NCBI GenBank assembly: GCA_964598025.1
Contig: CAZRAU010000001.1
Span: 56,201-120,200, forward strand
Direction: 5' to 3'
Length of the DNA: 64,000 bases
Source of the DNA: an uncultured bacterium
Lineage (GTDB): Bacteria; Arandabacterota; Arandabacteria; Arandabacterales; Arandabacteraceae
Shown here in pieces: positions 1 through 64,000 of the stretch (positions are counted from its first letter, which is position 1; each line of letters starts with the position of its first letter). The position numbers and the translations under genes are program-made. Below the pieces are notes generated by a model that had not been told where the DNA came from, did no database searches, and was given only the letters and a program-made list of their open reading frames with translations.

Positions 1-765
1 CTTGTGGTTGGCCATGATGGCATAACGACAATAGGCTTCCTCGGCCATCCCGCCTGCGAGCATTATCTCTTCACAGGCCTGCGCAAGACCAATCGGACTT
101 TCGTTCCGTCCGCGAGAATCCTCGGCATAGCGCAGCGCTTCGGCATGCTTACCCATGGCGGAGAGAGCTTTGACCCCCCACTTCCGGTAGTGCCAGTACT
201 TGTGAGGCGCGAGCTCGAGCAACTGCATGATCTCATCATATCGTCCGGCCTCGAACAAGGCGCTGAGGCAGGCGTCCGTCCCTTTGAAATAGTCGCCTGG
301 CACCCGATTCGGACTCCAGACCATCCGTACCATGTCGATGAAACCATCCGCCCAGCTCGAGGCACGTCCGGTCGAGGCGCACAGCTCCCCCCAATGGTCG
401 GTAAGCATCTCGATGTATGGCATATCATCGGCTTCCACCGCCCGCCAAAGGCATTCCAGCCATCTGTCACGCAGCGAGTCATCCGCAGGAGCTTTGGCGA
501 TGAGAGGCACGAGCGCGTCGATGGCGTTGCTGACTGCCGTTCCTATGGCACCTGATGAGCTGTCCACATGTTCAAGGGCCGGTGATACCTTCTCGAGAAA
601 CAATACCGCACCTTCGGCACCCAGAACGGCGTCGGTGCGTGCCGCCTTCTTGATCTCCGATACCGCCTCTTTGATACGCTTGATGGCCGGCTGGGAGCGC
701 CACCCAAAGGCATGGCGCCTGAAGCGGGACCGAAACGTCCACTTGTGTTTGGTGTGTGAAGCCAT
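1..765 (-). CDS. hypothetical alpha-helical protein, N-terminal ~255 aa (start inside window; gene runs off window start)
   Basis: Manual reverse-strand translation in the frame aligned to nt 1-3 gives an uninterrupted protein-like ORF from ATG at 765-763 (MASHTKHKWTFRSRF...WGVKALSAMGKHAEALRYAE...LAGGMAEEAYCRYAIMANHK). There is no stop before nt 1, and an in-frame stop lies upstream at 816-814. It is absent from the ORF track because it has no stop in the window. Plus-strand ORFs 4..555 and 332..790 here have wrong-frame composition. Confidence 0.55.
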   Translation of the reverse strand, partial: MASHTKHKWTFRSRFRRHAFGWRSQPAIKRIKEAVSEIKKAARTDAVLGAEGAVLFLEKVSPALEHVDSSSGAIGTAVSNAIDALVPLIAKAPADDSLRDRWLECLWRAVEADDMPYIEMLTDHWGELCASTGRASSWADGFIDMVRMVWSPNRVPGDYFKGTDACLSALFEAGRYDEIMQLLELAPHKYWHYRKWGVKALSAMGKHAEALRYAEDSRGRNESPIGLAQACEEIMLAGGMAEEAYCRYAIMANHK

Positions 766-883
766 GGCAATCAGCGCCTCTTTCCGATGATCGGTTTGCC
801 GTCCAGACAGCCATCATCCATGTCGACCCTGGTGGCAGAGTGCTCAGGGCCATCGACCCGGGCGAGAAGACGACCGTGTTCCG

Positions 884-2059
884 TTATAAACCCTCTTCTA
901 CCAGGGGCTTGCCCGGCAGAAGAGATCTCAGAAACGCATCACACGGCAAACATAGAATGCTTCCCTTGCGCAATCGTTCCTCGCCACGATAGAGCATGAG
1001 GGCTTCTGATTCCGGGTAATCCTGCTGGAAAGCACGCAACCCCGTTAGATCTCGCGTCTGAATGCGTGCTGCGTTCGTAACTTCTATTGCGCAAATACCT
1101 TCCGAGGTATAGACAATGAAATCCACCTCAACTCCGGCCCGCGTACGCCAGTAGTAGAGGGAGCCACCTGTATGGCTGTAGTCCATCCATGCCCGGAGGT
1201 GCTGACCCACGAGCCCTTCGAGTGCATGCCCGTCGATCCCTTGGGCTCGGTCGAGAGGGCCACTCGGCCGCAGTGAACGATACACCCCCGCATCAAAGAA
1301 GTAGAACTTCGGATGTGCTACAAGTGCCCTATGGGCTCGTTTCGTGAATACGGGAAGGCGGTACCCGAGCAGCAGATCCTCCAGGATATCCACGTAACCC
1401 TGGACGGTCTTCCGCTCCGCCTGGCATTCTCTGGCAATGTTACTTATGTTGAGCGTTGCCCCGTGCGAGAAACTTATGGTTTCCATGAAGCGCGAAAAGC
1501 TGCCGACATTCCTGACGATGCCCTCCATCTGCACCTCTTCCTGAAGATAGAGCGCAGCATAGGCTTCCAGGACCCGCTTCTGGTCATCCGATCCGCACAC
1601 CAAAGGCAAGAGCCCATTCCTGAGTGCTGCCTCCAGTTCGAAACGATCCCCCAACTCGGCGGCCATGAAGGGGTGCAGACGACATACCAGTGCACGCCCG
1701 GCCAGGAGATCGACTCCCGCGCGCTTGAGCTTTCTTGAGCTCGAGCCGGTCAAAACAAAAAGCAGGCCGTGCTTCTCCTCGATCAGGCCATGAACCAGGC
1801 TAAGAAGCTCAGGGATTCTCTGGATCTCGTCGATGACCACGGCTGAGACGGTGGGCTCGGCAAGTAGTCTTTCCCGCAGGTGCTCCGGGTTTGCCGAGTA
1901 CGTGCGGAATACCTTCGGGTCAAGCAAGTCGATGTAGATGGCGTCACTGAATTGCTGCTTCACCAGTGTGGATTTGCCCGTACCCCTGGGCCCGAACAGG
2001 AAGAAGCTCTGTGTTGGAGGAATGAAAAATCTATCTATGGTTTCCATATTGGGCCCCAA
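884..2059 (-). CDS. AAA+ ATPase with DUF4143-type C-terminal domain (COG1373-like)
   Basis: Walker A FGPRGTGKST and Walker B VVIDEIQ are present. The C-terminal half resembles DUF4143. 391 aa. Confidence 0.85.
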   Translation of the reverse strand: MGPNMETIDRFFIPPTQSFFLFGPRGTGKSTLVKQQFSDAIYIDLLDPKVFRTYSANPEHLRERLLAEPTVSAVVIDEIQRIPELLSLVHGLIEEKHGLLFVLTGSSSRKLKRAGVDLLAGRALVCRLHPFMAAELGDRFELEAALRNGLLPLVCGSDDQKRVLEAYAALYLQEEVQMEGIVRNVGSFSRFMETISFSHGATLNISNIARECQAERKTVQGYVDILEDLLLGYRLPVFTKRAHRALVAHPKFYFFDAGVYRSLRPSGPLDRAQGIDGHALEGLVGQHLRAWMDYSHTGGSLYYWRTRAGVEVDFIVYTSEGICAIEVTNAARIQTRDLTGLRAFQQDYPESEALMLYRGEERLRKGSILCLPCDAFLRSLLPGKPLVEEGL

Positions 2060-2600
2060 ATTGGCAGTGCGCTACCCAAAATTAACGGCATCTGGAGGGG
2101 ACATGTCAAGCAAAAACCCTGGCTGGCGTTGGATTTGCCTCGGGTGGGTCTATGTGCGGTGGCCCAAGTTCATTGTCATGGGATCACCACGTGCCTTACC
2201 CTCCTCTCCGTAGACCGGCTAATGCACGAAGTGGAGTTGCCCCGCTTTCATGGACGGTCAACCACCTATGATCATGCACCATGATTTGGCCCTCTTGATC
2301 TCATAACCTGTCGGCGACTTACAGTCCCGTGCGGAGTTGTGTCTGTTTTGAGGGTTGTGGAAGCCCTCGCCCACCGGGCCCATCGACGGCCGCACCCCGG
2401 CCTCGCGGCAATGCTGCCCGAAGACAATCGACGTCTACCGGCAGCCCTGGTCCGAGTGATGGATCACACCCTTGAGACACCGGCGCAGACAGCCTGGACG
2501 AAGAGGAGTGAGGGGTGTAAGATGTGCTGCGGACCGAGGGAGCCCTGATACGGCCATGACCCGAGGTGTTTCGGAACGCTCTTCTGTGGCAGGTGATGAT

Positions 2601-4118
2601 ATGACCACGAAGTCTGTTTGTAAGGTTTGCGGCAGGCTGGCCAGGCGCCGCTGCCCGGCCATAGAGGCCCATATTTGCACGCGTTGCTGCGGTTCCAAGC
2701 GAGGAGCTGACTTCGGATGCCCCGTGGATTGCAAGTTCTACCCCTTCGGTATCGCGGGTTATGATCTGTGGTTGAATCTGAATGACGCCCTGGCGGCCAA
2801 GATGGTCAAGCGAGTCATCAGTGAGGTGGACGAGTTTCACTTCCAATCGGTTTTGGGCTCGTTTTCAGCCGCTGAGGCATCATATAGGGAATCTCAGGGT
2901 GAAGCCGCCTATCTGGCGGTTCTTCATTGCTTACTCGTTGAACGGGATGATGAGGGGAAGACCGTGGCCGATAGGTGGAAGGCCGATGGCTGGGCCGGGT
3001 TGAGGCCGGATGAGGCCTTGATGATGAAGTATCGAACTGGGTCGTTTGTCACTGTCACTGAGATTCAGAAGGTAGTGGATCATCAGAGAATGGAGTGCAT
3101 AGATGTATTCGATACTGAGAAGAGGCCCTTCATTCTCGTTGATAGGACATTTGCCAGACGCGCGACAAGGTTCAGCAGGATCCTAGGCTGGCTGACGCAC
3201 TATCCGCATTTCAGCAAGATGGGTCAGTTCTGCCATGAGGTGCCCCAGCTGGTGTATCAGGAGTTTCTCGATCTCATCCGGGAGCATGCCGAGGGAGAGG
3301 GGTATGCCCATGATGAGGGGGGCTGCAAAGCTTACATGACGGAACGCCTGGCCGATCTACTCGAATTCCTGGCCGTCATGCCTCGAGAGAAGATGATGGC
3401 CATCTTCAGGAATATGGATTCCTATCACTGTGTGAGTACGTACGACATCACCGGTCGGCGCGAGGAGATCAGGTGCATCCTGGAAGCCAAACCCGACTTC
3501 GAGTGGGACGACCGTGAGCCCGACGAGGGAGATCCCCCTGAGGTTGAATACTATGGCTGGCGGCGTCTGGGAGAGTCTCAGGAGATCGAGAAGAGCATGG
3601 CCCCTCAGTTCCGCCATCATCCTGGAAGCGAGTGGGTAGGTGGAGTGGGGAACATCAAGTTGTATGAGGAGAAACTGGTCTTCGAGGCTTTCACAAGGCA
3701 GTTGTACGACTTGGGAAAGGGAATGATCCAGCGCTATTTCGGAAAGCATGTGAGACTTATGGATGAGGAAATCTCGGAGATTGCCGGTAAGATCGCGGAC
3801 ATGTGCGAGGATGAGGATCCAACCGAGGAACGGGAGCCAAGGGGCCTTGCACCGGACGCGATACCGTCTGAGGTCCGGGCCGAGATTGTTAAGAAATTCT
3901 ATGAGGAACACTACACCAGATTCCTGGATGATCCCATTCCTGCGCTGGACGGCTTGACGCCGAGGGAGGCATCCGGAAGACCTGACGCCCGTTCCATGTT
4001 GGTTGAGCTCATGAAAGAGCATATCCATGGCATTGAAAGAAGGAACAGGGAAGAAGGCACCGATATCAGCATAGACTTCGTGCTCAAGAAGTTGGGTCTC
4101 GATGAATTGCTCGGCTGA
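2601..4118 (+). CDS. hypothetical protein with N-terminal Cys-rich (zinc-ribbon-like) segment
   Basis: The ORF is 2472..4118. Its first 43 codons are Arg/Gly-rich junk. The ATG at 2601 is preceded by AGGTGA, and the protein starts MTTKSVCKVCG...CTRCCG...CPVDC. I recognise no known family. 505 aa. Confidence 0.6.
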   Translation: MTTKSVCKVCGRLARRRCPAIEAHICTRCCGSKRGADFGCPVDCKFYPFGIAGYDLWLNLNDALAAKMVKRVISEVDEFHFQSVLGSFSAAEASYRESQGEAAYLAVLHCLLVERDDEGKTVADRWKADGWAGLRPDEALMMKYRTGSFVTVTEIQKVVDHQRMECIDVFDTEKRPFILVDRTFARRATRFSRILGWLTHYPHFSKMGQFCHEVPQLVYQEFLDLIREHAEGEGYAHDEGGCKAYMTERLADLLEFLAVMPREKMMAIFRNMDSYHCVSTYDITGRREEIRCILEAKPDFEWDDREPDEGDPPEVEYYGWRRLGESQEIEKSMAPQFRHHPGSEWVGGVGNIKLYEEKLVFEAFTRQLYDLGKGMIQRYFGKHVRLMDEEISEIAGKIADMCEDEDPTEEREPRGLAPDAIPSEVRAEIVKKFYEEHYTRFLDDPIPALDGLTPREASGRPDARSMLVELMKEHIHGIERRNREEGTDISIDFVLKKLGLDELLG

Positions 4119-4572
4119 AGCGCCGGTCTCATGCATCTGAAGGAAACACTATCGGACTGTGTTTCGCCGAGTTACGCAAAAGAATGGCGTGGAATCCCGA
4201 CAATCCCGCCGTGTTTACTATAGATCATTCAGCCGGCGGCACCGACAATCCTCTGAAAGAGCGACCGGCGCGTCCATGAGTGGTCTGCTTCCCGGATCCT
4301 CATCCATTTCGGGTGAGGGACTCCTGGTGGTCGATGTGCTCCCAGACTCTGGACGACCAGCCCCTCGAGAAACGCCGCTTTTCGCCCGCCTGTAGTCACT
4401 GACGTCAGTAGTTCCTCTCTTCCGCTTGGTGGAAATATCTTCCGGCTTGATTCCCGATTGCTTGGCAACCGGGGCAGCGGAAATTCGACATTCTGATCCC
4501 GGTGCGGCGCAAATCTGTTGATATGACGCAAGTTAACACATGGCACTCAAATACTGGGAAATATCGGGGTTT

Positions 4573-4588
4573 TGGCAAGGGGCTTGCT
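4573..4588 (+). promoter_or_regulatory. sigma-54 (-24/-12) promoter candidate upstream of flgF
   Basis: TGGCAAGGGGCTTGCT matches TGGCAC-N5-TTGCW at 15 of 16 positions, with the GG and GC exactly 10 nt apart. It ends about 34 nt before the flgF ATG. Confidence 0.5.
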
Positions 4589-4621
4589 CTGGGTTAGGCC
4601 GGGGTAATAACGGAGGTGTGC

Positions 4622-5383
4622 ATGATCGATGGCGTGAAGAAGATGGCGAAGGACATGTCGGTCAAGGTCCTGAGGCAGGAACTCATTGCCAACAACCTGG
4701 CCAACGTCAACACTCCGGGCTTTAAGACCCAGAGGGCGTTCTCCACGCTGCTCAAGCAGTCGATGGGTGCTGAGGCGGCTCGAATGGGTGAGGCTCCCGG
4801 CGGGGCCACGTCGAAGCCGGAAGGCGCAGACGGGCAGCAAACCGTCGGCATCTATACCTCCTTCGAGCAGGGGAGGATCGAATACACCCACCGTAGTCTC
4901 GATCTTGCCATAGACGGGGACGGATTTTTCGTTGTGGATACGCCGTTCGGGGAGCGCTTCACGCGATCGGGTTCCTTCACCCTTACCGAGTCGGGGCTGC
5001 TTGCCACCTATGGCGGGAACCTCGTGATGGGAGCGGGTGGGCCTATCACCATTCAGGGTGAGGAGGTCGAAATCACGCCGGACGGCAGCGTGGTTGTGGA
5101 CGGAGATGAGGTGGACACCATAAGGGTCGTAGCCTTCCCGGAGCCCGAGAACCTTGACAGGCAGGGCAGCACCTTCGCATCGAACAATGCACAGTATGAG
5201 GACGTGGACTTCGCCCGGACCCAGATAGTCCAGGGGGCGCTGGAGCGGTCCAATGTCAATCCTATAGATGAAATGGTGGAGATGATCGCACTCCATCGCG
5301 GTTTTGAGGCCGACCAGATGGGCATCAGGCTTCAGATTGACGCCGCAAAGAAACTTCTGGAGCAGGTGGGTAATCTTGATTGA
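4622..5383 (+). CDS. flgF: flagellar basal-body rod protein FlgF
   Basis: It has the rod-protein N-terminal motif LANNLANVNTPGFK and C-terminal helix. An ATG at 4622 lies 4 nt after GGAGG. 253 aa. Confidence 0.8.
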   Translation: MIDGVKKMAKDMSVKVLRQELIANNLANVNTPGFKTQRAFSTLLKQSMGAEAARMGEAPGGATSKPEGADGQQTVGIYTSFEQGRIEYTHRSLDLAIDGDGFFVVDTPFGERFTRSGSFTLTESGLLATYGGNLVMGAGGPITIQGEEVEITPDGSVVVDGDEVDTIRVVAFPEPENLDRQGSTFASNNAQYEDVDFARTQIVQGALERSNVNPIDEMVEMIALHRGFEADQMGIRLQIDAAKKLLEQVGNLD

Positions 5384-5401
5384 TCTGAGGGGGTATAGCG
5401 C

Positions 5402-6190
5402 ATGATAAGAGCACTCAAGACGGCGGCAACGGGCATGGCCGCCCAGCAGCTTAATGTCGACAATATCGCGAACAACCTGGCCAACATAAACACCACGGGG
5501 TTCAAGCGAAGCAAGGTGGAGTTTCAGGATCTTTTCTACCAGACAACCAGGTCCCCGGGCGGCATCGCCCGCCAGGGGGTGGAACGGCCCACATCGCTCG
5601 AGGTGGGTTACGGAGCGGTACCCGTGGCGACGCCCAGGATCTTCTCCCAGGGGGAGCTGCTTCCAACGAGCAATCCGCTGGATATCGCGATAAACGGGGG
5701 CGGGTTCCTCAGGGTCTTGATGGCCGACGGTACCTATGCCTATACGCGTGACGGGGCCTTGAAGCTCTCAGGCGACGGCAGGCTTGTGACCACGGATGGG
5801 GAGGTCATAGATCCCGAGATCACTATTCCCGAGGGTGCGACCGAGATCATGATCGCCAGGGACGGCACCGTGGGTGTGAGGGTCGGCAATGATATGGATG
5901 CCCAGGAAGTGGGAAGCATCGAACTGGTGCGTTTCCTGAATCCCGCCGGGCTTGCCTCGATCGGGCGAAACCTGATGGTGGAAACGCCCGCGGCGGGTGA
6001 CCCCATAGCCGGAACTCCCGGTCTCGACGGGAACGGGGAGATCTACCAGGGCTACCTGGAGACCGCCAACGTGGAGATTGTGGAAGAGATGGTCAATATG
6101 ATCGTGGCCCAGCGGGCCTATGAGATCAACTCCAAGGCCATAAAGACGGCCGATGACATGCTGGCCATTGTAAACAACATTGCGAGGTAG
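5402..6190 (+). CDS. flgG: flagellar basal-body rod protein FlgG (distal rod)
   Basis: The start MIRALKTAATGM...IANNLANINTTGFK and the end VAQRAYEINSKAIKTADDML match FlgG. 262 aa. Confidence 0.9.
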   Translation: MIRALKTAATGMAAQQLNVDNIANNLANINTTGFKRSKVEFQDLFYQTTRSPGGIARQGVERPTSLEVGYGAVPVATPRIFSQGELLPTSNPLDIAINGGGFLRVLMADGTYAYTRDGALKLSGDGRLVTTDGEVIDPEITIPEGATEIMIARDGTVGVRVGNDMDAQEVGSIELVRFLNPAGLASIGRNLMVETPAAGDPIAGTPGLDGNGEIYQGYLETANVEIVEEMVNMIVAQRAYEINSKAIKTADDMLAIVNNIAR

Positions 6191-6193
6191 GTG

Positions 6194-6934
6194 ATGAATG
6201 TGAAGATCCGCTTGAAACTCGGACTTTCACTGCTCGGGCTCCTGGTTCTCGCCCTGCCCGGGATCGCAACGGCGGGCCGGGCCGACACCATGAATTCCCT
6301 GACCGAAATGGTCAGGGGTTCCGTGGAAAGTTACGTGCGGGACCGGGTCACGACACCGGCCGATTCGGTGGCGGTCGCAGTAGCCCTACCCATGTTTGCG
6401 GTCGAGCCGCATGAGGTCACGGATTTCAGGCTGGATCTTTTCTCCACCAAACCTGTCATAGGCACGGTACCGGTGAAGATCACTTTTCTGCTTGATGGCG
6501 GTGGCTCACTAACCTATGCCGCGACGGCCCGGGTAAGGGTCTATGCTTCCGTGCTTGTGGCCGCCGAGCGTCTGAATCGGCACGAGATTGTGACCCAGGA
6601 GGCACTTCGGGTGGAGACGCGGGAGATCACAAACCTTACCGATGCCTACTTCACGGTACCGGCAGAGGTTGCGGGTAAGCGCGCCCGGCGGGTCATAAGC
6701 CCGGGCAACATGCTCAAGGCGTCGGATGTCGAGGCCATTCCTCTGGTGAACAGAGGGGCGGGGGTCACGGTGGCAATCGTCTTGGGGAAGGTGACTGTCA
6801 CTTCCAAGGCGAAGGCCCTGGAAGACGGTGAGATGGGAGAGATCATAAAGGTGCAGGACCTTACGACGGGGAAGCGGCTTGTGGGGACCGTTGCGGGTAA
6901 GTGCCTGGTTGTTCTGGATGAAAGCATGCTTTGA
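6194..6934 (+). CDS. flgA: flagellar P-ring assembly chaperone FlgA
   Basis: Signal peptide, then a C-terminal FlgA/SAF-like region (GEIIKVQDLTTGKRLVGTV). Its position between flgG and flgH supports the call. Confidence 0.75.
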   Translation: MNVKIRLKLGLSLLGLLVLALPGIATAGRADTMNSLTEMVRGSVESYVRDRVTTPADSVAVAVALPMFAVEPHEVTDFRLDLFSTKPVIGTVPVKITFLLDGGGSLTYAATARVRVYASVLVAAERLNRHEIVTQEALRVETREITNLTDAYFTVPAEVAGKRARRVISPGNMLKASDVEAIPLVNRGAGVTVAIVLGKVTVTSKAKALEDGEMGEIIKVQDLTTGKRLVGTVAGKCLVVLDESML

Positions 6935-6938
6935 GGTC

Positions 6939-7517
6939 ATGACAATGAGAATAACAAGATGGTTCATGTTTGGTGCCGCAGTGCTTCTTATCATATGTGT
7001 CCCGGTCGGGGCCTGGGCCCAGGGGTCGCTTTATACGGATCTTAAGGCCGTGGCCGTCGGGGACGTCGTAACCATCATCATCATCGAGAAGACCATGGCT
7101 TCGAATAGCTCGGGGCTAGATACCGAAAAGGAGTCCCGAGTCTTCACCGAGGGTTCGGGCACCGGGCCCATGGATTTCGTCAATCCCTTCTCGCTCGGGG
7201 CGAGTATCGGCCGGGAGCATGGCGGCAGCGGGAGCACCGAGCGTGCCGGGAGCATCGTGGGGAAGATGGCGGCCACGGTCATGGCCGTGACGCCCAACGG
7301 CAACCTCGAGATCCAAGGCCGTCGGGAGATCGTGGTCAATGACGAGAAGGAGATCCTCACCATCACCGGGACGGTGAGACCTCAGGACATCTCGACCGAC
7401 AACATCGTTTACTCGACGGATATTGCCAATACGCAGATTGAATACAAGGGCAAGGGACTTGTGACTTCGGGCAGCAAACCCGGGATCATCTCCCGGATCG
7501 TTTCACTCTTCTTCTAA
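6939..7517 (+). CDS. flgH: flagellar L-ring lipoprotein FlgH
   Basis: Signal peptide with a Cys near the cleavage site. The FlgH core motifs GDVVTIII and ITGTVRPQDIS are present. An RBS GAGGT lies upstream. Confidence 0.85.
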   Translation: MTMRITRWFMFGAAVLLIICVPVGAWAQGSLYTDLKAVAVGDVVTIIIIEKTMASNSSGLDTEKESRVFTEGSGTGPMDFVNPFSLGASIGREHGGSGSTERAGSIVGKMAATVMAVTPNGNLEIQGRREIVVNDEKEILTITGTVRPQDISTDNIVYSTDIANTQIEYKGKGLVTSGSKPGIISRIVSLFF

Positions 7518-7531
7518 AGGTAAGGACCAAG

Positions 7532-8662
7532 ATGCGAAGGAACGTACTTCTCTTTGTAGTCTTGCCGGCGGCCTTGGGGTTTTGGCTCGCGGTGGATACG
7601 GTTTTGGCCACGCCGCGCATCAAGGACATAAGCAGGGTCGGCACCGATGGCGAGATGCGCCTGATCGGCTACGGGCTGGTGGTGGGCCTTGACGGTACGG
7701 GTGACAGTAAGGGCACCGAATTCACGGTGCAGTCGGTTACCAACATGCTCACGCGTATGGGGATCACCGTGCCTCAGAACAAGGTGAAGACCAAGAACGT
7801 CGCCGCCGTAATCGTCTCGGCTGAGATGCCCCTGACGGCGAGGGTGGGGACCAGGATAGACGTCACGGTCTCCTCGCTTGGAGACGCCAAGAGCTTGGAA
7901 GGCGGGACGCTTCTACTTTCACCCCTGAAGGGTACCGACAACGAGTTTTATGCCACTGCCCAGGGCCCGGTCTCTGTGGGGGGATTCAAGGCGACCGGTG
8001 CCGGGGGCGACCAGGTAAGCAAGAATTACACCTTGGTGGGGCGGATCCCGTCCGGTGCCGTGGTGGATGCCGAGGCGGGGGTCGGCGGGTTCGAGAGCGA
8101 CTATGTAGATATCATGCTCTTCCATCCGGATTACACGACGGCCTCGAGAATAAGTGAAGCCATAACGGCGGCCTTCGGCGACATAGACGCCGTAGCGCTG
8201 GATCCGGCAATGGTCAGGGTCACGCTGCCTGAAGAGGTACGTCAGGGCGGTCGAGTGGTGGACTTCATCGCAAAGGTGGAGACCACGCGGGTGCATCCGG
8301 ATGTGGCCGCCATAGTGGTGATAAACGAGAAAACCGGCACCATCGTCGCGGGCGAGAATGTGACGATTGGTGCCGTTGCTATTGCCCACGGGGGTCTGAG
8401 CATCGAGATAAGGTCATGGCCTGTGATATCCCAGCCACCGGCTTTCTCGGCCAAGGGGGCGGGCCAGACGGTGGTCACCGAGGACTCCAACGTCCAGGCA
8501 GAGGTTGAGCAGAGCCGGCTTGTGGCATTTGAAGAGTCCCCCAGTGTGGCAGAGGTGGCCCGGGCCTTGAATGCCCTTGGTGTAAACCCGAGGGACATAA
8601 TCGCCATATTCCAGGCCCTCAAGGAAGCGGGGGCCCTGAGGGCGCAGATAAAGATAATCTAA
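7532..8662 (+). CDS. flgI: flagellar P-ring protein FlgI
   Basis: Signal peptide; RIKDISRVGTDGEMRLIGYGLVVGLDGTGD is the typical FlgI N-terminus. 376 aa. Confidence 0.9.
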   Translation: MRRNVLLFVVLPAALGFWLAVDTVLATPRIKDISRVGTDGEMRLIGYGLVVGLDGTGDSKGTEFTVQSVTNMLTRMGITVPQNKVKTKNVAAVIVSAEMPLTARVGTRIDVTVSSLGDAKSLEGGTLLLSPLKGTDNEFYATAQGPVSVGGFKATGAGGDQVSKNYTLVGRIPSGAVVDAEAGVGGFESDYVDIMLFHPDYTTASRISEAITAAFGDIDAVALDPAMVRVTLPEEVRQGGRVVDFIAKVETTRVHPDVAAIVVINEKTGTIVAGENVTIGAVAIAHGGLSIEIRSWPVISQPPAFSAKGAGQTVVTEDSNVQAEVEQSRLVAFEESPSVAEVARALNALGVNPRDIIAIFQALKEAGALRAQIKII

Positions 8663-8683
8663 GAGGAGTGGCGTAGAGACGAC

Positions 8684-9556
8684 ATGGAGATCCAGGGACT
8701 GGACAACATCGTTTCCAGGTTGGCAGGCAAGCCCGCTGACAACTCCGCCTGCCCGTCCAAGGAGGCGGCGGACACGGCGAAGGCACGGAAGGCCTGCAGT
8801 GAGTTCGAATCCATCCTGCTATATCGGATGCTCTCCACGATGAGGAAAGCCTTCCAGGACGAGGATGGGGAGGACTCCGGGTTTGGGGGCGACATCTTCA
8901 AGTCCATGATGGATGAGCAGCTTAGCCTTGCGCTCGCCAAGTCGGGCGGCATCGGGCTTGCCGACATGCTCCAAAAGGCCTTGGGGATAGAGTCGGAAAG
9001 CGAAGAGCTGCGGCCGGGCAAGGAGGTTCAGGTCTCGCCGGTCCGGATGGAGGAGCGGCGCGTGACTCCGGCGGGAGCGGCTTCGTCCGGGGGGGCCCAG
9101 CATGAGGCCGCAGCCTCCGAGGCGGCCGAAACCGGGAGAACCGGCCTGAGCGGCATCCTGAAGATCTACGATTCCACGATAAGAGCGGCATCTCAGGTCT
9201 TCGGCGTGAGTGCCGACCTCATTCGCGCCGTGATCATCCAGGAATCGGGCGGCGACCCCGAGGCGGTTTCTCACAAGGGGGCCAAGGGGCTGATGCAGCT
9301 CACCGACCCGACGGCCCGCGACCTGGGGGTCAGCAATCCCTTCGATCCGGTGCAGAACATATTCGGCGGGACGCGTTTCCTGGCCAACATGCTGAAGACC
9401 TGTAAGGGGAACCTCGAGCTGGCGCTTGCCTCATACAACGCCGGTCCCGGGGCCGTGGAGAAGTATGGCGGTATCCCGCCCTTTGAGGAGACGCAGAACT
9501 ACGTAAAGAGTGTCATTGGGAAACTGGAGACCTTAAGAACACCACAGGCGGAGTAA
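8684..9556 (+). CDS. flgJ: FlgJ-like rod-assembly protein: N-terminal rod-binding domain fused to a C-terminal lytic transglycosylase (SLT) domain
   Basis: The N-terminus CSEFESILLYRMLSTMRKAF...GGIGLADML matches the Rod-binding domain. The C-terminus IIQESGGDPEAVSHKGAKGLMQLT...YNAGPGAV matches SLT family 1, with the catalytic Glu in QES. Confidence 0.8.
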   Translation: MEIQGLDNIVSRLAGKPADNSACPSKEAADTAKARKACSEFESILLYRMLSTMRKAFQDEDGEDSGFGGDIFKSMMDEQLSLALAKSGGIGLADMLQKALGIESESEELRPGKEVQVSPVRMEERRVTPAGAASSGGAQHEAAASEAAETGRTGLSGILKIYDSTIRAASQVFGVSADLIRAVIIQESGGDPEAVSHKGAKGLMQLTDPTARDLGVSNPFDPVQNIFGGTRFLANMLKTCKGNLELALASYNAGPGAVEKYGGIPPFEETQNYVKSVIGKLETLRTPQAE

Positions 9557-9590
9557 CACCGGGTCCTCTAAGGGCCCTGAAAGGGAACGC

Positions 9591-10082
9591 ATGGAGGAAG
9601 AAGCCCTCGAGAGACTCATCGCGATCCTGGGTAAGGAGACGGGGCTCCTACAGCATCTCCACGCGACTCTGGCCGCGCAGCAGAACGCGCTGGTGCAGGG
9701 TAATGTCGAGGAGATAAGGCAGTCGGTTGAAGGCCAGATAGCGACCCTAGGCGAGATCTCAGACCTTGAACGCGAGCGTGGATCACTCCTCGGCGTGATT
9801 CTGTCAGGCGATGGCAAGCAGGATGTGACCTTGAGTCATCTGATCGAAGCAGCGCCTCAGCATGGAGAGCGCCTCCGCGAGGTGCGCTCCGCGCTCAGAG
9901 ATGTGCTTGAAGCCATAGGCACGTTAAACAAGCACAACAGCATGCTCATAGGCCAGTCGCTTTCCTATATCGGTAAGACGCTGAGAATGATCGCCGGGGA
10001 AGATACTTCATCGACCGTATATACGGCAGATGGTGGTGTGACCTGCCCGACCGGCCGGCTGGCCGTGGACAGGAAGATATGA
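9591..10082 (+). CDS. flgN: FlgN-family flagellar export chaperone (putative)
   Basis: A 163-aa helical protein sitting directly upstream of flgK-flgL, as in Bacillus flgN(yvyG)-flgK-flgL-fliW-csrA. Its Leu/Gln-rich pattern is compatible with FlgN. Confidence 0.55.
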   Translation: MEEEALERLIAILGKETGLLQHLHATLAAQQNALVQGNVEEIRQSVEGQIATLGEISDLERERGSLLGVILSGDGKQDVTLSHLIEAAPQHGERLREVRSALRDVLEAIGTLNKHNSMLIGQSLSYIGKTLRMIAGEDTSSTVYTADGGVTCPTGRLAVDRKI

Positions 10083-10113
10083 AACCGGCGGAGACCGGCG
10101 GAAGGAGTCAAGC

Positions 10114-11493
10114 ATGATCGGACTCACAGCGGGACTCGAGATCGCCAGGAAGGCCCTCTCGTCCTACCAGCTTGCCCTGAGTGTTTACGGCAACAACATA
10201 GCCAACGTCGATACGCCGGGTTTCTCGAGAAAGCGTCCTGTCTTCGGCGAGGCCGAGGCCGTGGACCTACCCCTGGGAAGAATAGGTCTGGGTGTGGACA
10301 CGCGGACCATTGAGCGGATGCGCGACATCTATCTAGATGCGGCATACAGGAGAGAGAATACGGCCTACGCAGAGTATGAGAGCCTGGAACAGTGTCTCTC
10401 CGAGGTCGAAATGGCCTTCAGCGAACCCTCGGATACGGGTCTGGGTGATGTCCTGAGGGATTTCTGGGATGCCTGGCAGGAACTTGCCAACCAGCCCGAG
10501 AGCGCGGCGTCGAGGTCGTATGTGGTATCCAAGGCGACATCACTCTCAACCTCGCTCGCCCACACAAGCTCACAGCTTACCCGCATGAGGGAAAACATCG
10601 ACGGGGAGATAGCAGGTATCGTGGGTGACATCAATTCGTTGGCGGAAAGGATTGCCGCCCTGAACGGCAGCATCGTGGAAGCGGAGGTCTCGGGTAACGA
10701 GGCCGGCGATCTCAGGGACAAGCGCGATCTGCTGATAGATGAACTCTCGGGTCTTGCGGAGATTCAGGTTTTTGAGACCAATGATGGGGCGGCCTCGGTG
10801 AAGATCGGGAGCGACAGTCTGGTTGAGCGGAAGACCGCGGTCCTGCTGGGGACGTCGGCACGCGGCGACAACAATATTGTGATCACGGATGTGACTCTGG
10901 GGGCCGGCGACCGCGCCATAAAGATAACGGGAGGCCGGCTGGGAGGGTTGCTCCAGAGCCGGGATGTGACCGTGCCGGAGTATCTTTCGAGATTGGACGA
11001 GATAGCCAAGACCGTCGTGGAAGAGGTAAACCGGGTCCACAGGACGGGATTCGACCTCACAGGTGCGGCGGGGGGCGATTTCTTCGATCCGGACGGGCTT
11101 ACGGCAGCAACGATCCGGGTCTCTGATGCGGTGCGGGCCGATTCCAGCCTGGTTTCAGCCTCAGGAGACGGCACGCCGGGCAGCGGCGCCATCGCGCTCG
11201 CGATCTCCGATCTCAGACTTGCGGGCATCTTCGGGGCCGAAGGGGCCTCGGCCGAGGACTACTACGCTTCGCTGATAGCGGACCTGGGGATCGAGGCCGA
11301 AAGAGCAGTCGAGCAAAAGGAGACGCAGAACCTGCTTCTTACTGAAATCGACTCGAGACGTGAGAGCGTCAGGGGGGTGAGCATCGACGAGGAGATGACC
11401 AATCTGGTCGCCTCGCAGCATGCCTACCAGGCGGCGGCCAAACTCGTGACCGTCATAGATGACCTGATGCAAACCATATTGGCGACGTTCTAG
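10114..11493 (+). CDS. flgK: flagellar hook-associated protein 1 FlgK
   Basis: N-terminal ALSVYGNNIANVDTPGFSRK and C-terminal MTNLVASQHAYQAAAKLVTVIDDLMQTIL are FlgK-like. An RBS AAGGAG is present. Confidence 0.9.
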   Translation: MIGLTAGLEIARKALSSYQLALSVYGNNIANVDTPGFSRKRPVFGEAEAVDLPLGRIGLGVDTRTIERMRDIYLDAAYRRENTAYAEYESLEQCLSEVEMAFSEPSDTGLGDVLRDFWDAWQELANQPESAASRSYVVSKATSLSTSLAHTSSQLTRMRENIDGEIAGIVGDINSLAERIAALNGSIVEAEVSGNEAGDLRDKRDLLIDELSGLAEIQVFETNDGAASVKIGSDSLVERKTAVLLGTSARGDNNIVITDVTLGAGDRAIKITGGRLGGLLQSRDVTVPEYLSRLDEIAKTVVEEVNRVHRTGFDLTGAAGGDFFDPDGLTAATIRVSDAVRADSSLVSASGDGTPGSGAIALAISDLRLAGIFGAEGASAEDYYASLIADLGIEAERAVEQKETQNLLLTEIDSRRESVRGVSIDEEMTNLVASQHAYQAAAKLVTVIDDLMQTILATF

Positions 11494-11506
11494 CCGGGGG
11501 GGTGTG

Positions 11507-12622
11507 ATGCGCGTTACAGGCAATATGATAAGACAGAAGATACTCAACAATAGCAACTCGGCCATGGAGCGGCTTCAGTTTGCTCAAACCCAGCTGGCCA
11601 CGGGCAAGAGCATTCTCAAGCCCTCGGATGACCCCTTGAGTCTTTCCAAGGCCATCCGCACCAGGGCCGTCCTCAGTGACAACGAGCAGTACTTGCGGAA
11701 CATCGAGGACGCGCTCTCGTGGCTCGAGAACACGGAGCCCGAAGTGGACGCCATGGTAACGGTAATAACGGAGCTCAAGGAGATTGCGGTTGAAGGGGCA
11801 AGCGACACCAAGAGTGCCGGCCAAAGGCAGGTCTTGGCCGGCCAGGTGGAAGACTTGATAGAACGCCTGGTGGATCTCGCCAATACCAGGTACGCCGGCA
11901 AGTATGTCTTCGCGGGCACCTATACGACGACGCCTCCTTACAGCACGAGTCACGCGGTTACAGGCGAGACGGTGGGCTTTCCGGATCTCGAGTTTGTCGA
12001 CCTCGATCATGCCGGCATCACGGGAGGCACGGTCACGGTGACGGGGGGAAGTGGTGAGGTATACACGGAGGGGGTGGATTACGAGATCGACGTCACCGCA
12101 GGCCGGATAAGAAGGCTCGAGGGTGGAACAATGGGGGCCGGAGACACTTACTTTGTTTCATATGAGACCGAGGGTATCGCGAGCGTCACGCTCGATGTTC
12201 CCACCACGGCCGGAAACCTCGTAAGGGAAATCGCGCCGGGACTGCAGGAGAAGATAAACACGGGCGGCGAGGAGATATTCTCCTCGCGCGTGGACGTCTT
12301 CGATCTCCTGATACGAGTCAAGAACGATCTCCAGCGAAATGACAGCACGGGCGTGAACGAATCGCTGGATGATATAGAAGCGGCGCTCGATCATGTGACG
12401 TCGGTTTTGAGCGATCACGGCATGAAGCAGAACGCCTTCCAGCTGGCCGAGTCCAGGTTGGAGAGCGAGATGGTGAACCTGGAAGCCCTGATATCAGGCT
12501 ATGAAGATGCCGACATGGCCGAGGTCATGGTGCGGTTTGAGACCGAGCAGATGGCCTATGAATCCGCCCTTGCAGCGGCCTCCAAGATCATGAATACGAG
12601 TTTAATCAACTTCATAACCTGA
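11507..12622 (+). CDS. flgL: flagellar hook-associated protein 3 FlgL
   Basis: N-terminal MRVTGNMI...LQFAQTQLATGK and C-terminal flagellin-like helix. 371 aa. Confidence 0.85.
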   Translation: MRVTGNMIRQKILNNSNSAMERLQFAQTQLATGKSILKPSDDPLSLSKAIRTRAVLSDNEQYLRNIEDALSWLENTEPEVDAMVTVITELKEIAVEGASDTKSAGQRQVLAGQVEDLIERLVDLANTRYAGKYVFAGTYTTTPPYSTSHAVTGETVGFPDLEFVDLDHAGITGGTVTVTGGSGEVYTEGVDYEIDVTAGRIRRLEGGTMGAGDTYFVSYETEGIASVTLDVPTTAGNLVREIAPGLQEKINTGGEEIFSSRVDVFDLLIRVKNDLQRNDSTGVNESLDDIEAALDHVTSVLSDHGMKQNAFQLAESRLESEMVNLEALISGYEDADMAEVMVRFETEQMAYESALAAASKIMNTSLINFIT

Positions 12623-12661
12623 GCCGGTCGGCCGGACGGCTGCAGGAAAGGAGCCTGGACC

Positions 12662-13222
12662 ATGAAAATCAATACATCGCGCTTCGGCGGGATCGAGGTC
12701 GAAGATCAGTCGGTTGTGAACATGCCTGAGGGGATGTTGGGCTTCGCCGAGTTCAAGCAGTTTGTGCTTATCCAGCACAACCAGGGATCGCCTTTCCTCT
12801 GGTACCAGGCCGTGGACGAGCCCAATCTCGCATTTGTGATGGTCGATCCCTTCACCTTCTTCCCCGACTATGAAGTGCTGCTCTCGCGTGATGACCTTGA
12901 TGCGCTCGAAGCCGTGGAGCTCGGCAACCTCGCCGTCTTCTCGGTCGTTGTGATACCGGAGAATCCGGAGGACATGACGGCCAACTTGAGAGGCCCTGTG
13001 CTCATAAACGTGGATAAGAAGATCGCCCGTCAGGTGGTCCTTAACGACGAACGCTACTCTCCCCACCAACGCATCCTCGAAACGGTTGGGGGGGCTGGGG
13101 AGGGCCTCGCCCCGGGGGGAAGCGGCGGGAGTGCCTTCGCAGGCAGCGATGCGGGCACACCGGTGGGTGGCCGGGCCGTGGGTGTGTGTGGCGCCGGCAT
13201 GCGCGACGGCGGGGGTGAGTGA
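12662..13222 (+). CDS. fliW: flagellar assembly factor FliW, with an unusual Gly-rich C-terminal tail
   Basis: The FliW core is FGGIEVEDQSVVNMPEGMLGF...PFLWYQAVDEPNLAFVMVDPF. The last ~45 aa (GGAGEGLAPGGSGGSAFAGSDAGTPVGGRAVG...) are low complexity. Confidence 0.85.
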   Translation: MKINTSRFGGIEVEDQSVVNMPEGMLGFAEFKQFVLIQHNQGSPFLWYQAVDEPNLAFVMVDPFTFFPDYEVLLSRDDLDALEAVELGNLAVFSVVVIPENPEDMTANLRGPVLINVDKKIARQVVLNDERYSPHQRILETVGGAGEGLAPGGSGGSAFAGSDAGTPVGGRAVGVCGAGMRDGGGE

Positions 13223-13557
13223 TGCTTATCCTCAAGCGCAAGATGGGAGAGGGAATAGACGTAGGGGACAATGTACGCATTGTGCTCAAGGAGATAAGCG
13301 GAGGTCATGTCAAGATAGGAATAGAGGCCCCCACCGATATCAGAGTCAAACGCAGCGAGACCGCCACGAGCATAGAAGCGGAAAACCTGAGGGCGGCCAA
13401 GTCATGCCTCGCGGTAGCCAAAGACCTCGGCTGCCTGGATGGCATAGCCAACGTGAACCGATTGGAATGTGGAAAGGCCGAATGCCCAATGGGGGAGGCG
13501 GGCGGACTGCACCACGGCGAGGGTATCCGGAAAGCAAGAGGGGGGCCCGATGCTTAG
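13222..13557 (+). CDS. csrA: carbon storage regulator CsrA (FliW-partner type, extended Cys-containing C-terminus)
   Basis: MLILKRKMGEGIDVGDNVRIVLKEISGGHVKIGIEAPTDIRVKRSE is a classic CsrA fold sequence. The ATG overlaps the fliW stop (TGATG). At 111 aa it is much longer than typical CsrA. Confidence 0.85.
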   Translation: MLILKRKMGEGIDVGDNVRIVLKEISGGHVKIGIEAPTDIRVKRSETATSIEAENLRAAKSCLAVAKDLGCLDGIANVNRLECGKAECPMGEAGGLHHGEGIRKARGGPDA

Positions 13558-14755
13558 GCGCGACTGCAGGCACTTCCCGGGCGATAGGCCGTGCGGCTTC
13601 CACAAGCAGGATCTTGCGACCTGCGAAACCTGTAGCCATTACGCCCCCCGGGGCACGACGATCCTCATAATAAAGCTCGAAGCCTTGGGCGACGTACTTC
13701 GGACAACGTCGGTTCTCCCGGCGCTCCACCGACAATACGACCCTTGTCACATTACCTGGATCACCTCAGGCGCCGCGCGGGACCTCTTTGCCGGCAACCG
13801 CCTGGTGGACAAGGTCATATCCGCTTCTGATGACTACCTCCCGACGCTCTTAAGCAGGACCTTCGATGTGGTGATAAACCCCGATGCCGCGGCACGTCCA
13901 TGCGAACTTGCCGCCATCTCGCGGGGGCACACGGCTTTCGGCTACCGGGCAGGTCCCGAAGGTATCGTCGTGGCCCTGAACAGGGCCGCGGACCGTTGGT
14001 TGGAGATGGGTGGTTGTGACGCGGCGAAGCGGAGTAACACCAAGACGTATCAGCAAATACTTCACGAGATCTGTGCGCTGGCCCCCAAAGGTCAGCACAT
14101 CGTGCTGAATCTGACCCAGGACGAGGCCGGAGCAAGAGAGGATCTCGCCCGGGAGATCGGGATAGATGTCACACGACCGGTCGTTGGGCTCAATACCGGA
14201 GCCGGCAAGCGGTGGAAGCTCAAGAAGTGGAGGACCGAAGGGTTTATTGAACTCATAGAGATGATCCTCGATGGGTCCGATGCCCAGGTGGTCTTGTTGG
14301 GTGGGGAGCTCGAGGGTGGGAGAAACGCCTTCATGAAGTCGAAGTTCGACCGGAGGGTGAGAAACCCTGTCTCGCGCAGTATAAGGCGCTTCGTACGCAC
14401 GGTCGATCTGTGCGACGCAGTGGTAACAGGCGACACGCTCGCGCTCCATGCGGCACTGGGCCTCAAGAAACGTGTGGTGGCGCTGTTCGGTCCCACATCT
14501 GCGGCCGAAATCGATATGTATGGACTGGGCATCAAGGTGGTCCCGGATATCGACTGCGTCTGCTGCTATAGCACCGACTGTGACAGGGAACCCAACTGCA
14601 TGGATGTCATAAGCGCGGATGAGGTATACGAGCATCTCTTGGACGAGATGAAGATTGCGGCCTCCGGACGAAGTGTGGACCGGATCGCCGAAGTGGGCGA
14701 TGTCCGGAGTGATGGGGAAGCATGTATGGTTGGCGAGCCAATTGCGGATTGGTGA
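13550..14755 (+). CDS. GT9-family (heptosyltransferase-like) glycosyltransferase with Cys-rich N-terminal extension
   Basis: ILIIKLEALGDVLRTTSVLPAL...LNTGAGKRWKLKKW...VVTGDTLALHAALG matches GT9/ADP-heptose transferase motifs. The N-terminus reads CRHFPGDRPCGFHKQDLATCETCSH. The ATG at 13550 follows AGAGGGGGG and overlaps the csrA stop. Confidence 0.75.
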   Translation: MLRRDCRHFPGDRPCGFHKQDLATCETCSHYAPRGTTILIIKLEALGDVLRTTSVLPALHRQYDPCHITWITSGAARDLFAGNRLVDKVISASDDYLPTLLSRTFDVVINPDAAARPCELAAISRGHTAFGYRAGPEGIVVALNRAADRWLEMGGCDAAKRSNTKTYQQILHEICALAPKGQHIVLNLTQDEAGAREDLAREIGIDVTRPVVGLNTGAGKRWKLKKWRTEGFIELIEMILDGSDAQVVLLGGELEGGRNAFMKSKFDRRVRNPVSRSIRRFVRTVDLCDAVVTGDTLALHAALGLKKRVVALFGPTSAAEIDMYGLGIKVVPDIDCVCCYSTDCDREPNCMDVISADEVYEHLLDEMKIAASGRSVDRIAEVGDVRSDGEACMVGEPIADW

Positions 14756-14854
14756 GCTATGATCCGGCCGATCCGACTCCCCTTTTGTGCCTCGCCAACC
14801 TATCCATATTAGGACGCCGGGCAGCTCGTGACAGCCCGGGATGGAAGGAGCCCA

Positions 14855-15967
14855 ATGGAGTTTACCGGAGAGCGCTACGTACCCGGAGCGGCAGGGCAGG
14901 AAGAGATTTATGTCGAGCATATGAGCCGCTATCGGTTTGCGGAAGGCCTGGCCGGCGGGCGGTGGGTGCTTGATGTCGGCAGCGGTTGCGGTTACGGCAC
15001 GTATCATCTGGCCACGGTGGGTGCAGGTCTCGCGCTGGGGATCGACATCTCCCCCGAGGCCGTGGCCTACTCCCGGAGCAATTATCGCCATCCCCGCCTG
15101 TGTTTTGCGGTGATGGATGCCTCACGGCTCAGGCTGAGGAGCGGGTTCCATCTTGCAACCTGTTTCGAGCTCATAGAGCACGTGGAAGATGCTCAGGTTG
15201 TGCTCCAGGGTGTTCATGAGGTGCTGGATGAGTCGGGTGTCTTCGTCGTCTCCACGCCCAACAAGGCGACCTATGTGGCAGGCGGCGAAGCTGGAAAGAA
15301 CCCCTTTCACGTGAGGGAATACTATCGTGAGGAATTCAAAGATCTTCTTGGGAGTGTATTCCCTTCGGTGCGGGTTCTGGGCCAACACTGGGTCGAGGGC
15401 ATGGCCCTGAGGCCCCACCCGGTCCTGGAGGGTCGTGATGTGGTGAGGGCGGCAAGCCTGCGGATTGCCGGGGGCGGAACTGCCATCCCCATGACCGACG
15501 GGGCTGCTTCGGACCCCGCCTGCAGGTGCGCGACGGCCGGCGAGGCCCATTCGAATTGCGCTGCGTGCGGGGAACCGCCGTACTTCATAGGTCTCTGCGC
15601 CAAGAACGATATTCTCGATGACGTCATCCGCAAGCTCAATCCCTTGGCCTTCTACGGTAGGGCCCTCAGATACGAGAGCCTGAAAGCTGCCGCCATGCGA
15701 CTGGAGCGCGAATTCGACCGGAGAGGCGAGTGGGCAAGGGGGCTGGACCGGGAGATCGGCTCGAGGGACGAAACGATACGCAGCCTCCAACGCGAGCTCG
15801 CAGAAGTGCGAAACGAATTCAATGAACGCGGCCGGTGGGCCGAGCGCCTGAACGGCGAGCTCCGCCGATCCGGCGCTCTGGTGGAGAGATTCGCCGAGGA
15901 GAACAGACATTTGAGGGAATCGCTGGCGGCCCGGCGACCGGCCGGCAGGAGCAAGGTGGCAAAATGA
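14855..15967 (+). CDS. class I SAM-dependent methyltransferase with C-terminal coiled-coil
   Basis: The start MEFTGERYVPG and the SAM motif VLDVGSGCGYGT are present. An RBS GGAAGGAG precedes it. The C-terminal ~100 aa are a repetitive coiled-coil (RGEWARGLDREI / RGRWAERLNGEL). Confidence 0.75.
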   Translation: MEFTGERYVPGAAGQEEIYVEHMSRYRFAEGLAGGRWVLDVGSGCGYGTYHLATVGAGLALGIDISPEAVAYSRSNYRHPRLCFAVMDASRLRLRSGFHLATCFELIEHVEDAQVVLQGVHEVLDESGVFVVSTPNKATYVAGGEAGKNPFHVREYYREEFKDLLGSVFPSVRVLGQHWVEGMALRPHPVLEGRDVVRAASLRIAGGGTAIPMTDGAASDPACRCATAGEAHSNCAACGEPPYFIGLCAKNDILDDVIRKLNPLAFYGRALRYESLKAAAMRLEREFDRRGEWARGLDREIGSRDETIRSLQRELAEVRNEFNERGRWAERLNGELRRSGALVERFAEENRHLRESLAARRPAGRSKVAK

Positions 15968-18900
15968 AGCAGCCGACGGTCATATCGATACTTGCACTCA
16001 ACAATCTTGCGCTCACCAAGCAGTGTCTCGAGAGCATCTTCGAGAATACGACCGCGCCCTATGAGGTCTGCGTCGTCAATCAGGCCTCGGCCGACGGAAC
16101 CAGGGAGTATCTTGACAGTCTGGAGGATAAGATAGATGCGGTACATCTACCCAAAAACGTCGGTTTCATAGGCGGCAACAACCTGGTCATGGATCGCTAC
16201 CCGGACCGGGACATCGTTCTGCTCAATAACGACACGCTGGTGGAGAAGGGTTGGCTGAAGGCCCTGGAAGGATGTGCCTACAGCGACTCGAGCATAGGCA
16301 TCGTGGGGGCGAAGCTCGTCTATCCCGGCGGCAAGCTCCAGGAAGCCGGCGGCGAGATATTCAAGGATGGTTCGGGCAGAAACATCGGGAAGAACGATGA
16401 TCCCGAGCGGCATATATATAATGTATGTCGTGATGTCGACTACTGCTCGGGAGCATGTCTTTTCGTAAAACGGGTCGTGCTGGACAAGGTAGGGTATCTT
16501 GATGAGATCTTCAGCCCCGCCTACTGGGAAGACACCGATCTATGCTTCAGGGCCAGAAAAGCCGGCTGGCGCGTGGTTTATGAGCCCGATTCCAAGGTAA
16601 TGCACCTGGAGGGCGCGACCGCCGGTTTGCCCGGCCGGAAGTCACTTTCCGAGAGCCTCCAGCAACGCAACAAACCTAAGTTCATGGCCCGGTGGGGCGA
16701 GGAGCTCATGTCCCACCGCAGCAATGTCTTTGAGGTAAGGCCCCGGTACGGGAAAGAACAGATCCTCGTGGTGCTGCCCTTCCTCCCCATGTATGACCGT
16801 GCAGCCGGCGAGAAGAGGTGGTTCCATACGCTGAAGATCCTTACCCGGCACTTCGATGTCACCTTTCTGGCGCGAAACGGCGCGGGCCAGCTCAAGTATA
16901 TAAACGACCTGGAGAAGATGGGCATCACCGTTTTTCATACCGACCAATCACGCCTCGAGCCCATGGGCTGCTCTGAGAAGGGCCCGCTCCGGATCGACTT
17001 TCCCTTGCTGCTAAAGTCCAACGACTTCAAAGCCGTAATCGTCGGGTTCTATCATATGGCGCACCAGTACTACCGCGACATTCGCGAGCACTCGCCCCGA
17101 AGTGTGCTGATCGTGGATTCTTACGATCTTTGCTGGATACGCCAGCGGCGCAAGGCGGACTTGACCGGTGAGGCCGGTGATATCTGGGAAGCGCTCGAGG
17201 TGAAACGCCGGGAGATCGCCATGTACGGCAAGACCGATATGGTGCTTACGGTGACCGAAGAGGACAGGCTACGGCTCTTGCAGGAGCTCCCGGGTCTGAG
17301 CGTAGGTATTTCTACGGACATACACCCTCTCACCGGTGAATGCCGGGAGGGACGCGGCCGCGACCTGGTTTTTGTGGGTAACTACAAACACGATCCGAAT
17401 GAGGACGCCGTGCTTCACTTCGCGCGCGAAATCTTCCCCCTGATAAGAGATGCGATTCCCGGGATCAGGCTCTATGTGGTAGGCAATTCCCCGACACCGC
17501 CGGTCGAGGCCCTTGCATGTGACGATATCATCGTGACCGGCTTCGTGCCCGAGGTGACGCCCTACCTGCTTGAATCACGGGTGTTCGTGGTGCCGCTTCG
17601 TTACGGCGCAGGCTTGAAGGGCAAGATCGGAGAGGCGCTTGCCGCCGGCATCCCGATCGTGACCACCTCGATAGGTGCGGAGGGGATGAACCTCCTCCAC
17701 CGCAAGAACGCCATGATAGGCGACACGCCTGAGGATTTCGCCAGGTGTGTCGTCGAGGCATACACGGATGACGCTCTCTGGGACACGCTTTCCAGCGAGG
17801 GGAAGCGCCTGGCCGATGAGAGCTATAGCGTCCGGGCGGTCGAGAAACACTGGCTGGAGATAATAGACTTCATTCGCGACGGGAGAAAAACACGGGAGAA
17901 GCCCGACCGGGGAGCTGGTACGGCAGGCAAGCGCGCCGGGTCGCCGGGCCGCGGCTTCAAGCGGACCACGGCACCACCTGAGATCGTGCCCGACGTGGGC
18001 ATAGTGATTCCCGTCTTTAACAACCTGGACCTGACCAGAACCTGCTGGACCAGTGTGAGGAAAAGTACCGGGATTCCACACCAGGTCGTCATAGTGGATA
18101 ACGCATCCACCGAGGATGTCGCCTATGAAGCCGATCAGAACAACCTCGAAGTGATTAGGAATGAAACCAACCGTGGCTTCGCATATGCATGCAACCAGGG
18201 GATAATGCATACCCACGGCGATTTCGTAGTGATCCTCAACAACGACACCATAGTCACTCCTGGCTGGCTTGAGCGGCTGATGTGGCACATGGGTGATGAT
18301 CCGGACATGGGCATCCTCGGGGTCACGACCAACTATGCGGGGAGCGAACAGCAGATCCCGGCTACCTATGAGACTGAAAGGCAACTCTACGATTTCAGCG
18401 AAGAGATCTACCGGAAGAACCGTCACCGCAGGAAGGAAACAGGCAAGGTGGTCGCCGTCTGTGTCGTGTTAAGACGTAAGATGCTCAGAGATGTGGGGCT
18501 CTTCGACACCCGGTTCGGTCTGGGCAACTTCGAGGATGACGACATCTGTCTGAGGGCGAGGCTCGCCGGCTACAAGGTGGCTTTTGCCAGGGATGTGTTC
18601 ATCCACCATGCCGGCAGTAAGACCTTCCAGGTGCTCAAGCTTGACTATGGCCGCCTGATGGAGGAGAACCGCAGACGATACGAGGCCAAGTGGGCGCCGC
18701 TGGCCCGTGAGTTCTGCCGCTGCGACGCCGGGGACATGGCCGAGACCGGGCCCGAGAGAAGCCACCTGACCTGCATGGATGCAAGACAGAACGAGTGCGC
18801 CGACCACCCCGAAGGCGGGCCCATCATCAGCCTGGCTGACATTCAGATTTCTGCGGATGAGACTTTGGCAGGTCACCTCGTCAACAGGGTGCGGGGTCTG

Positions 18901-19926
18901 GACGCGAACACGGCCTTCTTCCTGGCACCCGGGACCGTCGCGCCCCCCGGCTGGACTTCCGTGCTTGAGGCGGCCCTGACGGCTGACGGCGTGGGCTGTG
19001 TTCTGGCTGCGTCCAACAAGGGTCTTGGCGAGGACCTTGTAGAGCCGGGCTATCGCAAGCTCGGCAAGCCATTTGTCAGGTTTGCCGCCAAGCATGCGAA
19101 GGCATGGCAAGGCCGGATACAGAGTATAGAGATGGGCTTCCCGGCCGCCATGGCCATAAGCAAGGACGTCCTTCTCAAGTACGGTCTGAGCGATGAATTC
19201 AACACACCGGGAATCCTCCTCGATCTCCAACGGAAGCTGGCGGACGCCGGGCTGCGCATCGTCTGTGCGAAGGAGACCTACGTCCATGCCGCCGACTTCG
19301 CGACCGAGGAAGCCGCGAAGGAGATGGAGGCCGTCCTCCAGCTCCTCGCAGCCAGGAAGTGCTTGGGCGAGGAGAAGTCAGTGCAGTCGCTGGGGGCCCT
19401 TGACCAGGCTCTGGCCGCCAAAGACGACTATACGGAAGCCCTCTACGAGAGAGGTCTCGTGTTTTCGCTCATGGGCAAGAAGCGACAGGCGATCGCCGAT
19501 TTCGAGAGGGTGCTTGATCTCAAGCCGTCCGATTCGCGGGCCGTAAACAATCTTGGATGCCTCCACTTCGAGATGGGAGACCAGGCCGAAGGCGAACGCA
19601 GGTTCCGGGACGCGATCGGGGCCGATGCGGGCAACTGGGAAGCCAGGAAGAACCTGGCGGATCTGCTGCTCTGCCGGGGCGACTCGGACGAGGCCATCGA
19701 GATATATGCTTCACTGATTCAAGAACATGGAGAGCGGCCAGGAGTCTATGCATCCGTAGGGGAGGTCTTCGCCAACCTCGGAGATCTGGAATCCGCCGGG
19801 CACCTGTTTGAAATGGCGCTCCGGATCTTCCCTGAAGACGAAGCTGCCCGGCGAGGCCTCCTTGCGGTCCAATCGGCGATGTCGACCACGAACCAAGCAG
19901 GAAGGAGCCAAATCGATGAGGGATAA
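15964..19926 (+). CDS. 1321-aa multidomain glycosyltransferase: GT2 + GT-B (GT4-like) + GT2 + uncharacterised region + C-terminal TPR repeats
   Basis: ATGA start/stop overlap with the methyltransferase. GT2 module 1 (SILALNN...DTDLCFRARKAGW) covers about 15.97-16.63 kb. A GT-B/GT4-like module (VGNYKHDPNEDAV...GLKGKIGEALAAGIPIVTT) covers about 16.75-17.9 kb. GT2 module 2 (VGIVIPVFNN...FEDDDICLRARLAGY) covers about 18.0-18.6 kb. TPR repeats (AEYNERGLVF...) cover about 19.35-19.9 kb. Confidence 0.8.
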   Translation: MKQPTVISILALNNLALTKQCLESIFENTTAPYEVCVVNQASADGTREYLDSLEDKIDAVHLPKNVGFIGGNNLVMDRYPDRDIVLLNNDTLVEKGWLKALEGCAYSDSSIGIVGAKLVYPGGKLQEAGGEIFKDGSGRNIGKNDDPERHIYNVCRDVDYCSGACLFVKRVVLDKVGYLDEIFSPAYWEDTDLCFRARKAGWRVVYEPDSKVMHLEGATAGLPGRKSLSESLQQRNKPKFMARWGEELMSHRSNVFEVRPRYGKEQILVVLPFLPMYDRAAGEKRWFHTLKILTRHFDVTFLARNGAGQLKYINDLEKMGITVFHTDQSRLEPMGCSEKGPLRIDFPLLLKSNDFKAVIVGFYHMAHQYYRDIREHSPRSVLIVDSYDLCWIRQRRKADLTGEAGDIWEALEVKRREIAMYGKTDMVLTVTEEDRLRLLQELPGLSVGISTDIHPLTGECREGRGRDLVFVGNYKHDPNEDAVLHFAREIFPLIRDAIPGIRLYVVGNSPTPPVEALACDDIIVTGFVPEVTPYLLESRVFVVPLRYGAGLKGKIGEALAAGIPIVTTSIGAEGMNLLHRKNAMIGDTPEDFARCVVEAYTDDALWDTLSSEGKRLADESYSVRAVEKHWLEIIDFIRDGRKTREKPDRGAGTAGKRAGSPGRGFKRTTAPPEIVPDVGIVIPVFNNLDLTRTCWTSVRKSTGIPHQVVIVDNASTEDVAYEADQNNLEVIRNETNRGFAYACNQGIMHTHGDFVVILNNDTIVTPGWLERLMWHMGDDPDMGILGVTTNYAGSEQQIPATYETERQLYDFSEEIYRKNRHRRKETGKVVAVCVVLRRKMLRDVGLFDTRFGLGNFEDDDICLRARLAGYKVAFARDVFIHHAGSKTFQVLKLDYGRLMEENRRRYEAKWAPLAREFCRCDAGDMAETGPERSHLTCMDARQNECADHPEGGPIISLADIQISADETLAGHLVNRVRGLDANTAFFLAPGTVAPPGWTSVLEAALTADGVGCVLAASNKGLGEDLVEPGYRKLGKPFVRFAAKHAKAWQGRIQSIEMGFPAAMAISKDVLLKYGLSDEFNTPGILLDLQRKLADAGLRIVCAKETYVHAADFATEEAAKEMEAVLQLLAARKCLGEEKSVQSLGALDQALAAKDDYTEALYERGLVFSLMGKKRQAIADFERVLDLKPSDSRAVNNLGCLHFEMGDQAEGERRFRDAIGADAGNWEARKNLADLLLCRGDSDEAIEIYASLIQEHGERPGVYASVGEVFANLGDLESAGHLFEMALRIFPEDEAARRGLLAVQSAMSTTNQAGRSQIDEG

Positions 19927-21376
19927 GCCGACGCTTGCCGTGTGTATGATCGCTCGGAACGAGGGTAAGAGGCTTCCTACCGCCATAGACAGTGTCAGGA
20001 GGATAGCCGACCAGGTGATAGTCGTTGATACGGGTTCCACGGACGACACGATTGAGGCGGCGCGCTCCCTCGGGGCGGAAGTGGTCGAGTATGCCTGGAA
20101 AGACGACTTCGCCGATGCACGGAACAGGTCACTCGCAGAGGCCCGATGTGATTGGATCCTGTGTCTGGATGCCGACGAGTGGGTTGCACCGGAAAGCGAA
20201 TCCAAGGTGATTGAAGCCCTGTCGGAGGGGGCCGGCGCCTATATGGTACGAATCGAAAGCCGGGTCGATTCTACGGCAGGCAAGGTGTTCGTCAATTTCT
20301 TCCCCAGGCTTTTCCGTAACCTGGAAGGGGTCCGGTTCGAGGGGAAGGTCCATGAACAGGTCGCTCCATCACTCGAAGGCCTTGGTGTGTCGATTGAAGT
20401 CTCCGACATACTGATCAAGCATACGGGCTATGCCCTCTCGGACTCAGACCTTAAGGCGAAGGCCCGTAGAAACGCCGACCTGCTCCTGAAGGATGTGGAG
20501 GAGCATGCCGATGACGCGCTAGCCCTCTTCCACCTGGGCGAAGCCTTCTCAATGCTCGAGCACTTCGAGGAGGCAGTGGAATTTTATGACAGAGCGCTCG
20601 CGGCGGGTGGCCTCGACGGCATAGTCCGCGGTGCCCTGCTCCAGAACAAGGGCACGGCACTTGTGAAGCTCAAGGACTACGAAAAGGCGATCGTCTCGCT
20701 AAGGCAAGCCCGCGAGGTCGATCCCGGGTTGCTCACGGTCCACCTGGTTTTGGCATCGGCCCACTATGGCATGGGGAAGTTCAAGCGGGCGGAACAGGAG
20801 GTGATCTCCTATATCTCCATATGCCGTGAGATAGGACGGGTTAAGCGGATAACCCTCGGGCATGACCCCGACATTCCCAATGCCCTGGTCATGCTCGCCA
20901 GGTGCCGGCTTGCGCTGGGCCGGCTCGACGAGGCAAGGAAGGCTCTCGAGGATGCACTGAGCCTGGATGGGTCTAAGGGTGATGCCCACATGCTCCTGGG
21001 AAGGATAGCTTTTGAGGAGCTCAGGTTCGGCCGGGCGGCGGCCCACTTCGAGAAGGCGGTTGACGCCTATCCCGGCGGAGAGAGGCTTTACTTCGAGCTG
21101 GCCCGGGCATATGTGGCCTGTGGTTCCAACGACAAAGCGATCCGGACGCTGGACAGCGCGATAGAGAACGGAATGGAAGGGGCCGATCTTCTGAGGTGTC
21201 TCGGGGTCCTCAAGATAAAGCAGAAGGATTTCGAGGGTGCGATAGATGCCTATCGCCGGACGCTGGACGTCGATCCCGGCGATGCCGACTCGCGGAAGAA
21301 GCTCGCCGGACTGTATCATGCCCTGGGCAAGACCAATCTTGCGGAAGCAACCCTTGCCGGATGGTCGGGCCGGTGA
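19916..21376 (+). CDS. GT2-family glycosyltransferase with C-terminal TPR domain (GmaR-like architecture; putative flagellin glycosyltransferase)
   Basis: LAVCMIARNEGKRLP...VIVVDTGSTDDT...DWILCLDADE is GT2 with a DxD-like motif. The C-terminal ~250 aa are TPR repeats. An RBS AGGAAGGAG precedes it, and it overlaps the upstream gene by 11 nt. Confidence 0.8.
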   Translation: MRDKPTLAVCMIARNEGKRLPTAIDSVRRIADQVIVVDTGSTDDTIEAARSLGAEVVEYAWKDDFADARNRSLAEARCDWILCLDADEWVAPESESKVIEALSEGAGAYMVRIESRVDSTAGKVFVNFFPRLFRNLEGVRFEGKVHEQVAPSLEGLGVSIEVSDILIKHTGYALSDSDLKAKARRNADLLLKDVEEHADDALALFHLGEAFSMLEHFEEAVEFYDRALAAGGLDGIVRGALLQNKGTALVKLKDYEKAIVSLRQAREVDPGLLTVHLVLASAHYGMGKFKRAEQEVISYISICREIGRVKRITLGHDPDIPNALVMLARCRLALGRLDEARKALEDALSLDGSKGDAHMLLGRIAFEELRFGRAAAHFEKAVDAYPGGERLYFELARAYVACGSNDKAIRTLDSAIENGMEGADLLRCLGVLKIKQKDFEGAIDAYRRTLDVDPGDADSRKKLAGLYHALGKTNLAEATLAGWSGR

Positions 21377-21515
21377 AAACGGTCCGTCTGCCGCGCTATG
21401 CTTGTCCCCCGCCTCGCCATTCACCTGTGTAGTGGGAGCGCTACGAAACACAACGGTCTCTAAGTAGATGCAAGTCTCTGCAAGAGGAGGGTTTGGGGCA
21501 GGCTGGTTTTGCGGC

Positions 21516-21542
21516 TAAAGTAATTCGCAAACCTTGCGATAG
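21516..21542 (+). promoter_or_regulatory. sigma-28 (FliA)-type promoter candidate for the flagellin gene
   Basis: TAAAGT, then a 15-nt spacer, then GCGATAGG. The consensus is TAAA-N15-GCCGATAA. It lies about 215 nt upstream of the flagellin ATG, and the leader is rich in GGA/AGGAAG motifs. Confidence 0.5.
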
Positions 21543-21757
21543 GTCATACGGGAGTTGGATTAAAGGCCGTATAAGGGATCATCCTATGTGCAAAGAACCG
21601 TGGATCGAAAGGAGGTGGGTTCTTTACTTGCCTGCACCTACCTGGTGCGTATTCCGTCCATCTTCAGGAAGTAGAACCTTGGTGCCGGTCATGAAGGCCG
21701 GATCCCAAGCAGGCAAGGAAGCCCCGAGGTCAAGACGATCAAAAGGGGGTTGTTGAA

Positions 21758-22600
21758 ATGGCGAATGCCGACCTCAGTCGTATTAACGCAAACATTGGTG
21801 CGTTGAACGCTCTTAACGCGCTCCGCGACGTCAATCAGAAACTCGCCCTGCATCAGCTCAGGCTGGCGACGGGCAAGAAGATCAACTCGGCCGGCGATGA
21901 TCCGGCGGGTATGACCTTCGCAAAGAAGCTGGATTCCAGGGCGAGAGGCCTTGCCGTCGCCCGCGACAATATCGGCGACGTTCAGAATCTTATGGCGGTT
22001 GCCGAGGGCGGTATCGAGAACATCAGTGAGATTCTGATCACCATGAAGGAGAAGATCCTTCAGGCCGCCAACGATACCATCGGTACCTCCGAAAGAGCTG
22101 CCGTCGAGAGCCAGCTGGATGACCTGGCCGCCGAGATCGACCAGATCGTAGCCTCCACCACATGGGGCGGCGTTACGCTTCTGGATTCCACATACACCGG
22201 CAAGCAGTTCCAGGTCGGCGAGCAGACTACCGATACGCTGAGTTTCTCAATAAGCCAGAATCATCAGGCTGCTTCTCTCAGTGTTGCGGATGCGAATCTG
22301 GACGTGACTACCAGTGCGGCGGCATCGACTTCGCTGAGCAATGTCAATACGGCCATCGACACCATAAACACGAGCCTTCAGTCGATAGGTTCGGTGTCTT
22401 CACGGATGTCGATCAAAGAGGCCAATATCTCTGTCGCCATCACCAACGTGACCGCATCCTATAGCCGTATTTTCAATGCGGACATGGCGAGCGAACAGCT
22501 CGAGGCCACAAAGTACCTGGTCCTGCAGCAGACGGCTACGGCCATGCTTGCTCAGGCCAACCTTGCTCCTCAGAGCATACTGCAACTGATCACCGGTTAA
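21758..22600 (+). CDS. fliC: flagellin (short, 280 aa; Ser/Thr-rich central region)
   Basis: The N-terminus LRLATGKKINSAGDDPAGMTFAKKL and C-terminus EATKYLVLQQTATAMLAQANLAPQSILQLI are flagellin N and C helices. An SD AAAGGGGG precedes it. Confidence 0.9.
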   Translation: MANADLSRINANIGALNALNALRDVNQKLALHQLRLATGKKINSAGDDPAGMTFAKKLDSRARGLAVARDNIGDVQNLMAVAEGGIENISEILITMKEKILQAANDTIGTSERAAVESQLDDLAAEIDQIVASTTWGGVTLLDSTYTGKQFQVGEQTTDTLSFSISQNHQAASLSVADANLDVTTSAAASTSLSNVNTAIDTINTSLQSIGSVSSRMSIKEANISVAITNVTASYSRIFNADMASEQLEATKYLVLQQTATAMLAQANLAPQSILQLITG

Positions 22601-22639
22601 GTACTGCTGGTCTCGATTGGTCTGGTGCCTCTGGTGGTT

Positions 22640-22664
22640 GGTGCCCCTACTCTGTAGGGGCGCC
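22640..22664 (+). terminator. GC-rich hairpin downstream of flagellin (attenuator/terminator candidate; no U-tract)
   Basis: GGTGCCCCTAC-tct-GTAGGGGCGCC forms a 10-11 bp stem about 40 nt after the fliC stop. Confidence 0.35.
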
Positions 22665-22741
22665 AACCCCGCTTAAGGAACGTAGATCGTCCGGCGCCGT
22701 GACCCATAAGGGTTTGTGTACAAAACAGAAGGGAGCGCGGG

Positions 22742-23101
22742 GTGAACCAGAACGGAATCGATACTTACAGGACGAACCAGGTGTTGGGAGCCTCTCCCGG
22801 ACAGCTGGTTCTCTTGCTTTATGACCACGTAATCCGGTGCCTCAAGAACGAGGACATGCGGGGGGCCAGCAAAGGTCTGGTGGAACTCATGGGCTCCCTG
22901 GATCTTGATTACCAGGAGGTCTCAGGCAGGCTCTTCAGCCTCTACGAGTATTGTCTCGACATGGTGAAGAAGAGCGAATACGAACAGGCCTCGAAGATCC
23001 TGACTGAGATGAGACAAATGTGGGCTGCCGCCATCGGCAGGATGGCAAACCAGGAAGAAAACACCCTGAAAGACAAGGAGCCGCAGAATGTCGAGTCTTG
23101 A
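22742..23101 (+). CDS. fliS: flagellar export chaperone FliS
   Basis: YRTNQVLGASPGQLVLLLYDHVIRCL is a FliS signature. 119 aa. Confidence 0.85.
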   Translation: MNQNGIDTYRTNQVLGASPGQLVLLLYDHVIRCLKNEDMRGASKGLVELMGSLDLDYQEVSGRLFSLYEYCLDMVKKSEYEQASKILTEMRQMWAAAIGRMANQEENTLKDKEPQNVES

Positions 23102-24506
23102 CATCTCGTCGATAAGCCTCAACGATTATCTCACCCAGTCGCTTGCCTACCTGAGGCAGCCTATAACCAACCTCGAGTCCCAGAGATCGGAGCTCGAGGT
23201 GAAGAGCGCAGTCTTCACGGACCTGGCCGAGAAACTGTCCGCGCTCGAGGATGCGCTGGACCGGATGTCGGCTTCAGGTACGTCGTCACCTTTCAGATCG
23301 AAGTCGGTCACATTATCTGCCGAAGACCTGATTACAGCCACGGCGACGGGGGATGCGCAGGTGGGGTCTCACACGGTCTTCGTGACACAGGTTGCAAGAG
23401 CTCATGCGGTCGTATCGGGCAGATATGACCAGGCCGGGACCGTCTTAAGCCAGTCGCAGGCGGGGACCAAGTCGTTCTCGATCACAGTCGGTGGCGAAAC
23501 CTACGACATAAGTGTGGATATTTCGGACGGCGAAACCGACGCGACGGTTCTGGACCGCATAGCGTCGGCCATAAACGACGCTACCGACGGCGAGGTCATG
23601 GCCTCATATGTAATGGACACACCGGCTACGGGGAAGATATCCATCAGAAGCGCTTCCACCGGGACGGCGGGCAGCATGACCTTTACCGACACCGACGGGC
23701 TTCTCACGGCGCTCGGTGTCACCAATGCCACCGAAGCCACTGATGCCGTCGGGGGATATATCTATGCGGACCTTGGGGGCAACGAGCTCGATGCCAAGAT
23801 CACCATCGATGGCATCAATGTGATAAGCAGCGACAACGTGGTCGAGAACGTGATTGGCGGACTGACGTTTACGCTGCTCGCGGAGCAGGACCTGGGCGAT
23901 GCTCCGGTGACACTATCGGTTGCCGTGGATACCGAGGGCATCATGTCCGACGTGGAAGAGTTCCTGGACGCGTACAACGAAGTGTTCACCTATCTCAGAG
24001 AGAAGACCCGGGTCGATGGTGTTACCTATGAGAGAGGCGTCCTTGCCGGAGAGTTCCCCTATGTGTCGCTAAGGATCGGCATGCGTGGCAGTATGGGCAA
24101 CTATGTGAGTGGAGGCTCGGCGGGCTATAGTGCCCTGAGCCAGATCGGGATCACCTCCGACCGCAGCGGCAGTTTCTCCGTCACGGATTCCAGCCTTTTG
24201 GCCGAGGTAATAGCCTCGAACCCCCAAGCGCTGGAGAGCCTGTTTGCCGGGGAGGGCGGGATCGCTGCATCGCTGGCGGGTCTGATTTCGGGCTACACGG
24301 ACGCAGGTGGCACGATCTCCAGCAGCGAGGACGGCGTCAGTGCACGCCTGGATCTCATAGACAAGAGCATAGAAAGGCAGGAGAAGCACCTGGAGATAAG
24401 GGAGAAGACCCTGCGGGCGCAATACGCGGCGCTTCAGGAGGTCCTTTACAGCCTGGAGCAGACCAGTTCGCTGACCGACATGTTCTCAAGTCTGGTAGGA
24501 CTGTGA
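23088..24506 (+). CDS. fliD: flagellar filament cap protein FliD (hook-associated protein 2)
   Basis: N-terminal and C-terminal coiled-coil regions (C-terminus IEKQEKHLEIREKTLRAQYAALQEVL) are present. It overlaps the fliS end. 472 aa. Confidence 0.85.
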   Translation: MSSLDISSISLNDYLTQSLAYLRQPITNLESQRSELEVKSAVFTDLAEKLSALEDALDRMSASGTSSPFRSKSVTLSAEDLITATATGDAQVGSHTVFVTQVARAHAVVSGRYDQAGTVLSQSQAGTKSFSITVGGETYDISVDISDGETDATVLDRIASAINDATDGEVMASYVMDTPATGKISIRSASTGTAGSMTFTDTDGLLTALGVTNATEATDAVGGYIYADLGGNELDAKITIDGINVISSDNVVENVIGGLTFTLLAEQDLGDAPVTLSVAVDTEGIMSDVEEFLDAYNEVFTYLREKTRVDGVTYERGVLAGEFPYVSLRIGMRGSMGNYVSGGSAGYSALSQIGITSDRSGSFSVTDSSLLAEVIASNPQALESLFAGEGGIAASLAGLISGYTDAGGTISSSEDGVSARLDLIDKSIERQEKHLEIREKTLRAQYAALQEVLYSLEQTSSLTDMFSSLVGL

Positions 24507-24529
24507 GAACGTGAAAACCAAGGAGGCCT

Positions 24530-24844
24530 GTGCAATTGATCATTAACGGGGACCACAACGCCATACCTCCGGTTGGAAGCAAGACCGGCGACCCGGACCG
24601 GGGGCCCGCCAAGGCCCGGCGAGATACTCAGCCGAATGATGTTGTGGAGATATCAGGCCGGGCCAATGCGGCCACGCAATCCAACACCGGTAAGCCGGGT
24701 CCCGGCGGCGCCTATAGCGAGATGGGCGCGACTGTGAACCGGGTCCGCACGCAGTTACAAGAGAGAATAACAAGCGGTTTCTACGATAGCGAGGAAGTAC
24801 TCGGACGCATTGCGGGCAAGATGCTCGATCTATTCGGATTATAG
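24530..24844 (+). CDS. flgM: anti-sigma-28 factor FlgM (putative)
   Basis: A small protein about 100 aa long. The C-terminus (VNRVRTQLQERITSGFYDSEEVLGRIAGKMLDL) resembles the conserved sigma-28-binding helices of FlgM (...I..G.Y.vd...IA.k.l). An alternative TTG start at 24536 has better RBS spacing. Confidence 0.6.
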   Translation: MQLIINGDHNAIPPVGSKTGDPDRGPAKARRDTQPNDVVEISGRANAATQSNTGKPGPGGAYSEMGATVNRVRTQLQERITSGFYDSEEVLGRIAGKMLDLFGL

Positions 24845-24883
24845 TTTGCGCGATTTCAGATACCCGGGGAAGGCTGGACGATC

Positions 24884-25102
24884 TTGATACTGCTGACTCA
24901 ATTCAATGGCGATGAAGTCTATGTCAATCCGAACCTGATCGAGACCGTGGAGAGCAAGCCCGATACCGTGATCAGGCTTGCCAACGGCAGAAAGATCATA
25001 GTGCGGGAGTCGCGGGAAGATGTTGTTCGGAAGTTCACCGAATTCGCCGCCAAGGTCTCCGGATCTATTATCCAGGATAGCGAGGAACTCCAGTGGACGT
25101 AA
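24884..25102 (+). CDS. flbD: flagellar protein FlbD
   Basis: MILLTQFNGDEVYVNPNLIETVESKPDTVIRLANGRKIIVRES is FlbD-like. It lies immediately upstream of motA and overlaps it. Confidence 0.75.
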   Translation: MILLTQFNGDEVYVNPNLIETVESKPDTVIRLANGRKIIVRESREDVVRKFTEFAAKVSGSIIQDSEELQWT

Positions 25103-25875
25103 CAACGATCGTCGGAATAGTAGTGGGCGGCGGATTGCTCTTCCTGGCCATCTTCCAGGGTGGTGGTGTAGGAGTGTTCATCAACATGCCGGCGCTTATG
25201 ATCACGGCCGGGGGTACGCTTGCCGCAACGCTCATAAACTACCCTCTCGGTGATATGCTCAGAGTGGTCAAGGTCATCAAGAACGCCTTCCTTCACAAGA
25301 TGGAATCGCCCGAGCAGATGATAAAGGCACTGGTGACCTTCGCCGAGAAAGCCCGGCGTGAGGGGCTCCTGGCCCTGGAAAAGGATGCGTCGGCCATCGA
25401 AGATCCCTTTATGAAGGGAGGCCTTGAGATGGCAATAGACGGCCTCGATCCGGATCTGGTGACATCCATGCTCAGGATGGAGCTCACCTTCGTGAGCGAG
25501 AGGCACAAACGCGGTCAGGGCATGTTCAAGGCGATGGGCAAGTTCGCGCCCGCCTTCGGCATGATCGGCACCCTGATCGGGCTCATACAGATGTTGAGAT
25601 CCATCGAGGACCCATCGGCCATCGGCCCCGGCATGGCAGTGGCACTGATAACGACCTTCTACGGCACTCTGATCGCCAACCTGGTATGCATACCGCTGGC
25701 AGGCAAACTGGAGACGATATCCGAGCATGAAATCATGGTGAAGGAGCTCGTGATCGAGGGCATCAGATCGATCCAGTCGGGGGACAGCCCAAGGGTGGTG
25801 GACCGGAAGCTCAAATCGTTCCTTGCCCCAAAGATGAGGGAGAATCTTGAGACGATCAAAGCCGGAGCAAGCTGA
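25093..25875 (+). CDS. motA: flagellar stator protein MotA
   Basis: Four TM helices are predicted, and GMIGTLIGLIQML is a MotA/TolQ/ExbB motif. It has a GTG start. Confidence 0.9.
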   Translation: MDVTTIVGIVVGGGLLFLAIFQGGGVGVFINMPALMITAGGTLAATLINYPLGDMLRVVKVIKNAFLHKMESPEQMIKALVTFAEKARREGLLALEKDASAIEDPFMKGGLEMAIDGLDPDLVTSMLRMELTFVSERHKRGQGMFKAMGKFAPAFGMIGTLIGLIQMLRSIEDPSAIGPGMAVALITTFYGTLIANLVCIPLAGKLETISEHEIMVKELVIEGIRSIQSGDSPRVVDRKLKSFLAPKMRENLETIKAGAS

Positions 25876-26624
25876 TGCCGGTCACGATAAAGAAGAGGGA
25901 AGTGGAGGAAGGGGCCAGCTGGCTCACCACTTTCGGTGATATGATCACCCTGCTTTTCACGTTTTTCGTACTCGTCTATTCCTTCTGCTCATTCAACCCG
26001 GGCGAGTGGGAGACGACTTCAGGCTCCATAAAGGGGGCGTTGGGCGTCATACCCGGTACCAAAGGTGACCGCGTGATCCCCGGGGGCGGTTCCGGGGGCT
26101 TCCCCGGGCATCTCGGCGTCGTGCCGCTCTTCGGCGAGCCCTTTGTGTTCGAAGAGTCCTCACCCAAGAGACCGGCTGAGGAGTTTACCAGAATCCGCGA
26201 GAAGCTGGCGGAAACCGAGGGAATCGAGGTCGAGGAGACTGAGACGGGCTATCTGTTCAGGATTGCCACGCCCGTTCTGTTCGAAGTCGGGAGCGCGGAG
26301 ACCAAGCCTGCCGCGAGACCCTTCCTCAGGGCCATCGCGAAGGCTACATACCAGGCACCGGGCACCATTATTGTGACGGGACACACCTGCGATCTTCCCA
26401 TATCGACTGCGGACTTCGAGTCCAACTGGGAACTGTCTGCGCGCAGGGCCACACACGTCTTACGCGTAATCATGGCCGATGCCAGTCCCGATACCAGGTT
26501 CGTCGCACTGGCACGAGGACAGTACGACCCTCTGATACCCAACCGGAACGAGCTGTGCCGGGCCAGAAACAGAAGGGTGGAGATCAGATTCGACCTGGAG
26601 GGAGGCCTGCCGTTTGAGCCCTGA
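25875..26624 (+). CDS. motB: flagellar stator protein MotB (OmpA-like)
   Basis: The TM segment WLTTFGDMITLLFTFFVLV carries the conserved proton-binding Asp. The C-terminal OmpA peptidoglycan-binding domain is present (NWELSARRA...NRRVEI). Confidence 0.85.
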   Translation: MPVTIKKREVEEGASWLTTFGDMITLLFTFFVLVYSFCSFNPGEWETTSGSIKGALGVIPGTKGDRVIPGGGSGGFPGHLGVVPLFGEPFVFEESSPKRPAEEFTRIREKLAETEGIEVEETETGYLFRIATPVLFEVGSAETKPAARPFLRAIAKATYQAPGTIIVTGHTCDLPISTADFESNWELSARRATHVLRVIMADASPDTRFVALARGQYDPLIPNRNELCRARNRRVEIRFDLEGGLPFEP

Positions 26625-27378
26625 GACCTGGCCCAAAAGACCGGATAAGCCTGAGGAGGCCGACGACAGTTTCATGGTATCGTATTCGGCCCTTATGATC
26701 CTGCTCCTTACGTTCATGATACTGCTGGTGACACTTGCGAATTTCAAGGAGCCGCGCTTCAGAAAGGCCATAGGGTCGGTCAGGGGGGCCTTTTCGTTTC
26801 TGCCCTATGCCGGCGGCGACGAGATTATGGCGCACGGATCGCCCGGCTTCTTGCCCGAGAAAGTCCTGGCCAGGGCCACCACGGATGAACAGGACGAGGG
26901 AGCCTACGAACGTGTCGTAGAGGAGATGATGGCGAAGGCGAAGTCGCCGGACCTGGCGGGTTTCGAGGTGGAGGTGAGTAATGATGGTCTGGCGATCAAG
27001 TTGTCTGATTCACTGATGTTCGAGCAAGGTCGGGCGGAGCTAAGGCCCGGAATCCTCTCTCTCATGGATCTTCTGGCTGAGGTCGTGAATGCCAGACCAG
27101 GGAGAGTTTCCATCATTGGAAACACGTGCGATCTTCCAATATCGAACAAGGAATTCCCATCAAACTGGGAGCTTTCGATCATGAGGGCCGTCAATGTGCT
27201 TCATCATCTTGAGGCGCGAGGAGTAAGTCCGGAATCCCTGTATGCCTATGGGGTTGCCGATCAGAGACCCATTGTTCCGAATGAGGACGAGGCGTCAAGA
27301 CGAGAGAACCGCCGGGTAGAGGTGTACATTGCAAATCGTGGCGGGCAGGTTGATACGGCAAGCGAGGTGCTACATTGA
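26614..27378 (+). CDS. MotB-like paralog (OmpA-like) lacking the conserved TM aspartate
   Basis: Its architecture matches MotB (TM, then an OmpA domain with NWELSIMRA...NRRVEV). The TM reads FMVSYSALMILLLTFMILLV, and aligned by eye it places Ala where MotB has Asp. Confidence 0.75.
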   Translation: MSPETWPKRPDKPEEADDSFMVSYSALMILLLTFMILLVTLANFKEPRFRKAIGSVRGAFSFLPYAGGDEIMAHGSPGFLPEKVLARATTDEQDEGAYERVVEEMMAKAKSPDLAGFEVEVSNDGLAIKLSDSLMFEQGRAELRPGILSLMDLLAEVVNARPGRVSIIGNTCDLPISNKEFPSNWELSIMRAVNVLHHLEARGVSPESLYAYGVADQRPIVPNEDEASRRENRRVEVYIANRGGQVDTASEVLH

Positions 27379-28952
27379 ACACGAGGGCAGCTGATGTGAA
27401 TGCGGGTCAGCCCATTGAACGTACAAACAACAAAGACAGGGATGAAACCACAAGATCGTTGGCTCGTGCGCTATCCGGCGCACTGGATGCCCGAAATCCG
27501 AGGGCGAGAGGGCACTCACACCGGGTTGCCATGTATGCGATGGCGATAATGAACGAGCTGGAGCATGATGGTGATCCGGCATATCAGGATCTGCGTGACC
27601 GCGTGAGGATAGCCGCCCTTCTCCATGACGTCGGCAAGATCGGAATCCCCGACAGTGTGCTCCAGCGGGAGAGCGAGGTTGGTGACGATGGGAGCCGGCT
27701 TCTGAGACAGCATCCGGTCCTTGGGGCAGAGATCATGAGCTCATGTGAGGGCCTCAAAGAGGTGGTTCCGGGGGTTCTATATCACCATGAGCGGGTGGAC
27801 GGATCGGGATATCCTTTCGGGTTGACGGGGAGGAGCATTCCCCCTTCGGCCAGGGTGATCGCGCTTGCCGATGTTTTCGATGCCTTGACCACCGACTACG
27901 GGGTTGAGGAAGTATGTTCACACGAGGAAGCCCTGTGCCGGCTGAAAGGCGATCTGTCCTCAGGATTCGATCCGGACGTACTTGAGGCGCTCTCCAGGGC
28001 ACACCACAGCGGGGCTCTCCGGCATGTACGCCTGCCACATAGGCAAGAGCCGTCGGATGAGGCCGTCGATACGGTTGTGGAGAACGTATACGGCCGTCAG
28101 CTGACGTCGGTTCCGTCGCTGCCGGAGGCAATCTATAAGGTGAACTCACTTCTGGAAAGTCAGGAAGCGTCCCTGAAGGAGATAGCCACGATTCTGTCGA
28201 GCGATTCAGGGCTCGCAAGCAGGGTACTTAAGCTTGTGAATTCAGCATACTACGGGTTGCCCCGGATGGTCTCGACGATCCCCCTGGCAACGACCATTCT
28301 GGGGATCAGGGCGATCAAGAACCAGGTTGTGAACATCGCTTATGCGGATGTCATGAAAGAACTTGGTGGACGTCATGCGGAATACCGGATTCTCTGGACG
28401 CACGCCCTCAAGACAGCCGCCTGGGCGCGCATGATCTGCTCGGAGATCTCCGACATCGATCCCGAGGAGGCCTTCACGGCCGGGCTCATACATGATGTAG
28501 GACGGGCGCTGTGCCTCAGGCTCAGACCGGATACCTATGGGGGGCTCGTTACCCAGGCGGAGGTCAGCGGGAGACCATTAATCGCGATCGAAGAAGAATT
28601 GATAGGGTTCGACCACATGAGCATGGGTGGATGGATGGCAGCGAAATGGATGCTGCCGGGGTCACTGGTCAACTCGATACGGTGGCATCATGACCCGGAA
28701 CGTGTGGCGGACCAGGGGCGGGAGGCATACGAGCTCATACGCATAATCCACATAGCCGACATCGCGGCCAGGGCTTGCGAGGCGGTGGAGGTGAACTTCG
28801 TACCGTTTGTTTTGCGGGAGATAAGTCCGAGGGTGCTCAGGGAGCTTGGGAGCGCATATCTGGTGGATCTTGAACACTTCAAGGAAGCGGCCGAAGAGGC
28901 CGAAAAACAGTTAGAGGAGACTTTTGCCGAAGCCGCCGTCCATGTTTCCTGA
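27375..28952 (+). CDS. HD-GYP domain (c-di-GMP phosphodiesterase family) fused to C-terminal HDOD domain
   Basis: The HD region has HSHRV...ALLHDVGKIGIP...YHHERVDGSGYPFGL (HD-GYP). The C-terminal half reads SLPEAIYKVNSLLES...LASRVLKLVNSAYYG...LIHDVGRA (HDOD). It has a TTG start overlapping the motB' stop. Confidence 0.8.
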   Translation: MNTRAADVNAGQPIERTNNKDRDETTRSLARALSGALDARNPRARGHSHRVAMYAMAIMNELEHDGDPAYQDLRDRVRIAALLHDVGKIGIPDSVLQRESEVGDDGSRLLRQHPVLGAEIMSSCEGLKEVVPGVLYHHERVDGSGYPFGLTGRSIPPSARVIALADVFDALTTDYGVEEVCSHEEALCRLKGDLSSGFDPDVLEALSRAHHSGALRHVRLPHRQEPSDEAVDTVVENVYGRQLTSVPSLPEAIYKVNSLLESQEASLKEIATILSSDSGLASRVLKLVNSAYYGLPRMVSTIPLATTILGIRAIKNQVVNIAYADVMKELGGRHAEYRILWTHALKTAAWARMICSEISDIDPEEAFTAGLIHDVGRALCLRLRPDTYGGLVTQAEVSGRPLIAIEEELIGFDHMSMGGWMAAKWMLPGSLVNSIRWHHDPERVADQGREAYELIRIIHIADIAARACEAVEVNFVPFVLREISPRVLRELGSAYLVDLEHFKEAAEEAEKQLEETFAEAAVHVS

Positions 28953-29025
28953 ACATGCCATGGCCGGGGTGGAGTATGTGCTCTACCCGGACTGTCCCGG
29001 ACGGCCGCTTGGAAGGAGCAATCGC

Positions 29026-29904
29026 ATGGGAAACCATCTAGATGCGTTCGTGCAGTATCCCATATACCCTTCACTGACCTGGCTGGAGAAGGCTCTTCTC
29101 CGCACCAGAATGCCCTGGCCGGCCAGGTGTCCGGTCTGCGGTTCTACGACCCTTATTACCGATGTCGGCCGGAGCCTGCGAGAATCATGCAAGTGTCTGC
29201 GGTGCAAGTCCACCAACAGGCAGCGCCAGATAGCCTATGTGGTCTGTGGGGCTGTGAGCAGAATGACCGGCACCGAGATCGCATCCTTGAAGGAAGTGGC
29301 CGAACAGCAAGACTTGGTCATCTACAATACCGAAGCCGGCCGGCAAGTACACGATCGGCTGGCGGCAATGCCCGGTTACCTGTGCAGCGAGTACTTCGGA
29401 GATGCCTGTACGAGCGGGGATGTGATAGGAGGGAGGATGCACCAGGATCTCATGGCACTCTCATTTGATGACAGGAGCATAGACCTGGTCATATCATCCG
29501 ATGTGTTGGAGCATATGCCCGACCCTTACCGCGCCCACAGGGAAATCCATCGCGTGCTGAAGCCCGGAGGAACCCATGTCTTCACCGTCCCCTTCTACCA
29601 GACCGAATTCGAAGATGAGGACAGAACCATTACCGACATAAGAGGGAACACGGTTTTCATCAAAGACCCCATCTATCACGGCGATCCCATGAGATCGGAG
29701 GGGGCACTGGTTCATAAGATCTTCTCACTGGAGATGCTGGTGAAGCTGGGCAAGATCGGTTTCCGCACCAACATGTACAAGATCTATAAACCGTCCTCAG
29801 GCATTCTCGGGCCCAATGCCCTGGTGTTCGAGGCTGTCGCGCAGGAGGCGGTAACCCAGCGCCGAGAGGCACTGTCGCAAGGCAAAGTGGGAGCCGCAGC
29901 ATGA
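29026..29904 (+). CDS. SAM-dependent methyltransferase (Methyltransf_11-like) with N-terminal CxxC...CxxC zinc ribbon
   Basis: ARCPVCGS...CKCLRCKS forms the ribbon. IDLVISSDVLEHMPDPYRAHREIHRVLKPGGTHVF is a class I MTase motif. The ATG at 29026 follows GGAAGGAG. Confidence 0.7.
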   Translation: MGNHLDAFVQYPIYPSLTWLEKALLRTRMPWPARCPVCGSTTLITDVGRSLRESCKCLRCKSTNRQRQIAYVVCGAVSRMTGTEIASLKEVAEQQDLVIYNTEAGRQVHDRLAAMPGYLCSEYFGDACTSGDVIGGRMHQDLMALSFDDRSIDLVISSDVLEHMPDPYRAHREIHRVLKPGGTHVFTVPFYQTEFEDEDRTITDIRGNTVFIKDPIYHGDPMRSEGALVHKIFSLEMLVKLGKIGFRTNMYKIYKPSSGILGPNALVFEAVAQEAVTQRREALSQGKVGAAA

Positions 29905-31028
29905 CGATACCCGGGAGTCTCAACGGTATGCCGGAGCCAAGGAAGCCGGGGCCCGGCGAGGGGCAGCGTGGTGTGGGTACGCGTACCGCGCTGGATGCCG
30001 AAGAGCCCTTGCTGCAGGGTCGGCCGAGCCGCGAGGACCTGCTCGACACACTGCGAACCCGCTGCAAGAAAGGCGCGCGGGGCAGGCCTCAGAAACTGGA
30101 TCTCAGCGGCCTGGATTTCTCCGGTGAGGATCTTTCCGGCCTGGACCTTTCCGGCTATGACTTCAGCCGGGCGAACCTGGCGCGGGTCGATCTCAGCGCG
30201 TCGAATCTTGGGTGGGCGAAGCTCCGGGAGGCCAATCTTCACAGGGGGACGCTGACCGATTGCGAGCTGGTCGGGGCTGATCTGCAAGGTGCGAATCTCA
30301 GTGAGTGTTCGGCCGAAAGGTCGGGGCTGGGTGCCACCGATCTGACCGGTGCCGGACTGATCAGTGCGAACCTGCGTCACGCCACGCTTAGCGAAGCAAA
30401 CATGCGCGGCGCTGATCTGCGGGCGGCGAATCTTCAAGGCTGCAATATTCGGAGTGCGGACCTAACCAACGCGAACTGCACGCGGGCCGAACTCCAGGGG
30501 GCCGATCTTCAGGAGAGCAATGTTCTGGGCACCAGCTTTGAAGTGGCTAACCTGCAGAGGGCCCGGCTGCTCGGCATAAAGAACTATCTTAAGGCTAATT
30601 GGATCGGCACGGACATCCGTGAAGTCGATCTCCGTGGTGCCTATCTGATCCGGCGCTTCATATCGGACGAGAACTACCTCTATGAATTTCGAACCCGGAG
30701 CAAGTACCACAAGGTCCTCTACCGCCTCTGGTGGTTGACTTCGGATTGCGGCCGGAGCCTCTCTCGCTGGACCTTCTGGGTGGCGGCGGTGACGGTGGTC
30801 TTCGCGATTCTGTATAGTACCACCGATGTGGACTACGGCGCCCATCGCACCGTCTTCTCTCCTCTCTATTACAGTGTAGTGACTCTAACGACACTCGGCT
30901 ACGGTGACGTAGTCCCGGCTTCGGGTGGGGCCCAGGCGATCGCAGCCATACAGGCTGTGCTTGGCTATGTGGGCCTGGGGGGATTCCTGAGCATATTGGC
31001 GAACAAGATGGCCCGAAGGGCCGACTGA
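29901..31028 (+). CDS. pentapeptide-repeat domain fused to a 2-TM K+-channel-type pore (TTLGYGD selectivity filter)
   Basis: About 200 aa of A(D/N)LxG pentapeptide repeats (ANLARVDLSASNLGWAKLREANLHRGTL...). Then TM1, a pore helix SVVTLTTLGYGDVVP and TM2. ATGA overlap with the upstream MTase. Confidence 0.75.
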   Translation: MTIPGSLNGMPEPRKPGPGEGQRGVGTRTALDAEEPLLQGRPSREDLLDTLRTRCKKGARGRPQKLDLSGLDFSGEDLSGLDLSGYDFSRANLARVDLSASNLGWAKLREANLHRGTLTDCELVGADLQGANLSECSAERSGLGATDLTGAGLISANLRHATLSEANMRGADLRAANLQGCNIRSADLTNANCTRAELQGADLQESNVLGTSFEVANLQRARLLGIKNYLKANWIGTDIREVDLRGAYLIRRFISDENYLYEFRTRSKYHKVLYRLWWLTSDCGRSLSRWTFWVAAVTVVFAILYSTTDVDYGAHRTVFSPLYYSVVTLTTLGYGDVVPASGGAQAIAAIQAVLGYVGLGGFLSILANKMARRAD

Positions 31029-31050
31029 TCGCCAATCGGAGGGTACGAAA

Positions 31051-31899
31051 ATGTCATTGCTACGATTAGGCAGGAAGAGCGATCCGAAGGGCAAGCTGAA
31101 GAAGGTCCTCGGTGAATACAATCTGCCTTCATTCCCGGGCGCCGTCATGCAAGTGCTTCAGACAATTCGCGACCCCCGGTCCTCAGCGTCTTCGGTTGCC
31201 GATGTCCTCGCAGTCGATCCCGGCCTCTCGGTGCGGGTGCTGCGTGTGGCCAATTCACCGGTGTTCTCCCCGGTTCGAAAGGTCGAGAACCTTGCCCAGG
31301 CGGTAGCTCTTGTCGGACTGACGGAGCTGGAGTCGCTGGTCCTTTCGATAAGCGTCAGGGGAAATCTGCCTCGCGACTCAGCAGAAGGCTACGACTTCGC
31401 GAGATTCTGGCGGGCTTCAGCGAGGCGAGGTTTCGTGGCCCGGGCGCTGGCGGAAATCCTGTGCCCGGCCCGGGAGTCCGAGAGTTTCACGGCGGGCCTC
31501 CTACAGGATATGGCCCTTCCTTTCCTTGCCCATCAGAGATCCAAGGAATACGGTCCGGTCCTTCACCAGTGGCACACCACCGATGTGCTCCTGCATGAGC
31601 TGGAGCGCGAGGTATTCGGCTGGGACCACGCCGAGGTTGGGGCCTGGATCTGTGACGAGTGGAATCTTCCCGAGAGTATAGTCTCTGCCATAGGCAGCCA
31701 CCATCCCGGTGGCGTCCGCAACGGGTGTCCGGTATCGGTGGCTCTAGCGGCCTACCTGCGCGAGGCTGAGGACAGGACCGGCGTGGATAGCCTTATCAAG
31801 ATGGCTGCGACCGAGTATCAGATCAGCGCTGAAAGGGCCGGTGAGATCGTCGAATCGGCGTTCCGGCAAGCGGAAGAATTCACCCAACTCCTCGGTTGA
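31051..31899 (+). CDS. HDOD domain protein
   Basis: PSFPGAVMQVLQTIRDP...SVRVLRVANSPVFS...GLLQDMA...HAEVGAWI are HDOD hallmarks. 282 aa. Confidence 0.8.
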   Translation: MSLLRLGRKSDPKGKLKKVLGEYNLPSFPGAVMQVLQTIRDPRSSASSVADVLAVDPGLSVRVLRVANSPVFSPVRKVENLAQAVALVGLTELESLVLSISVRGNLPRDSAEGYDFARFWRASARRGFVARALAEILCPARESESFTAGLLQDMALPFLAHQRSKEYGPVLHQWHTTDVLLHELEREVFGWDHAEVGAWICDEWNLPESIVSAIGSHHPGGVRNGCPVSVALAAYLREAEDRTGVDSLIKMAATEYQISAERAGEIVESAFRQAEEFTQLLG

Positions 31900-31910
31900 T
31901 TCGGCTTCGT

Positions 31911-32768
31911 CTAAAACAGTTTCTTCACCTCGGCCACTTCGTCTTCGAGGTCAACCATCAGGCCGGCAATCTCGATGTCGCTGAGATTGAGGTATTCGAT
32001 CGACCGTTGGCTCAGGAGATCCATCTCTGTATCGGGCCTAAGATGGAACCCCATCTTACACGATATCGCGTCCGCCGCTTGTATCTGCATTGTCAGCGGC
32101 TGGTCGGGATCAATCTCCTCATCGTGATGGTGCAGCGCCGCATAGCAGATGGGTTCCGGCACACTCCATGTGGTCAGTGTTCTATGACCGAGCTCGGTAT
32201 GGAGAACGGCCATCAGTTCGTCCAGCACCACGGGCGTTATCTCCGCCCCATCATGACCCTCAACATAATCCACGGCGCGGAGTACCAGGAGTTTGCCCGT
32301 GTCATGCAGCAGACCTGCCACAAACGCCTCCTCCGGCTCCAGGCCGGTGAGCCCCGCTACATGTTTTGATGCCATCGCCGTTGTGACGGCGTGGCTCCAG
32401 AGGGTCTCGAGAAGTCGGGACTTCTCGGGATCATCCGATTGAAAGTGCCCACTGTGTGCAAGTGCCGTGACCGCCGATGTCACTTGCCTGAAACCAAGCC
32501 TTGCAATTGCCAGGGACAGATCGGAAACCGGGTTCAGACCGCCGAAGGCGGCGGAGTTTGCCCACCTCAGAAGTGTCGCCGCGATGGCAGGATCGGTCCC
32601 CACGAGTGCCGCAATCCTCTTGGAGCTGGTGCTGCCCTGGTCCCTGAGGAGCTCCATGAGGCGATTCACGAGATTGGGAAGTGGCGGAAGAGCGATCGTC
32701 CCGGCATCCACAACTGCGCGGATGCTGTCTGCAATGGATTGTGTTGTCAATGCTGTTGTCTTGTTCAC
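31911..32768 (-). CDS. HDOD domain protein
   Basis: LPPLPNLVNRLMELLRD...AATLLRWANSAAFG...GLLHDTGKLL are HDOD hallmarks. It overlaps the upstream ATPase stop by 4 nt. Confidence 0.8.
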   Translation of the reverse strand: MNKTTALTTQSIADSIRAVVDAGTIALPPLPNLVNRLMELLRDQGSTSSKRIAALVGTDPAIAATLLRWANSAAFGGLNPVSDLSLAIARLGFRQVTSAVTALAHSGHFQSDDPEKSRLLETLWSHAVTTAMASKHVAGLTGLEPEEAFVAGLLHDTGKLLVLRAVDYVEGHDGAEITPVVLDELMAVLHTELGHRTLTTWSVPEPICYAALHHHDEEIDPDQPLTMQIQAADAISCKMGFHLRPDTEMDLLSQRSIEYLNLSDIEIAGLMVDLEDEVAEVKKLF

Positions 32769-34732
32769 CGTGCCCTCCTTAGTGCAGCGGTTTCCCTGAT
32801 GGTTGTCATGTCTCTGAGCTCGGAGTCGCGGGGAGCGTTGTCTGCGATCTCAGAAAGGGTGGTCTGTCCGGCGGCGACTTTTAGAAGGCCGTCCTCTTCA
32901 AGGGTAAGGAACCCCGGGATCATCTTCGCGATACGCCTGAGATCTCTGGATGAAGCCTTCGCTAGAATGGCGTCACGGAAATCGTCATCCAAGAGCAGGA
33001 CCTCATGTATGCCCATACGTCCGAGGTAGCCGGTGCCGCCACATTCGGGGCAACCGGCGCCCGCAAGCAGGGGCACGCCTCTCAGATAATCGCGGTCAAG
33101 TCCGAGGAAACGGAGGTCCTTCTTGGAGGGTTCGACCGGCCTTCGGCAGTTCTCGCAGATGCGCCTGACCAGACGCTGGGCAATGACACATGTCAATGTC
33201 GATGCTACCAGGAAAGGTTCGACCTTCATCTCGAGAAGACGCACCACCGTGGCCACCCCATCATCGGTGTGAAATGTCGAGAACACCTTGTGGCCGGTCA
33301 GGGCTGCCTCCGTGGCAAGCCCCGCCGTCACACTGTCACGGATCTCGCCGACAACGATCACATCGGGATCCTGACGGACAATGGACTTAAGGGAGTCCGC
33401 GAAGGTCGGGCCGCTCTTCTCATTCACCGAACACTGAGTAGTACCGTCGAGAACATATTCGACGGGATTCTCGCAGGATATGATCTTGAGGCTGTCATCT
33501 CTGGTAAAATCCACGAACGAATACATGGTGGTCGTCTTGCCGCTCCCGGTCGGTCCGGTGATCAGTACGAGACCGCTGGAACTTCTGAGCACGACCTCCC
33601 TGAGCAAACCCAGTATTCTGGGTTCGAAGCCCAGGGCATCAAGCGGAACAAGCCCCCGCCGGCGATCGAGCAGCCGCAGTACAAGCGTCTCCCCGAATAC
33701 CGATGCATAGGAGCTCACCCTTATGTCCACGCCCCTGCCGCCGGCATCCACGAAGAACCTGCCATCCTGATGCAGCCGCCGCTCGGCTATATCCATCTTC
33801 GCAAGCACTTTCACCCGGGAGAGTATGCGCGGGGCGAAGTCGTTCGGAAGATCGGTTAGGTGACGCAAGACGCCATCCACCCTTACCCTTGCTCGTACCT
33901 TGTTCTCAAGGGGCTCGATATGGAGATCGCTGGCGCCGAGGTCTATAGCTTGTGACAGAACATGATCCACAATTGCGGTAGCCCCTTCCCCTGCTTCTTC
34001 GTCCTGCGGCATCTCCTGGATGTCCTTATACTGGAGGACCGTCGACATCTCCACGCCACTGCAATCTCTGAAGCGCTCCAGGGTGCGGAGGGCTTCCTCG
34101 ATCTTGGCGGTAACCGCGGCGCAGGGCCTTATGGGCTGGCCGTAGGTTCGCTCCAGCTCGTCGATCAGAGCGGTATTGAGAGGGTCCGACATAACGACAT
34201 TCAGATGGCCTTCGACGACCCTGAGTGGGAGGGCCTGCTGGCGGATAAGATACGGAATGGAGACCTGCGACAGCGTTGCCGTGTCGACCAGACTCACATC
34301 CGGCTCGATGTACGGGATGTCGTCCTTCGCGCAGAGTGCCCTGAGGTATTGCTCTTCTGTAATCAAGCCCTCTTTAAGGAGCACCTCGCGTTCGCCCAGA
34401 TTGGGACTCTTCGACTTGGCTGCGTGATATCGGGCCAACCCCTCCGCATCGAGAAGGCCATCCTCGAAGAGAATGCGCGCGGTGCTGAGTCTGGACCTGT
34501 ATAGGTGCATGACCCGATCGTGCTCCGACCTGGTGAGCTGTCCGAGGTCCACGAGCACGTTCCCTACCGATCTGGCCTCCTGGAGACGACCCGCCACGCG
34601 ACGGGCGCGTTTCAGCTGCTCCTCGGTGACCAGGTTCTCCGCAAGCAGCAGATTCTCAAACTCGACAGGATGGTGCTGTTCCTCGGGGGGCCGTTCGGCC
34701 CTGGTTACAGTGGTGCTATCTGATGGATTCAT
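32765..34732 (-). CDS. GspE/PilB/MshE-family secretion ATPase with two N-terminal MshEN-type (c-di-GMP-binding) motifs
   Basis: Walker A LITGPTGSGKTT and a tetracysteine CENC...CPEC are present. The N-terminus has GNVLVDLGQLTRSEHDRVMHL and GEREVLLKEGLITEEQYLRAL, resembling the MshEN RLGxxLLxxGxITxxQLxxAL motif. The ORF-track start at 35197 gives a 155-aa Arg/Pro-rich extension, which I rejected. The ATG at 34732 follows GGGGAGGA. Confidence 0.85.
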   Translation of the reverse strand: MNPSDSTTVTRAERPPEEQHHPVEFENLLLAENLVTEEQLKRARRVAGRLQEARSVGNVLVDLGQLTRSEHDRVMHLYRSRLSTARILFEDGLLDAEGLARYHAAKSKSPNLGEREVLLKEGLITEEQYLRALCAKDDIPYIEPDVSLVDTATLSQVSIPYLIRQQALPLRVVEGHLNVVMSDPLNTALIDELERTYGQPIRPCAAVTAKIEEALRTLERFRDCSGVEMSTVLQYKDIQEMPQDEEAGEGATAIVDHVLSQAIDLGASDLHIEPLENKVRARVRVDGVLRHLTDLPNDFAPRILSRVKVLAKMDIAERRLHQDGRFFVDAGGRGVDIRVSSYASVFGETLVLRLLDRRRGLVPLDALGFEPRILGLLREVVLRSSSGLVLITGPTGSGKTTTMYSFVDFTRDDSLKIISCENPVEYVLDGTTQCSVNEKSGPTFADSLKSIVRQDPDVIVVGEIRDSVTAGLATEAALTGHKVFSTFHTDDGVATVVRLLEMKVEPFLVASTLTCVIAQRLVRRICENCRRPVEPSKKDLRFLGLDRDYLRGVPLLAGAGCPECGGTGYLGRMGIHEVLLLDDDFRDAILAKASSRDLRRIAKMIPGFLTLEEDGLLKVAAGQTTLSEIADNAPRDSELRDMTTIRETAALRRAR

Positions 34733-35014
34733 AGTGCGTCCTCCCCACCAGTATCTTCGGCAAGAACCGGGGTTGTCTTGAGCACCGGGAAGGCGCCCGG
34801 GTCGCCTGGGGAACCGCCTATGGCCCGCGACCAGGGCGTCTCGCCGGGGTGGGGTGCCCGGATGTTCCGCGTCGCATAACTTGACAAATCCCCGCACAGT
34901 GCTATCCTTCCCTATAGACTGCGATATGGCCATCAGGGATGTTGGGCGCATGCATGGGATGGTATGCACCAATAGACGGGTCGACAGGTTCAATAGCGCC
35001 TTGAGATCCGGATT

Positions 35015-36784
35015 GTGGGCGGAGCGCCTGTGAAGAGTGAGAGACGACGTCGGGTTACCACGCGGGAGCTTATGGCCGAGCTCCGTCGGAGCGAGGCTCA
35101 GTACAGATCTACGATCGACTCCATGACCGATGCCCTTCACGTTGTGGATCGGGATCTCAGGATCGTTCTCATGAACAGGGCCTTCCTCGATTGGCACGAG
35201 AGGCTCGGTCTCACAGGAGACGCAGTCGGCAAGTTATTGAATGAAGTCTATGATTTCCTCCCCCCAAGTGTGGAAGAAGAGTACCGGAAGGTCTTCAAGG
35301 CCGGCGAGTTGTTGACCACCGAAGAGCTCACGACGATCGGCGACAGAGAGATCACTACCGAAACCAGGAAGATCCCGATCTGTGAAAGAGGGAAGGTTGT
35401 CAAAGTCATAACCATAGTGCGTGATATCACCGAGCGTAAGTGCATGGAGAAGGCCCTGAGGCTGAGTGAGGCGAAATTCAAGACCCTCGCGGAACAGTCC
35501 CCCAACATGATTTTCATGCACCGGATGGGCAAGATCGTATATGTGAACAAGAAGTGCGCGGAGATAATGGGATACACAAGGGAAGAATTCTATGCGCCGG
35601 GATTCGACTTCTTGTGCGTCGCGGCTCCGGAGTCCATCACGGATATAGCGGGCGGGTACTCGGCCTACCTGGAGGGGCGCGGGTATCACTCACATGAGGC
35701 TACGCTTATTACGAAGAGCGGGAGGAGAATCGACTGTATTGTGGCGTGGTCCGCGGTCGACTACGGTGACGGCAAAGCCATGTTGGGGGTTGTGACGGAC
35801 ATCACCGGCCGGAAAGACGCGGAGAGGTCGCTCAGGATCAGTGAAGAGAAATACCGGTCCTTTGTCGAAAACTTCCATGGCATTGCATACCGCGGGGGTT
35901 CGGATGGGGCCCCCATATTCTTCCATGGGGATGTTCGGAGAATAACGGGATATGCCGAGGAGGAATTCCTCCGGGGCATGCCGGCCTGGACGGATATTGT
36001 TCTGCCGGAAGACAGGCAAGAACCCCACGGGGGGCCATTGATGGAAAACCCCAGGGGCGGTGTGCAGCCGGCTGAACGTGAATACAGGATACGAAGAAGA
36101 GACGGTGAGATCCGATGGATCCATCAGTCCTTGCGGCCCGTCCGTGATGAATCGGGTGCGGCTATGTATCTTCAAGGAGCCCTTTACGATGTCACGGCCC
36201 GGAGAGTTGCTGAAGACAAGAGCGCGCGTGAGCGTAGCGCCTTCGGGAGCATTGTGGATGCTGCAACCACGAGCAAAGGGCCGCCCGAGGTATGCGAGAA
36301 GGTTTTGTGCGGATTGATCGCGACTCTGGGTTTCGACTGCGGGGTAGTACGCCTGTATGACCGGGAGACTCGAACGCTCAATCTCGTATGTACACACGGC
36401 TTCACTCCCAGCGAAGTTGACAGGTATCTACATGATCAGCATATCGACGATTCCCGTGGTATCGCCGCCCTTGTAGGGCGGACGCTGAAGGCGGTGTGGG
36501 CGCCGGATGTGTCGCATAGTGAGGAAATGAAAGAATACAGGCACCGGTGCTCGGAGGTGCGTGTGAGGTCCATGATAGGGTGGCCGCTGGTTTCCTCGGA
36601 TCGCACTTTGCTGGGGGTAATGCATCTGATGGGCCGGACCCCGAGAGACATCCCGGAAGAAGACCGCGTCTTTTTCCGGACGGTCGGTGACATGTTCGTG
36701 GTTGTGCTGGAGTGGAAACAAGCAGAGCAATCCATCAAGAGTAGTGAGGCAAGGTACAGGAGCCATTTCGAGAACTCTCCATAG
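35015..36784 (+). CDS. cytoplasmic PAS-PAS-PAS-GAF sensor protein ending inside the N-cap of a further PAS domain (no output domain; possibly truncated)
   Basis: Repeated PAS N-caps (SEAQYRSTIDSMTDAL, SEAKFKTLAEQSPNMIF, SEEKYRSFVENFHGI) and a GAF-like segment are present. The protein ends ...SEARYRSHFENSP and then a stop. It has a GTG start, and the start position is uncertain. Confidence 0.65.
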   Translation: MGGAPVKSERRRRVTTRELMAELRRSEAQYRSTIDSMTDALHVVDRDLRIVLMNRAFLDWHERLGLTGDAVGKLLNEVYDFLPPSVEEEYRKVFKAGELLTTEELTTIGDREITTETRKIPICERGKVVKVITIVRDITERKCMEKALRLSEAKFKTLAEQSPNMIFMHRMGKIVYVNKKCAEIMGYTREEFYAPGFDFLCVAAPESITDIAGGYSAYLEGRGYHSHEATLITKSGRRIDCIVAWSAVDYGDGKAMLGVVTDITGRKDAERSLRISEEKYRSFVENFHGIAYRGGSDGAPIFFHGDVRRITGYAEEEFLRGMPAWTDIVLPEDRQEPHGGPLMENPRGGVQPAEREYRIRRRDGEIRWIHQSLRPVRDESGAAMYLQGALYDVTARRVAEDKSARERSAFGSIVDAATTSKGPPEVCEKVLCGLIATLGFDCGVVRLYDRETRTLNLVCTHGFTPSEVDRYLHDQHIDDSRGIAALVGRTLKAVWAPDVSHSEEMKEYRHRCSEVRVRSMIGWPLVSSDRTLLGVMHLMGRTPRDIPEEDRVFFRTVGDMFVVVLEWKQAEQSIKSSEARYRSHFENSP

Positions 36785-36965
36785 CTTCGTGCAGACGGGA
36801 GAGACCGGCCCGGACTGAGATGGTGGGCCGGCCCCATGTAACCCCAATCCCCACGTACTAGCCAGAGCCACGGAGCCCCCAACTAAGGTGATAGCGTACT
36901 CAATTCCGTCGCTGGAACTAAGTGCGCTGTCACCTTGGTTTACACGCTGATATAAGGCGGAGGGG

Positions 36966-37592
36966 TCAGGACACCAGGGCTCGGCCTGCCGTGAATGTCT
37001 CCTCCATGAGAGCCGGCCTCTCTGCGGCTTCATCGGCTTTGTCGAGGCCCGCGGCCACGATGTCCCCGGCATATTCGAAGCCGATCACATTCGAGAAAGC
37101 CTTGATGATGCTTCGGGTGGGTCTGTACATGTCCGGCTTGTCTTCCGTCGCCCCTACTATGATTGCGAATACCCTGTGCCCGGATCGTCTTTCCGGGCTG
37201 TCGGGGTTGAACTTTCCCAGGATTGCGGAACGCGCCCAGACGGCCTGAAAGCGGTCTATGAAAGCCTTGAGCGACCCCGGAGGCCCCATGAAGTAGACCG
37301 GTGTGGCAATAAGGAGATAGGGGGCATCAAGCACCTTCTCGTAGATGTCATTCATGCCGTCTCTTATCACGCATCTGCCGTCTTTGAAACAGGTGTTCTG
37401 TCCGTCGCACGGGGCGAGACCCAGTTCGGTAGGTATGAGTGTGGTATGGCCACGGCCCTGGCTTGCAGCTCCCCTCAGGAATTCGAAGGCAAGGGTGTCG
37501 CTGTTGCCCCGGCGCCTCGGGCTGCCGAGTATTGCCAGCACTCGGCCGGCATCTCTTCCTTCATGTGTTGTCAATGACTCGGGTCCTTGCAC
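36966..37592 (-). CDS. flavodoxin-fold NAD(P)H-dependent FMN reductase family protein with Cys cluster (iron-sulfur flavoprotein-like)
   Basis: VLAILGSPRRRGNSDTL...LLIATPVYFMGPPGSLKAFIDR is the flavodoxin-like FMN-binding pattern. It also carries CDGQNTCFKDGRC. Confidence 0.7.
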   Translation of the reverse strand: MQGPESLTTHEGRDAGRVLAILGSPRRRGNSDTLAFEFLRGAASQGRGHTTLIPTELGLAPCDGQNTCFKDGRCVIRDGMNDIYEKVLDAPYLLIATPVYFMGPPGSLKAFIDRFQAVWARSAILGKFNPDSPERRSGHRVFAIIVGATEDKPDMYRPTRSIIKAFSNVIGFEYAGDIVAAGLDKADEAAERPALMEETFTAGRALVS

Positions 37593-37658
37593 ATAACTGA
37601 GACAATAGTAGTATATTCAGGATGGTCGGTACACCAAGAGTTTTAGTCAAGGAGGCTT

Positions 37659-39536
37659 GTGATGTCAATCAGACTTCCGCTACTGCTGACGGTAACCCTC
37701 TTTGCCCTGCTGCTTTCACAATCGGCGGGCGGCGCTGAGCCGGCCGATTCGGTCAAGATCCCGGATATCGGGGATTTCATGCAGATAGGATCGGCTGGTT
37801 CTCCCCAGACCAGTGAGGACGGTTCGCTGGTCTTCTTCACGAGCTCTGTGCCGGGAGTCGATCAGGTATTCAAGATCCTACCGTCGGGTTGGCCGTATCA
37901 GATGACCGTGTTTGAGGACGGGATCGACTTCTATAGGGCATCCTACTCCGGCGCAGCGGTTGTTGTGGGCGCGAGTGTAGGCGGGAGCGAGCAGTCCGAC
38001 CTCTACCTCGTGGACTCCGCCTCCGGCGTCTTGACCACACTTAAGGCCGGTGAGGGTATCCGGCATGGAGCGCCTTTATGGAGTCCTGATGAGAAATACG
38101 TGTACTTCAGCAGCAACGAGGCCAACGGTCGGGATTTCTTCATTTACCGGATAGACACGGGTACCGGTGTGGTTGATCTGGTGTGGGAGAAGTCAGGGTG
38201 GAATTCGCCGGATGATATCTCGCAGGACGGGGCCCGGATCGTAACCGGCAGGTGGCTCTCCAACGTGAACAATGATCTCTATCTGGTCAATGTCGAGACC
38301 GGGGAGGAGGCCCTGCTTACCGAGCACGAAGGCGATTATGTCTTCGATCATGCCCAACTCGTGCCCGGCGCGCAGGAGCTCTACTGTGTCAGCAACATGA
38401 ATGATGACGGTATAAGCCGTGTGGCCCGGCTGGACGTCGCGACAGGTGGGCTGGATTTCATACGACCGGAGACACCCTGGGAGACCGAGGAAATGGTCCT
38501 TTCCGAGGACGGCAGACTCCTGGCCTGGGTTGAGAACATCGACGGCTATGGTGTATTACACGGCCTCAACCTAGAAACCGGCGATGAAATGGATCTGAGC
38601 CTTACTTTAGGCATAATCTCAGGTGTCAGGCTCTCTTCCTCAGGGAGCATGGTCTTCACCTTCACAAGCCCTTCGAAGCCGCCGGATGTATGGAAGTATG
38701 ATTTCAGAAGCGGTCGCCTTGAGCAGTTAACGCACTCCACCTATGCGGGTGTGGATCCGGGTCTTTTCGGGGATCCCGAGCTCATCAGGTACAAGAGTTT
38801 CGACGGCCTTGAGATCCCTGCGTTTCTCTATCTGCCTCCGGACTGGGACGGCAGACCGATTCCCTTTGTAATACACGCCCACGGCGGGCCGGAAGGCCAA
38901 TACCGACCGAGCTTCGCAAGACACTTCCATTACCTGGTCCTAAACGGCTTCGGTATTCTTGCTCCCAACGTCAGGGGGAGCTCAGGCTATGGGCGGGAGT
39001 ATGTAGGGCTGGACGATTACAAGAAGCGCAAGGACTCGGTCCGGGACTACTATGAGGCCGCCAGGTGGCTCGTAGACAACGGATACTCCGAGTATGGACG
39101 GATCGGGATCAAGGGGGCGAGCTACGGTGGCTATGTGGCTCTTGCGGCCCTTGTGGATTACCCGGAGGTCTTCGGAGCCGGTATCGACCACATAGGCATC
39201 GCCAACTTCGTGACCTTTCTCCAGAATACTGCGGAGTATCGCAGGGCGATCAGGGAAGCCGAGTATGGGCCGCTCTCCGATGAGGAGTTCTTGAGGGAGA
39301 TATCACCTCTCACACATGCGGAGAACATACGGGCACCGCTGCTCATCGTCCACGGGGAGAACGACCCGCGGGTTCCGGTCGGGGAGGCCCGTCAGATGGC
39401 GGAAGCGGTCCGGTCCCGAGGCGGAGTGGCCGAGACCCTGATATTCCCGGACGAGGGCCACGGGGTCGCAAAACTGGACAACCGCCTGACATACTACCGT
39501 AGGATGGTGGAGTTTCTGGATGAGCATCTCAGGTAG
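37659..39536 (+). CDS. secreted S9-family serine peptidase (beta-propeller + alpha/beta-hydrolase)
   Basis: Signal peptide. The N-terminal region is TolB-like. The C-terminus has the catalytic Ser in GIKGASYGGY plus HGENDPRVP and DEGHG. Confidence 0.85.
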   Translation: MMSIRLPLLLTVTLFALLLSQSAGGAEPADSVKIPDIGDFMQIGSAGSPQTSEDGSLVFFTSSVPGVDQVFKILPSGWPYQMTVFEDGIDFYRASYSGAAVVVGASVGGSEQSDLYLVDSASGVLTTLKAGEGIRHGAPLWSPDEKYVYFSSNEANGRDFFIYRIDTGTGVVDLVWEKSGWNSPDDISQDGARIVTGRWLSNVNNDLYLVNVETGEEALLTEHEGDYVFDHAQLVPGAQELYCVSNMNDDGISRVARLDVATGGLDFIRPETPWETEEMVLSEDGRLLAWVENIDGYGVLHGLNLETGDEMDLSLTLGIISGVRLSSSGSMVFTFTSPSKPPDVWKYDFRSGRLEQLTHSTYAGVDPGLFGDPELIRYKSFDGLEIPAFLYLPPDWDGRPIPFVIHAHGGPEGQYRPSFARHFHYLVLNGFGILAPNVRGSSGYGREYVGLDDYKKRKDSVRDYYEAARWLVDNGYSEYGRIGIKGASYGGYVALAALVDYPEVFGAGIDHIGIANFVTFLQNTAEYRRAIREAEYGPLSDEEFLREISPLTHAENIRAPLLIVHGENDPRVPVGEARQMAEAVRSRGGVAETLIFPDEGHGVAKLDNRLTYYRRMVEFLDEHLR

Positions 39537-39598
39537 GTCCGGGTGGCCCGAAAACGCTCATTTGAGGTGCCGGCGACATGGCGCGCTTCTTGACCTTG

Positions 39599-39626
39599 CA
39601 GCGTTGCCATCCCCGTGGCAACGAAA
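39599..39626. repeat. palindromic ~27-nt element (copy 1) GCGTTGCCATCCCCGTGGCAACG between convergent genes
   Basis: It has an 8-9 bp inverted repeat. A near-identical copy lies at 55619..55646 with about 23 of 27 nt matching. Confidence 0.45.
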
Positions 39627-39654
39627 CGCCGGGGGAGCCCCCGCCGCAGTGTGA

Positions 39655-40023
39655 CTACCAGCCCATGCGCCGAAGATCCCCATCGGTCAGAGAGAAGTGG
39701 TGGCCTATTTCGTGAAGCAGGGTCTTTCTTATGCGCTCATAGATCTCCTCGCGGCTTGAGGAGATGGCCTCGATGTTCTTCTTGTAGATGCTTATCTTGT
39801 CGGGCAGGACCAAGCCGTAACGTGACGTCCGCCGCTTCTGGGGGACGCCCTGGTAAAGGCCCAGAAGCAGCCCTCCTCGCGGCAGTTCTCCCATAACAGC
39901 CCGGGGCGGGTAGTCTTCGATCACCACGTCGACGTTGTCGAGTTTGGATCGGAACTCGTCGGGCAGGCTCTCTATGGCCCGGGTTATCACTTCCTGGAAT
40001 TCTTCGAGATCGAGCTCGAACAT
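39655..40023 (-). CDS. small zincin-like metallopeptidase-family protein (HExxH)
   Basis: 122 aa ending LLHEIGHHFSLTDGDL. Confidence 0.65.
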   Translation of the reverse strand: MFELDLEEFQEVITRAIESLPDEFRSKLDNVDVVIEDYPPRAVMGELPRGGLLLGLYQGVPQKRRTSRYGLVLPDKISIYKKNIEAISSSREEIYERIRKTLLHEIGHHFSLTDGDLRRMGW

Positions 40024-40029
40024 GGATGC

Positions 40030-40671
40030 CTATCTGAGTAGATGGAGCCAGTCGGTCATGAGAAAGTGCAGGCGTCCGAAAAGCAGCGATATACGGGCCA
40101 TGATCGTGTAGCCGAAGGACGCACCGAAGGCGACCATGAGGAAATAAATGCCGACTCTGGAGGTGACACCCAGGAGGCCCTTATGTTCACGGGAGAAGAA
40201 GAAGTAGGTCAAGGTGGTCAATACTCCGACGAGCAGCACGATATAGCCTACCGAAGACCAGAAGTCATACGTATTGAAGAGTGTGCCGGGTGAGAACGGG
40301 GTGAATGTTCCTCTGAGTTGGGGCACCATGTCTCCCTCGACTGCGGCGATGATCTGGAGCCCAAGACTCACCCCAAGCACAAAGGTGAGAGGGAATCTCA
40401 CCAGCCACGATGTACGTTTGGAGACCTGTGTGAACATCATGAAACCCAGGGCAATCGGAATTATGTTCCAGTAGTTACCTTGCCCCAGCGGCTCGAAGAG
40501 ATTGGGATACGCATAGTTCCACCACAGGAACACGGCCCAGTATCCCGCCGAGAGACCCACGAAAATGTACTCGGCGATCTTGTAGAAGGGGTTGTCCTTG
40601 TAGAGGAAGCTGTATATGGCCAGGGTGAGGAATCCCGCAACCCACACCCATGGCCCCGTTGTCATATACAT
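40030..40671 (-). CDS. integral membrane protein, unknown function
   Basis: It is hydrophobic with about 6 TM helices predicted. It is the last of four co-oriented, tightly packed membrane-protein genes. The start is taken at the internal Met (MYMTTGPW). Confidence 0.55.
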   Translation of the reverse strand: MYMTTGPWVWVAGFLTLAIYSFLYKDNPFYKIAEYIFVGLSAGYWAVFLWWNYAYPNLFEPLGQGNYWNIIPIALGFMMFTQVSKRTSWLVRFPLTFVLGVSLGLQIIAAVEGDMVPQLRGTFTPFSPGTLFNTYDFWSSVGYIVLLVGVLTTLTYFFFSREHKGLLGVTSRVGIYFLMVAFGASFGYTIMARISLLFGRLHFLMTDWLHLLR

Positions 40672-40673
40672 CG

Positions 40674-41507
40674 CTAAGCCTTCCTCCGCTTCTCGAGCCA
40701 CAGGATGATGTTGCCAAGGATGACGAAGCCTATTATCAGGAGGTGGGCGATCGACTGGGAATCCATTCCAACCGTGGCGAGGCCCGGTTTCTCCACCAGG
40801 CGCTCATATTCGGCCGACCCCTTCATGCCGCCGATAAGACCCACAAGCTGGCCTGTCTGGAGGTACTGATAGTAGCGGGGGGCGCCTATGGCGGTCTGGG
40901 CGGTAGCCAGGTTGCCGTGGTAGCGCGCATGGTAGTACCAGATCCACTGGTCGCTTCCCGGAACCCCCATCGACATGGTGATCACAAGGCCTATGTCGCT
41001 GGCGTCCTTGACGTCGTTCATCATCGGCAGGTCTGCGACAGGGGTTCCATAGATGTCCTGCCGGCAGACATCGTGTATGTCGCGTCCCAGGTTGACCAGC
41101 ATCACAGCCCCACCGGGCCGATAGCCGAAATTGACATAGTCCACGCCGTACACCTTGGCGTATTCCTGGGCGCCAACCTCCTCCAGTGCTCTTGTCCCGA
41201 GAGGGACGCCGGGCGCCCACAGTCCCAGCACCATCACTCTGAGATTCCTACGGAAACAATGTCTCATTATGGAGATAGTGGCGGGCTGGAGTTCCGGTGA
41301 GCCCGAGGGGTCATAGTCAATGGAAATGAGCACGACAGAGCCTTCCGGGAGCCCCTCGACAACATCATATAGCTGCTTGACCGGAGCGGTCACCTCAATG
41401 GGCAGTCTGAACGGCAGGAAGATCGGCAGGATCACCGCCAAAGCCACCGTGAGAAATATCACGCGGCGATCGAGTTTACTCAGCCTGTCCAGCAGATTCA
41501 CGCGCAC
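40674..41507 (-). CDS. membrane-anchored protein (N- and C-terminal TM, extracytoplasmic domain), unknown function
   Basis: 277 aa with a 2-nt gap to the downstream gene. I could not assign a family. Confidence 0.55.
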   Translation of the reverse strand: MRVNLLDRLSKLDRRVIFLTVALAVILPIFLPFRLPIEVTAPVKQLYDVVEGLPEGSVVLISIDYDPSGSPELQPATISIMRHCFRRNLRVMVLGLWAPGVPLGTRALEEVGAQEYAKVYGVDYVNFGYRPGGAVMLVNLGRDIHDVCRQDIYGTPVADLPMMNDVKDASDIGLVITMSMGVPGSDQWIWYYHARYHGNLATAQTAIGAPRYYQYLQTGQLVGLIGGMKGSAEYERLVEKPGLATVGMDSQSIAHLLIIGFVILGNIILWLEKRRKA

Positions 41508-41511
41508 ACCT

Positions 41512-42135
41512 CTACTGCATATACGAACGCTCTATACCCAGTATCATCCTCAGGGCCATGGAAATAAGGCCCAGGTCTATCCCCAGCCTGATGCCGCGCT
41601 TCGCGGCAGCATTTGGAAACTGCATTATCCATTCGGTCACATCCGGGAAACCCTTCCAGATGAGCGAGCCCACAGGGACTCTGCCCAGCATGATGATCAC
41701 GGCGGCCACCAAGAGCACAGCCGCCTGCTTGTTCCTTGCCCTGAAGGCCCTGAAGGACGCGGACGTGACAAAGAAGGCGAGCAGCGAATACATGGTGGCT
41801 TCAAGCGGAAACTGCACGTTGAAATAGAGATACATGAAGGGCTGCCCCTCATCCATACTGGTGCGGCCCTTGTAGAACCCGGCAAAAAGCATGATCGCAA
41901 GCGATGCAATCATGATGATCGAGTAGGGCCAATCCCGCCGCTTTCCTTTGATCTTCTCCCCATTGACCCGCACGAGGTTAAGCGTACCGAGAAAGATGAA
42001 GAACGTGATGATACCGATGTACCAGTTTCTGAAAGTCTGGTTGAGATCGGCCACGGGCCCGGCGGGGATGAACGCGGTCACAATTGTGAAAAGACCCATC
42101 ACCAGGATAATAAGGAGCGGGATCTGAAGTCTCAT
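41512..42135 (-). CDS. integral membrane protein, unknown function
   Basis: 207 aa, polytopic, with a 4-nt gap to the neighbouring gene. Confidence 0.55.
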   Translation of the reverse strand: MRLQIPLLIILVMGLFTIVTAFIPAGPVADLNQTFRNWYIGIITFFIFLGTLNLVRVNGEKIKGKRRDWPYSIIMIASLAIMLFAGFYKGRTSMDEGQPFMYLYFNVQFPLEATMYSLLAFFVTSASFRAFRARNKQAAVLLVAAVIIMLGRVPVGSLIWKGFPDVTEWIMQFPNAAAKRGIRLGIDLGLISMALRMILGIERSYMQ

Positions 42136-42157
42136 TTGTGTCCTACCTTGGCCATCG

Positions 42158-43321
42158 TCATCCTATCGTGAGAAAACGGTCAACCCAGTCTATCCCCATG
42201 AGCGCAAGCACCACTCCAACGATTATGAGCACTATGAATATAGCCTTGGCGACATCCTGGCCCCTTATGCTTCCGACCTGCACGGGATCGCCCGATAGTG
42301 AGGCGCCGGCGGCGTAGAGTTCCTCTCCGATCAGGGTATAGTCGCAGGCGACCACAAAGAAGGGCAGCTGGTCCACCTCGGCGGTTCCGGCGATCTGAAT
42401 GGCACCCGTTGTGTAACCTGTCTCGGCGAATATCAGGGACTCGGCGTAAAAGGCGCCCAGGTAGAAATTCGCCGCTGGCCGCTCCCTCATCATGATGCCG
42501 TCCACACCGGCCACGTAGCCGAATTGATCGGTGGTGAGATAGTAGATACTCTCTTCGTCGTATTCATCGGGTTTCCCGACCCTGAGGTAGCTCTCCTTGA
42601 CTGTCTCCCGTGCCATGCTCATGGCCATCGGCCAGACACAGGGGATATTGATATCGGTGCCGTAGGAGGCTGTCCTCTCTGCGACCCTGGCGAGGATGTT
42701 CATGCTGGCCACAGTCTGGGGGTCATCCACGTCGAGCCCGCCCATTATGTACAACACGGACTTACCCATCTCCGTAGCTCTGCCTATGGCCTCGTCGATG
42801 GCATCGAATACCGGGAGTCGCCTCAAGAACATTTTGCCGGTCATGCGTTTGGATACGCCGATGAAGATAACCACCAGGAGACATATGAGTATGGTCAGGA
42901 CCAGCACGCTTATCCTGCCCCAATCGAACCACTGCATGCGGCTCATTCCGGGGCCGAAGACCGGCGAGGTAGTCTCCGAGTCGAGTCCCACGGCCGCGAC
43001 CTTGTACCAGTATGGCTTCCCGGTTTCGGTGCCGTCATCCGAATAGGTGGCCGCCCCCGCCGGTACCGCGCCCACCTGCGAGAACTCCCCGTCCGCGGCT
43101 TCGGCGCGCAATATCCTGTACTCGATGACCGAGCCGGGCAGCAGCGATTCGGAAGGAGAGACCTCCCAGGCAATGTCGATGCTCTTGCCGGCATCGTTCG
43201 GAGTATCTTTAAGCGAGGTGATTACCGGGGGTGCTATGGCGTACGTTGCTGCCGATGCGGTGTCCGAAGGCTCGGCTTCCTGACACAGAGCTACCGCCTG
43301 GAAAAGCCAGACCATGAGCAT
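42158..43321 (-). CDS. membrane protein with N-terminal fibronectin-III-like domain, unknown function
   Basis: The ORF-track N-terminus (to 43561) is Arg-rich and overlaps the tkt 3' end, so I rejected it. The start is taken near MLMVWLFQAVAL (43321). An Fn3-like segment is followed by a TM helix and a large domain. Confidence 0.5.
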   Translation of the reverse strand: MLMVWLFQAVALCQEAEPSDTASAATYAIAPPVITSLKDTPNDAGKSIDIAWEVSPSESLLPGSVIEYRILRAEAADGEFSQVGAVPAGAATYSDDGTETGKPYWYKVAAVGLDSETTSPVFGPGMSRMQWFDWGRISVLVLTILICLLVVIFIGVSKRMTGKMFLRRLPVFDAIDEAIGRATEMGKSVLYIMGGLDVDDPQTVASMNILARVAERTASYGTDINIPCVWPMAMSMARETVKESYLRVGKPDEYDEESIYYLTTDQFGYVAGVDGIMMRERPAANFYLGAFYAESLIFAETGYTTGAIQIAGTAEVDQLPFFVVACDYTLIGEELYAAGASLSGDPVQVGSIRGQDVAKAIFIVLIIVGVVLALMGIDWVDRFLTIG

Positions 43322-43517
43322 GCCTACAGCCAGGCACAGCAGCAGGCTTCGGGGCTTGCTCCGGAAGTAGGCTTCCGGGGCCAAACCTCGCCCGGCGCAC
43401 CCAGCACCGTCACCACTCCCGCGGGAACGACCGCCCCTGCAGCACCGGGTCTCCGTGCCCGGGGACCCTTGGTGCGCATTGCGCCCGGGTTGGCTTTGCA
43501 TTGCCTGGACCCTCCGC

Positions 43518-45533
43518 CTATTTCCTTGCGAAGTCGTAAAGCTCCTTGGCCTTCGCCGCAATGTGCTCGGCGCTGACTTCGAATTCCTTCACCAGCTCCC
43601 AGGGAGCGCCGCTTTCGCCGAATCTGTCCTTGACGCCGATCATGCCCATTATCATGGGCTTGCCGTAGAGCTCCTTGGCCTGGCCTATGACGGCGGCGAT
43701 CTGGTTGCCCATGCCGCCGACCTGGTGCTCCTCGGCCGTGATCAGTATGCCTGTGTCAAGTGCCGCCTTGACTATAGCATCCTTGTCAAGAGGTTTGACC
43801 GTATGCATGTTTACCACACGCGTCTCGATTCCGAATTCTTGCTTGAGGATATACGCGGCCCTCATCGCCTCCGGGACGCTGGGCCCGCAGGCCACGATGG
43901 CGATGTCCTCGTTTTCGCTCTTGTATTCGCTTGCCAGCTTGGTCTCGAAGGCGTCGGCGAACTTGGCTTTTTCCCCGCGGTATCTTATGACATTAGCCTT
44001 CCCGAATTCCCAGGGGGTCTCTTCGGTGGTGACAATAGGTGTCGCCTCGCGTGCAAACCGCACATACTTGGGGCCGTTGAGCTGGAACAGGAGATACTCG
44101 GACGCCCGGCGGGTTTCGACAAAATCACAGGGTACCACAACCGTCATGTTGGGAAGGCCGCACATCTGGAAGAGCTCCTCCAGGGCCTGGTGGGTGGCGC
44201 CGTCGGGGCCGACTGAGACACCGCCGTGGGCACCTGCCATGAAGACATTGAATTCACCGTAGCAGACCGTGGTCCTGAGTTGGTCGAGGTTCCGGCCCGA
44301 GGCGAAGACCCCGTAGGTTCCGAAGACCGGAATCTTGCCCTCCTTGGCCAAGCCGGCCGCCACACCCGTCCCACTCTGTTCGGCGATCCCCATGCTGAAC
44401 CACCTGTGCTCTCTTCCCGGGCAATCCTTGTAGAACTGGCTGATAGTGATCGAATCCGAGATATCTGCCCCAAGACAGATCATGCGTTCATCGTCGCCGG
44501 TATCGAGCAGGCAGCTCCCGAAGCCCTTTCTGGTGGGGCTCATATCCGCCTTCATGCGCTCGCCCTTGTTCCAGAAGTAGTCGCGGCTGAACTTGGGCAT
44601 CTTGGCCTCAAGCTTGGCGGTGGCTTGCTTCTGGTGGTCCGCCGCAATCTGGAACATCTTCTTGACCGGGAGTTTATCGGCGAGCCCCAGTTCCTTCAAA
44701 CCCTGCTCCATCTCCTCCACAGAGGGCGGCTTGCCATGCCAGCCGGCAACGTCCTCCATGAAGCTCACGCCCTTGCCCTTGGTGGTGTGACACACAATGA
44801 GCGTCGGTTTGCCCTTATAGGCTTTGGCGGTCTCCAGGGCTTCTACGATCTCCTTCATGTTGTGGCCGTCGATCTCGATAACGTTCCAGTGGAAGTCCTT
44901 GTACTTCTCCACTATGGGATCTATGTTCATCACTTGCTCGACCCAGCCGTCTATCTGGAGCCGGTTCTTGTCAAGGAGACCTATGAGGTTATCCAACTTG
45001 TAGTGTCCTGCTTCCATTACCGCTTCCCAGATCTGGCCTTCCTGTTGCTCGCCGTCGCCCATAAGACAGAACACGTGATAATCCTTCTTGTCCAGCTTGC
45101 CCGCCAGAGCGATCCCGGTCGCAATGGAAAGCCCCTGCCCCAGCGAACCGGTGGAAGCCTCCACACCTTTGAGTTTCGGCCAGTGGGGATGGCCCTGATA
45201 TGGAGCATAGAGTTTTCTCAGGCGTGCCACGTCTTCAACCGGGAAGTACCCGGCCATGCCCAGGCCGATGTAGAGGGAAGGTGCCTTGTGCCCGGAGGAC
45301 CAGATGATGCGGTCGCGGTCCGCCCAGGATGGGTTCTGGGGATCGTGATTCGCGATCTTCAGATAGAGAGCTGCGGTAACGTCCATCACCGAGAGGGTTC
45401 CGCCGGAATGTCCCGACTTGGCACATGCAAGCGATATGAGATCGTAACCGCGCATCGCGTTCGCGGCTTCGGCCAGCTCCTCAATAGTATGGTCCTTCCT
45501 GATCTTCCCAGTCTTGGAGTCGACAATAGACAT
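43518..45533 (-). CDS. tkt: transketolase
   Basis: Thiamine-PP binding motifs (GHSGG, GDGEQQEG) and the transketolase C-terminal domain are present. The start is at MSIVDSK; the ORF-track 28-aa extension is rejected. Confidence 0.9.
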   Translation of the reverse strand: MSIVDSKTGKIRKDHTIEELAEAANAMRGYDLISLACAKSGHSGGTLSVMDVTAALYLKIANHDPQNPSWADRDRIIWSSGHKAPSLYIGLGMAGYFPVEDVARLRKLYAPYQGHPHWPKLKGVEASTGSLGQGLSIATGIALAGKLDKKDYHVFCLMGDGEQQEGQIWEAVMEAGHYKLDNLIGLLDKNRLQIDGWVEQVMNIDPIVEKYKDFHWNVIEIDGHNMKEIVEALETAKAYKGKPTLIVCHTTKGKGVSFMEDVAGWHGKPPSVEEMEQGLKELGLADKLPVKKMFQIAADHQKQATAKLEAKMPKFSRDYFWNKGERMKADMSPTRKGFGSCLLDTGDDERMICLGADISDSITISQFYKDCPGREHRWFSMGIAEQSGTGVAAGLAKEGKIPVFGTYGVFASGRNLDQLRTTVCYGEFNVFMAGAHGGVSVGPDGATHQALEELFQMCGLPNMTVVVPCDFVETRRASEYLLFQLNGPKYVRFAREATPIVTTEETPWEFGKANVIRYRGEKAKFADAFETKLASEYKSENEDIAIVACGPSVPEAMRAAYILKQEFGIETRVVNMHTVKPLDKDAIVKAALDTGILITAEEHQVGGMGNQIAAVIGQAKELYGKPMIMGMIGVKDRFGESGAPWELVKEFEVSAEHIAAKAKELYDFARK

Positions 45534-45768
45534 ACCTCTACCCCCCCGAGTAGGCTTTCCAGCAAGACACAACCCATGCCGGAGGCGATACCCCCGGCAA
45601 CCCAGACAACATATCAAACGCCCCCACCGTAGTCAAGGTAATAGGATAGCGCCACCGGCTCGCTGTTGAGAAGGACATTCGTCGTGACGGAAGTCACGGC
45701 GCTACGAGGCGGGCGGCTTCGCTCCGCTTCTGCAGCATCGGGGTTCCACCCCGACGTTGGTGATTACG

Positions 45769-47457
45769 CTACGAAAGGATGAGGCTCCGGGCGGTCATCT
45801 CGGCTGGCGGGTCGATCCTAAGGACCTGGAGCATGGTAGGGGCTATATCGGACAGCACGCCGCGGTCCCTGAGGCGGATGCTCCCGGTCTCGCGGGCAAC
45901 AAAGATGAAATCCACTTCGTTTGTGGTATGCGCGGTCTGGATCTTGCCGGTCGCCGGATCGGTCATCTGCTCGGCATTGCCGTGATCGGCCGTAACCAGG
46001 GCGACCCCGTCACGCGCCAGCACGGCGTCAACGACTCTCCCGACACATCGATCGACGGCCTCGATGGCTTTTACGGCAGCCTTGAAGACGCCGGTATGGC
46101 CGACCATATCACCGTTTACGAAGTTGAGGACTATGACATCGTAGGTGTCATCGAAACGCCCTTCCGGTGAATCGATGGGTGACGCTTTGTAGAGCGTCAC
46201 CTTCGCTGTACTGCGGGCCTTTTGCCGGGCGGCCCCTATGCCGCCGGTCACGGCCTCGACCACCACGTCGGTGACCTCGTAAGCGCTCATCTCGGGTTTG
46301 GTCTCTTCCGGGACCTTGGGGCTTGCTATGAGTATGCGGTCCTCACCGGGAAAAGGCTCCTCGCGTTTGCTGTTGAAGAAACTCGTGACATGGCGGAACT
46401 TCTGGGTCTCGGATATGCGCAATTGCCACAGACCGTGGTCGGCCAGCACCTCGCCGAGGATGTTGCACATGTCCATAGGGGGGATCACGTAGCCCTCAAA
46501 GGTGTCGTAATAGCGGGTGAGCCCCAAGTAGTAACAGTCGAGCCGCGGTCCGCGCCGGAAACCCGGCTCATCGAAGTCAGCCTCGACGAAAGCCATCGTG
46601 AGTTCCACGGCCCTGTCCTGCCGGTAGTTGAAGAAGATGACCGAGTCCTTTGCCTTCATGAGCCCCACGGGCTTATCATCGCCGCCGACAATCACGGTGG
46701 GCTTAATGAATTCATCTGTCTCTACAACTCCATCGGGTTCCCGCCCTTCCGCCTCGGCCTCCTTGAGATCCGCATCGGCCCTCCGGTAGGCCGCCTCGAT
46801 TGCCTCCGCTGCCGTACGGGCGGCAAAACCCTTGCCTTCGGTAAGAGCCTCATACGCCAGCTTCGTGCGCTCCCAGTTTCTGTCTCTATCCATCGCATAG
46901 TAGCGGCCCATGACCGAAGCCACCTTGCCCAGTCCGATCTCCTCCATCTTACGCTCGAGTCGCTCAAGGTAGGTGAGGGCGCTCCTCGGAGGCGTGTCGC
47001 GGCCGTCGGAGAAGAAGTGCACGAATACCCGTGTGAGACTATTCCGCGCAGCCAGATCCAGCAAAGCATAAAGATGGTCCTCCATGGCATGAACGCCCTG
47101 GTCCTGCACCAATCCCATGAGATGGAGATCTGAATCGTGCAGCTTGCAGTTGTTGACGGCGCCCAGGAGCTTCGGGTCGGTGAAAAAAGACCCATCCCGG
47201 ATACGTTTGTTGATCCTGACCACCTCCTGCTCAACGATCCTCCCGGCCCCCATGTTAAGGTGACCCACCTCTGAAGAACCCTGTGAACCCGGCGTGAGAC
47301 CTACATCTTCACCGGATGCACCCAATCTGGTGTGGGGATACCGGGCAAGCAGCCGGTCGGTCGTCGGTGTATGGGCTGCCGCGACCGCATTCCCGGGATC
47401 GTCGGGCCGGCCTATTCCCCAGCCGTCTCTCACTATGAGTACCAACGGACGCCCCAC
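45769..47457 (-). CDS. gpmI: 2,3-bisphosphoglycerate-independent phosphoglycerate mutase
   Basis: The N-terminus LVLIVRDGWG...GNSEVGHLNMGAGRIV and 562 aa are typical of iPGM. Confidence 0.9.
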   Translation of the reverse strand: MGRPLVLIVRDGWGIGRPDDPGNAVAAAHTPTTDRLLARYPHTRLGASGEDVGLTPGSQGSSEVGHLNMGAGRIVEQEVVRINKRIRDGSFFTDPKLLGAVNNCKLHDSDLHLMGLVQDQGVHAMEDHLYALLDLAARNSLTRVFVHFFSDGRDTPPRSALTYLERLERKMEEIGLGKVASVMGRYYAMDRDRNWERTKLAYEALTEGKGFAARTAAEAIEAAYRRADADLKEAEAEGREPDGVVETDEFIKPTVIVGGDDKPVGLMKAKDSVIFFNYRQDRAVELTMAFVEADFDEPGFRRGPRLDCYYLGLTRYYDTFEGYVIPPMDMCNILGEVLADHGLWQLRISETQKFRHVTSFFNSKREEPFPGEDRILIASPKVPEETKPEMSAYEVTDVVVEAVTGGIGAARQKARSTAKVTLYKASPIDSPEGRFDDTYDVIVLNFVNGDMVGHTGVFKAAVKAIEAVDRCVGRVVDAVLARDGVALVTADHGNAEQMTDPATGKIQTAHTTNEVDFIFVARETGSIRLRDRGVLSDIAPTMLQVLRIDPPAEMTARSLILS

Positions 47458-47489
47458 GAATCCTCCCTTGATGGGACCGCGGATAGACC

Positions 47490-48752
47490 TCAGAGGCCCA
47501 GCTCGTCGGCGATCGCCATCAGGCGATTGTACTTGACCACCCGCTCGCCACGCGAGGGCCCGACCTTGACGAAGTCGGCACCTGCGGCCACGGCAAGGTC
47601 TATTATGAAGGTATCGGTGGTCTCGCCTCCACCGCGGTGCGAGACGATTGTCTTCAGGCCGTTCTTCCGCGCGAGTTCCATGGCTTCCACGGTCTCGCTT
47701 AAAGTCCCGACCTGGTTGGGCTTGATCAGGATTGAGTTAATGGCTTTGATGTCTATCGCCTTCTGGAGCCGCTCCACACTGGTCACGGTGAGATCGTCAC
47801 CCATGACCATTATCCTGCTTCCCATCTTCCGGTTCATGACCGGCCAGGCATCCCAATCGTCCTCGCTCAGGCCGTCTTCTATAGAGAAGATATGGTAATC
47901 CTCGAGGAGGCCTTCATAGTAAGCGATGATCTCATCCGAACTCAGTTTCCTTCCCTCGCATGCGAGATTGTAAACCCCGTCTTCGAAGAACTCGGATGCG
48001 GCCGGATCCAGAGCTATGCCCAGGTCGTCGCCCGGCGTGTAGCCGGCAGCCGTAATGGCCTGCTCGATATAGGTCAGGGGGTCCCTGTTGGATTTTATGC
48101 CGGCCGGGGCATAAGCGCCTTCAGTCCCCACATTGGTATTGAAGCCACGCTCCTTGAGTATGGGCTTGAGTTGAAGATAGGTCTCGATCGCGGCGCGGAC
48201 ATTCTCGCGGCCTCCCCGGTCTTTGGTGACACCCACCAGATATTCCTGGAGATCGGTCGAGTTATCCGCATGCTGGCCGCCCTCTATCACGACAACCATG
48301 GGTCTCGGGAGCACATAGTCCCTGTCCTGGAGGCCGTAGCACTCACGGATGTGCCGGTAAAGGGGTATGCCCTTAGCGACAGCCGCCGCTCTCGCACAAG
48401 CCAGCGAAACACTGAGGATGGCGTTCCCTCCGAGGTTCTTCCGCTGAGGTGTGGGATCAAGGGCGACAAGCCGTGCGTCCACCTCCCGTTGATCCGCGAC
48501 ATCCACTCCCATCATCCTGGGAGCGATGATCTCATTGACATTGGCAGCCGCCTTGAGCATGCCCTTGCCCCGGTATCGTCCGGGGTCCTTGTCCGCCAGG
48601 GTGACAGCCTCGTGTTTTCCTGCCGAAGTGCCGTAGGGAACCGAGGCCGAGGCGATCGTACCGTCATCCAGAGTCACTGCGGTTTCGATGGTCGGCTGCG
48701 CACTGGTACTCAGTATCTCGTGCGCCTTGATCTTCTTCACAGTGCGCGGCAT
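47490..48752 (-). CDS. eno: enolase
   Basis: IKPNQVGTLSET and SHRGGGETTD are enolase motifs. 420 aa. Confidence 0.9.
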   Translation of the reverse strand: MPRTVKKIKAHEILSTSAQPTIETAVTLDDGTIASASVPYGTSAGKHEAVTLADKDPGRYRGKGMLKAAANVNEIIAPRMMGVDVADQREVDARLVALDPTPQRKNLGGNAILSVSLACARAAAVAKGIPLYRHIRECYGLQDRDYVLPRPMVVVIEGGQHADNSTDLQEYLVGVTKDRGGRENVRAAIETYLQLKPILKERGFNTNVGTEGAYAPAGIKSNRDPLTYIEQAITAAGYTPGDDLGIALDPAASEFFEDGVYNLACEGRKLSSDEIIAYYEGLLEDYHIFSIEDGLSEDDWDAWPVMNRKMGSRIMVMGDDLTVTSVERLQKAIDIKAINSILIKPNQVGTLSETVEAMELARKNGLKTIVSHRGGGETTDTFIIDLAVAAGADFVKVGPSRGERVVKYNRLMAIADELGL

Positions 48753-49060
48753 AACTGCTCTCCTTGCAATAGGTTACAGAAATTTTGTCCGGGGTCCGCG
48801 AGGTCCCCATTTTGCCATGGTCAACGTCAATTTAGCACCTGGCGAAGGGGTTGTCCACACCTTATCTCGGGCGGGCTGGAAGCGTCCGGATATGGAGCAT
48901 TTTGTAGCGTCGTGGTTCCACCCATGACGAGGCCGCCGGGCGCGGAGCCCAACGCCGTAGATGTGCGCTTCTCCTCTGCCTGAAAAAATAGTGATTGACG
49001 TTTGGGGCAGTCCGTATCAACATACAATGGAATCGGACGAAGGGACAAGGCAGGCTCACA

Positions 49061-49270
49061 ATGGGAAGAATCGGCACATTCGAGATAATCCTCATCATCC
49101 TGGTGATCGTGCTGCTTTTCGGAGCCAGGAGAATACCCGAGCTGATGCGCTCGCTCGGGTCCGGAGTTCGCGAGTTCAGAAAGGGTGCGAGGGGAGAGAT
49201 GGGCGAAGACGATGCCAAGACCGCGAAACCTCCGGAGTCCGAGAAGACGGCGGGGGAAGAGAAGAAGTAG
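49061..49270 (+). CDS. tatA: twin-arginine translocase subunit TatA/E
   Basis: MGRIGTFEIILIILVIVLLFGARRIPELMRSLG is the TatA TM helix plus amphipathic helix. The ORF-track N-terminal 22 aa are rejected. Confidence 0.8.
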   Translation: MGRIGTFEIILIILVIVLLFGARRIPELMRSLGSGVREFRKGARGEMGEDDAKTAKPPESEKTAGEEKK

Positions 49271-49422
49271 CTCGGGCTGCTGCCTCCATCCCCCGTGTCG
49301 TAGTCATCCCTCGTCACTGCAACGTACCCGCAGGGCCGTAGCTTCTGTGACGATGAATCGTCAAGCACAGAGCCCCGACGCCACAAGAGACATCCATTAC
49401 AGCGGGCGGGGCAACGCCGGTT

Positions 49423-49998
49423 TCATTTCGCCTGAATCAGCCTTCTCAAGTAGTATCTCGAATAGATGGCTCCGCACGGGTTGTGCGTAAGCACCCTGTC
49501 CTTGACCACCAGTGTCGACACCGGGGCCCGGGAGTGCTCCGTGAATGCGATGTCGTGGCCCATACAGAGGCCCACGATCAGATTGAGATCGGTCCCGCAG
49601 TCATTGAGAAGCCTCGCCTGGCCGATCGGATTACACATGACCTCGTCGGGGCCGCCCGATACCGGTTTGAGGTCGAAGGTCTTTTTGGGGACACCACAGA
49701 CCTTGCAGCAGACCGAGTGAACTTCAAAGTGCTGTGCAAGTATGGTGTGGATTCTCTCCGCCTCATGGGAGAGTCCGATACAGAAGGCGACACCGATACG
49801 CTCATAGCTCATGGATTTCGCGAACTCTATGGTTTCCTCGATCCGGGTCTTCTGCATGTAGAAAGTAGCTTCGACATAGGCGGCGGTCCGGGCCATTGTA
49901 AGCGCGTCACCATGATAGGCCCGAATTGCATCCTCCTTTATCTTGCTGCAGTCTTTTCCTGAGATACATTCCTTGTTGTCACAAAGAGCACACTTCAT
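49423..49998 (-). CDS. DUF1847-family Cys-rich metal-binding protein
   Basis: MKCALCDNKECISGKDCSKIKEDAIRAY is the typical DUF1847 start. There are multiple CxxC motifs. Confidence 0.6.
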   Translation of the reverse strand: MKCALCDNKECISGKDCSKIKEDAIRAYHGDALTMARTAAYVEATFYMQKTRIEETIEFAKSMSYERIGVAFCIGLSHEAERIHTILAQHFEVHSVCCKVCGVPKKTFDLKPVSGGPDEVMCNPIGQARLLNDCGTDLNLIVGLCMGHDIAFTEHSRAPVSTLVVKDRVLTHNPCGAIYSRYYLRRLIQAK

Positions 49999-50034
49999 GG
50001 TTACCCCCCATCAGCTCTGCCCGGACGCCTGCCT

Positions 50035-51471
50035 TCAGCCGGCGCTGAATTCCGCGAGCCGCTCGGCGAACATCCCGGCATAGTCACCGGCCGGGAAAAC
50101 GGACTCGAGGATCTTGGCGCCGATCCTGCTCGCCTCCTCCGGCGGGAGACAATACTTCATCTCCGGGAAATCGCCGCGGTATCTCGAGACTTGCTCTTTC
50201 ACGTTTCTGTTCCTTATGACGACGTCGGCGACAAGTTCGGCCAGGCGTGCGAAATCCGCTTGCTTCATCCCGAATCTCGTCATCTCTTGGACGCCGGTGC
50301 GGATACCGCTCGATTCGAGGAAGCTCTCATCGTCGGGAAGGGCCTGATAGTTGCAGACGATGTTGTTGTCCTCGAGGCGCCTGGCCACGTCTTCGCCGAT
50401 GCCGTGGTCGCGGACTCTGACTATCACCTGATGTGTATGCGTGTAGCCGTCGGATGGATCGCCTTCGACCTTGAGGCCCTGGTCGCTCAGGGCCTTGGCG
50501 AAGGCTCTGGCGTTTTTCCTGACTTCCGCCTGGTACTCGTTCTTGAAGGCGTTCATCTCATAGGTGGCGATGAGAAGCCCCAGCAGGGTCCCGAGGTGAT
50601 GGTTGCTGGTAGATCCCGGAAAGGCGCGTCCCTTGATGTCTATCCAGAGCTTTCTCAGGTCATGGCCCTTGATGAAGTTGCTGACCACGACACCCCTCTG
50701 CGGGCCGAAGAAGGTCTTGTGTGTGCTTCCCGTAACAATGTCGGCACCGTCCTGAAGGGGTTGTTGGAAAGCCCCGTAGAGACCTAGGACGTGCGCCATG
50801 TCATACATGATGATCGGTTTCGGGTCGAGGCCCTGCACGGCCTCGAAAGCCTCCTTCACCGGCTCGGGGTAGATGAACATGCTCTTGCCGAAAACGATCA
50901 GGTCCGGTTTTCGTTCCCGAATCAGGTCCACCATCTTGTCTGCGTCTATTCTGTACGGATTGTCCTCCCTAATGGGGAAGTTCAGGACGGCCTCCTTGCC
51001 GGTCTCCGGATCGGTCTCCACATAATTGAACAATGCCCCCATCGGCTGAGAGCTAAGGTGTCCGCCCTTGGTGAGGTCGTTATTCATGACGAGGCTCATC
51101 CGCCTTATCGGCGCCTCGGACTTGCGGTTCACAAACTTGGTAATGGCTTTGAACACGACCTCGTTTGCCATCTGTCCGCTTATCGGACGAAGCTCCGCTT
51201 CCTTGCAGTCGAAAAATCCCCCTATTGCCGCGCGCGTCTCCTCTTCGATGTCCCTGATAAAATCCGTCCCCTGGTAGAAGTAGACTTCCTTGCCCTTCAT
51301 GGATCGGTGCTCGGCATAACGGCCGGCGGGATCCGAGATCTCGCACATTTTCACGATAAGGCTGGGGGTGGTCTCCGATGGTATGAGATTGAAGCAGTGC
51401 CTCTGGCGCCAGAGGTTGTTCTCAACCGCCCGGTCGGCAACCGCGCTGATCTTGTCTTTCAGGTTTCCCAT
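50035..51471 (-). CDS. serine hydroxymethyltransferase-like PLP enzyme (divergent GlyA/SHMT family)
   Basis: FNLIPSETTPS resembles the SHMT motif NLIASEN. GSTHKTFFGPQRG resembles the SHMT PLP-Lys motif. The start is Met1 or Met5. Confidence 0.7.
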   Translation of the reverse strand: MGNLKDKISAVADRAVENNLWRQRHCFNLIPSETTPSLIVKMCEISDPAGRYAEHRSMKGKEVYFYQGTDFIRDIEEETRAAIGGFFDCKEAELRPISGQMANEVVFKAITKFVNRKSEAPIRRMSLVMNNDLTKGGHLSSQPMGALFNYVETDPETGKEAVLNFPIREDNPYRIDADKMVDLIRERKPDLIVFGKSMFIYPEPVKEAFEAVQGLDPKPIIMYDMAHVLGLYGAFQQPLQDGADIVTGSTHKTFFGPQRGVVVSNFIKGHDLRKLWIDIKGRAFPGSTSNHHLGTLLGLLIATYEMNAFKNEYQAEVRKNARAFAKALSDQGLKVEGDPSDGYTHTHQVIVRVRDHGIGEDVARRLEDNNIVCNYQALPDDESFLESSGIRTGVQEMTRFGMKQADFARLAELVADVVIRNRNVKEQVSRYRGDFPEMKYCLPPEEASRIGAKILESVFPAGDYAGMFAERLAEFSAG

Positions 51472-51684
51472 GCGAACCTCCATTGTTATAGCACTCCAAG
51501 CCTAGTGCTCACTATATTTCGGAAACCCCTCCATGTCAACCGGACCGGTGGTGTATGGGTGCGGTGGAAATCCGATCTTTCGGGTTGGAGTCAAAAGGCT
51601 TGTGCGGTGAATCAGGTCAAGTTATGATTGCTTTGATTCCTCGGGATCATCCATTTCCGGAATCTGTACTCAAAGGAGGGGGAA

Positions 51685-54570
51685 ATGCGGGGCCTTGAGC
51701 GTGCTCGGAAAGGACCGGGCTTGATCCTGGTTCTTGCAGTCCTCGTCGGCCTGGCCCACACCTGTTGGGCCGATGATGTCCTCGTGGTTCACTACAAGCG
51801 CTACAGCAGTGATTATGATGGCTGGACGCTCTGGACCTGGGACGACAAGACCGACCAGGACTCGCAAGAACTCGAAAAGGTGGGCCAGGACGAATTCGGG
51901 CTCATCTTCAAGGTGACCAAATCCGAATACGGTGATGGTACACAGATCGGACTTCTTCCGAAGTTCAAGGACTGGGAAAGCAAGGATCCGCCGGACAGGA
52001 TCTGGACCGCCGATATGGGTGACACGGTCTGGATTCTCGCGGGGAACCCCGCCCTTCAGACTTCGCAGCCGGATGAGGGGCCCATGGGAAAGGATGTGGG
52101 AGACGTGATAACAGTGCACTATCACAGGCCGGGGAAGGACTACAAGGGCTGGACGCTCTGGACCTGGGATGACAAGACCGACCAGGACTCCCGTGAGATC
52201 TCCGCATCCGGTACCGACGATTACGGCCTGGTTTTCAAGGTTGAGAGGAAGAACTACGGCGACCATGGCATGCAGATAGGTGTCCTGCCCAAGTTCGGAA
52301 ACTGGGAAAGCAAGGATGGCCCCGACAGGATCTGGTTTGCCAACATGGGTAGCGAGGTCTGGATCTTGACAGGGAATGAGCAGCTCTTTTCCGAAGTGCC
52401 CGACACCACGCCCTGGATAGTCGGTGCCCTTGTGGACGGCAAGAAAGTGGTGACCATATCCCTCTCCGCGCCTCTCAAGCCCGAGCTTCTGAAGCCTGAG
52501 AAGATTGCGGTCAAGGACGACCAGGGCAACCCTCTCGCAGTGAGCCAGGTCGGACAGCTGCCTCCCCGGAAAGGATCGGACTTCCTTGTGGGCGTCACCA
52601 TGAGCGAGGAATTCAGTATTCCGGGCCGGCCGCTCGCCGAGTATACCATCGAGGTGGAAGGTTACAGGCCTGCCAATCTTCAGATCAGGGGCATCCTTGA
52701 CAGCCCGGAATTCTATACGGAAAAGGAGATGGGCGCCGCCTATTCCCCGACCCAGACCGTGTTCAGGGTCTTTGCTCCGACCGCCACCGGGGTAATGGTC
52801 CTCCTGTATGACCGGCCCGAGGGTGGTACAGCCGATCCCCGCCCGATGCAGCACGCCGGGAACGGCATCTGGGAAGCGGTGGTGGCAGGCGATCTTATCG
52901 GGAGATACTACACGCTCAAGGCGGCGGGGGTGGACCCGCGCCTCGGTTCCGACCCGGAGGTCATCGATCCCTATTCCCGGTGCAATACCGCTCACAACGG
53001 CCGCGGCATGATTGTCGATGACAATACGCCGATCGCCCCCTATCCGGTATTCGACAGGAGCGAGGCCATAATCTATGAGCTTCACATCAGGGATTTCACG
53101 ATTGCTCCGACCTCGGGTATCGCGCATAAAGGCAAGTACCTGGGATTTACGGAGACCGGCACGGCCTTGCCTGAGCATCCGGACATCAAGACCGGCATAG
53201 ACCATCTTGAGGAACTGGGAGTCAATGTGGTTCAGGTGATGCCCATTGAGGACTTCGACAACGATGAATCGAGCGAGCAATATAACTGGGGCTATATGCC
53301 GGTGCATTTCAACTCCCCGGACGGCTGGTACGCTACCGAGAGACACAACGCCAAGCGAGTGGAGGAGTTCAAGCTCCTGGTGGATGCGCTTCATAAGAAA
53401 GGTATGAAGGTTGTGATGGATGTGGTTTACAACCACACGGCGGAATACCGGCCCAACAGGATATTCAGCTTCGAAGGTCTGGTGCCCGGCTATTACTACC
53501 GGCTTCACGATGACGGCACTTACTGGAATGGTTCCGGGACGGGCAACGAGACCCGGAGCGAGGCCCTTATGATGCGCAAGTTCATCGTCGAATCGTGCAA
53601 GTACTGGGTTGAGGAGTATGATGTGGACGGGTTCCGGTTCGATCTCATGGGCCTCATGGACTTGGAAACCGTGGTCCGGATCGTCGAGGAGTGCAGGGCC
53701 ATAAAGCCCGACATCGTGATCCACGGTGAGCCGTGGACCGGCGGTGAGACGCCGATCAATCCCACGGGTAAGGGTTCCCAGCGCAACAAGGGCTTTGCTG
53801 TCTTCGGCGATAACTTCAGAGATGCCATAAAGGGCGGTGTTTTCGATCTCAGCAAGGGCTACGTCCAGGCGGGCATCAACATTGACAAGATTAAGCTCGG
53901 CATCCAGGGCAGTATAAACGACTTCACGCAACAACCCACTGAGGTTCTCAACTACGTGGCCAGCCATGACAACCACACTTTCTGGGATAGGCTTGTTCTG
54001 ACGACCAAGAGTGACCGTAACGTTACCGACGAGGACCGGAAGCGCATGGACAGGATGGGAGCGGTGCTGGTTCTCACCTCTCAGGGGATACCCTTCATCC
54101 ACAGCGGCCAGGAGATGCTGCGAACCAAACGGGGCAACGGCAACAGTTACAACCAACCGGACGCCGTGAACATGATAGACTGGGACTTGAAGCGCATCCA
54201 CATGGACATCTTCGACTACTATAAGGGGCTGATCTCTCTAAGGAAGATGCATCCCATGTTCCGGATGAAGACACGGGACGAAGTGTCGGCGAATCTTGAG
54301 TTCTTGGACGATGATCTTGGAATGCGTTTGCCGCCGAGGTGTGTGGGTTACAGGCTCAAGCGGGGCGGATCGGGAGACGCGTGGGAGGAGGTCATAGTCC
54401 TCTACAACCCTAATCCGGCGGGTGTGACCGTTGGTATTCCGGATGGCGACTGGACCGTCGTGGTCGATGACGATGAAGCCGGTACGACACAGGTTGGGAC
54501 AGGGACGAAATCGGTATCAGGAGGGAAGATCGAGGTTCCCCGGATAAGCGCCATGGTTCTTTATAAGTAA
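51685..54570 (+). CDS. pulA: secreted type I pullulanase (GH13) with two tandem N-terminal PUD/CBM-like modules
   Basis: Signal peptide. A duplicated ~110-aa module (DYDGWTLWTWDDKTDQDS...) is followed by the GH13 regions YNWGYMPVHFNSPDGWYAT, GFRFDLMG and EPWTGG. An RBS AAAGGAGGGGG is present. Confidence 0.85.
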   Translation: MRGLERARKGPGLILVLAVLVGLAHTCWADDVLVVHYKRYSSDYDGWTLWTWDDKTDQDSQELEKVGQDEFGLIFKVTKSEYGDGTQIGLLPKFKDWESKDPPDRIWTADMGDTVWILAGNPALQTSQPDEGPMGKDVGDVITVHYHRPGKDYKGWTLWTWDDKTDQDSREISASGTDDYGLVFKVERKNYGDHGMQIGVLPKFGNWESKDGPDRIWFANMGSEVWILTGNEQLFSEVPDTTPWIVGALVDGKKVVTISLSAPLKPELLKPEKIAVKDDQGNPLAVSQVGQLPPRKGSDFLVGVTMSEEFSIPGRPLAEYTIEVEGYRPANLQIRGILDSPEFYTEKEMGAAYSPTQTVFRVFAPTATGVMVLLYDRPEGGTADPRPMQHAGNGIWEAVVAGDLIGRYYTLKAAGVDPRLGSDPEVIDPYSRCNTAHNGRGMIVDDNTPIAPYPVFDRSEAIIYELHIRDFTIAPTSGIAHKGKYLGFTETGTALPEHPDIKTGIDHLEELGVNVVQVMPIEDFDNDESSEQYNWGYMPVHFNSPDGWYATERHNAKRVEEFKLLVDALHKKGMKVVMDVVYNHTAEYRPNRIFSFEGLVPGYYYRLHDDGTYWNGSGTGNETRSEALMMRKFIVESCKYWVEEYDVDGFRFDLMGLMDLETVVRIVEECRAIKPDIVIHGEPWTGGETPINPTGKGSQRNKGFAVFGDNFRDAIKGGVFDLSKGYVQAGINIDKIKLGIQGSINDFTQQPTEVLNYVASHDNHTFWDRLVLTTKSDRNVTDEDRKRMDRMGAVLVLTSQGIPFIHSGQEMLRTKRGNGNSYNQPDAVNMIDWDLKRIHMDIFDYYKGLISLRKMHPMFRMKTRDEVSANLEFLDDDLGMRLPPRCVGYRLKRGGSGDAWEEVIVLYNPNPAGVTVGIPDGDWTVVVDDDEAGTTQVGTGTKSVSGGKIEVPRISAMVLYK
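51820..51863 (+). repeat. direct repeat copy 1 (44 nt) inside pulA
   Basis: GGCTGGACGCTCTGGACCTGGGACGACAAGACCGACCAGGACTC. It is repeated 327 nt downstream with 1 mismatch, which marks a tandem domain duplication. Confidence 0.7.
52147..52190 (+). repeat. direct repeat copy 2 (44 nt) inside pulA
   Basis: It matches 51820..51863 at 43 of 44 nt. Confidence 0.7.
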
Positions 54571-54837
54571 GCGATACGACTTCAGGTCCGGGCCTCCGGG
54601 CGCCCGGATTGTGCTGGAACCCCCTTTAGCCATTTGTGTCTAAAGAGCCTGAGGGAAGAGTGGCTTGTGGGGGAGTAGGGTTTCCGGCAACGGCATCCAG
54701 TGTCGCGATTCATGGTGCGGCCGGTCGGTCTGTTCCAGGACATACGACCGAGGCTGCAGTGCGGGGTTCTTGCACCTCGCGCGATCTGCAGCAGATTTTG
54801 TTCAATAGGTTTGTGCGTATGCACCGGGAGGTGAGGG

Positions 54838-55119
54838 ATGGTGTATAATGGGCAGGGTCGAGCAGGAGGAGCCGGCAAGTCGAAGCGGCGGGGCGGCAAG
54901 CGAAAGAAGCGGGGCGGCAAGCCTGGAAGGGTCGGTCCTCCGAGGATGGGGCCTCCAAGACAGCGACCAAAGGGTCATTGTCTGTGCCCGGTTTGCGGCA
55001 CCAAAGTCGCGATCTACACCGAGGTTCCTTGCTACATAATGCACTGCGCCAAGTGCGGCGCGCAGATGGTGAAGGAATCTTCGGGTAAGAACCCCCAACA
55101 TGACCTCCAACCCCGATAG
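54838..55119 (+). CDS. small basic zinc-ribbon protein (hypothetical)
   Basis: An RBS GGGAGGTGAGGG precedes the ATG. The C-terminus has CPVCG...CAKCG. The N-terminus is Arg/Gly/Lys-rich, so the true start may be the internal Met. Confidence 0.4.
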   Translation: MVYNGQGRAGGAGKSKRRGGKRKKRGGKPGRVGPPRMGPPRQRPKGHCLCPVCGTKVAIYTEVPCYIMHCAKCGAQMVKESSGKNPQHDLQPR

Positions 55120-55223
55120 GCCTCGGAGTGGGGCCTGATGGCCCTGGATTCGGACTTGATGCTCTGAGGAATTGACGTCGGGTCAGGCAAGGCCTTGCTG
55201 TTACGTCTTGTATCGGCAATCGA

Positions 55224-55580
55224 ATGGAGGCCTATGTCGGCAAGAACACCGGCTCTGGCACCAACGCCGTTCCCTATGCCGACGATCCGGAAACCGAGGA
55301 TGAGATCGAGGAGACGAAGGTAGAGGTCGAGATGGAGTCGGTCACCGATCCATCGCTTACCCTTGGCGAGAACCTTCTCTTCACGTCCAATCTGGAGCTT
55401 TTCTCCGACCTTGAGGCTTCGAACCGGATGGATGTGGTTTGGGACAATCTGCTTGCGGCCAAGGTCCAGGAATACGTGACGGCGAGCCTCAATGTGAAGA
55501 TCTTCTACGACCGGGATATCTCCGAAAAACGCCAGCTCAAGCAATCGCCGGCCATCGGGCTTACCTACACCCTCATGTAG
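55224..55580 (+). pseudogene. possible remnant (C-terminal third) of a DUF3078-like outer-membrane protein gene
   Basis: The C-terminus VWDNLLAAKVQEYVTASLNVKIFYDRDISEKRQLKQSPAIGLTYTLM resembles the DUF3078 C-terminal consensus as I recall it. There is no signal peptide or N-terminal barrel part, and no upstream coding space. Confidence 0.35.
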
Positions 55581-55618
55581 CAGCGAGGTTCCACCCGCCT
55601 GGCTGGTACGGTTCAGGT

Positions 55619-55646
55619 AGCGTTGCCACTCCCGCGGCAACGAATC
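55619..55646. repeat. palindromic ~27-nt element (copy 2) GCGTTGCCACTCCCGCGGCAACG between convergent genes
   Basis: It is a near-identical copy of 39599..39626 and again sits downstream of two converging genes. Confidence 0.45.
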
Positions 55647-55827
55647 TTCTCTGTGATATGGTTCGTCGTGACAGGAGTTGCGAGGCCGGGAGATGAGGGT
55701 TTCGCTCCGGCATCGGCCTGCACGGCATAAGGGGGCTACTTCCGATATTAGCAGCCAAAAGAAGAAGGCGGCCGGCAAACCGGGAGGTCACTCCCGGTCT
55801 GCCGGTCGCCTATCGATCGACAAAAAC

Positions 55828-57018
55828 CTATCTCAGACGGTAGCTTATGCTTCCACGCAGCGCCCAATTGGACAAGGCATCCCCCACGCCATCGTCGAGG
55901 TAATTTAAGACGAACGATGGATTGAACGTCAGCTGGTTCTCGATATAGAGGATGTAGGTACTGGTGAAGTTAAGCGACAGGGTATTCTCGGCCCCGGCCA
56001 CGGTCGGGATCAGGTAGTCGACCGCCAGCGTGTTGTCCCAGTCGATACGATTGCTGATTTCGTAGTAGATCTGGAAGATATCGCCGATTCGATGGACGGG
56101 ATCGTCCTGAAAGACAGTGCTGTAGTAAGCATTGTTGTTCAGCTGGAGCTGAATGCTGAACGGCCTCGAATAGTCGAAGTTGACATCGACGAACGGATCA
56201 CCCTGCTCGCCCGCGAAGTCCGAGATCACGACACCGGCCCCACCGCGTAGTTCCCAGCCGTAATAGCGCCGGCCGGTCGGCTCATCCAGGACCTCCTGAA
56301 TCCGAAGCACTCCCATCGCCCCAAGCCCGTCTTCCGCCAACACACCGGCTTTCTGGAGGACCGCCTCCATCTCTTCGTACCAGTACTTGCGGTATTCAAC
56401 GGGGCCGTATTTGGAGCGGAACTCGCCCTCCCGATCGATTATGCGCGCCAGTTCAATCAGAGTGGCTTCCGACACTTCCGACTTGACCACTCCAAAGCGC
56501 TTGAAGTCCTGCGCCATGCGGTACGCCTGCTTCATCACGGTCGCGTCGATGGTGCGCCCATATCCCAGACCGGCACTCACGTCCCAATATGGATCGTCTG
56601 CGTCGTCCTGGACGGCAAGTTTCCGGTATTCGGCCGTTGTCGCGCCGAAGCCGAAGACCTTGGATTCGTTGCTGAAATACCTGCTCGCCCGTGTCCGGAG
56701 CCTCACATTATAAGCATCCTGCCGCTCGGCCTCTTGCTCCTGGGCTTTGTTCATAGAGAAGCTGCCGTTCGCATTCAGGCTGTAGGTGAACGGCAAAGAT
56801 CTGTAGAACAGATCATAACGTGCGTCCGCCCCGAAGTTGTAGCCCGTCTCCAGGGTGTCAAGGGAAGTCCCGTTGACGTTGAACGTTCCGTTCAGGTACG
56901 CCTCCTGCGACCTACTGGTCGGGAATGTGTACTTGGTCAGGTCAACTGCCTGCGAGTTACTCACCCAGCAGAAGCTGCACACCAGCGCAAGCACAAATGC
57001 CGCCGAAGTAGCTTTCAT
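55828..57018 (-). CDS. outer-membrane beta-barrel-type protein with signal peptide (hypothetical)
   Basis: The start MKATSAAFVLALVCSFCWVSNSQA follows GGAGGGA. It has an alternating beta-strand pattern with aromatic-rich ends. The ORF-track 12-aa extension is rejected. Confidence 0.65.
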   Translation of the reverse strand: MKATSAAFVLALVCSFCWVSNSQAVDLTKYTFPTSRSQEAYLNGTFNVNGTSLDTLETGYNFGADARYDLFYRSLPFTYSLNANGSFSMNKAQEQEAERQDAYNVRLRTRASRYFSNESKVFGFGATTAEYRKLAVQDDADDPYWDVSAGLGYGRTIDATVMKQAYRMAQDFKRFGVVKSEVSEATLIELARIIDREGEFRSKYGPVEYRKYWYEEMEAVLQKAGVLAEDGLGAMGVLRIQEVLDEPTGRRYYGWELRGGAGVVISDFAGEQGDPFVDVNFDYSRPFSIQLQLNNNAYYSTVFQDDPVHRIGDIFQIYYEISNRIDWDNTLAVDYLIPTVAGAENTLSLNFTSTYILYIENQLTFNPSFVLNYLDDGVGDALSNWALRGSISYRLR

Positions 57019-57515
57019 ACTGTTCCCTCCTTTCAGGAACCACCCGGCCCTCATGTAGCCGAGTGTTGTAATATGGTATAGATATAGTATGATGAGCTAT
57101 GGTTGCGGATAGTCAAGAGTTTTCTGCAGAAGTGGCCTTGGGTGACGATCCTTTGGCATGGGCCCGGCTGCTCTTGCCGTACATGATGTCCACAGCCGGA
57201 GGCCGACTGTGCTTGTGAAAGGCTGTTTCTGGGCCGGCGACTTCGAGGTCGGCTCGGGTCCAAGTCGGGTCGGGTCCCCGTGCCCGACACTGACTCTCGA
57301 GCACCAAGCGGAGCCATCGGTGGTATTCCATAATGATCCGATCATGCGGACCCTTGTGGGCAAGGTCGGGATCGGAGTGAAAACCGACCCGGCCGCCTCC
57401 TCACTTCGCACGTGACAATGCCCCCGGCCTGTTGTATAATACGCGTGTAGTGGAGATCTGGCGGGCGGGTCCGTCGGGACACCCACGAGGCATTTTCTCA
57501 AGCGAGGTAATTGAA

Positions 57516-58979
57516 ATGCGCTGCGAAAAAACTGTGGCAGTCGCCGCTGTCGGCATGCTTCTCCTATCGGCCACGGCATGGGCCGGAAGTGGGCCGGACA
57601 GTCTTTGGATGCGAACATACCATCGGGGCAACTTCGAAGCCGGCTGGAGCGTGCAGGAGCTATCCGCCGGGGGCTTCATAGCGGTCGGCAGGACCCAGCA
57701 GTTTCCGGACGCGAGCCCGGACGTATATATCCTCAGGATGGATGACAACGGTGATACGCTTTGGACCCGGAAGTACGGGTGGCCGCTTGTCGACGAACCA
57801 AGCCAGGTGCGAGAGACATCGGACGGCAACTACATTGTAGTGGGGAAGACCCAGGCGGTGCTTGACTCAACCTACTATGTGCTTCTTCTCAAGGTTGCCC
57901 CCGACGGTGATACGCTCTGGACCAAGACATACGGACAGGGCTATCTGTCCTCGTACGGCCTGTCGGTCGAGGAGGTCTCGTCCGGCGGATACATTCTCGC
58001 CGGCGGTTGCGGGACCTATGCGAAAAGCACCGAGCTTCTTCTCATAAGGACGAACTCCGACGGTGACACCCTATGGACCAAGCTCCACGGGACCTATACG
58101 CAGGAAGAAGCCTGGTCGGTCCGGGAGACCTTTGATGGGGGTTTTGTCGCCGCCGGCCGCAGGTCCGATGATGCATATCTCCTCAGAACAGATGCGAACG
58201 GTGACACGCTCTGGACGAAGCAATACGGTGGGGCGTACAGCGAGACTGGGCTATCCGTCAAGGAGACCCCCGACAGCGGCTACATCATTGCGGGCTCTAC
58301 ATGGTCGTACGGTTCGGGCATGAGTGATGCCTATTACGTGAAGACAGACCGGGACGGAGATCTTGTGTGGGAGAGAGCCTATGGAGGCCCTCAGAGGGAC
58401 GGGATGAACACAGTGGTCGTGACGACTGATAATCACTATGTTTCTGCGGGTTTCACCGAGTCCTTTGGACCATTGGCCGCCAATATGTGGCTCGTCGAGA
58501 TGGATGCCGCTGGGGATACGGTCTGGACAGCCACCTATGGAGGGAATGGAGATGACCGGGCCTACTGGGGGGAGGAGACCGCTGATGGCGGGTTCATCCT
58601 TGTAGGGTCCACGAATTCCTTCGGTGCCCCGCAAAACAACGTATACTTGGTGAAAACCAAACCGGATCGGTCTGGAGTCAACGAGGGTATCGACGCGCCT
58701 ATAGCAGGATTTGGGCTGAGGGTGCTGCCTACTCCGTCTGCTTCGGATATCACCCTGGAGTTTGAGGTGGCCCGGACCCAGCCGGTGCAGATCGTGATCT
58801 ATAACCTGCTTGGTCAGGAGATGGGGGTGCTCGTGAGCGGTGTCATTGGGGTAGGTGCACATCAAGTTACCTGGGATGGACTAGACCCGCATGGGCGGCC
58901 CGTTCCGGCAGGCGTGTACTTCGTGAAGCTTACGACGCCCCGTGGCTCCGAAACCCGCAAGGCGGTGTTGATGAAGTAA
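57516..58979 (+). CDS. secreted SBBP-type beta-propeller repeat protein with C-terminal T9SS (Por) sorting domain
   Basis: Signal peptide. About 7 repeats of ...DGDTLWTK.YGG...G.SV.ET.DGGYI. The C-terminal ~90 aa end ...GVYFVKLTTPRGSETRKAVLMK, a typical T9SS CTD. The ATG at 57516 is 8 nt after GAGGT. Confidence 0.75.
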   Translation: MRCEKTVAVAAVGMLLLSATAWAGSGPDSLWMRTYHRGNFEAGWSVQELSAGGFIAVGRTQQFPDASPDVYILRMDDNGDTLWTRKYGWPLVDEPSQVRETSDGNYIVVGKTQAVLDSTYYVLLLKVAPDGDTLWTKTYGQGYLSSYGLSVEEVSSGGYILAGGCGTYAKSTELLLIRTNSDGDTLWTKLHGTYTQEEAWSVRETFDGGFVAAGRRSDDAYLLRTDANGDTLWTKQYGGAYSETGLSVKETPDSGYIIAGSTWSYGSGMSDAYYVKTDRDGDLVWERAYGGPQRDGMNTVVVTTDNHYVSAGFTESFGPLAANMWLVEMDAAGDTVWTATYGGNGDDRAYWGEETADGGFILVGSTNSFGAPQNNVYLVKTKPDRSGVNEGIDAPIAGFGLRVLPTPSASDITLEFEVARTQPVQIVIYNLLGQEMGVLVSGVIGVGAHQVTWDGLDPHGRPVPAGVYFVKLTTPRGSETRKAVLMK

Positions 58980-59075
58980 CTCCGACCGGGCCTGTCGGGT
59001 AGCTGGGACTGAGAAGGATCAGGGCGGAATCGTGGTTTGCAGGTGGAAACCACCGGAGTCGGGGAGGGTGCTTGG

Positions 59076-60134
59076 TCAGGCCGCTTCCTTTCTTCTGGGC
59101 CGATAGACCTCTATGAGCGTGAAGATGATGGAGACCACCACCGGCCCCAGTATTATGCCGAGGAGACCGAAGAGCTTGATCCCGCCCAGGATACTGAAGA
59201 AGAGCGCCAGCGTGGGGATCTTGGTTCTGCTGCTCACGATCATGGGGCGGAGGATATTGTCGGACTGGCTCACCACCACAAGTCCGAGGACCAGCACGAT
59301 GACGCCTCTTATCCACGAGCCCGATACGATAAGAATCACCCCGGCCGGGAGATATACGAGGTAGGGACCCACTATGGGGATGAGTGAGAGCATCGCCATA
59401 ACCGTCCCCCAGAAGATGGGCGAAGGCAGCCCTGTTGCCCAGAATATTAGCCCGCCCAGGATCCCCTGTATACCTGCCACCAGCACCTGTCCGTAGATCG
59501 AGGCCTCGATAACCTCTTTGAGGCGGCGGGTGAGGTTGGACTTCAGATCATCGGACATGGGCAGAAGGTCCTTGAGCCTCACCACCAGCCTGTCTCCATC
59601 TCGGAAGAAGAAGAACATCGAGAGCACGGCGAAAGCGAAGGAGACGATGGCAAGCGAGAAATTCCCGATCAGATTCGAGAACTGCTGAAGTAGAAAGGTG
59701 CTCAGGCGCTGCACGTTGTTCACTATAATCGACTCGATATCGAGATTGGACGTATCCACGTAGTCACCGAGGAAGGTCTTGATCTTCTCGTTCCATCCAT
59801 AGGCCTCGGGCTTGAGCAGGAAATCCAGCTGGCCCGCATCGATGGCCTGCCTCAATTTGGGCAAGCTGCTGGCCGCTTCTCCTATGAGGCCCACGGTGAG
59901 GAAGACGGCTGGTATGACGATGACCGCCACCACGATTATGCACATGATCGTCGCGCGAAGATTGTCACGGAGGCGCCGGCGCAAGAACAGCGCGTTTAAG
60001 GGATAGAAGATGCCGGCGAGCACGGCGCCCCAAATTATGGATGCAAGGAAGGGCTTGAAAATGGCATAGAAGAGAAAGATGGTTATCACTATCAGTGCGA
60101 CGAAAATGACAAGTGCAATATGCTCGCGCTTCAT
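59076..60134 (-). CDS. AI-2E family transporter (PerM/UPF0118)
   Basis: An 8-TM protein of about 350 aa. Its N-terminus and overall pattern are typical of the AI-2E family. Confidence 0.8.
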   Translation of the reverse strand: MKREHIALVIFVALIVITIFLFYAIFKPFLASIIWGAVLAGIFYPLNALFLRRRLRDNLRATIMCIIVVAVIVIPAVFLTVGLIGEAASSLPKLRQAIDAGQLDFLLKPEAYGWNEKIKTFLGDYVDTSNLDIESIIVNNVQRLSTFLLQQFSNLIGNFSLAIVSFAFAVLSMFFFFRDGDRLVVRLKDLLPMSDDLKSNLTRRLKEVIEASIYGQVLVAGIQGILGGLIFWATGLPSPIFWGTVMAMLSLIPIVGPYLVYLPAGVILIVSGSWIRGVIVLVLGLVVVSQSDNILRPMIVSSRTKIPTLALFFSILGGIKLFGLLGIILGPVVVSIIFTLIEVYRPRRKEAA

Positions 60135-60422
60135 GTCTCCAATCCTTCCGGGGCCAAAGCCTATAACTTCTTCGCCGGGTTTTCAAGCACAACGTGCATC
60201 TACGAACTTGCTTGAATCTCGAGTATGCCTGTGCTATACTTCAAATGGTAAATCTTATGCATCTTAGCGGTTACACAGCACCCGAGAATATCCCGAGCCC
60301 GCCCTGGCCTGGATGTTGTCTCCCATTGGGGGTTCCATCTCCCGATACGTTTTACCCAAGCGAAGCGGTTGAGATCCTTTTGATTGAGTAATCCTCGAAC
60401 CTGTGAAAGGAGGTTCTTCGTG

Positions 60423-63173
60423 ATGAGAGGCAGCGCATGCTTACCCCTGTTTGTCCTGGCACTCGTAGTCCTGGCGGTTGCTTCCCCCGGCCTCGCCGTC
60501 GATCAGGCGGCCGAGCACAGGGCCCGCGATTGGGAAGACCGCAGCGAGGTCCCCTGCACCGTCGATATCGAGTCACTCAGACAGCAGGCCGAAGAGGAGG
60601 GCTGGACCTTCACCGTGGGGGAGAACCCTGCCACCCAGTATACGCTTGACCAGCTATGCGGTCTGGTTGTGCCCGAGAACTGGCGGGAAGGTGCGCGGTT
60701 TGTGAAAATGACGCCGCGGCTGAGCCTTCCTTCTTACTATGACTGGCGGGATACCGGTGGCTGCACATCGGTCAAGAACCAGGGCTCATGCGGCAGTTGC
60801 TGGGCCTTCGGTACTGTCGGGCCCCTGGAGTGCAACATCCTCATCAAAGACGGCGTGGAGGTGGATCTTTCCGAGCAGTGGCTTGTAAGCTGTAACACCG
60901 ACGGCTGGGGTTGTGGCGGGGGTTGGTGGGCCCACGATTATCATGAATGGAAGACGGATCCATGCGGGCATGACGGCGCTGTCCTGGAGGAGTACTTCCC
61001 CTACACGGCTACAGACGCTCCATGCAATTGTCCCTATCCCCATGACTACTGGATCGATACCTGGGCCTATATCGGTACAGGCGATATACCGGCAGTGGAT
61101 GACATCAAGCAAGCGATACTGGACTATGGACCGGTATCGGTGGCGATCTGTGTGAACAGCTCGTTTCAAGCCTATACCGGCGGCATATTCTCAGGCCCGA
61201 CCTGCTCCGACATAAGCCATGGAGTGACCCTGGTCGGTTGGGACGACAGCCAGGGTACCAACGGCGTGTGGTTCCTGCGGAACTCATGGGGCCCCGGTTG
61301 GGGAGAAGGCGGCTACATGCGTATCGAGTACGGGGTGTGTGACGTGGGGTACGGGGCGTGCTTCGTGGATTATGCGGGGACGGCCACCTTGAGGGTGACG
61401 CTACCCAACGGCACGCCCGATGTCATTCCCCCCGGCCAGGCAGTGGCCATCGATGTGCGAATCGAGGAGATCTCCGATACCTATGTGCCCGGCACAGGCA
61501 CTCTTCACTACCGCTATGACGGCGGCACCTGGCTCACCTCGGCCCTGGCCCATTTGAGCGGCGACCTCTATGAGGCCACCCTGCCGCCGGCAGCATGCGA
61601 CGACGCACCCGAATATTACTTCAGTGCTCAGGGAGTGGAGAGCGGGACCGTCTATAGTCCCACCGATGCGCCTGCGGGCGTATACACCTCGCTTGTTGGC
61701 ACGACGACCACCTTCTTCACCGATGACTTCGAAACCGATACGGGCTGGACCGTCCAGAACGATCCCAATCTCACCGATGGTCCCTGGGACAGAGGTGTTC
61801 CGGTGGGAGGCGGCGACCGGGGCGATCCCGCGACGGATTATGACGGTTCCGGCAAGTGCTATCTCACCGACAACGTCGATGACAACTCCGATGTGGATGG
61901 GGGCATAACCTGGCTTATCTCACCGGTTATCGATCTCAGCGCAGCCTCGGACGCCAAAGTCGATTATGCTCTATGGTACACCAACAATTTCGGGTCCGAT
62001 CCCGATAATGACCTTTTCATAGTCTATGTTTCCAACAACAACGGCTCGAGCTGGGTCCCCGTGGATACAGTGGGGCCGTCTACCCCGACCCCTATCGAGT
62101 GGACCGAATGCAGTTTCATGGTGGCGGACTATGTCGCGCCCACATCGCAGGTCAAGGTGCGCTTCGAGGCCTCCGATCTGGGTTCCGGCTCGGTTGTCGA
62201 GGCGGGGATCGATGATTTCACGGTTTCGATCTTCGAGTGCGGTACGTCGGTAGACCCGGACTACTCCTTTGTTACCCTGACCCATGAACCCGAAAGCGGT
62301 ATGACCACTTGCCCGGCAGGCGACGGGCCCGCCTACAAGTATGTGAAGGTGACCGTGAGGGACGAATCCAACAATCCGATGCAGGGCATTCCGTCCGGCC
62401 AGATCACATTCTCGATTATACCCGCCGGCGGGGCGACCTATTACGGGACCTTCTCGGCCACGACCACAGCTGTCGATGCCGAGACCGATGCGGCGGGAGA
62501 GATACGCTTCGATCTTGTCGGTGACACGTCGGTCACAGGCGACATCAACATAGAGGCGACGGTGGCCGGAGTGGCCCTTAACGACATGGATGTCCTCTCC
62601 ACAAGGACCGTGGATCTCCGCTTGGACGGCATCGTCGATCTAATCGATCTGTTGAGGTTCGCTGCGGACTACAACACCACCGCTGCGCAAAGTGACTTCG
62701 ACTGGAGCGGCTATGTGGACCTGGTGGATTTCTCCAGGTTCGCGGTGCATTACCTGCATGGTGACCAGTCACTCATTGTGGAGTACGACCCCGATGTCGT
62801 ACTGAACGACAAAGCCCGGGCCATGCTGGAAGGCCTGAGGGGCATCTCGCCCGAGATCGACGAGATGGTGGACCGGATGCTCAACGGCGTGGCCAAACAG
62901 GGCCTGACTCTCAGCTGCTGGCCCAATCCGCTGGGGCAATCCACCAAGGTCACCTATTCGCTGCCCGGCGGGCGGCAGGTTCGTCTGACCGTCCATGATG
63001 TCCGGGGGCGGACAGTGAGGACCCTGGTCGATCGATTCCGTGAGGCCGGTACGCATTCCGAAGTCTGGGAGGGCCGTGACGATGCCGGCAGGCGGGTATC
63101 TCCCGGCATCTACTTCGTAAGGCTCGAAGGCGGCACGCGGGCCCTGCACCAGAGAGTAGTGCTAATCGATTAG
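60423..63173 (+). CDS. secreted papain-family (C1) cysteine peptidase with dockerin-like repeats and C-terminal T9SS sorting domain
   Basis: Signal peptide. The catalytic Cys is in NQGSCGSCWAF, His in SHGVTLVGWD and Asn in NSWGPGWGEGGY. The dockerin-like pair is DLRLDGIVDLIDLLRFAADY and DFDWSGYVDLVDFSRFAVHY. The last ~90 aa (...GIYFVRLEGGTRALHQRVVLID) are a T9SS CTD. An RBS GAAAGGAGG lies 9 nt before the ATG. Confidence 0.85.
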   Translation: MRGSACLPLFVLALVVLAVASPGLAVDQAAEHRARDWEDRSEVPCTVDIESLRQQAEEEGWTFTVGENPATQYTLDQLCGLVVPENWREGARFVKMTPRLSLPSYYDWRDTGGCTSVKNQGSCGSCWAFGTVGPLECNILIKDGVEVDLSEQWLVSCNTDGWGCGGGWWAHDYHEWKTDPCGHDGAVLEEYFPYTATDAPCNCPYPHDYWIDTWAYIGTGDIPAVDDIKQAILDYGPVSVAICVNSSFQAYTGGIFSGPTCSDISHGVTLVGWDDSQGTNGVWFLRNSWGPGWGEGGYMRIEYGVCDVGYGACFVDYAGTATLRVTLPNGTPDVIPPGQAVAIDVRIEEISDTYVPGTGTLHYRYDGGTWLTSALAHLSGDLYEATLPPAACDDAPEYYFSAQGVESGTVYSPTDAPAGVYTSLVGTTTTFFTDDFETDTGWTVQNDPNLTDGPWDRGVPVGGGDRGDPATDYDGSGKCYLTDNVDDNSDVDGGITWLISPVIDLSAASDAKVDYALWYTNNFGSDPDNDLFIVYVSNNNGSSWVPVDTVGPSTPTPIEWTECSFMVADYVAPTSQVKVRFEASDLGSGSVVEAGIDDFTVSIFECGTSVDPDYSFVTLTHEPESGMTTCPAGDGPAYKYVKVTVRDESNNPMQGIPSGQITFSIIPAGGATYYGTFSATTTAVDAETDAAGEIRFDLVGDTSVTGDINIEATVAGVALNDMDVLSTRTVDLRLDGIVDLIDLLRFAADYNTTAAQSDFDWSGYVDLVDFSRFAVHYLHGDQSLIVEYDPDVVLNDKARAMLEGLRGISPEIDEMVDRMLNGVAKQGLTLSCWPNPLGQSTKVTYSLPGGRQVRLTVHDVRGRTVRTLVDRFREAGTHSEVWEGRDDAGRRVSPGIYFVRLEGGTRALHQRVVLID

Positions 63174-63188
63174 AACAGCGGACGCATA

Positions 63189-63223
63189 GGGGCCGGAGCC
63201 CATAAACGGGGCCTCCGGCCCCC
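63189..63223 (+). terminator. GC-rich stem-loop after the peptidase gene (terminator candidate, no U-tract)
   Basis: GGGGCCGGAGCCCC-ataaac-GGGGCCTCCGGCCCC forms a ~14 bp stem. Confidence 0.4.
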
Positions 63224-63275
63224 TCCCCAGATAGAACTTGTAAGGTGCGGGGGTTTGTCCTATATTTCTGCCACC

Positions 63276-64000
63276 ATGCCCAAGAGATCTTCCATAATCA
63301 GGTTGGCACTCGCCCAGGTGAACCTCACGGTCGGCGATGTCAGAGGCAACACGCGGAAAGTGCTGAGGTGGATCGACAAGGCGGACCGGCAGGGGGCAGA
63401 TATAGTCGCCTTTCCCGAGCTCACCCTGGCCGGGTATCCCGCTGAGGACCTGTTGCTCAAGAAGAGGTTTCTCGAGGACTGCCGGTCGGCACTGGAACTT
63501 CTCGCCGGGAAGGTCAGAGGCCCGGTGGCCGTGGTGGGTTTTCCCAGTCTCGGTGATGGGACCCATAACTCCATCGCCGTAATCCATAGGGGCAGGATTG
63601 GCGGCATCTGTAACAAGATCGAGCTCCCCAACTACGGCGTTTTCGACGAAAGGCGCTATTTCTCTCCCGGCAAGCATGCATGTGTATTGGCATTGGACGG
63701 GGTGAGGATCGGCTTGAGCATATGCGAAGACATCTGGCTGGAAGAGGTGACCGCTGCACAAGTGGCCGGGGGCAAGGCCCGGATAATCCTCAACGTGTCA
63801 TGCTCGCCCTACAATGTGGGGAAGGGGGCGCAGAGGGAAGCGTTGATGAAGGCCCGGGCGGCGGCCAACAGTGCATATGTTGCCTACGTCAATCTCGTTG
63901 GGGGCCAGGACGAGCTTGTCTTCGACGGGCACAGCCTGGTGGTCGACCCCGAGGGCAGGATACTTGCACGAGGCAAGCAGTTCGAAGAGGACCTGGTGGT
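63276..64000 (+). CDS. nadE: glutamine-dependent NAD+ synthetase, N-terminal nitrilase/CN-hydrolase domain (gene continues beyond window)
   Basis: Manual translation from the ATG at 63276 gives MPKRSSIIRLALAQVNLTVGDVRGN...VAFPELTLAGYPAEDLLLK...GLSICEDIW. It is open to the window end and not in the ORF track. Confidence 0.8.
   Translation, partial: MPKRSSIIRLALAQVNLTVGDVRGNTRKVLRWIDKADRQGADIVAFPELTLAGYPAEDLLLKKRFLEDCRSALELLAGKVRGPVAVVGFPSLGDGTHNSIAVIHRGRIGGICNKIELPNYGVFDERRYFSPGKHACVLALDGVRIGLSICEDIWLEEVTAAQVAGGKARIILNVSCSPYNVGKGAQREALMKARAAANSAYVAYVNLVGGQDELVFDGHSLVVDPEGRILARGKQFEEDLV

What the first reader, a model, noticed from the sequence alone, without database searches (positions are those of the whole stretch)
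29901..31028. Pentapeptide-repeat beta-helix fused to a KcsA-like 2TM potassium-channel pore
A cytoplasmic domain of about 200 aa built from A(D/N)LxG pentapeptide repeats is followed by TM1, a pore helix with the canonical TLTTLGYGD filter, and TM2. In effect it is a K+ channel whose gating domain is a pentapeptide-repeat solenoid. It is encoded inside the stator operon.
Basis: seen in the sequence. Interest (0 to 1): 0.6.

Follow-up and report, generated by a model that had tools for sequence, protein, structure and literature searches.

The report
Pentapeptide-repeat K+ channel with HDOD partner
This gene encodes a potassium-channel pore fused to a cytoplasmic pentapeptide-repeat beta-helix, a widespread but almost unstudied kind of channel, and in every related genome examined it sits directly upstream of a small HDOD signalling protein that is probably its regulator.

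Summary
ORF 29901-31028 (+) encodes 375 aa. Residues 65-250 form about 37 unbroken pentapeptide repeats. Two conserved linker helices follow, then TM1, a pore helix, the filter TLTTLGYGD and TM2.

The filter is essentially invariant in 57 orthologues from at least six phyla, and exactly two hydrophobic segments flank it.

The architecture is not new. Pentapeptide plus Ion_trans_2 proteins form a large superfamily: 813 clusters at 50% identity match the pore module at E<=1e-10. One distant member, the Hailong anti-phage effector HalA, is a characterised tetrameric channel.

It is a 282-aa HDOD protein with a degenerate HD motif (QD). It follows the channel gene in all 80 loci that have downstream sequence. 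The pairing is reciprocal (4 of 4 tested from the HDOD side), and the two genes diverge in step (r=0.95). More distant pentapeptide channels lack HDOD.

The stator-operon setting is real but clade-specific. It is shared only by the closest relatives (64-78% identity).

Best reading: a K+-selective channel whose beta-helix crown is controlled by a dedicated HDOD subunit. This is a new variant of a known kind.

The parts
29901..31028 (+). Channel gene, 375 aa: pentapeptide-repeat beta-helix fused to a 2TM K+ pore. Its ATG overlaps the stop of the upstream methyltransferase gene (ATGA).
   Evidence: The same 4-nt overlap occurs in relatives L067 and L069.
29901..30020 (+). Residues 1-40: poorly conserved N-terminus predicted to be disordered.
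   Evidence: pLDDT is below 50 for residues 1-37. Conservation is low.
30030..30062 (+). Residues 44-54: N-terminal capping helix of the beta-helix.
   Evidence: Helix 44-54 in the AF2 model. L51, C55 and P63 are nearly invariant.
30093..30650 (+). Residues 65-250: about 37 pentapeptide repeats forming a right-handed quadrilateral beta-helix. One face carries a ladder of conserved charged residues: E122, position 182 (R in 93% of the family, N here), D202, R222, R240 and D243.
   Evidence: Pfam, register, pLDDT about 98, Foldseek top hits all pentapeptide-repeat proteins, e.g. 4yei at TM 0.78, face analysis.
30642..30752 (+). Residues 248-284: two conserved linker helices. The first carries D256-E-N-Y-L-Y-E-F. 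The second is interfacial and ends in W277...S281-D-C-G-R-S286. Proposed coupler between the crown and the gate.
   Evidence: Invariant columns, helices 248-266 and 268-284. The profile aligns this region with the stretch of Kv4 that runs from the S4-S5 linker into S5.
30759..30821 (+). Residues 287-307: TM1 (outer helix).
30858..30908 (+). Residues 320-336: pore helix (PLYYSVV) and selectivity filter T328-L-T-T-L-G-Y-G-D336.
   Evidence: The alignment to KcsA covers the pore helix, filter and TM2.
30924..31022 (+). Residues 342-374: TM2 (inner helix). It has invariant glycines G355 (aligned with the KcsA G99 hinge), G360 and G361, and ends in the basic motif NKMARRA.
31038..31042 (+). GGAGG Shine-Dalgarno sequence for the HDOD gene. 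It lies 8 nt before the ATG and 9 nt after the channel stop.
   Evidence: Sequence read directly.
31051..31899 (+). HDOD partner gene, 282 aa, stand-alone HDOD domain. The HD motif is degenerate (Q152-D153). D153, H193, H217 and H218 are conserved.
   Evidence: Pfam HDOD at 181.6 bits, motif analysis. It lies downstream of the channel in every locus with downstream DNA. Reciprocity. Co-divergence r=0.95.
28924..29904 (+). Class I SAM methyltransferase. The true start is probably near 29026, which would give 292 aa as in relatives. It is translationally coupled to the channel gene in this clade only.
   Evidence: Absent from the 60 genome loci.
27375..28952 (+). HD-GYP-type HD domain fused to an HDOD domain. 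Clade-specific neighbour, absent in the relative L067.
24884..27378 (+). flbD (24884-25102), motA (25093-25875), motB (25875-26624) and motB' (26614-27378): the flagellar stator genes that head the co-directional gene series.
   Evidence: The order is conserved in close relatives.

Best explanation
The gene encodes a subunit of a K+-selective channel of the 2TM/P-loop type. The channel is presumed to be tetrameric. Four TM1-pore helix-TM2 units would form the pore, with the filter T-T-L-G-Y-G-D. Each subunit hangs a beta-helix of about 190 aa (9-10 coils of pentapeptide repeats) into the cytoplasm, and together these would form a crown under the pore. The crown connects to TM1 through two strictly conserved helices, DENYLYEF and W...SDCGRS, which are positioned like a slide helix or S4-S5 linker. 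Movements of the crown would be passed through these helices to the inner-helix gate (G355 hinge, NKMARR end). The channel works with a dedicated partner, the 282-aa HDOD protein encoded 22 nt downstream, which is always co-inherited with it. The most likely role of the partner is a regulatory subunit that opens or closes the channel. It could do this by binding the crown directly, for example on the conserved charged face, or by sensing or relaying a small ligand or metal in its partly degenerate HD pocket. The output is a K+ flux and so a change in membrane potential. In this organism's clade the pair has been inserted into the flbD-motAB operon, next to c-di-GMP-type signalling genes. This suggests that here the electrical output is co-regulated with, and may tune, flagellar motility. 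Shown: architecture, topology, filter conservation, the gene pairing and its specificity. Inferred: tetramer, K+ selectivity, gating by the crown, the HDOD-channel interaction and the motility link.
For: Both domains score above Pfam thresholds. Exactly two TM segments flank the P-loop. The K+ signature is invariant across phyla. It aligns residue for residue with KcsA: YY/WW aromatic pair, TxxTxGYGD, G355 to G99. Profile hits include Kv4, TOK1, K2P and KirBac pores. The beta-helix is modelled at pLDDT about 98 and matches solved pentapeptide-repeat proteins. The linker motifs and C-terminus are invariant. An HDOD orthologue lies directly downstream, usually 10-30 nt away, in 57 of 57 genome loci, 19 of 19 metagenome loci and 3 of 3 close relatives that have downstream DNA. 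Six other loci end at the contig edge. Starting from the HDOD side, 4 of 4 homologues have the channel gene upstream. Pairwise divergences of the two proteins correlate at r=0.95, with 0 of 999 Mantel permutations reaching that value. Channels at 40% identity or less lack HDOD, so the pairing marks one discrete clade. No third gene is conserved: 138 Pfam families occur among the 110 nearest neighbours. A GGAGG sits in the 22-nt gap. Precedent: HalA is a tetrameric ion channel with a cytoplasmic crown, is described as having the same pentapeptide-plus-K-channel architecture, and is controlled through a partner gene. Its NCBIfam model aligns end to end with this protein, though weakly. The stator context is conserved in close relatives. 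HDOD proteins have repeatedly been linked to motility phenotypes.
Against: No functional data exist for any member of this clade. The tetramer and the HDOD-channel contact could not be modelled because only single-chain prediction was available. HDOD domains have no established biochemical activity, and SadB's HDOD acts without ligand binding, so the signal is unknown. The second filter position is Leu rather than Val or Ile. Only backbone carbonyls line the pore, so this is probably harmless, but it is untested. The high beta-helix/HDOD correlation may only reflect similar evolutionary rates. The stator link is absent from most of the family. No promoter or terminator signal above chance resolves the transcription units.
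Confidence: 0.68

Rival explanations
1. It is a Hailong-like abortive-infection system. The channel would be a toxic membrane-depolarising effector kept closed by its partner. Here the partner would be an HDOD protein rather than the HalB nucleotidyltransferase. The channel would be released when a phage interferes with the partner or its ligand.
For: It shares its architecture with HalA and gives a weak end-to-end match to the HalA model. It is a compact two-gene effector-plus-regulator cassette. Its distribution across phyla is patchy, covering Desulfobacterota, Myxococcota, Gemmatimonadota, Spirochaetes, Acidimicrobiia and Colwellia. HD-superfamily partners could act on nucleotide ligands.
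Against: The score is 17.7 bits against a 250-bit cut-off for HalA. No nucleotidyltransferase is nearby. There are no PADLOC hits, although the 2023 library predates Hailong. The flanking genes are housekeeping or signalling genes with no defence-island or mobile-element signature. Neighbourhoods are stable within lineages: the DAO, VWA and stator contexts are each shared by several species. The strict K+ filter is conserved, whereas HalA is reported to let Na+ in. There were no matches in phage genomes.
Confidence: 0.12
2. It is a dedicated accessory of the flagellar stator. The K+ channel would exist to set the membrane potential or supply and recycle the coupling ion for the MotA/MotB/MotB' motor units encoded in the same operon.
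For: In the window and in three relatives at 64-78% identity, the channel-HDOD pair lies in a co-directional, overlapping series after flbD-motA-motB-motB'. The pair also neighbours motAB in a spirochaete (L043) and flagellin/FliD in L138, L146 and L147. HDOD proteins affect motility in several species.
Against: Only 1 of 60 species-level orthologous genome loci has stator genes within 8 kb. No flagellar family appears among the 25 most frequent nearest-neighbour families. The pair is therefore an autonomous module that was recruited to a motility operon in one clade. No evidence bears on the ion used by this motor.
Confidence: 0.15
3. The pentapeptide-repeat domain is not a gate. It would be a passive scaffold or DNA-mimic decoy tethered to the membrane by a channel-like anchor, and the pore would be incidental or non-conducting.
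For: Most characterised pentapeptide-repeat proteins (MfpA, Qnr, AlbG) act as DNA mimics on gyrase, and they are the closest solved folds.
Against: Purifying selection is strongest on the pore. Mean identity is 62% in the linker plus TM part against 49% in the beta-helix. The full K+ signature, the hinge glycines and the linker are invariant. A mere anchor would not need these.
Confidence: 0.04

Closest known systems
HalA, effector of the Hailong anti-phage system (Tan et al. 2025, Nature 643:794, as summarised in PMC13434031 and PMC13276650; NCBIfam NF051894)
   Same: It is described as having the same domain order and a similar size, with pentapeptide repeats followed by a C-terminal K-channel-like 2TM pore. 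The HalA model aligns over residues 70-370 of this protein, and over positions 236-337 of 338 with the pore alone. HalA is a homotetramer with a cytoplasmic crown that receives the regulatory input, and it is encoded next to its regulator.
   Different: The relationship is very distant: 15-18 bits against a 250-bit cut-off. The partner here is an HDOD protein, not the HalB nucleotidyltransferase. There is no defence-island context. This family keeps a strict TxGYGD K+ filter, whereas HalA activation is reported as Na+ influx and depolarisation. I could not retrieve a HalA sequence or structure to compare filters directly.
KcsA and other prokaryotic 2TM K+ channels (KirBac, MthK pore; Pfam Ion_trans_2)
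   Same: Outer helix, pore helix, TxxTxGYGD and inner helix with a glycine hinge. It is 36% identical to KcsA over 47 residues that span the pore helix, filter and TM2. The profile also hits KirBac3.1, Kv4, K2P and TOK1.
   Different: The regulatory domain is N-terminal and is a beta-helix, not a C-terminal bundle, RCK or Kir-type domain. The protein ends right after TM2. Two family-specific linker helices precede TM1.
Soluble pentapeptide-repeat proteins (HetL, MfpA, Qnr, Np275/276, designed beta1 solenoids)
   Same: The same right-handed quadrilateral beta-helix, with Foldseek E-values of 1e-13 to 1e-9.
   Different: Those proteins are free cytoplasmic or lumenal proteins, several of which mimic DNA. 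This one is covalently tethered to an ion pore and is conserved most strongly at its membrane-proximal coils.
GFG-type pentapeptide-repeat channels (second tier of the same superfamily: TFTTLGFGD ... ILANKLARRS)
   Same: The same architecture and 40-50% identity in the pore module.
   Different: The filter has Phe in place of Tyr. There is no HDOD partner. One sub-clade instead has a GAF plus degenerate-GGDEF gene downstream.
Stand-alone HDOD proteins (PDB 3m1t, 3hc1, 1vqr/Cj0248; SadB C-domain)
   Same: The partner protein is a full-length HDOD domain, with E=4e-22 to 3m1t. HDOD proteins have been tied to motility phenotypes.
   Different: This subfamily has Q instead of H in the HD motif in 54 of 59 members. 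It is always encoded behind a channel gene. The searched literature does not report such an association.

Membership tests
P-loop K+ channel, 2TM type (Pfam Ion_trans_2) | Sequence match to the pore-domain family above the curated threshold | tested here: met
   PF07885 scores 42.5 bits against a cut-off of 22.5, over residues 295-370. The profile hits solved Kv, K2P, TOK1 and KirBac pores.
P-loop K+ channel, 2TM type (Pfam Ion_trans_2) | K+ signature sequence T-x-x-T-x-G-Y/F-G-D/E after a pore helix, conserved in orthologues | tested here: met
   T328-L-T-T-L-G-Y-G-D336. T328, T331, L332, G333, Y334, G335 and D336 are invariant in 52 sequences. 57 orthologues carry GYGD or GFGD. Aligned with the KcsA filter.
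P-loop K+ channel, 2TM type (Pfam Ion_trans_2) | Two transmembrane helices flanking the P-loop, with both termini cytoplasmic | tested here: met
   There are exactly two hydrophobic segments. AF2 gives helices at 287-307 and 342-374. Basic residues lie before TM1 (R285, R289) and after TM2 (K369, R372, R373), as read from the sequence.
P-loop K+ channel, 2TM type (Pfam Ion_trans_2) | Assembly as a tetramer around a central pore | not testable with these tools
   Only single-chain structure prediction was available.
P-loop K+ channel, 2TM type (Pfam Ion_trans_2) | Selective K+ conduction | not testable with these tools
   This needs electrophysiology, flux assays or complementation.
Pentapeptide-repeat proteins | Tandem A(D/N)LXX repeats matching Pfam Pentapeptide | tested here: met
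   PF00805 scores 110.6 bits against a cut-off of 20.2. About 37 repeats run in one register.
Pentapeptide-repeat proteins | Right-handed quadrilateral beta-helix fold | tested here: met
   The AF2 model has pLDDT about 98 with one short strand every five residues. The top 50 Foldseek PDB hits are nearly all pentapeptide-repeat structures.
Hailong HalA (NCBIfam NF051894) | Score at or above the curated equivalog cut-off of 250 bits | tested here: not met
   17.7 bits for the full length and 14.9 bits for the pore alone.
Hailong HalA (NCBIfam NF051894) | Adjacent HalB nucleotidyltransferase gene | tested here: not met
   The neighbours are a SAM methyltransferase and an HDOD protein. No nucleotidyltransferase family is among the 25 most frequent of the 138 Pfam families found in 110 flanking genes of orthologous loci.
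Hailong HalA (NCBIfam NF051894) | Pentapeptide repeats followed by a K-channel-like C-terminal pore | tested here: met
   The architecture is described. The HalA model aligns over residues 70-370.
Hailong HalA (NCBIfam NF051894) | Anti-phage activity; location in defence islands | tested here: inconclusive
   No PADLOC hit, but the 2023 library lacks Hailong. The flanks carry no defence or mobile-element genes. Activity itself is not testable here.
HDOD domain proteins (for the partner gene) | Match to Pfam HDOD PF08668 | tested here: met
   181.6 bits over positions 1-194 of 196. Solved relatives are 3m1t, 3p3q and 3hc1.
Catalytic HD or HD-GYP phosphohydrolases (for the partner gene) | Intact H...HD...D metal-binding motif | tested here: not met
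   The HD doublet is Q-D in 54 of 59 orthologues. Only D153, H193, H217 and H218 are conserved.

The most novel reading that the evidence does not exclude
The HDOD domain, whose biochemical role has stayed unknown since it was defined, would here be the gating subunit of an ion channel. More generally, pentapeptide-repeat channels would be a class of partner-gated channels. Their beta-helix crown would read out proteins from nucleotide-signalling families: the HalB nucleotidyltransferase in Hailong, GAF-GGDEF in one sub-clade, and HDOD in this clade. In the window's lineage this would wire a second-messenger-type signal through K+ flux and membrane potential directly to the flagellar stator, acting as an electrical throttle on motility.
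Probability: 0.25. Interest if true: 0.8.

Novelty: new variant of a known kind. Interest (0 to 1): 0.55.

Why it matters
Pentapeptide-repeat channels are abundant. At 50% clustering, 813 protein clusters match the pore module at E<=1e-10, nine of ten sampled second-tier members carry the same architecture, and databases name them only 'pentapeptide repeat-containing protein'. Only the distant anti-phage effector HalA has been studied. This clade keeps a textbook K+ filter and comes with one obligatory partner, so it is a clean system for asking how a beta-helix solenoid gates a pore. It also gives HDOD domains a concrete, testable molecular target, which is rare: they are widespread in c-di-GMP and motility signalling but have no known biochemical function. 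The insertion of the pair into a stator operon in one lineage offers a natural experiment on whether bacteria regulate motility through a dedicated K+ conductance.

Tried and rejected

2. Reading the primary Hailong paper. It is not held, so statements about HalA rest on two reviews and a preprint.

3. The stator operon as a family-wide context. Rejected: 1 of 60 genome loci.

4. The methyltransferase as a conserved partner. Rejected: 0 of 60 outside the close clade.

5. A third conserved gene. Rejected by ORF clustering and by a Pfam census of 110 flanking genes.

6. A phage or plasmid origin. There were no phage matches to the pore. The viral structure library gave only beta-helix matches. 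Plasmid hits are other pentapeptide-channel types with neither HDOD nor a nucleotidyltransferase beside them.

7. Conserved antisense ORFs inside the gene. Dismissed as shadow ORFs of a repeat-rich, high-GC gene.

8. Promoter and terminator scans gave nothing above the shuffle expectation.

9. Identifying the source organism. The exact protein has no named record. The nearest genomes are Thermodesulfobacteriota MAGs at 63% identity or less.

10. Context of second-tier proteins through single look-ups. The contigs were too short, so I used the metagenome scan instead.

11. Modelling an HDOD-channel complex. Not attempted, because only single chains can be predicted and coordinates or PAE are not returned.
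Full report
**The observation**

The ORF at 29901-31028 (+) exists and translates to 375 aa.

- Pfam finds Pentapeptide (PF00805, 110.6 bits, cut-off 20.2) and Ion_trans_2 (PF07885, 42.5 bits, cut-off 22.5).
- The pentapeptide register is unbroken from residue 65 to about 250, which is 37 units.
- A hydropathy scan gives exactly two hydrophobic segments, 290-310 and 345-368, and nothing above 0.67 elsewhere.
- An AlphaFold2 model built on 52 homologues has mean pLDDT 85.5 and pTM 0.75. It shows a disordered N-terminus (1-37), a capping helix (44-54), a beta-helix at pLDDT about 98 (about 60-245), two helices (248-266 and 268-284), TM1 (287-307), a pore helix (320-331) and TM2 (342-374).
- Basic residues sit on the cytoplasmic side of both TM helices, so the topology is N-in/C-in as in KcsA.

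**Conservation**

A scan of one genome per species returned 60 orthologous loci at 43-63% identity. They come from Desulfobacterales, Desulfarculaceae, Syntrophobacteria, Myxococcota, Gemmatimonadota, Spirochaetes, Zetaproteobacteria, Acidimicrobiia and Colwellia.

- 49 of 57 extracted orthologues have TLGYGD. The others have SLGYGD, GLGYGD or TLGFGD.
- In alignment A1 the invariant columns include the whole filter, the linker (D256, N258, Y259, L260, E262, F263), the pre-TM1 motif S281-x-C-G-R-S286, the glycines G355, G360 and G361, and A371-R-R.

**How common the architecture is**

- All 120 best database hits carry Pentapeptide plus Ion_trans_2. Their sources name them only as 'hypothetical' or 'pentapeptide repeat-containing'.
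- An exhaustive search with the C-terminal 131 aa found 5,351 clusters (50% identity) at E<=1e-3, 813 at <=1e-10 and 47 at <=1e-30. The module always lies at the extreme C-terminus.
- The core group has TLGYGD, TSDCGRS and NKMARRA(D/E).
- A larger second tier has TFTTLGFGD and ILANKLARRS. Nine of ten sampled members are also Pentapeptide plus Ion_trans_2.
- Further variants occur on cyanobacterial and haloarchaeal plasmids.
- The fusion is therefore a large, old superfamily and not a curiosity.

**The characterised relative, HalA**

NCBIfam gave a weak but end-to-end hit to the Hailong effector HalA: residues 70-370 against model positions 55-336 of 338, at 17.7 bits against a cut-off of 250. 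The pore alone matches model positions 236-337.

- Reviews summarise HalA as a homotetrameric channel with a cytoplasmic crown. Oligo-dA made by HalB binds at the subunit interfaces and keeps it closed. Loss of that ligand during infection opens it and depolarises the cell.
- The idea that a pentapeptide solenoid gates a channel thus has experimental precedent.
- This protein is not a HalA. The score is far below the cut-off and there is no nucleotidyltransferase beside it.

**The conserved partner**

I ran tblastn with the window's neighbour proteins against the 60 genome loci.

- The stator proteins match in one locus (L043).
- The methyltransferase matches in none.
- The downstream HDOD protein (31051-31899) matches at 32-56% identity directly after the channel gene in 57 loci. 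The three exceptions end at the contig edge.
- Intergenic gaps are typically 10-30 nt.
- In the window the gap is 22 nt and holds a GGAGG 8 nt before the ATG.

A metagenome scan seeded with second-tier pores returned 80 loci.

- The 22 loci whose channel is at least 43% identical to the window protein all have the HDOD gene downstream where sequence exists (19 of 19).
- The 58 loci with channels at 40% identity or less do not, apart from one weak, non-adjacent case.

Further tests of the pairing:

- Starting from the HDOD side, 704 homologues were found at E<=1e-10, and the 120 listed are all about 282 aa (a few truncated).
- Four homologues chosen because their contigs had not appeared in the channel list all have a Pentapeptide plus Ion_trans_2 gene 11-28 nt upstream.
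- Pairwise divergences of the two proteins correlate at r=0.95, and 0 of 999 Mantel permutations reach that value.
- The beta-helix tracks HDOD (r=0.95) better than it tracks its own pore (r=0.90). This fits co-evolution but is confounded by similar rates.
- No third gene is conserved. ORF clustering and a Pfam census of 110 nearest neighbours gave 138 families. PAS kinases (7), ABC ATPases (6) and VWA proteins (6) lead the list, with no defence or mobile-element signature.
- The searched literature holds no paper that mentions HDOD together with pentapeptide repeats or potassium channels.

**The partner protein**

- It is a stand-alone HDOD domain (181.6 bits).
- Its solved relatives are 3m1t, 3p3q, 3hc1 and Cj0248.
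- Its HD doublet is Q-D in 54 of 59 orthologues, while D153, H193, H217 and H218 are conserved. A canonical phosphohydrolase site is unlikely, but a reduced metal or ligand pocket is possible.
- HDOD domains have no agreed function. SadB's HDOD acts as part of an adaptor without ligand binding.
- Several HDOD proteins affect motility.

**The stator context**

In the window the genes are co-directional and overlap or abut. The one larger gap is an inferred ~73 nt between the HD-GYP/HDOD stop and the probable methyltransferase start:

- flbD (24884-25102)
- motA (25093-25875)
- motB (25875-26624)
- motB' (26614-27378)
- HD-GYP/HDOD (27375-28952)
- methyltransferase (to 29904)
- channel (29901-31028)
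- HDOD (31051-31899)

No terminator-like site exceeds chance. Three independent relatives at 64-78% identity keep this order, one of them without the HD-GYP gene.

Elsewhere the pair neighbours motAB in a spirochaete (L043) and flagellin/FliD in L138, L146 and L147. Most loci have no flagellar genes nearby. The stator link is real but clade-specific. It looks like recruitment of an autonomous module.

**Mechanism**

The steps shown are the architecture, the topology, the conserved K+ signature, the conserved linker and hinge, and the obligatory, reciprocal, co-diverging HDOD partner.

The steps inferred are these:

- The subunits tetramerise.
- The pore is K+-selective.
- The four beta-helices form a crown, as in HalA.
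- The crown transmits through the DENYLYEF and SDCGRS helices to the inner-helix gate. The profile aligns this region with the stretch of Kv4 that runs from the S4-S5 linker into S5.
- HDOD regulates the gate, either by binding the crown or by relaying a ligand. The crown has a conserved charged ladder on one face, and conservation rises towards the membrane.
- A parallel supports partner control as a general theme. Another pentapeptide-channel sub-clade has a GAF plus degenerate-GGDEF gene about 100 nt downstream, and Hailong has a nucleotidyltransferase. All three partners come from nucleotide-signalling families.

**Rivals**

- A Hailong-like defence role is possible. It is disfavoured by the context, the stable synteny within lineages, the strict K+ filter and the lack of a nucleotidyltransferase.
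- A dedicated stator accessory fits this clade but not the family.
- A non-conducting anchor is contradicted by stronger constraint on the pore (62% mean identity) than on the beta-helix (49%).

**Verdict**

The protein is a member of a known but barely studied superfamily. The new element is a strictly conserved channel-HDOD cassette, which in this lineage is embedded in the stator operon. This is a new variant of a known kind, of moderate interest.

Noticed in passing
window 26614-27378 (+), compared with 25875-26624 (+): A single motA is followed by two MotB paralogues that are 30% identical. In the alignment, the first has the conserved TM aspartate (TTFGDMITLL). The second has alanine at that position (VSYSALMILL), so it appears to lack the ion-coupling Asp. 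Both paralogues are kept in the close relatives L067 and L069.
   Followed up: partly
window 27375-28952 (+), 31051-31899 (+), 31911-32768 (-), 32765-35197 (-), 35015-36784 (+): There is a dense cluster of c-di-GMP-flavoured signalling genes around the channel: an HD-GYP-type HD domain fused to HDOD, two further stand-alone HDOD genes (one with an intact HD motif), an MshEN-domain T2SSE ATPase, and a triple-PAS plus GAF protein.
   Followed up: partly
window 28924-29904 (+): A class I SAM methyltransferase with a Cys-rich N-terminal stretch (CPVCGS...CKCLRCKS). Its stop overlaps the channel start. It is found next to the channel only in the closest clade and is absent from the 60 genome loci. 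Its substrate is unknown.
   Followed up: partly
loci L100, L102, L103, L104, L108, L111 (e.g. L102:3394-4467): A sub-clade of GFG-type pentapeptide channels has a conserved gene about 100 nt downstream. It encodes a GAF domain plus a degenerate, sub-threshold GGDEF domain. This is a second kind of dedicated partner for this channel superfamily.
   Followed up: partly
window 29784-30437 (-) and 30462-30845 (-): Long antisense ORFs (217 and 127 aa) lie inside the channel gene, and similar ones recur in orthologous loci. They are shadow ORFs of a high-GC, repeat-rich gene and not genes.
   Followed up: yes
window channel residue 182 (nt 30444-30446): The window protein has Asn where 93% of orthologues have Arg. 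This position belongs to the conserved charged ladder on one face of the beta-helix.
   Followed up: no
L043:680-4172; L138, L146, L147 (flagellin/FliD within 3 kb of the pair): Outside the window's clade, the channel-HDOD pair sits next to motA-motB in a Spirochaetaceae MAG and next to flagellin and FliD in three metagenome contigs. The arrangements differ between them. This may be a weak recurrent association with motility genes.
   Followed up: partly
L156:4385-7855; L153:4735-6744: In other genomes the pair is flanked by a CLC channel fused to a response-regulator receiver domain and by a Na+/H+ exchanger (L156), or by a dCache chemoreceptor (L153).
   Followed up: no

Follow-up and report, generated by a model that had tools for sequence, protein, structure and literature searches.

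A PilB/GspE-class motor ATPase paired with an HDOD protein in a predicted sigma-28 operon near flagellar motor genes of an uncultured bacterium

What does a motor ATPase of the GspE/PilB class do when it is encoded close to flagellar motor genes and shares an operon with an HDOD protein, and does it respond directly to c-di-GMP, as an earlier note on this DNA had proposed? The window, by which we mean the whole 64-kb stretch of DNA that was analyzed, carries the ATPase and its partner in the following arrangement:

32765-34732, minus strand: GspE/PilB-class ATPase gene, 655 aa (Pfam T2SSE, E = 1e-102; MshEN, E = 1e-15)
32846-33976, minus strand: T2SSE ATPase core (N2E and C-terminal domain), residues 253-629 (Pfam PF00437, E = 1e-102)
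31911-32768, minus strand: HDOD/HD partner gene, 285 aa (HDOD, E = 5e-43; HD, 34.8 bits against a cut-off of 22)

The ATG start of the ATPase at 34732 is backed by the Shine-Dalgarno sequence GGGGAGG at 34740-34746, and a Met aligns at position 1 in 63 of 114 homologs. A longer open reading frame reaching to a GTG at 35197 was discarded: the homologs begin at or after the ATG, and the Shine-Dalgarno sequence and the promoter would fall inside the extension, which argues against the longer gene. The Walker A motif (encoded at 33527-33556), Asp box, Walker B motif, His box and tetracysteine zinc motif are invariant in all 114 homologs, and the presence of every core motif together with the tetracysteine places the protein in the extension branch of the PilT/VirB11-like superfamily (T2SSE). 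Judged by this invariance, the ATPase is a catalytically intact hexameric motor of the PilB/GspE class. An anti-phage defense system was also considered and set aside, the PADLOC matches being trivial P-loop and HD hits only. The closest solved structures in the PDB are PilF, PilB and GspE, and these relatives favor a conventional explanation, namely that this is the usual extension ATPase of a type IV pilus or T2SS whose remaining genes lie scattered through the genome, with HDOD as an accessory regulator and the flagellar link reflecting general co-regulation of motility. Type IV pilus (T4P) genes are typically dispersed in genomes, as that explanation would have it. The protein nevertheless falls well under the cut-offs of the NCBIfam models for such enzymes, scoring 467.6 bits against 630.25 for the GspE equivalog (TIGR02533), 451 against 675.65 for the PilB equivalog (TIGR02538) and 356 against 850 for TfpB (NF053534).

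The relationship between the two genes is close. The overlap with an HDOD gene reported by the earlier note is real, as the TGA stop of the ATPase and the GTG start of the partner (32768-32766) share the sequence GTGA, with the partner's Shine-Dalgarno sequence AAGGAGG (32774-32780) just upstream of the GTG. A 4-nt overlap with a GAGGAG Shine-Dalgarno sequence is the typical junction among the loci, the HDOD gene lies directly 3' of the ATPase gene wherever the available sequence extends beyond the latter, and a reverse look-up from a 40%-identical HDOD homolog returned the ATPase immediately upstream. Across 18 loci the partner is 34-88% identical and diverges in step with the ATPase, the pairwise identities of the two proteins correlating with r = 0.88, and 32 HDOD clusters were matched to ATPase clusters by identical contig size. 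N-terminal profile scans of public genome and metagenome contigs gave only 9 and 10 loci, respectively, because the peptide patterns are narrow. On the strength of gene order and shared divergence, the pair is an obligate, translationally coupled and co-evolving two-gene module in about 24 lineages, which lends strong support to the suggestion that the ATPase has a non-canonical partner. The same gene order and co-evolution suggest that the two proteins may be in physical contact. One lineage (L032) has kept the HDOD gene and lost the ATPase; the HDOD protein may therefore have a role of its own.

Five residues of the partner do not vary (H126, H155, D156, H190 and H214), and a sixth, H215, occurs in 14 of 15 sequences. 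These five His and one Asp align with conserved His/Asp residues of the G. sulfurreducens HDOD structure 3HC1 (phmmer, E = 2e-18), whose di-iron ligands are the same in number (PMC12075610). This suggests that the partner has an intact di-metal HD pocket, which would bind metal. Its C-terminus bears a conserved acidic VD-x-EDE. No description of an ATPase-HDOD system was found in the literature searched.

Whether the ATPase could itself sense c-di-GMP turns on its N-terminus, which in an AF2 model (pLDDT 84) comprises four helical-hairpin repeats (A-D) and an alpha/beta subdomain:

34499-34663, minus strand: extra N-terminal four-helix bundle, repeats A and B, residues 24-78 (helix hairpin pairs in the AF2 model)
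34058-34489, minus strand: MshEN-type domain proper, repeats C and D with the alpha/beta subdomain, residues 82-225 (phmmer, Foldseek)

Among the four repeats, only C and D are taken in by the domain that phmmer aligns with PilF GSPII-B and MshE 5HTL, and Foldseek of the N-terminus returns 8pe0, 5htl and 7lko at TM 0.72-0.76, with a probability of 1.0 for 5htl and 8pe0. A four-helix bundle followed by an alpha/beta subdomain, the defining order of the MshEN fold, is present in the N-terminus, and the architecture as modeled is an MshEN fold with an extra four-helix bundle, in which ERARRIA and (R/K)PLGEVLVELGQL are conserved signatures of the family. The canonical MshEN motif, RLGxx(L/V/I)(L/V/I)xxG(L/V/I)(L/V/I)xxxxLxxxLxxQ, spans 24 residues and occurs twice in tandem with a 5-residue spacer, and its Arg1 and Gln24 contact the ligand, as R9/Q32 and R38/Q61 do in MshE (Wang et al. 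2016). Both peptides on which the earlier note had built its case are present, at residues 57-77 and 113-133, and they correspond to repeats B and D, the second and fourth of the four; they therefore do not form a tandem MshEN pair. Their proposed match to the MshEN consensus holds for the hydrophobic/Gly skeleton, each of the four repeats fitting 5-6 of 11 motif positions, but does not extend to the residues that contact the ligand. Position 1 reads E/S/S/G and position 24 reads A/Y/K/K in repeats A-D; where the motif has RLG, repeat C has S-x-A and repeat D has S-D-R, and both carry K/R in place of Gln24. The spacers between the four repeats are 7, 4 and 6 residues.

The same pattern holds throughout the family. 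Arg1 and Gln24 occur together in no repeat of any of the 114 ATPase relatives, and the strict and relaxed regular expressions for the motif (Wang et al. 2016) give no match in the ATPase; the relaxed form gives two in MshE. It matches 3 of the 114 relatives, is missing from the other 111 and occurs as a tandem pair in none. The NCBIfam model for the 53-residue c-di-GMP-binding motif (NF053729) gives 25.5 bits where its cut-off is 38, and no stretch reaches significance on its own. As a control, more distant relatives with the same architecture retain RLG...Q. By alignment, the N-terminus of this ATPase has lost the residues that bind c-di-GMP. The MshEN-type fold, the gene for an HD-GYP phosphodiesterase 4 kb away and a family repeat B that resembles (R/K)-P-L-G-x-x-L-V-x-x-G would all suit a direct c-di-GMP receptor acting through tandem MshEN motifs, but set against the absent Arg1/Gln24 pair, the motif counts and the sub-threshold NF053729 score, and against XpsE, where comparable substitutions abolished c-di-GMP binding (PMC5013675), we consider that model highly improbable. 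Binding of c-di-GMP in a non-canonical manner may occur elsewhere in the ATPase or in its HDOD partner.

Comparison with characterized ATPases clarifies what is shared and what is distinctive. MshE of Vibrio cholerae, the MSHA extension ATPase (5HTL), likewise belongs to the GspE/PilB class, has an N-terminal MshEN fold (Foldseek TM 0.73-0.76) and works in flagellated swimming cells, as the ATPase studied here probably does. Unlike our ATPase, it carries two canonical RLG...Q motifs with a 5-residue join and binds c-di-GMP, whereas the present protein has the additional bundle at its N-terminus, is obligately paired with HDOD and has no msh locus in its vicinity. Among solved structures, PilF of Thermus thermophilus (6F8L; GSPII-A/B/C) is the best match (E = 7e-112) and also places several MshEN-type repeats before the ATPase, residues 55-221 of the query aligning with the three-repeat GSPII-C. 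It differs in having three full domains, of which GSPII-B binds c-di-GMP (8PDK), and in having no HDOD partner. The XpsE/GspE protein of Xanthomonas campestris (2D27) resembles the present ATPase in keeping the MshEN fold after substitutions at key positions removed c-di-GMP binding, but it is part of a full T2SS gene cluster and lacks an HDOD partner.

The DNA upstream of the ATPase carries a candidate promoter, for which the flagellin promoter elsewhere in the window served as a reference for the sigma-28 promoter class:

34754-34782, minus strand: candidate sigma-28 (FliA)-type promoter in a conserved upstream block
21515-22600, plus strand: flagellin gene, with its own sigma-28-type promoter CTAAAG-N14-TGCGATAG at 21515-21542

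The candidate consists of CTCAAG (34782-34777), a 15-nt spacer and GCCGAAGA (34761-34754), and ends 22 nt before the ATPase ATG. The sigma-28 consensus is TAAAGTTT-N11-GCCGATAA (PMC7286023, PMC12784957), and the candidate in front of the operon fits a T(A/C)AAG -35 element and a GCCGATAA -10 element that are properly spaced. In the upstream alignment with three related loci (L022, L023 and L024) the promoter block is conserved and its flanks have diverged. Across the family, 21 of 24 lineages have the motif CTCAAG-N14/15-GCCGATA ahead of the ATPase, compared with a frequency of 4.6% in random 300-nt windows, an enrichment with a binomial P of ~1e-25 when lineages are treated as independent, which overstates their independence because the 24 lineages are related. 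The same motif stands before motA and flgM in related loci. The best reading of this sequence match is that the ATPase-HDOD operon, from its predicted promoter, belongs to the late flagellar (sigma-28) regulon. Searching for the -10 element GCCGAWRA alone was uninformative because that string is common in coding sequence, and the two-block motif with fixed spacing is the only specific form. A generic scan for promoters and terminators gave nothing beyond shuffle expectation, and a sigma-54 reading of a TGGCC...TCGCA block was dismissed by eye, its GG-GC spacing being 3 nt short.

The surroundings of the pair in the window include further motility and signaling genes:

25093-27378, plus strand: stator genes motA, motB and a second motB paralog, motB2 (Pfam MotA_ExbB, MotB_plug, OmpA)
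27375-28952, plus strand: HD-GYP domain fused to HDOD, directly after motB2 (HD_5, 7e-31; HDOD, 5e-59)
31051-31899, plus strand: second stand-alone HDOD gene, convergent with the pair (Pfam HDOD, E = 2e-54)

The location next to a motor and c-di-GMP cluster was thus correctly noted before: motA, motB, motB2 and the HD-GYP-HDOD gene, in which the HD-GYP motif HHERVDGSGYP is intact, lie 4-8 kb from the ATPase. As in the window, flagellar genes and motAB neighbor the pair in six lineages (L004, L006, L011, L024, L028 and L032), where motAB lies beside it in three different arrangements. Pfam searches of large open reading frames, phmmer queries using E. coli GspC/D/F/G/L/M/O, HofC and PpdD, and a prepilin N-terminus HMM detected neither a platform gene of a T2SS or T4P nor a gene for a pilin, secretin or prepilin peptidase in the 64-kb window. 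Homologs of gspF, gspL, gspD and pseudopilins were likewise absent from the window (E. coli Gsp queries and Pfam) and from loci L001-L019 (E. coli Gsp queries), and at least 18 other loci have no gene for a platform, pilin or secretin in the neighborhood of the pair. Pilin genes do lie beside the pair in two lineages: in L030 a fimU-pilVWX-like minor-pilin operon is directly 3' of it, and in L032 a PilA-like gene is 3' of the HDOD gene. The connection to a filament therefore rests on these two lineages. The earlier description of the ATPase as an orphan without pilus or T2SS genes nearby accordingly stands for the 64-kb window, but orphan state is no proof of a non-pilus role, because pilin genes follow directly in L030 and L032.

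These observations bear on two alternatives. In one, the PilB-like hexamer and HDOD would remodel, install or remove MotAB stators, or modulate the motor, with no pilus involved. The sigma-28-type promoter like that of motA and flgM, the direct motAB adjacency in six lineages and the absence of pilus genes near most loci are in keeping with such a role; the pilin genes of L030 and L032 and the retention of every filament-extension feature, down to the zinc tetracysteine motif, are not, and we know of no ATPase of the PilB/GspE-type family that acts on flagella. We judge this alternative unlikely, even with the flagellar motility phenotypes of several HDOD proteins in its favor (PMC11004494, PMC11813219). 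That a PilB/GspE-type ATPase and an HDOD metalloprotein constitute a new flagellar component, expressed from sigma-28 promoters with the stators and acting on MotAB or the motor, seems to us a distinctly doubtful proposition; if true, HDOD domains would gain their first mechanistic role, that of a regulatory subunit in a motor ATPase. The other alternative is the ordinary extension ATPase introduced above, which gains from the minor-pilin operon after the pair in L030 and from the precedent of accessory or second extension ATPases encoded outside pil clusters, such as TfpB of Acinetobacter baylyi, a PilB paralog that helps to drive extension by a T4P machine whose genes lie at another site (PMC11656802). 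TfpB, though, has no HDOD partner and no link to a flagellar regulon. The scores below the equivalog cut-offs, the distinctive N-terminal architecture, the obligate HDOD pairing and the fact that the ATPase never adjoins pilC/gspF or pilT in about 24 lineages weigh against the ordinary assignment, which we regard as rather improbable.

The reading that we prefer, with a confidence that is evenly balanced, is a motor ATPase of the late flagellar regulon that is gated by its HDOD partner and probably drives a type IV filament encoded elsewhere. The two-gene operon would supply the ATPase together with a dedicated HDOD protein as part of the sigma-28 regulon, and the degenerate N-terminal domain may have switched from a c-di-GMP sensor to a docking surface for HDOD. 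This docking is modeled on the PilB-PilZ-FimX complex of Xanthomonas citri (7LKO), in which an MshEN-like N-domain (Foldseek TM 0.73-0.75 to the ATPase N-terminus) has no c-di-GMP sensing of its own and docks PilZ, a small signaling cofactor. There the cofactor is PilZ, acting together with FimX, and it does not share an operon with pilB in the way that HDOD does with the ATPase here; HDOD we put forward as a candidate cofactor. The HDOD protein would provide the regulatory input, possibly through a metal-dependent ligand or hydrolysis step, and in one subclade a fused receiver domain would do so. The motor would be active in swimming cells, energizing a type IV filament with pilins and a platform encoded at other sites, in a role that may resemble that of MSHA pili working with the flagellum, minus direct c-di-GMP binding.

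HDOD is, to our knowledge, a widespread signaling domain with no known biochemical function, and this locus connects it with a motor enzyme as well as with swimming motility. An obligate, co-evolving PilB-class ATPase gives the domain a concrete, testable partner and output. HDOD is not mentioned in a 2024 review of PilB cofactors and would therefore add a cofactor class, and the ATPase N-terminus would be a natural example of an MshEN domain without c-di-GMP binding, apparently repurposed. Predicted membership of the sigma-28 regulon spans Gemmatimonadota, Acidobacteriota and related uncultured lineages, a breadth suggesting that flagellar motility and a type IV-filament-type motor are connected in a way that has not been described before. 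Mutants in HDOD proteins of several bacteria (GsmR, Cj0248, SadB and PSPTO_4229) have swimming or biofilm phenotypes, and the domain has a repeated genetic link to flagellar motility in SadB, GsmR, Cj0248, PSPTO_4229 and PFL_0554/5871, though for neither these proteins nor 3HC1 has pairing with a PilB-like ATPase been reported. SadB, a proteolysis adaptor, also differs from the partner described here in missing most of the metal ligands (PMC12075610). The second stand-alone HDOD gene of the window also flanks the pair in five other loci (L024, L009, L026, L015 and L029).

The ATPase is, judged by its sequence, a member of the T2SSE superfamily, and its gene lies between a candidate promoter and the gene for an HDOD partner:

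34782-34754, minus strand: candidate sigma-28-type promoter of the pair, ending 22 nt before the ATG
32765-34732, minus strand: GspE/PilB-class ATPase gene, an ORF of 655 aa
31911-32768, minus strand: HDOD+HD partner gene, 285 aa

The T2SSE ATPase domain spans residues 253-629 (Pfam, E = 1e-102) and an MshEN domain residues 138-220 (Pfam, E = 1e-15), and the nearest solved structures are T. thermophilus PilF (E = 7e-112), Geobacter PilB and Vibrio GspE. With the NCBI models the protein scores below the equivalog cut-offs of GspE (467.6 vs 630.25), PilB (451 vs 675.65) and TfpB (356 vs 850), and PADLOC returned nothing meaningful. A homolog search recovered over 100 full-length relatives (50-82% identity), some with a receiver domain at the N-terminus; those with a named source come from MAGs of Gemmatimonadales, Acidobacteriota and Candidatus Eisenbacteria. 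The Walker A, Asp box, Walker B, His box and tetracysteine motifs are invariant across a family alignment of 114 homologs, and the enzyme is thus intact and kept by selection as an active ATPase. A longer ORF, up to 35197, was ruled out as the ATPase gene because GGGGAGG precedes the ATG at 34732 and a Met is aligned there in 63 of the 114 homologs.

The HDOD partner, which the earlier note had proposed as a non-canonical partner with an overlapping gene, is obligate and co-evolves with the ATPase. The ATPase stop overlaps the partner's GTG start (GTGA), and AAGGAGG lies seven bases upstream. HDOD directly follows the ATPase in every related locus with DNA past the ATPase (L001-L016, L018, L022, L024, L026, L027 and L030), usually with the two genes overlapping by 4 nt and a GAGGAG Shine-Dalgarno sequence at the junction. 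Pairwise identities of ATPase and HDOD are correlated over 18 loci (r = 0.88), for 32 of 120 HDOD-partner clusters listed the longest contig is exactly as long as that of an ATPase cluster, and reverse look-up from a 40%-identical HDOD homolog led to a 666-aa MshEN+T2SSE ATPase just upstream. No HDOD gene was detectable downstream of the canonical-motif relative P0197 (L019) or of a 30%-identical relative (L031). Within the partner, H126, H155, D156, H190 and H214 are invariant across the 15 aligned sequences, with H215 present in 14, and these residues align with the His and Asp of G. sulfurreducens HDOD 3HC1, whose di-iron site consists of five His and one Asp (PMC12075610); the acidic C-terminus VD-x-EDE is also conserved. 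Our literature search found no paper connecting HDOD with PilB, GspE or MshE, and none among the papers listed that links it to FliA, and the term is absent from a 2024 review of PilB cofactors. A natural decay variant occurs in L032 (6001-7053), L033 and L034 (nine contigs), where an 83-residue ATPase remnant (residues 267-349) forms an in-frame fusion with an intact HDOD, a sigma-28-type motif still lying upstream.

The N-terminus of the ATPase consists of four helical-hairpin repeats, A-D, anchored by turn Gly at residues 33, 64, 92 and 122, and then an alpha/beta subdomain. An AlphaFold2 model of residues 22-252 (22 homologs, pLDDT 84) has eight helices and an alpha/beta unit, and in Foldseek repeats C and D with the alpha/beta unit superpose on 8pe0, 5htl and 7lko (TM 0.72-0.76), which are PilF GSPII-B with c-di-GMP, MshE and the X. 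citri PilB-N/PilZ complex, respectively. A phmmer alignment covers the same MshEN-like region (residues 82-193). The anticipated likeness to the MshE N-domain holds for the fold and fails at the ligand-contact residues. The two peptides taken earlier for tandem c-di-GMP-binding motifs correspond to repeats B (57-77) and D (113-133), with repeat C between them. Compared with the published motif, RLGxxL(L/V/I)xxG(L/V/I/F)(L/V/I)xxxxLxxxLxxQ (PMC5013675, PMC12943098), each repeat matches at 5-6 of 11 positions, all structural; position 1 reads E/S/S/G and position 24 A/Y/K/K in repeats A-D, repeat D carries a conserved S-D-R where the motif has R-L-G, and Arg1 with Gln24 occurs in no repeat of the query or of the 114 relatives. 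The relaxed motif with which Wang et al. searched has two matches in MshE, and of 87 more distant relatives with the four-repeat architecture 68 have at least one, vs none in the window ATPase or in 111 of the 114 relatives, a tandem pair occurring in none; the NCBIfam c-di-GMP-motif model gives 25.5 bits vs a cut-off of 38. From the structural-only matches, the lack of Arg1 and Gln24 and the sub-cut-off score, we therefore conclude that the MshEN fold is kept while the c-di-GMP contacts are degenerate. In XpsE, c-di-GMP binding was lost by substitutions comparable to those seen here (PMC5013675), and direct sensing of c-di-GMP by the ATPase through MshEN motifs, the receptor role it had been assigned, is unlikely. 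A larger set of PilB-like ATPases with a four-repeat N-terminus (P0159-P0292) keeps the canonical RLG...Q in repeats A, C and D; in the only context examined from that set, that of P0197, HDOD and pil genes are both absent from the neighbourhood.

An upstream alignment of the window with L022, L023 and L024 contains a conserved CTCAAG-N15-G(C/T)CGA(A/T) block between diverged flanks. A two-block search over 300 nt upstream of the ATPase (CTCAAG and GCCGAT, at most one mismatch per block, CGA fixed, 14-15 nt spacer) found the motif in 21 of 24 lineages vs 4.6% of random 300-nt windows, with a binomial P of ~1e-25 that is an upper bound on significance because the lineages are related. The motif also stands before motA in L004, L006, L011, L028 and L032, and flgM in L006. 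Upstream of the window flagellin gene lies CTAAAG-N14-TGCGATAG, which matches the sigma-28 consensus TAAAGTTT-N11-GCCGATAA (PMC7286023) as well as the TCTAAAG and GCCGATAA elements of P. aeruginosa fliC (PMC12784957). A putative sigma-28-type promoter precedes the operon, which recurs beside stator genes.

The pair indeed sits beside a motor cluster, as had been noted. Upstream of it on the plus strand are flgF, G, A, H, I, J, N, K, L and fliW, glycosyltransferases, flagellin, fliD, flbD, motA, motB, motB2, an HD-GYP-HDOD fusion, a methyltransferase and a pentapeptide/K-channel protein; a stand-alone HDOD gene is convergent with the pair, and the genes downstream are housekeeping. The stator end of this cluster comprises:

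25093-27378, plus strand: motA and two motB paralogs (25875-26624 and 26614-27378)
27375-28952, plus strand: HD-GYP (HHERVDGSGYP intact) fused to HDOD, directly after motB2
29901-31028, plus strand: pentapeptide repeats fused to an Ion_trans_2 potassium-channel domain, between the stator and HDOD genes

The main rival explanation, that the ATPase-HDOD module acts directly on the flagellar motor, would fit the position of the pair next to motAB, seen in the window/L024 lineage as well as in L004, L006, L011, L028 and L032. In L006 a receiver-fused ATPase overlaps the end of csrA, which closes a flgM-flgN-flgK-flgL-fliW-csrA run. The promoter motif is present even with non-flagellar neighbours (L005, L007, L008, L016 and L026), and the locus of a 40%-identical relative, L030, carries after the pair on the same strand (3429-6880) a GspH/FimU-like pilin, two further prepilin-type genes and a PilX_N protein, which look like a fimU-pilV-pilW-pilX-like minor-pilin operon. 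In L032-L034 the remnant-HDOD fusion, which is divergent from motA-motB, has downstream of it a PilA-like pilin and an AlgR/FimS-like LytTR/His_kinase pair; pilin genes were not detected at the other loci. The 64-kb window itself yielded no platform, pilin or secretin genes, the absence that the earlier note had observed nearby, and no GspL/M or prepilin peptidase genes either, by Pfam on large ORFs, by phmmer over all ORFs with E. coli Gsp/Hof/PpdD queries or by a prepilin-N-terminus HMM. We favor a reading in which the degenerate N-terminal domain would dock the HDOD partner, by analogy with PilB-PilZ, the HDOD, or the fused receiver domain in one subclade, would supply the input, and the motor would, in swimming cells, serve a type IV filament whose genes lie elsewhere.

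Several further features accompany the locus:

2472-4118, plus strand: 548-aa ORF directly upstream of flgF, no Pfam match
13469-21376, plus strand: 8-kb glycosyltransferase/methyltransferase/TPR block between fliW and flagellin, including a 1363-aa multi-GT protein
35015-36784, plus strand: PAS-PAS-PAS-GAF ORF divergent from the ATPase, stopping after 589 aa
57432-58979 and 60384-63173, plus strand: proteins with FlgD_ig/Por_Secre_tail-type C-terminal domains, one a papain-family protease

The PAS-PAS-PAS-GAF ORF looks like a truncated sensor kinase, because the homolog in L023, of ~1000 aa, goes on with another PAS domain and HisKA/HATPase, a part of which the window shows no trace. Three genes with an HDOD domain fall within a span of 5.5 kb, a flbD-like small ORF stands just before motA, and the pentapeptide/Ion_trans_2 fusion is conserved in L024 at the equivalent position. 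The glycosyltransferase block may be a flagellin glycosylation island, and the FlgD_ig/Por_Secre_tail-type tails suggest T9SS-type sorting and an FCB-group-like organism.
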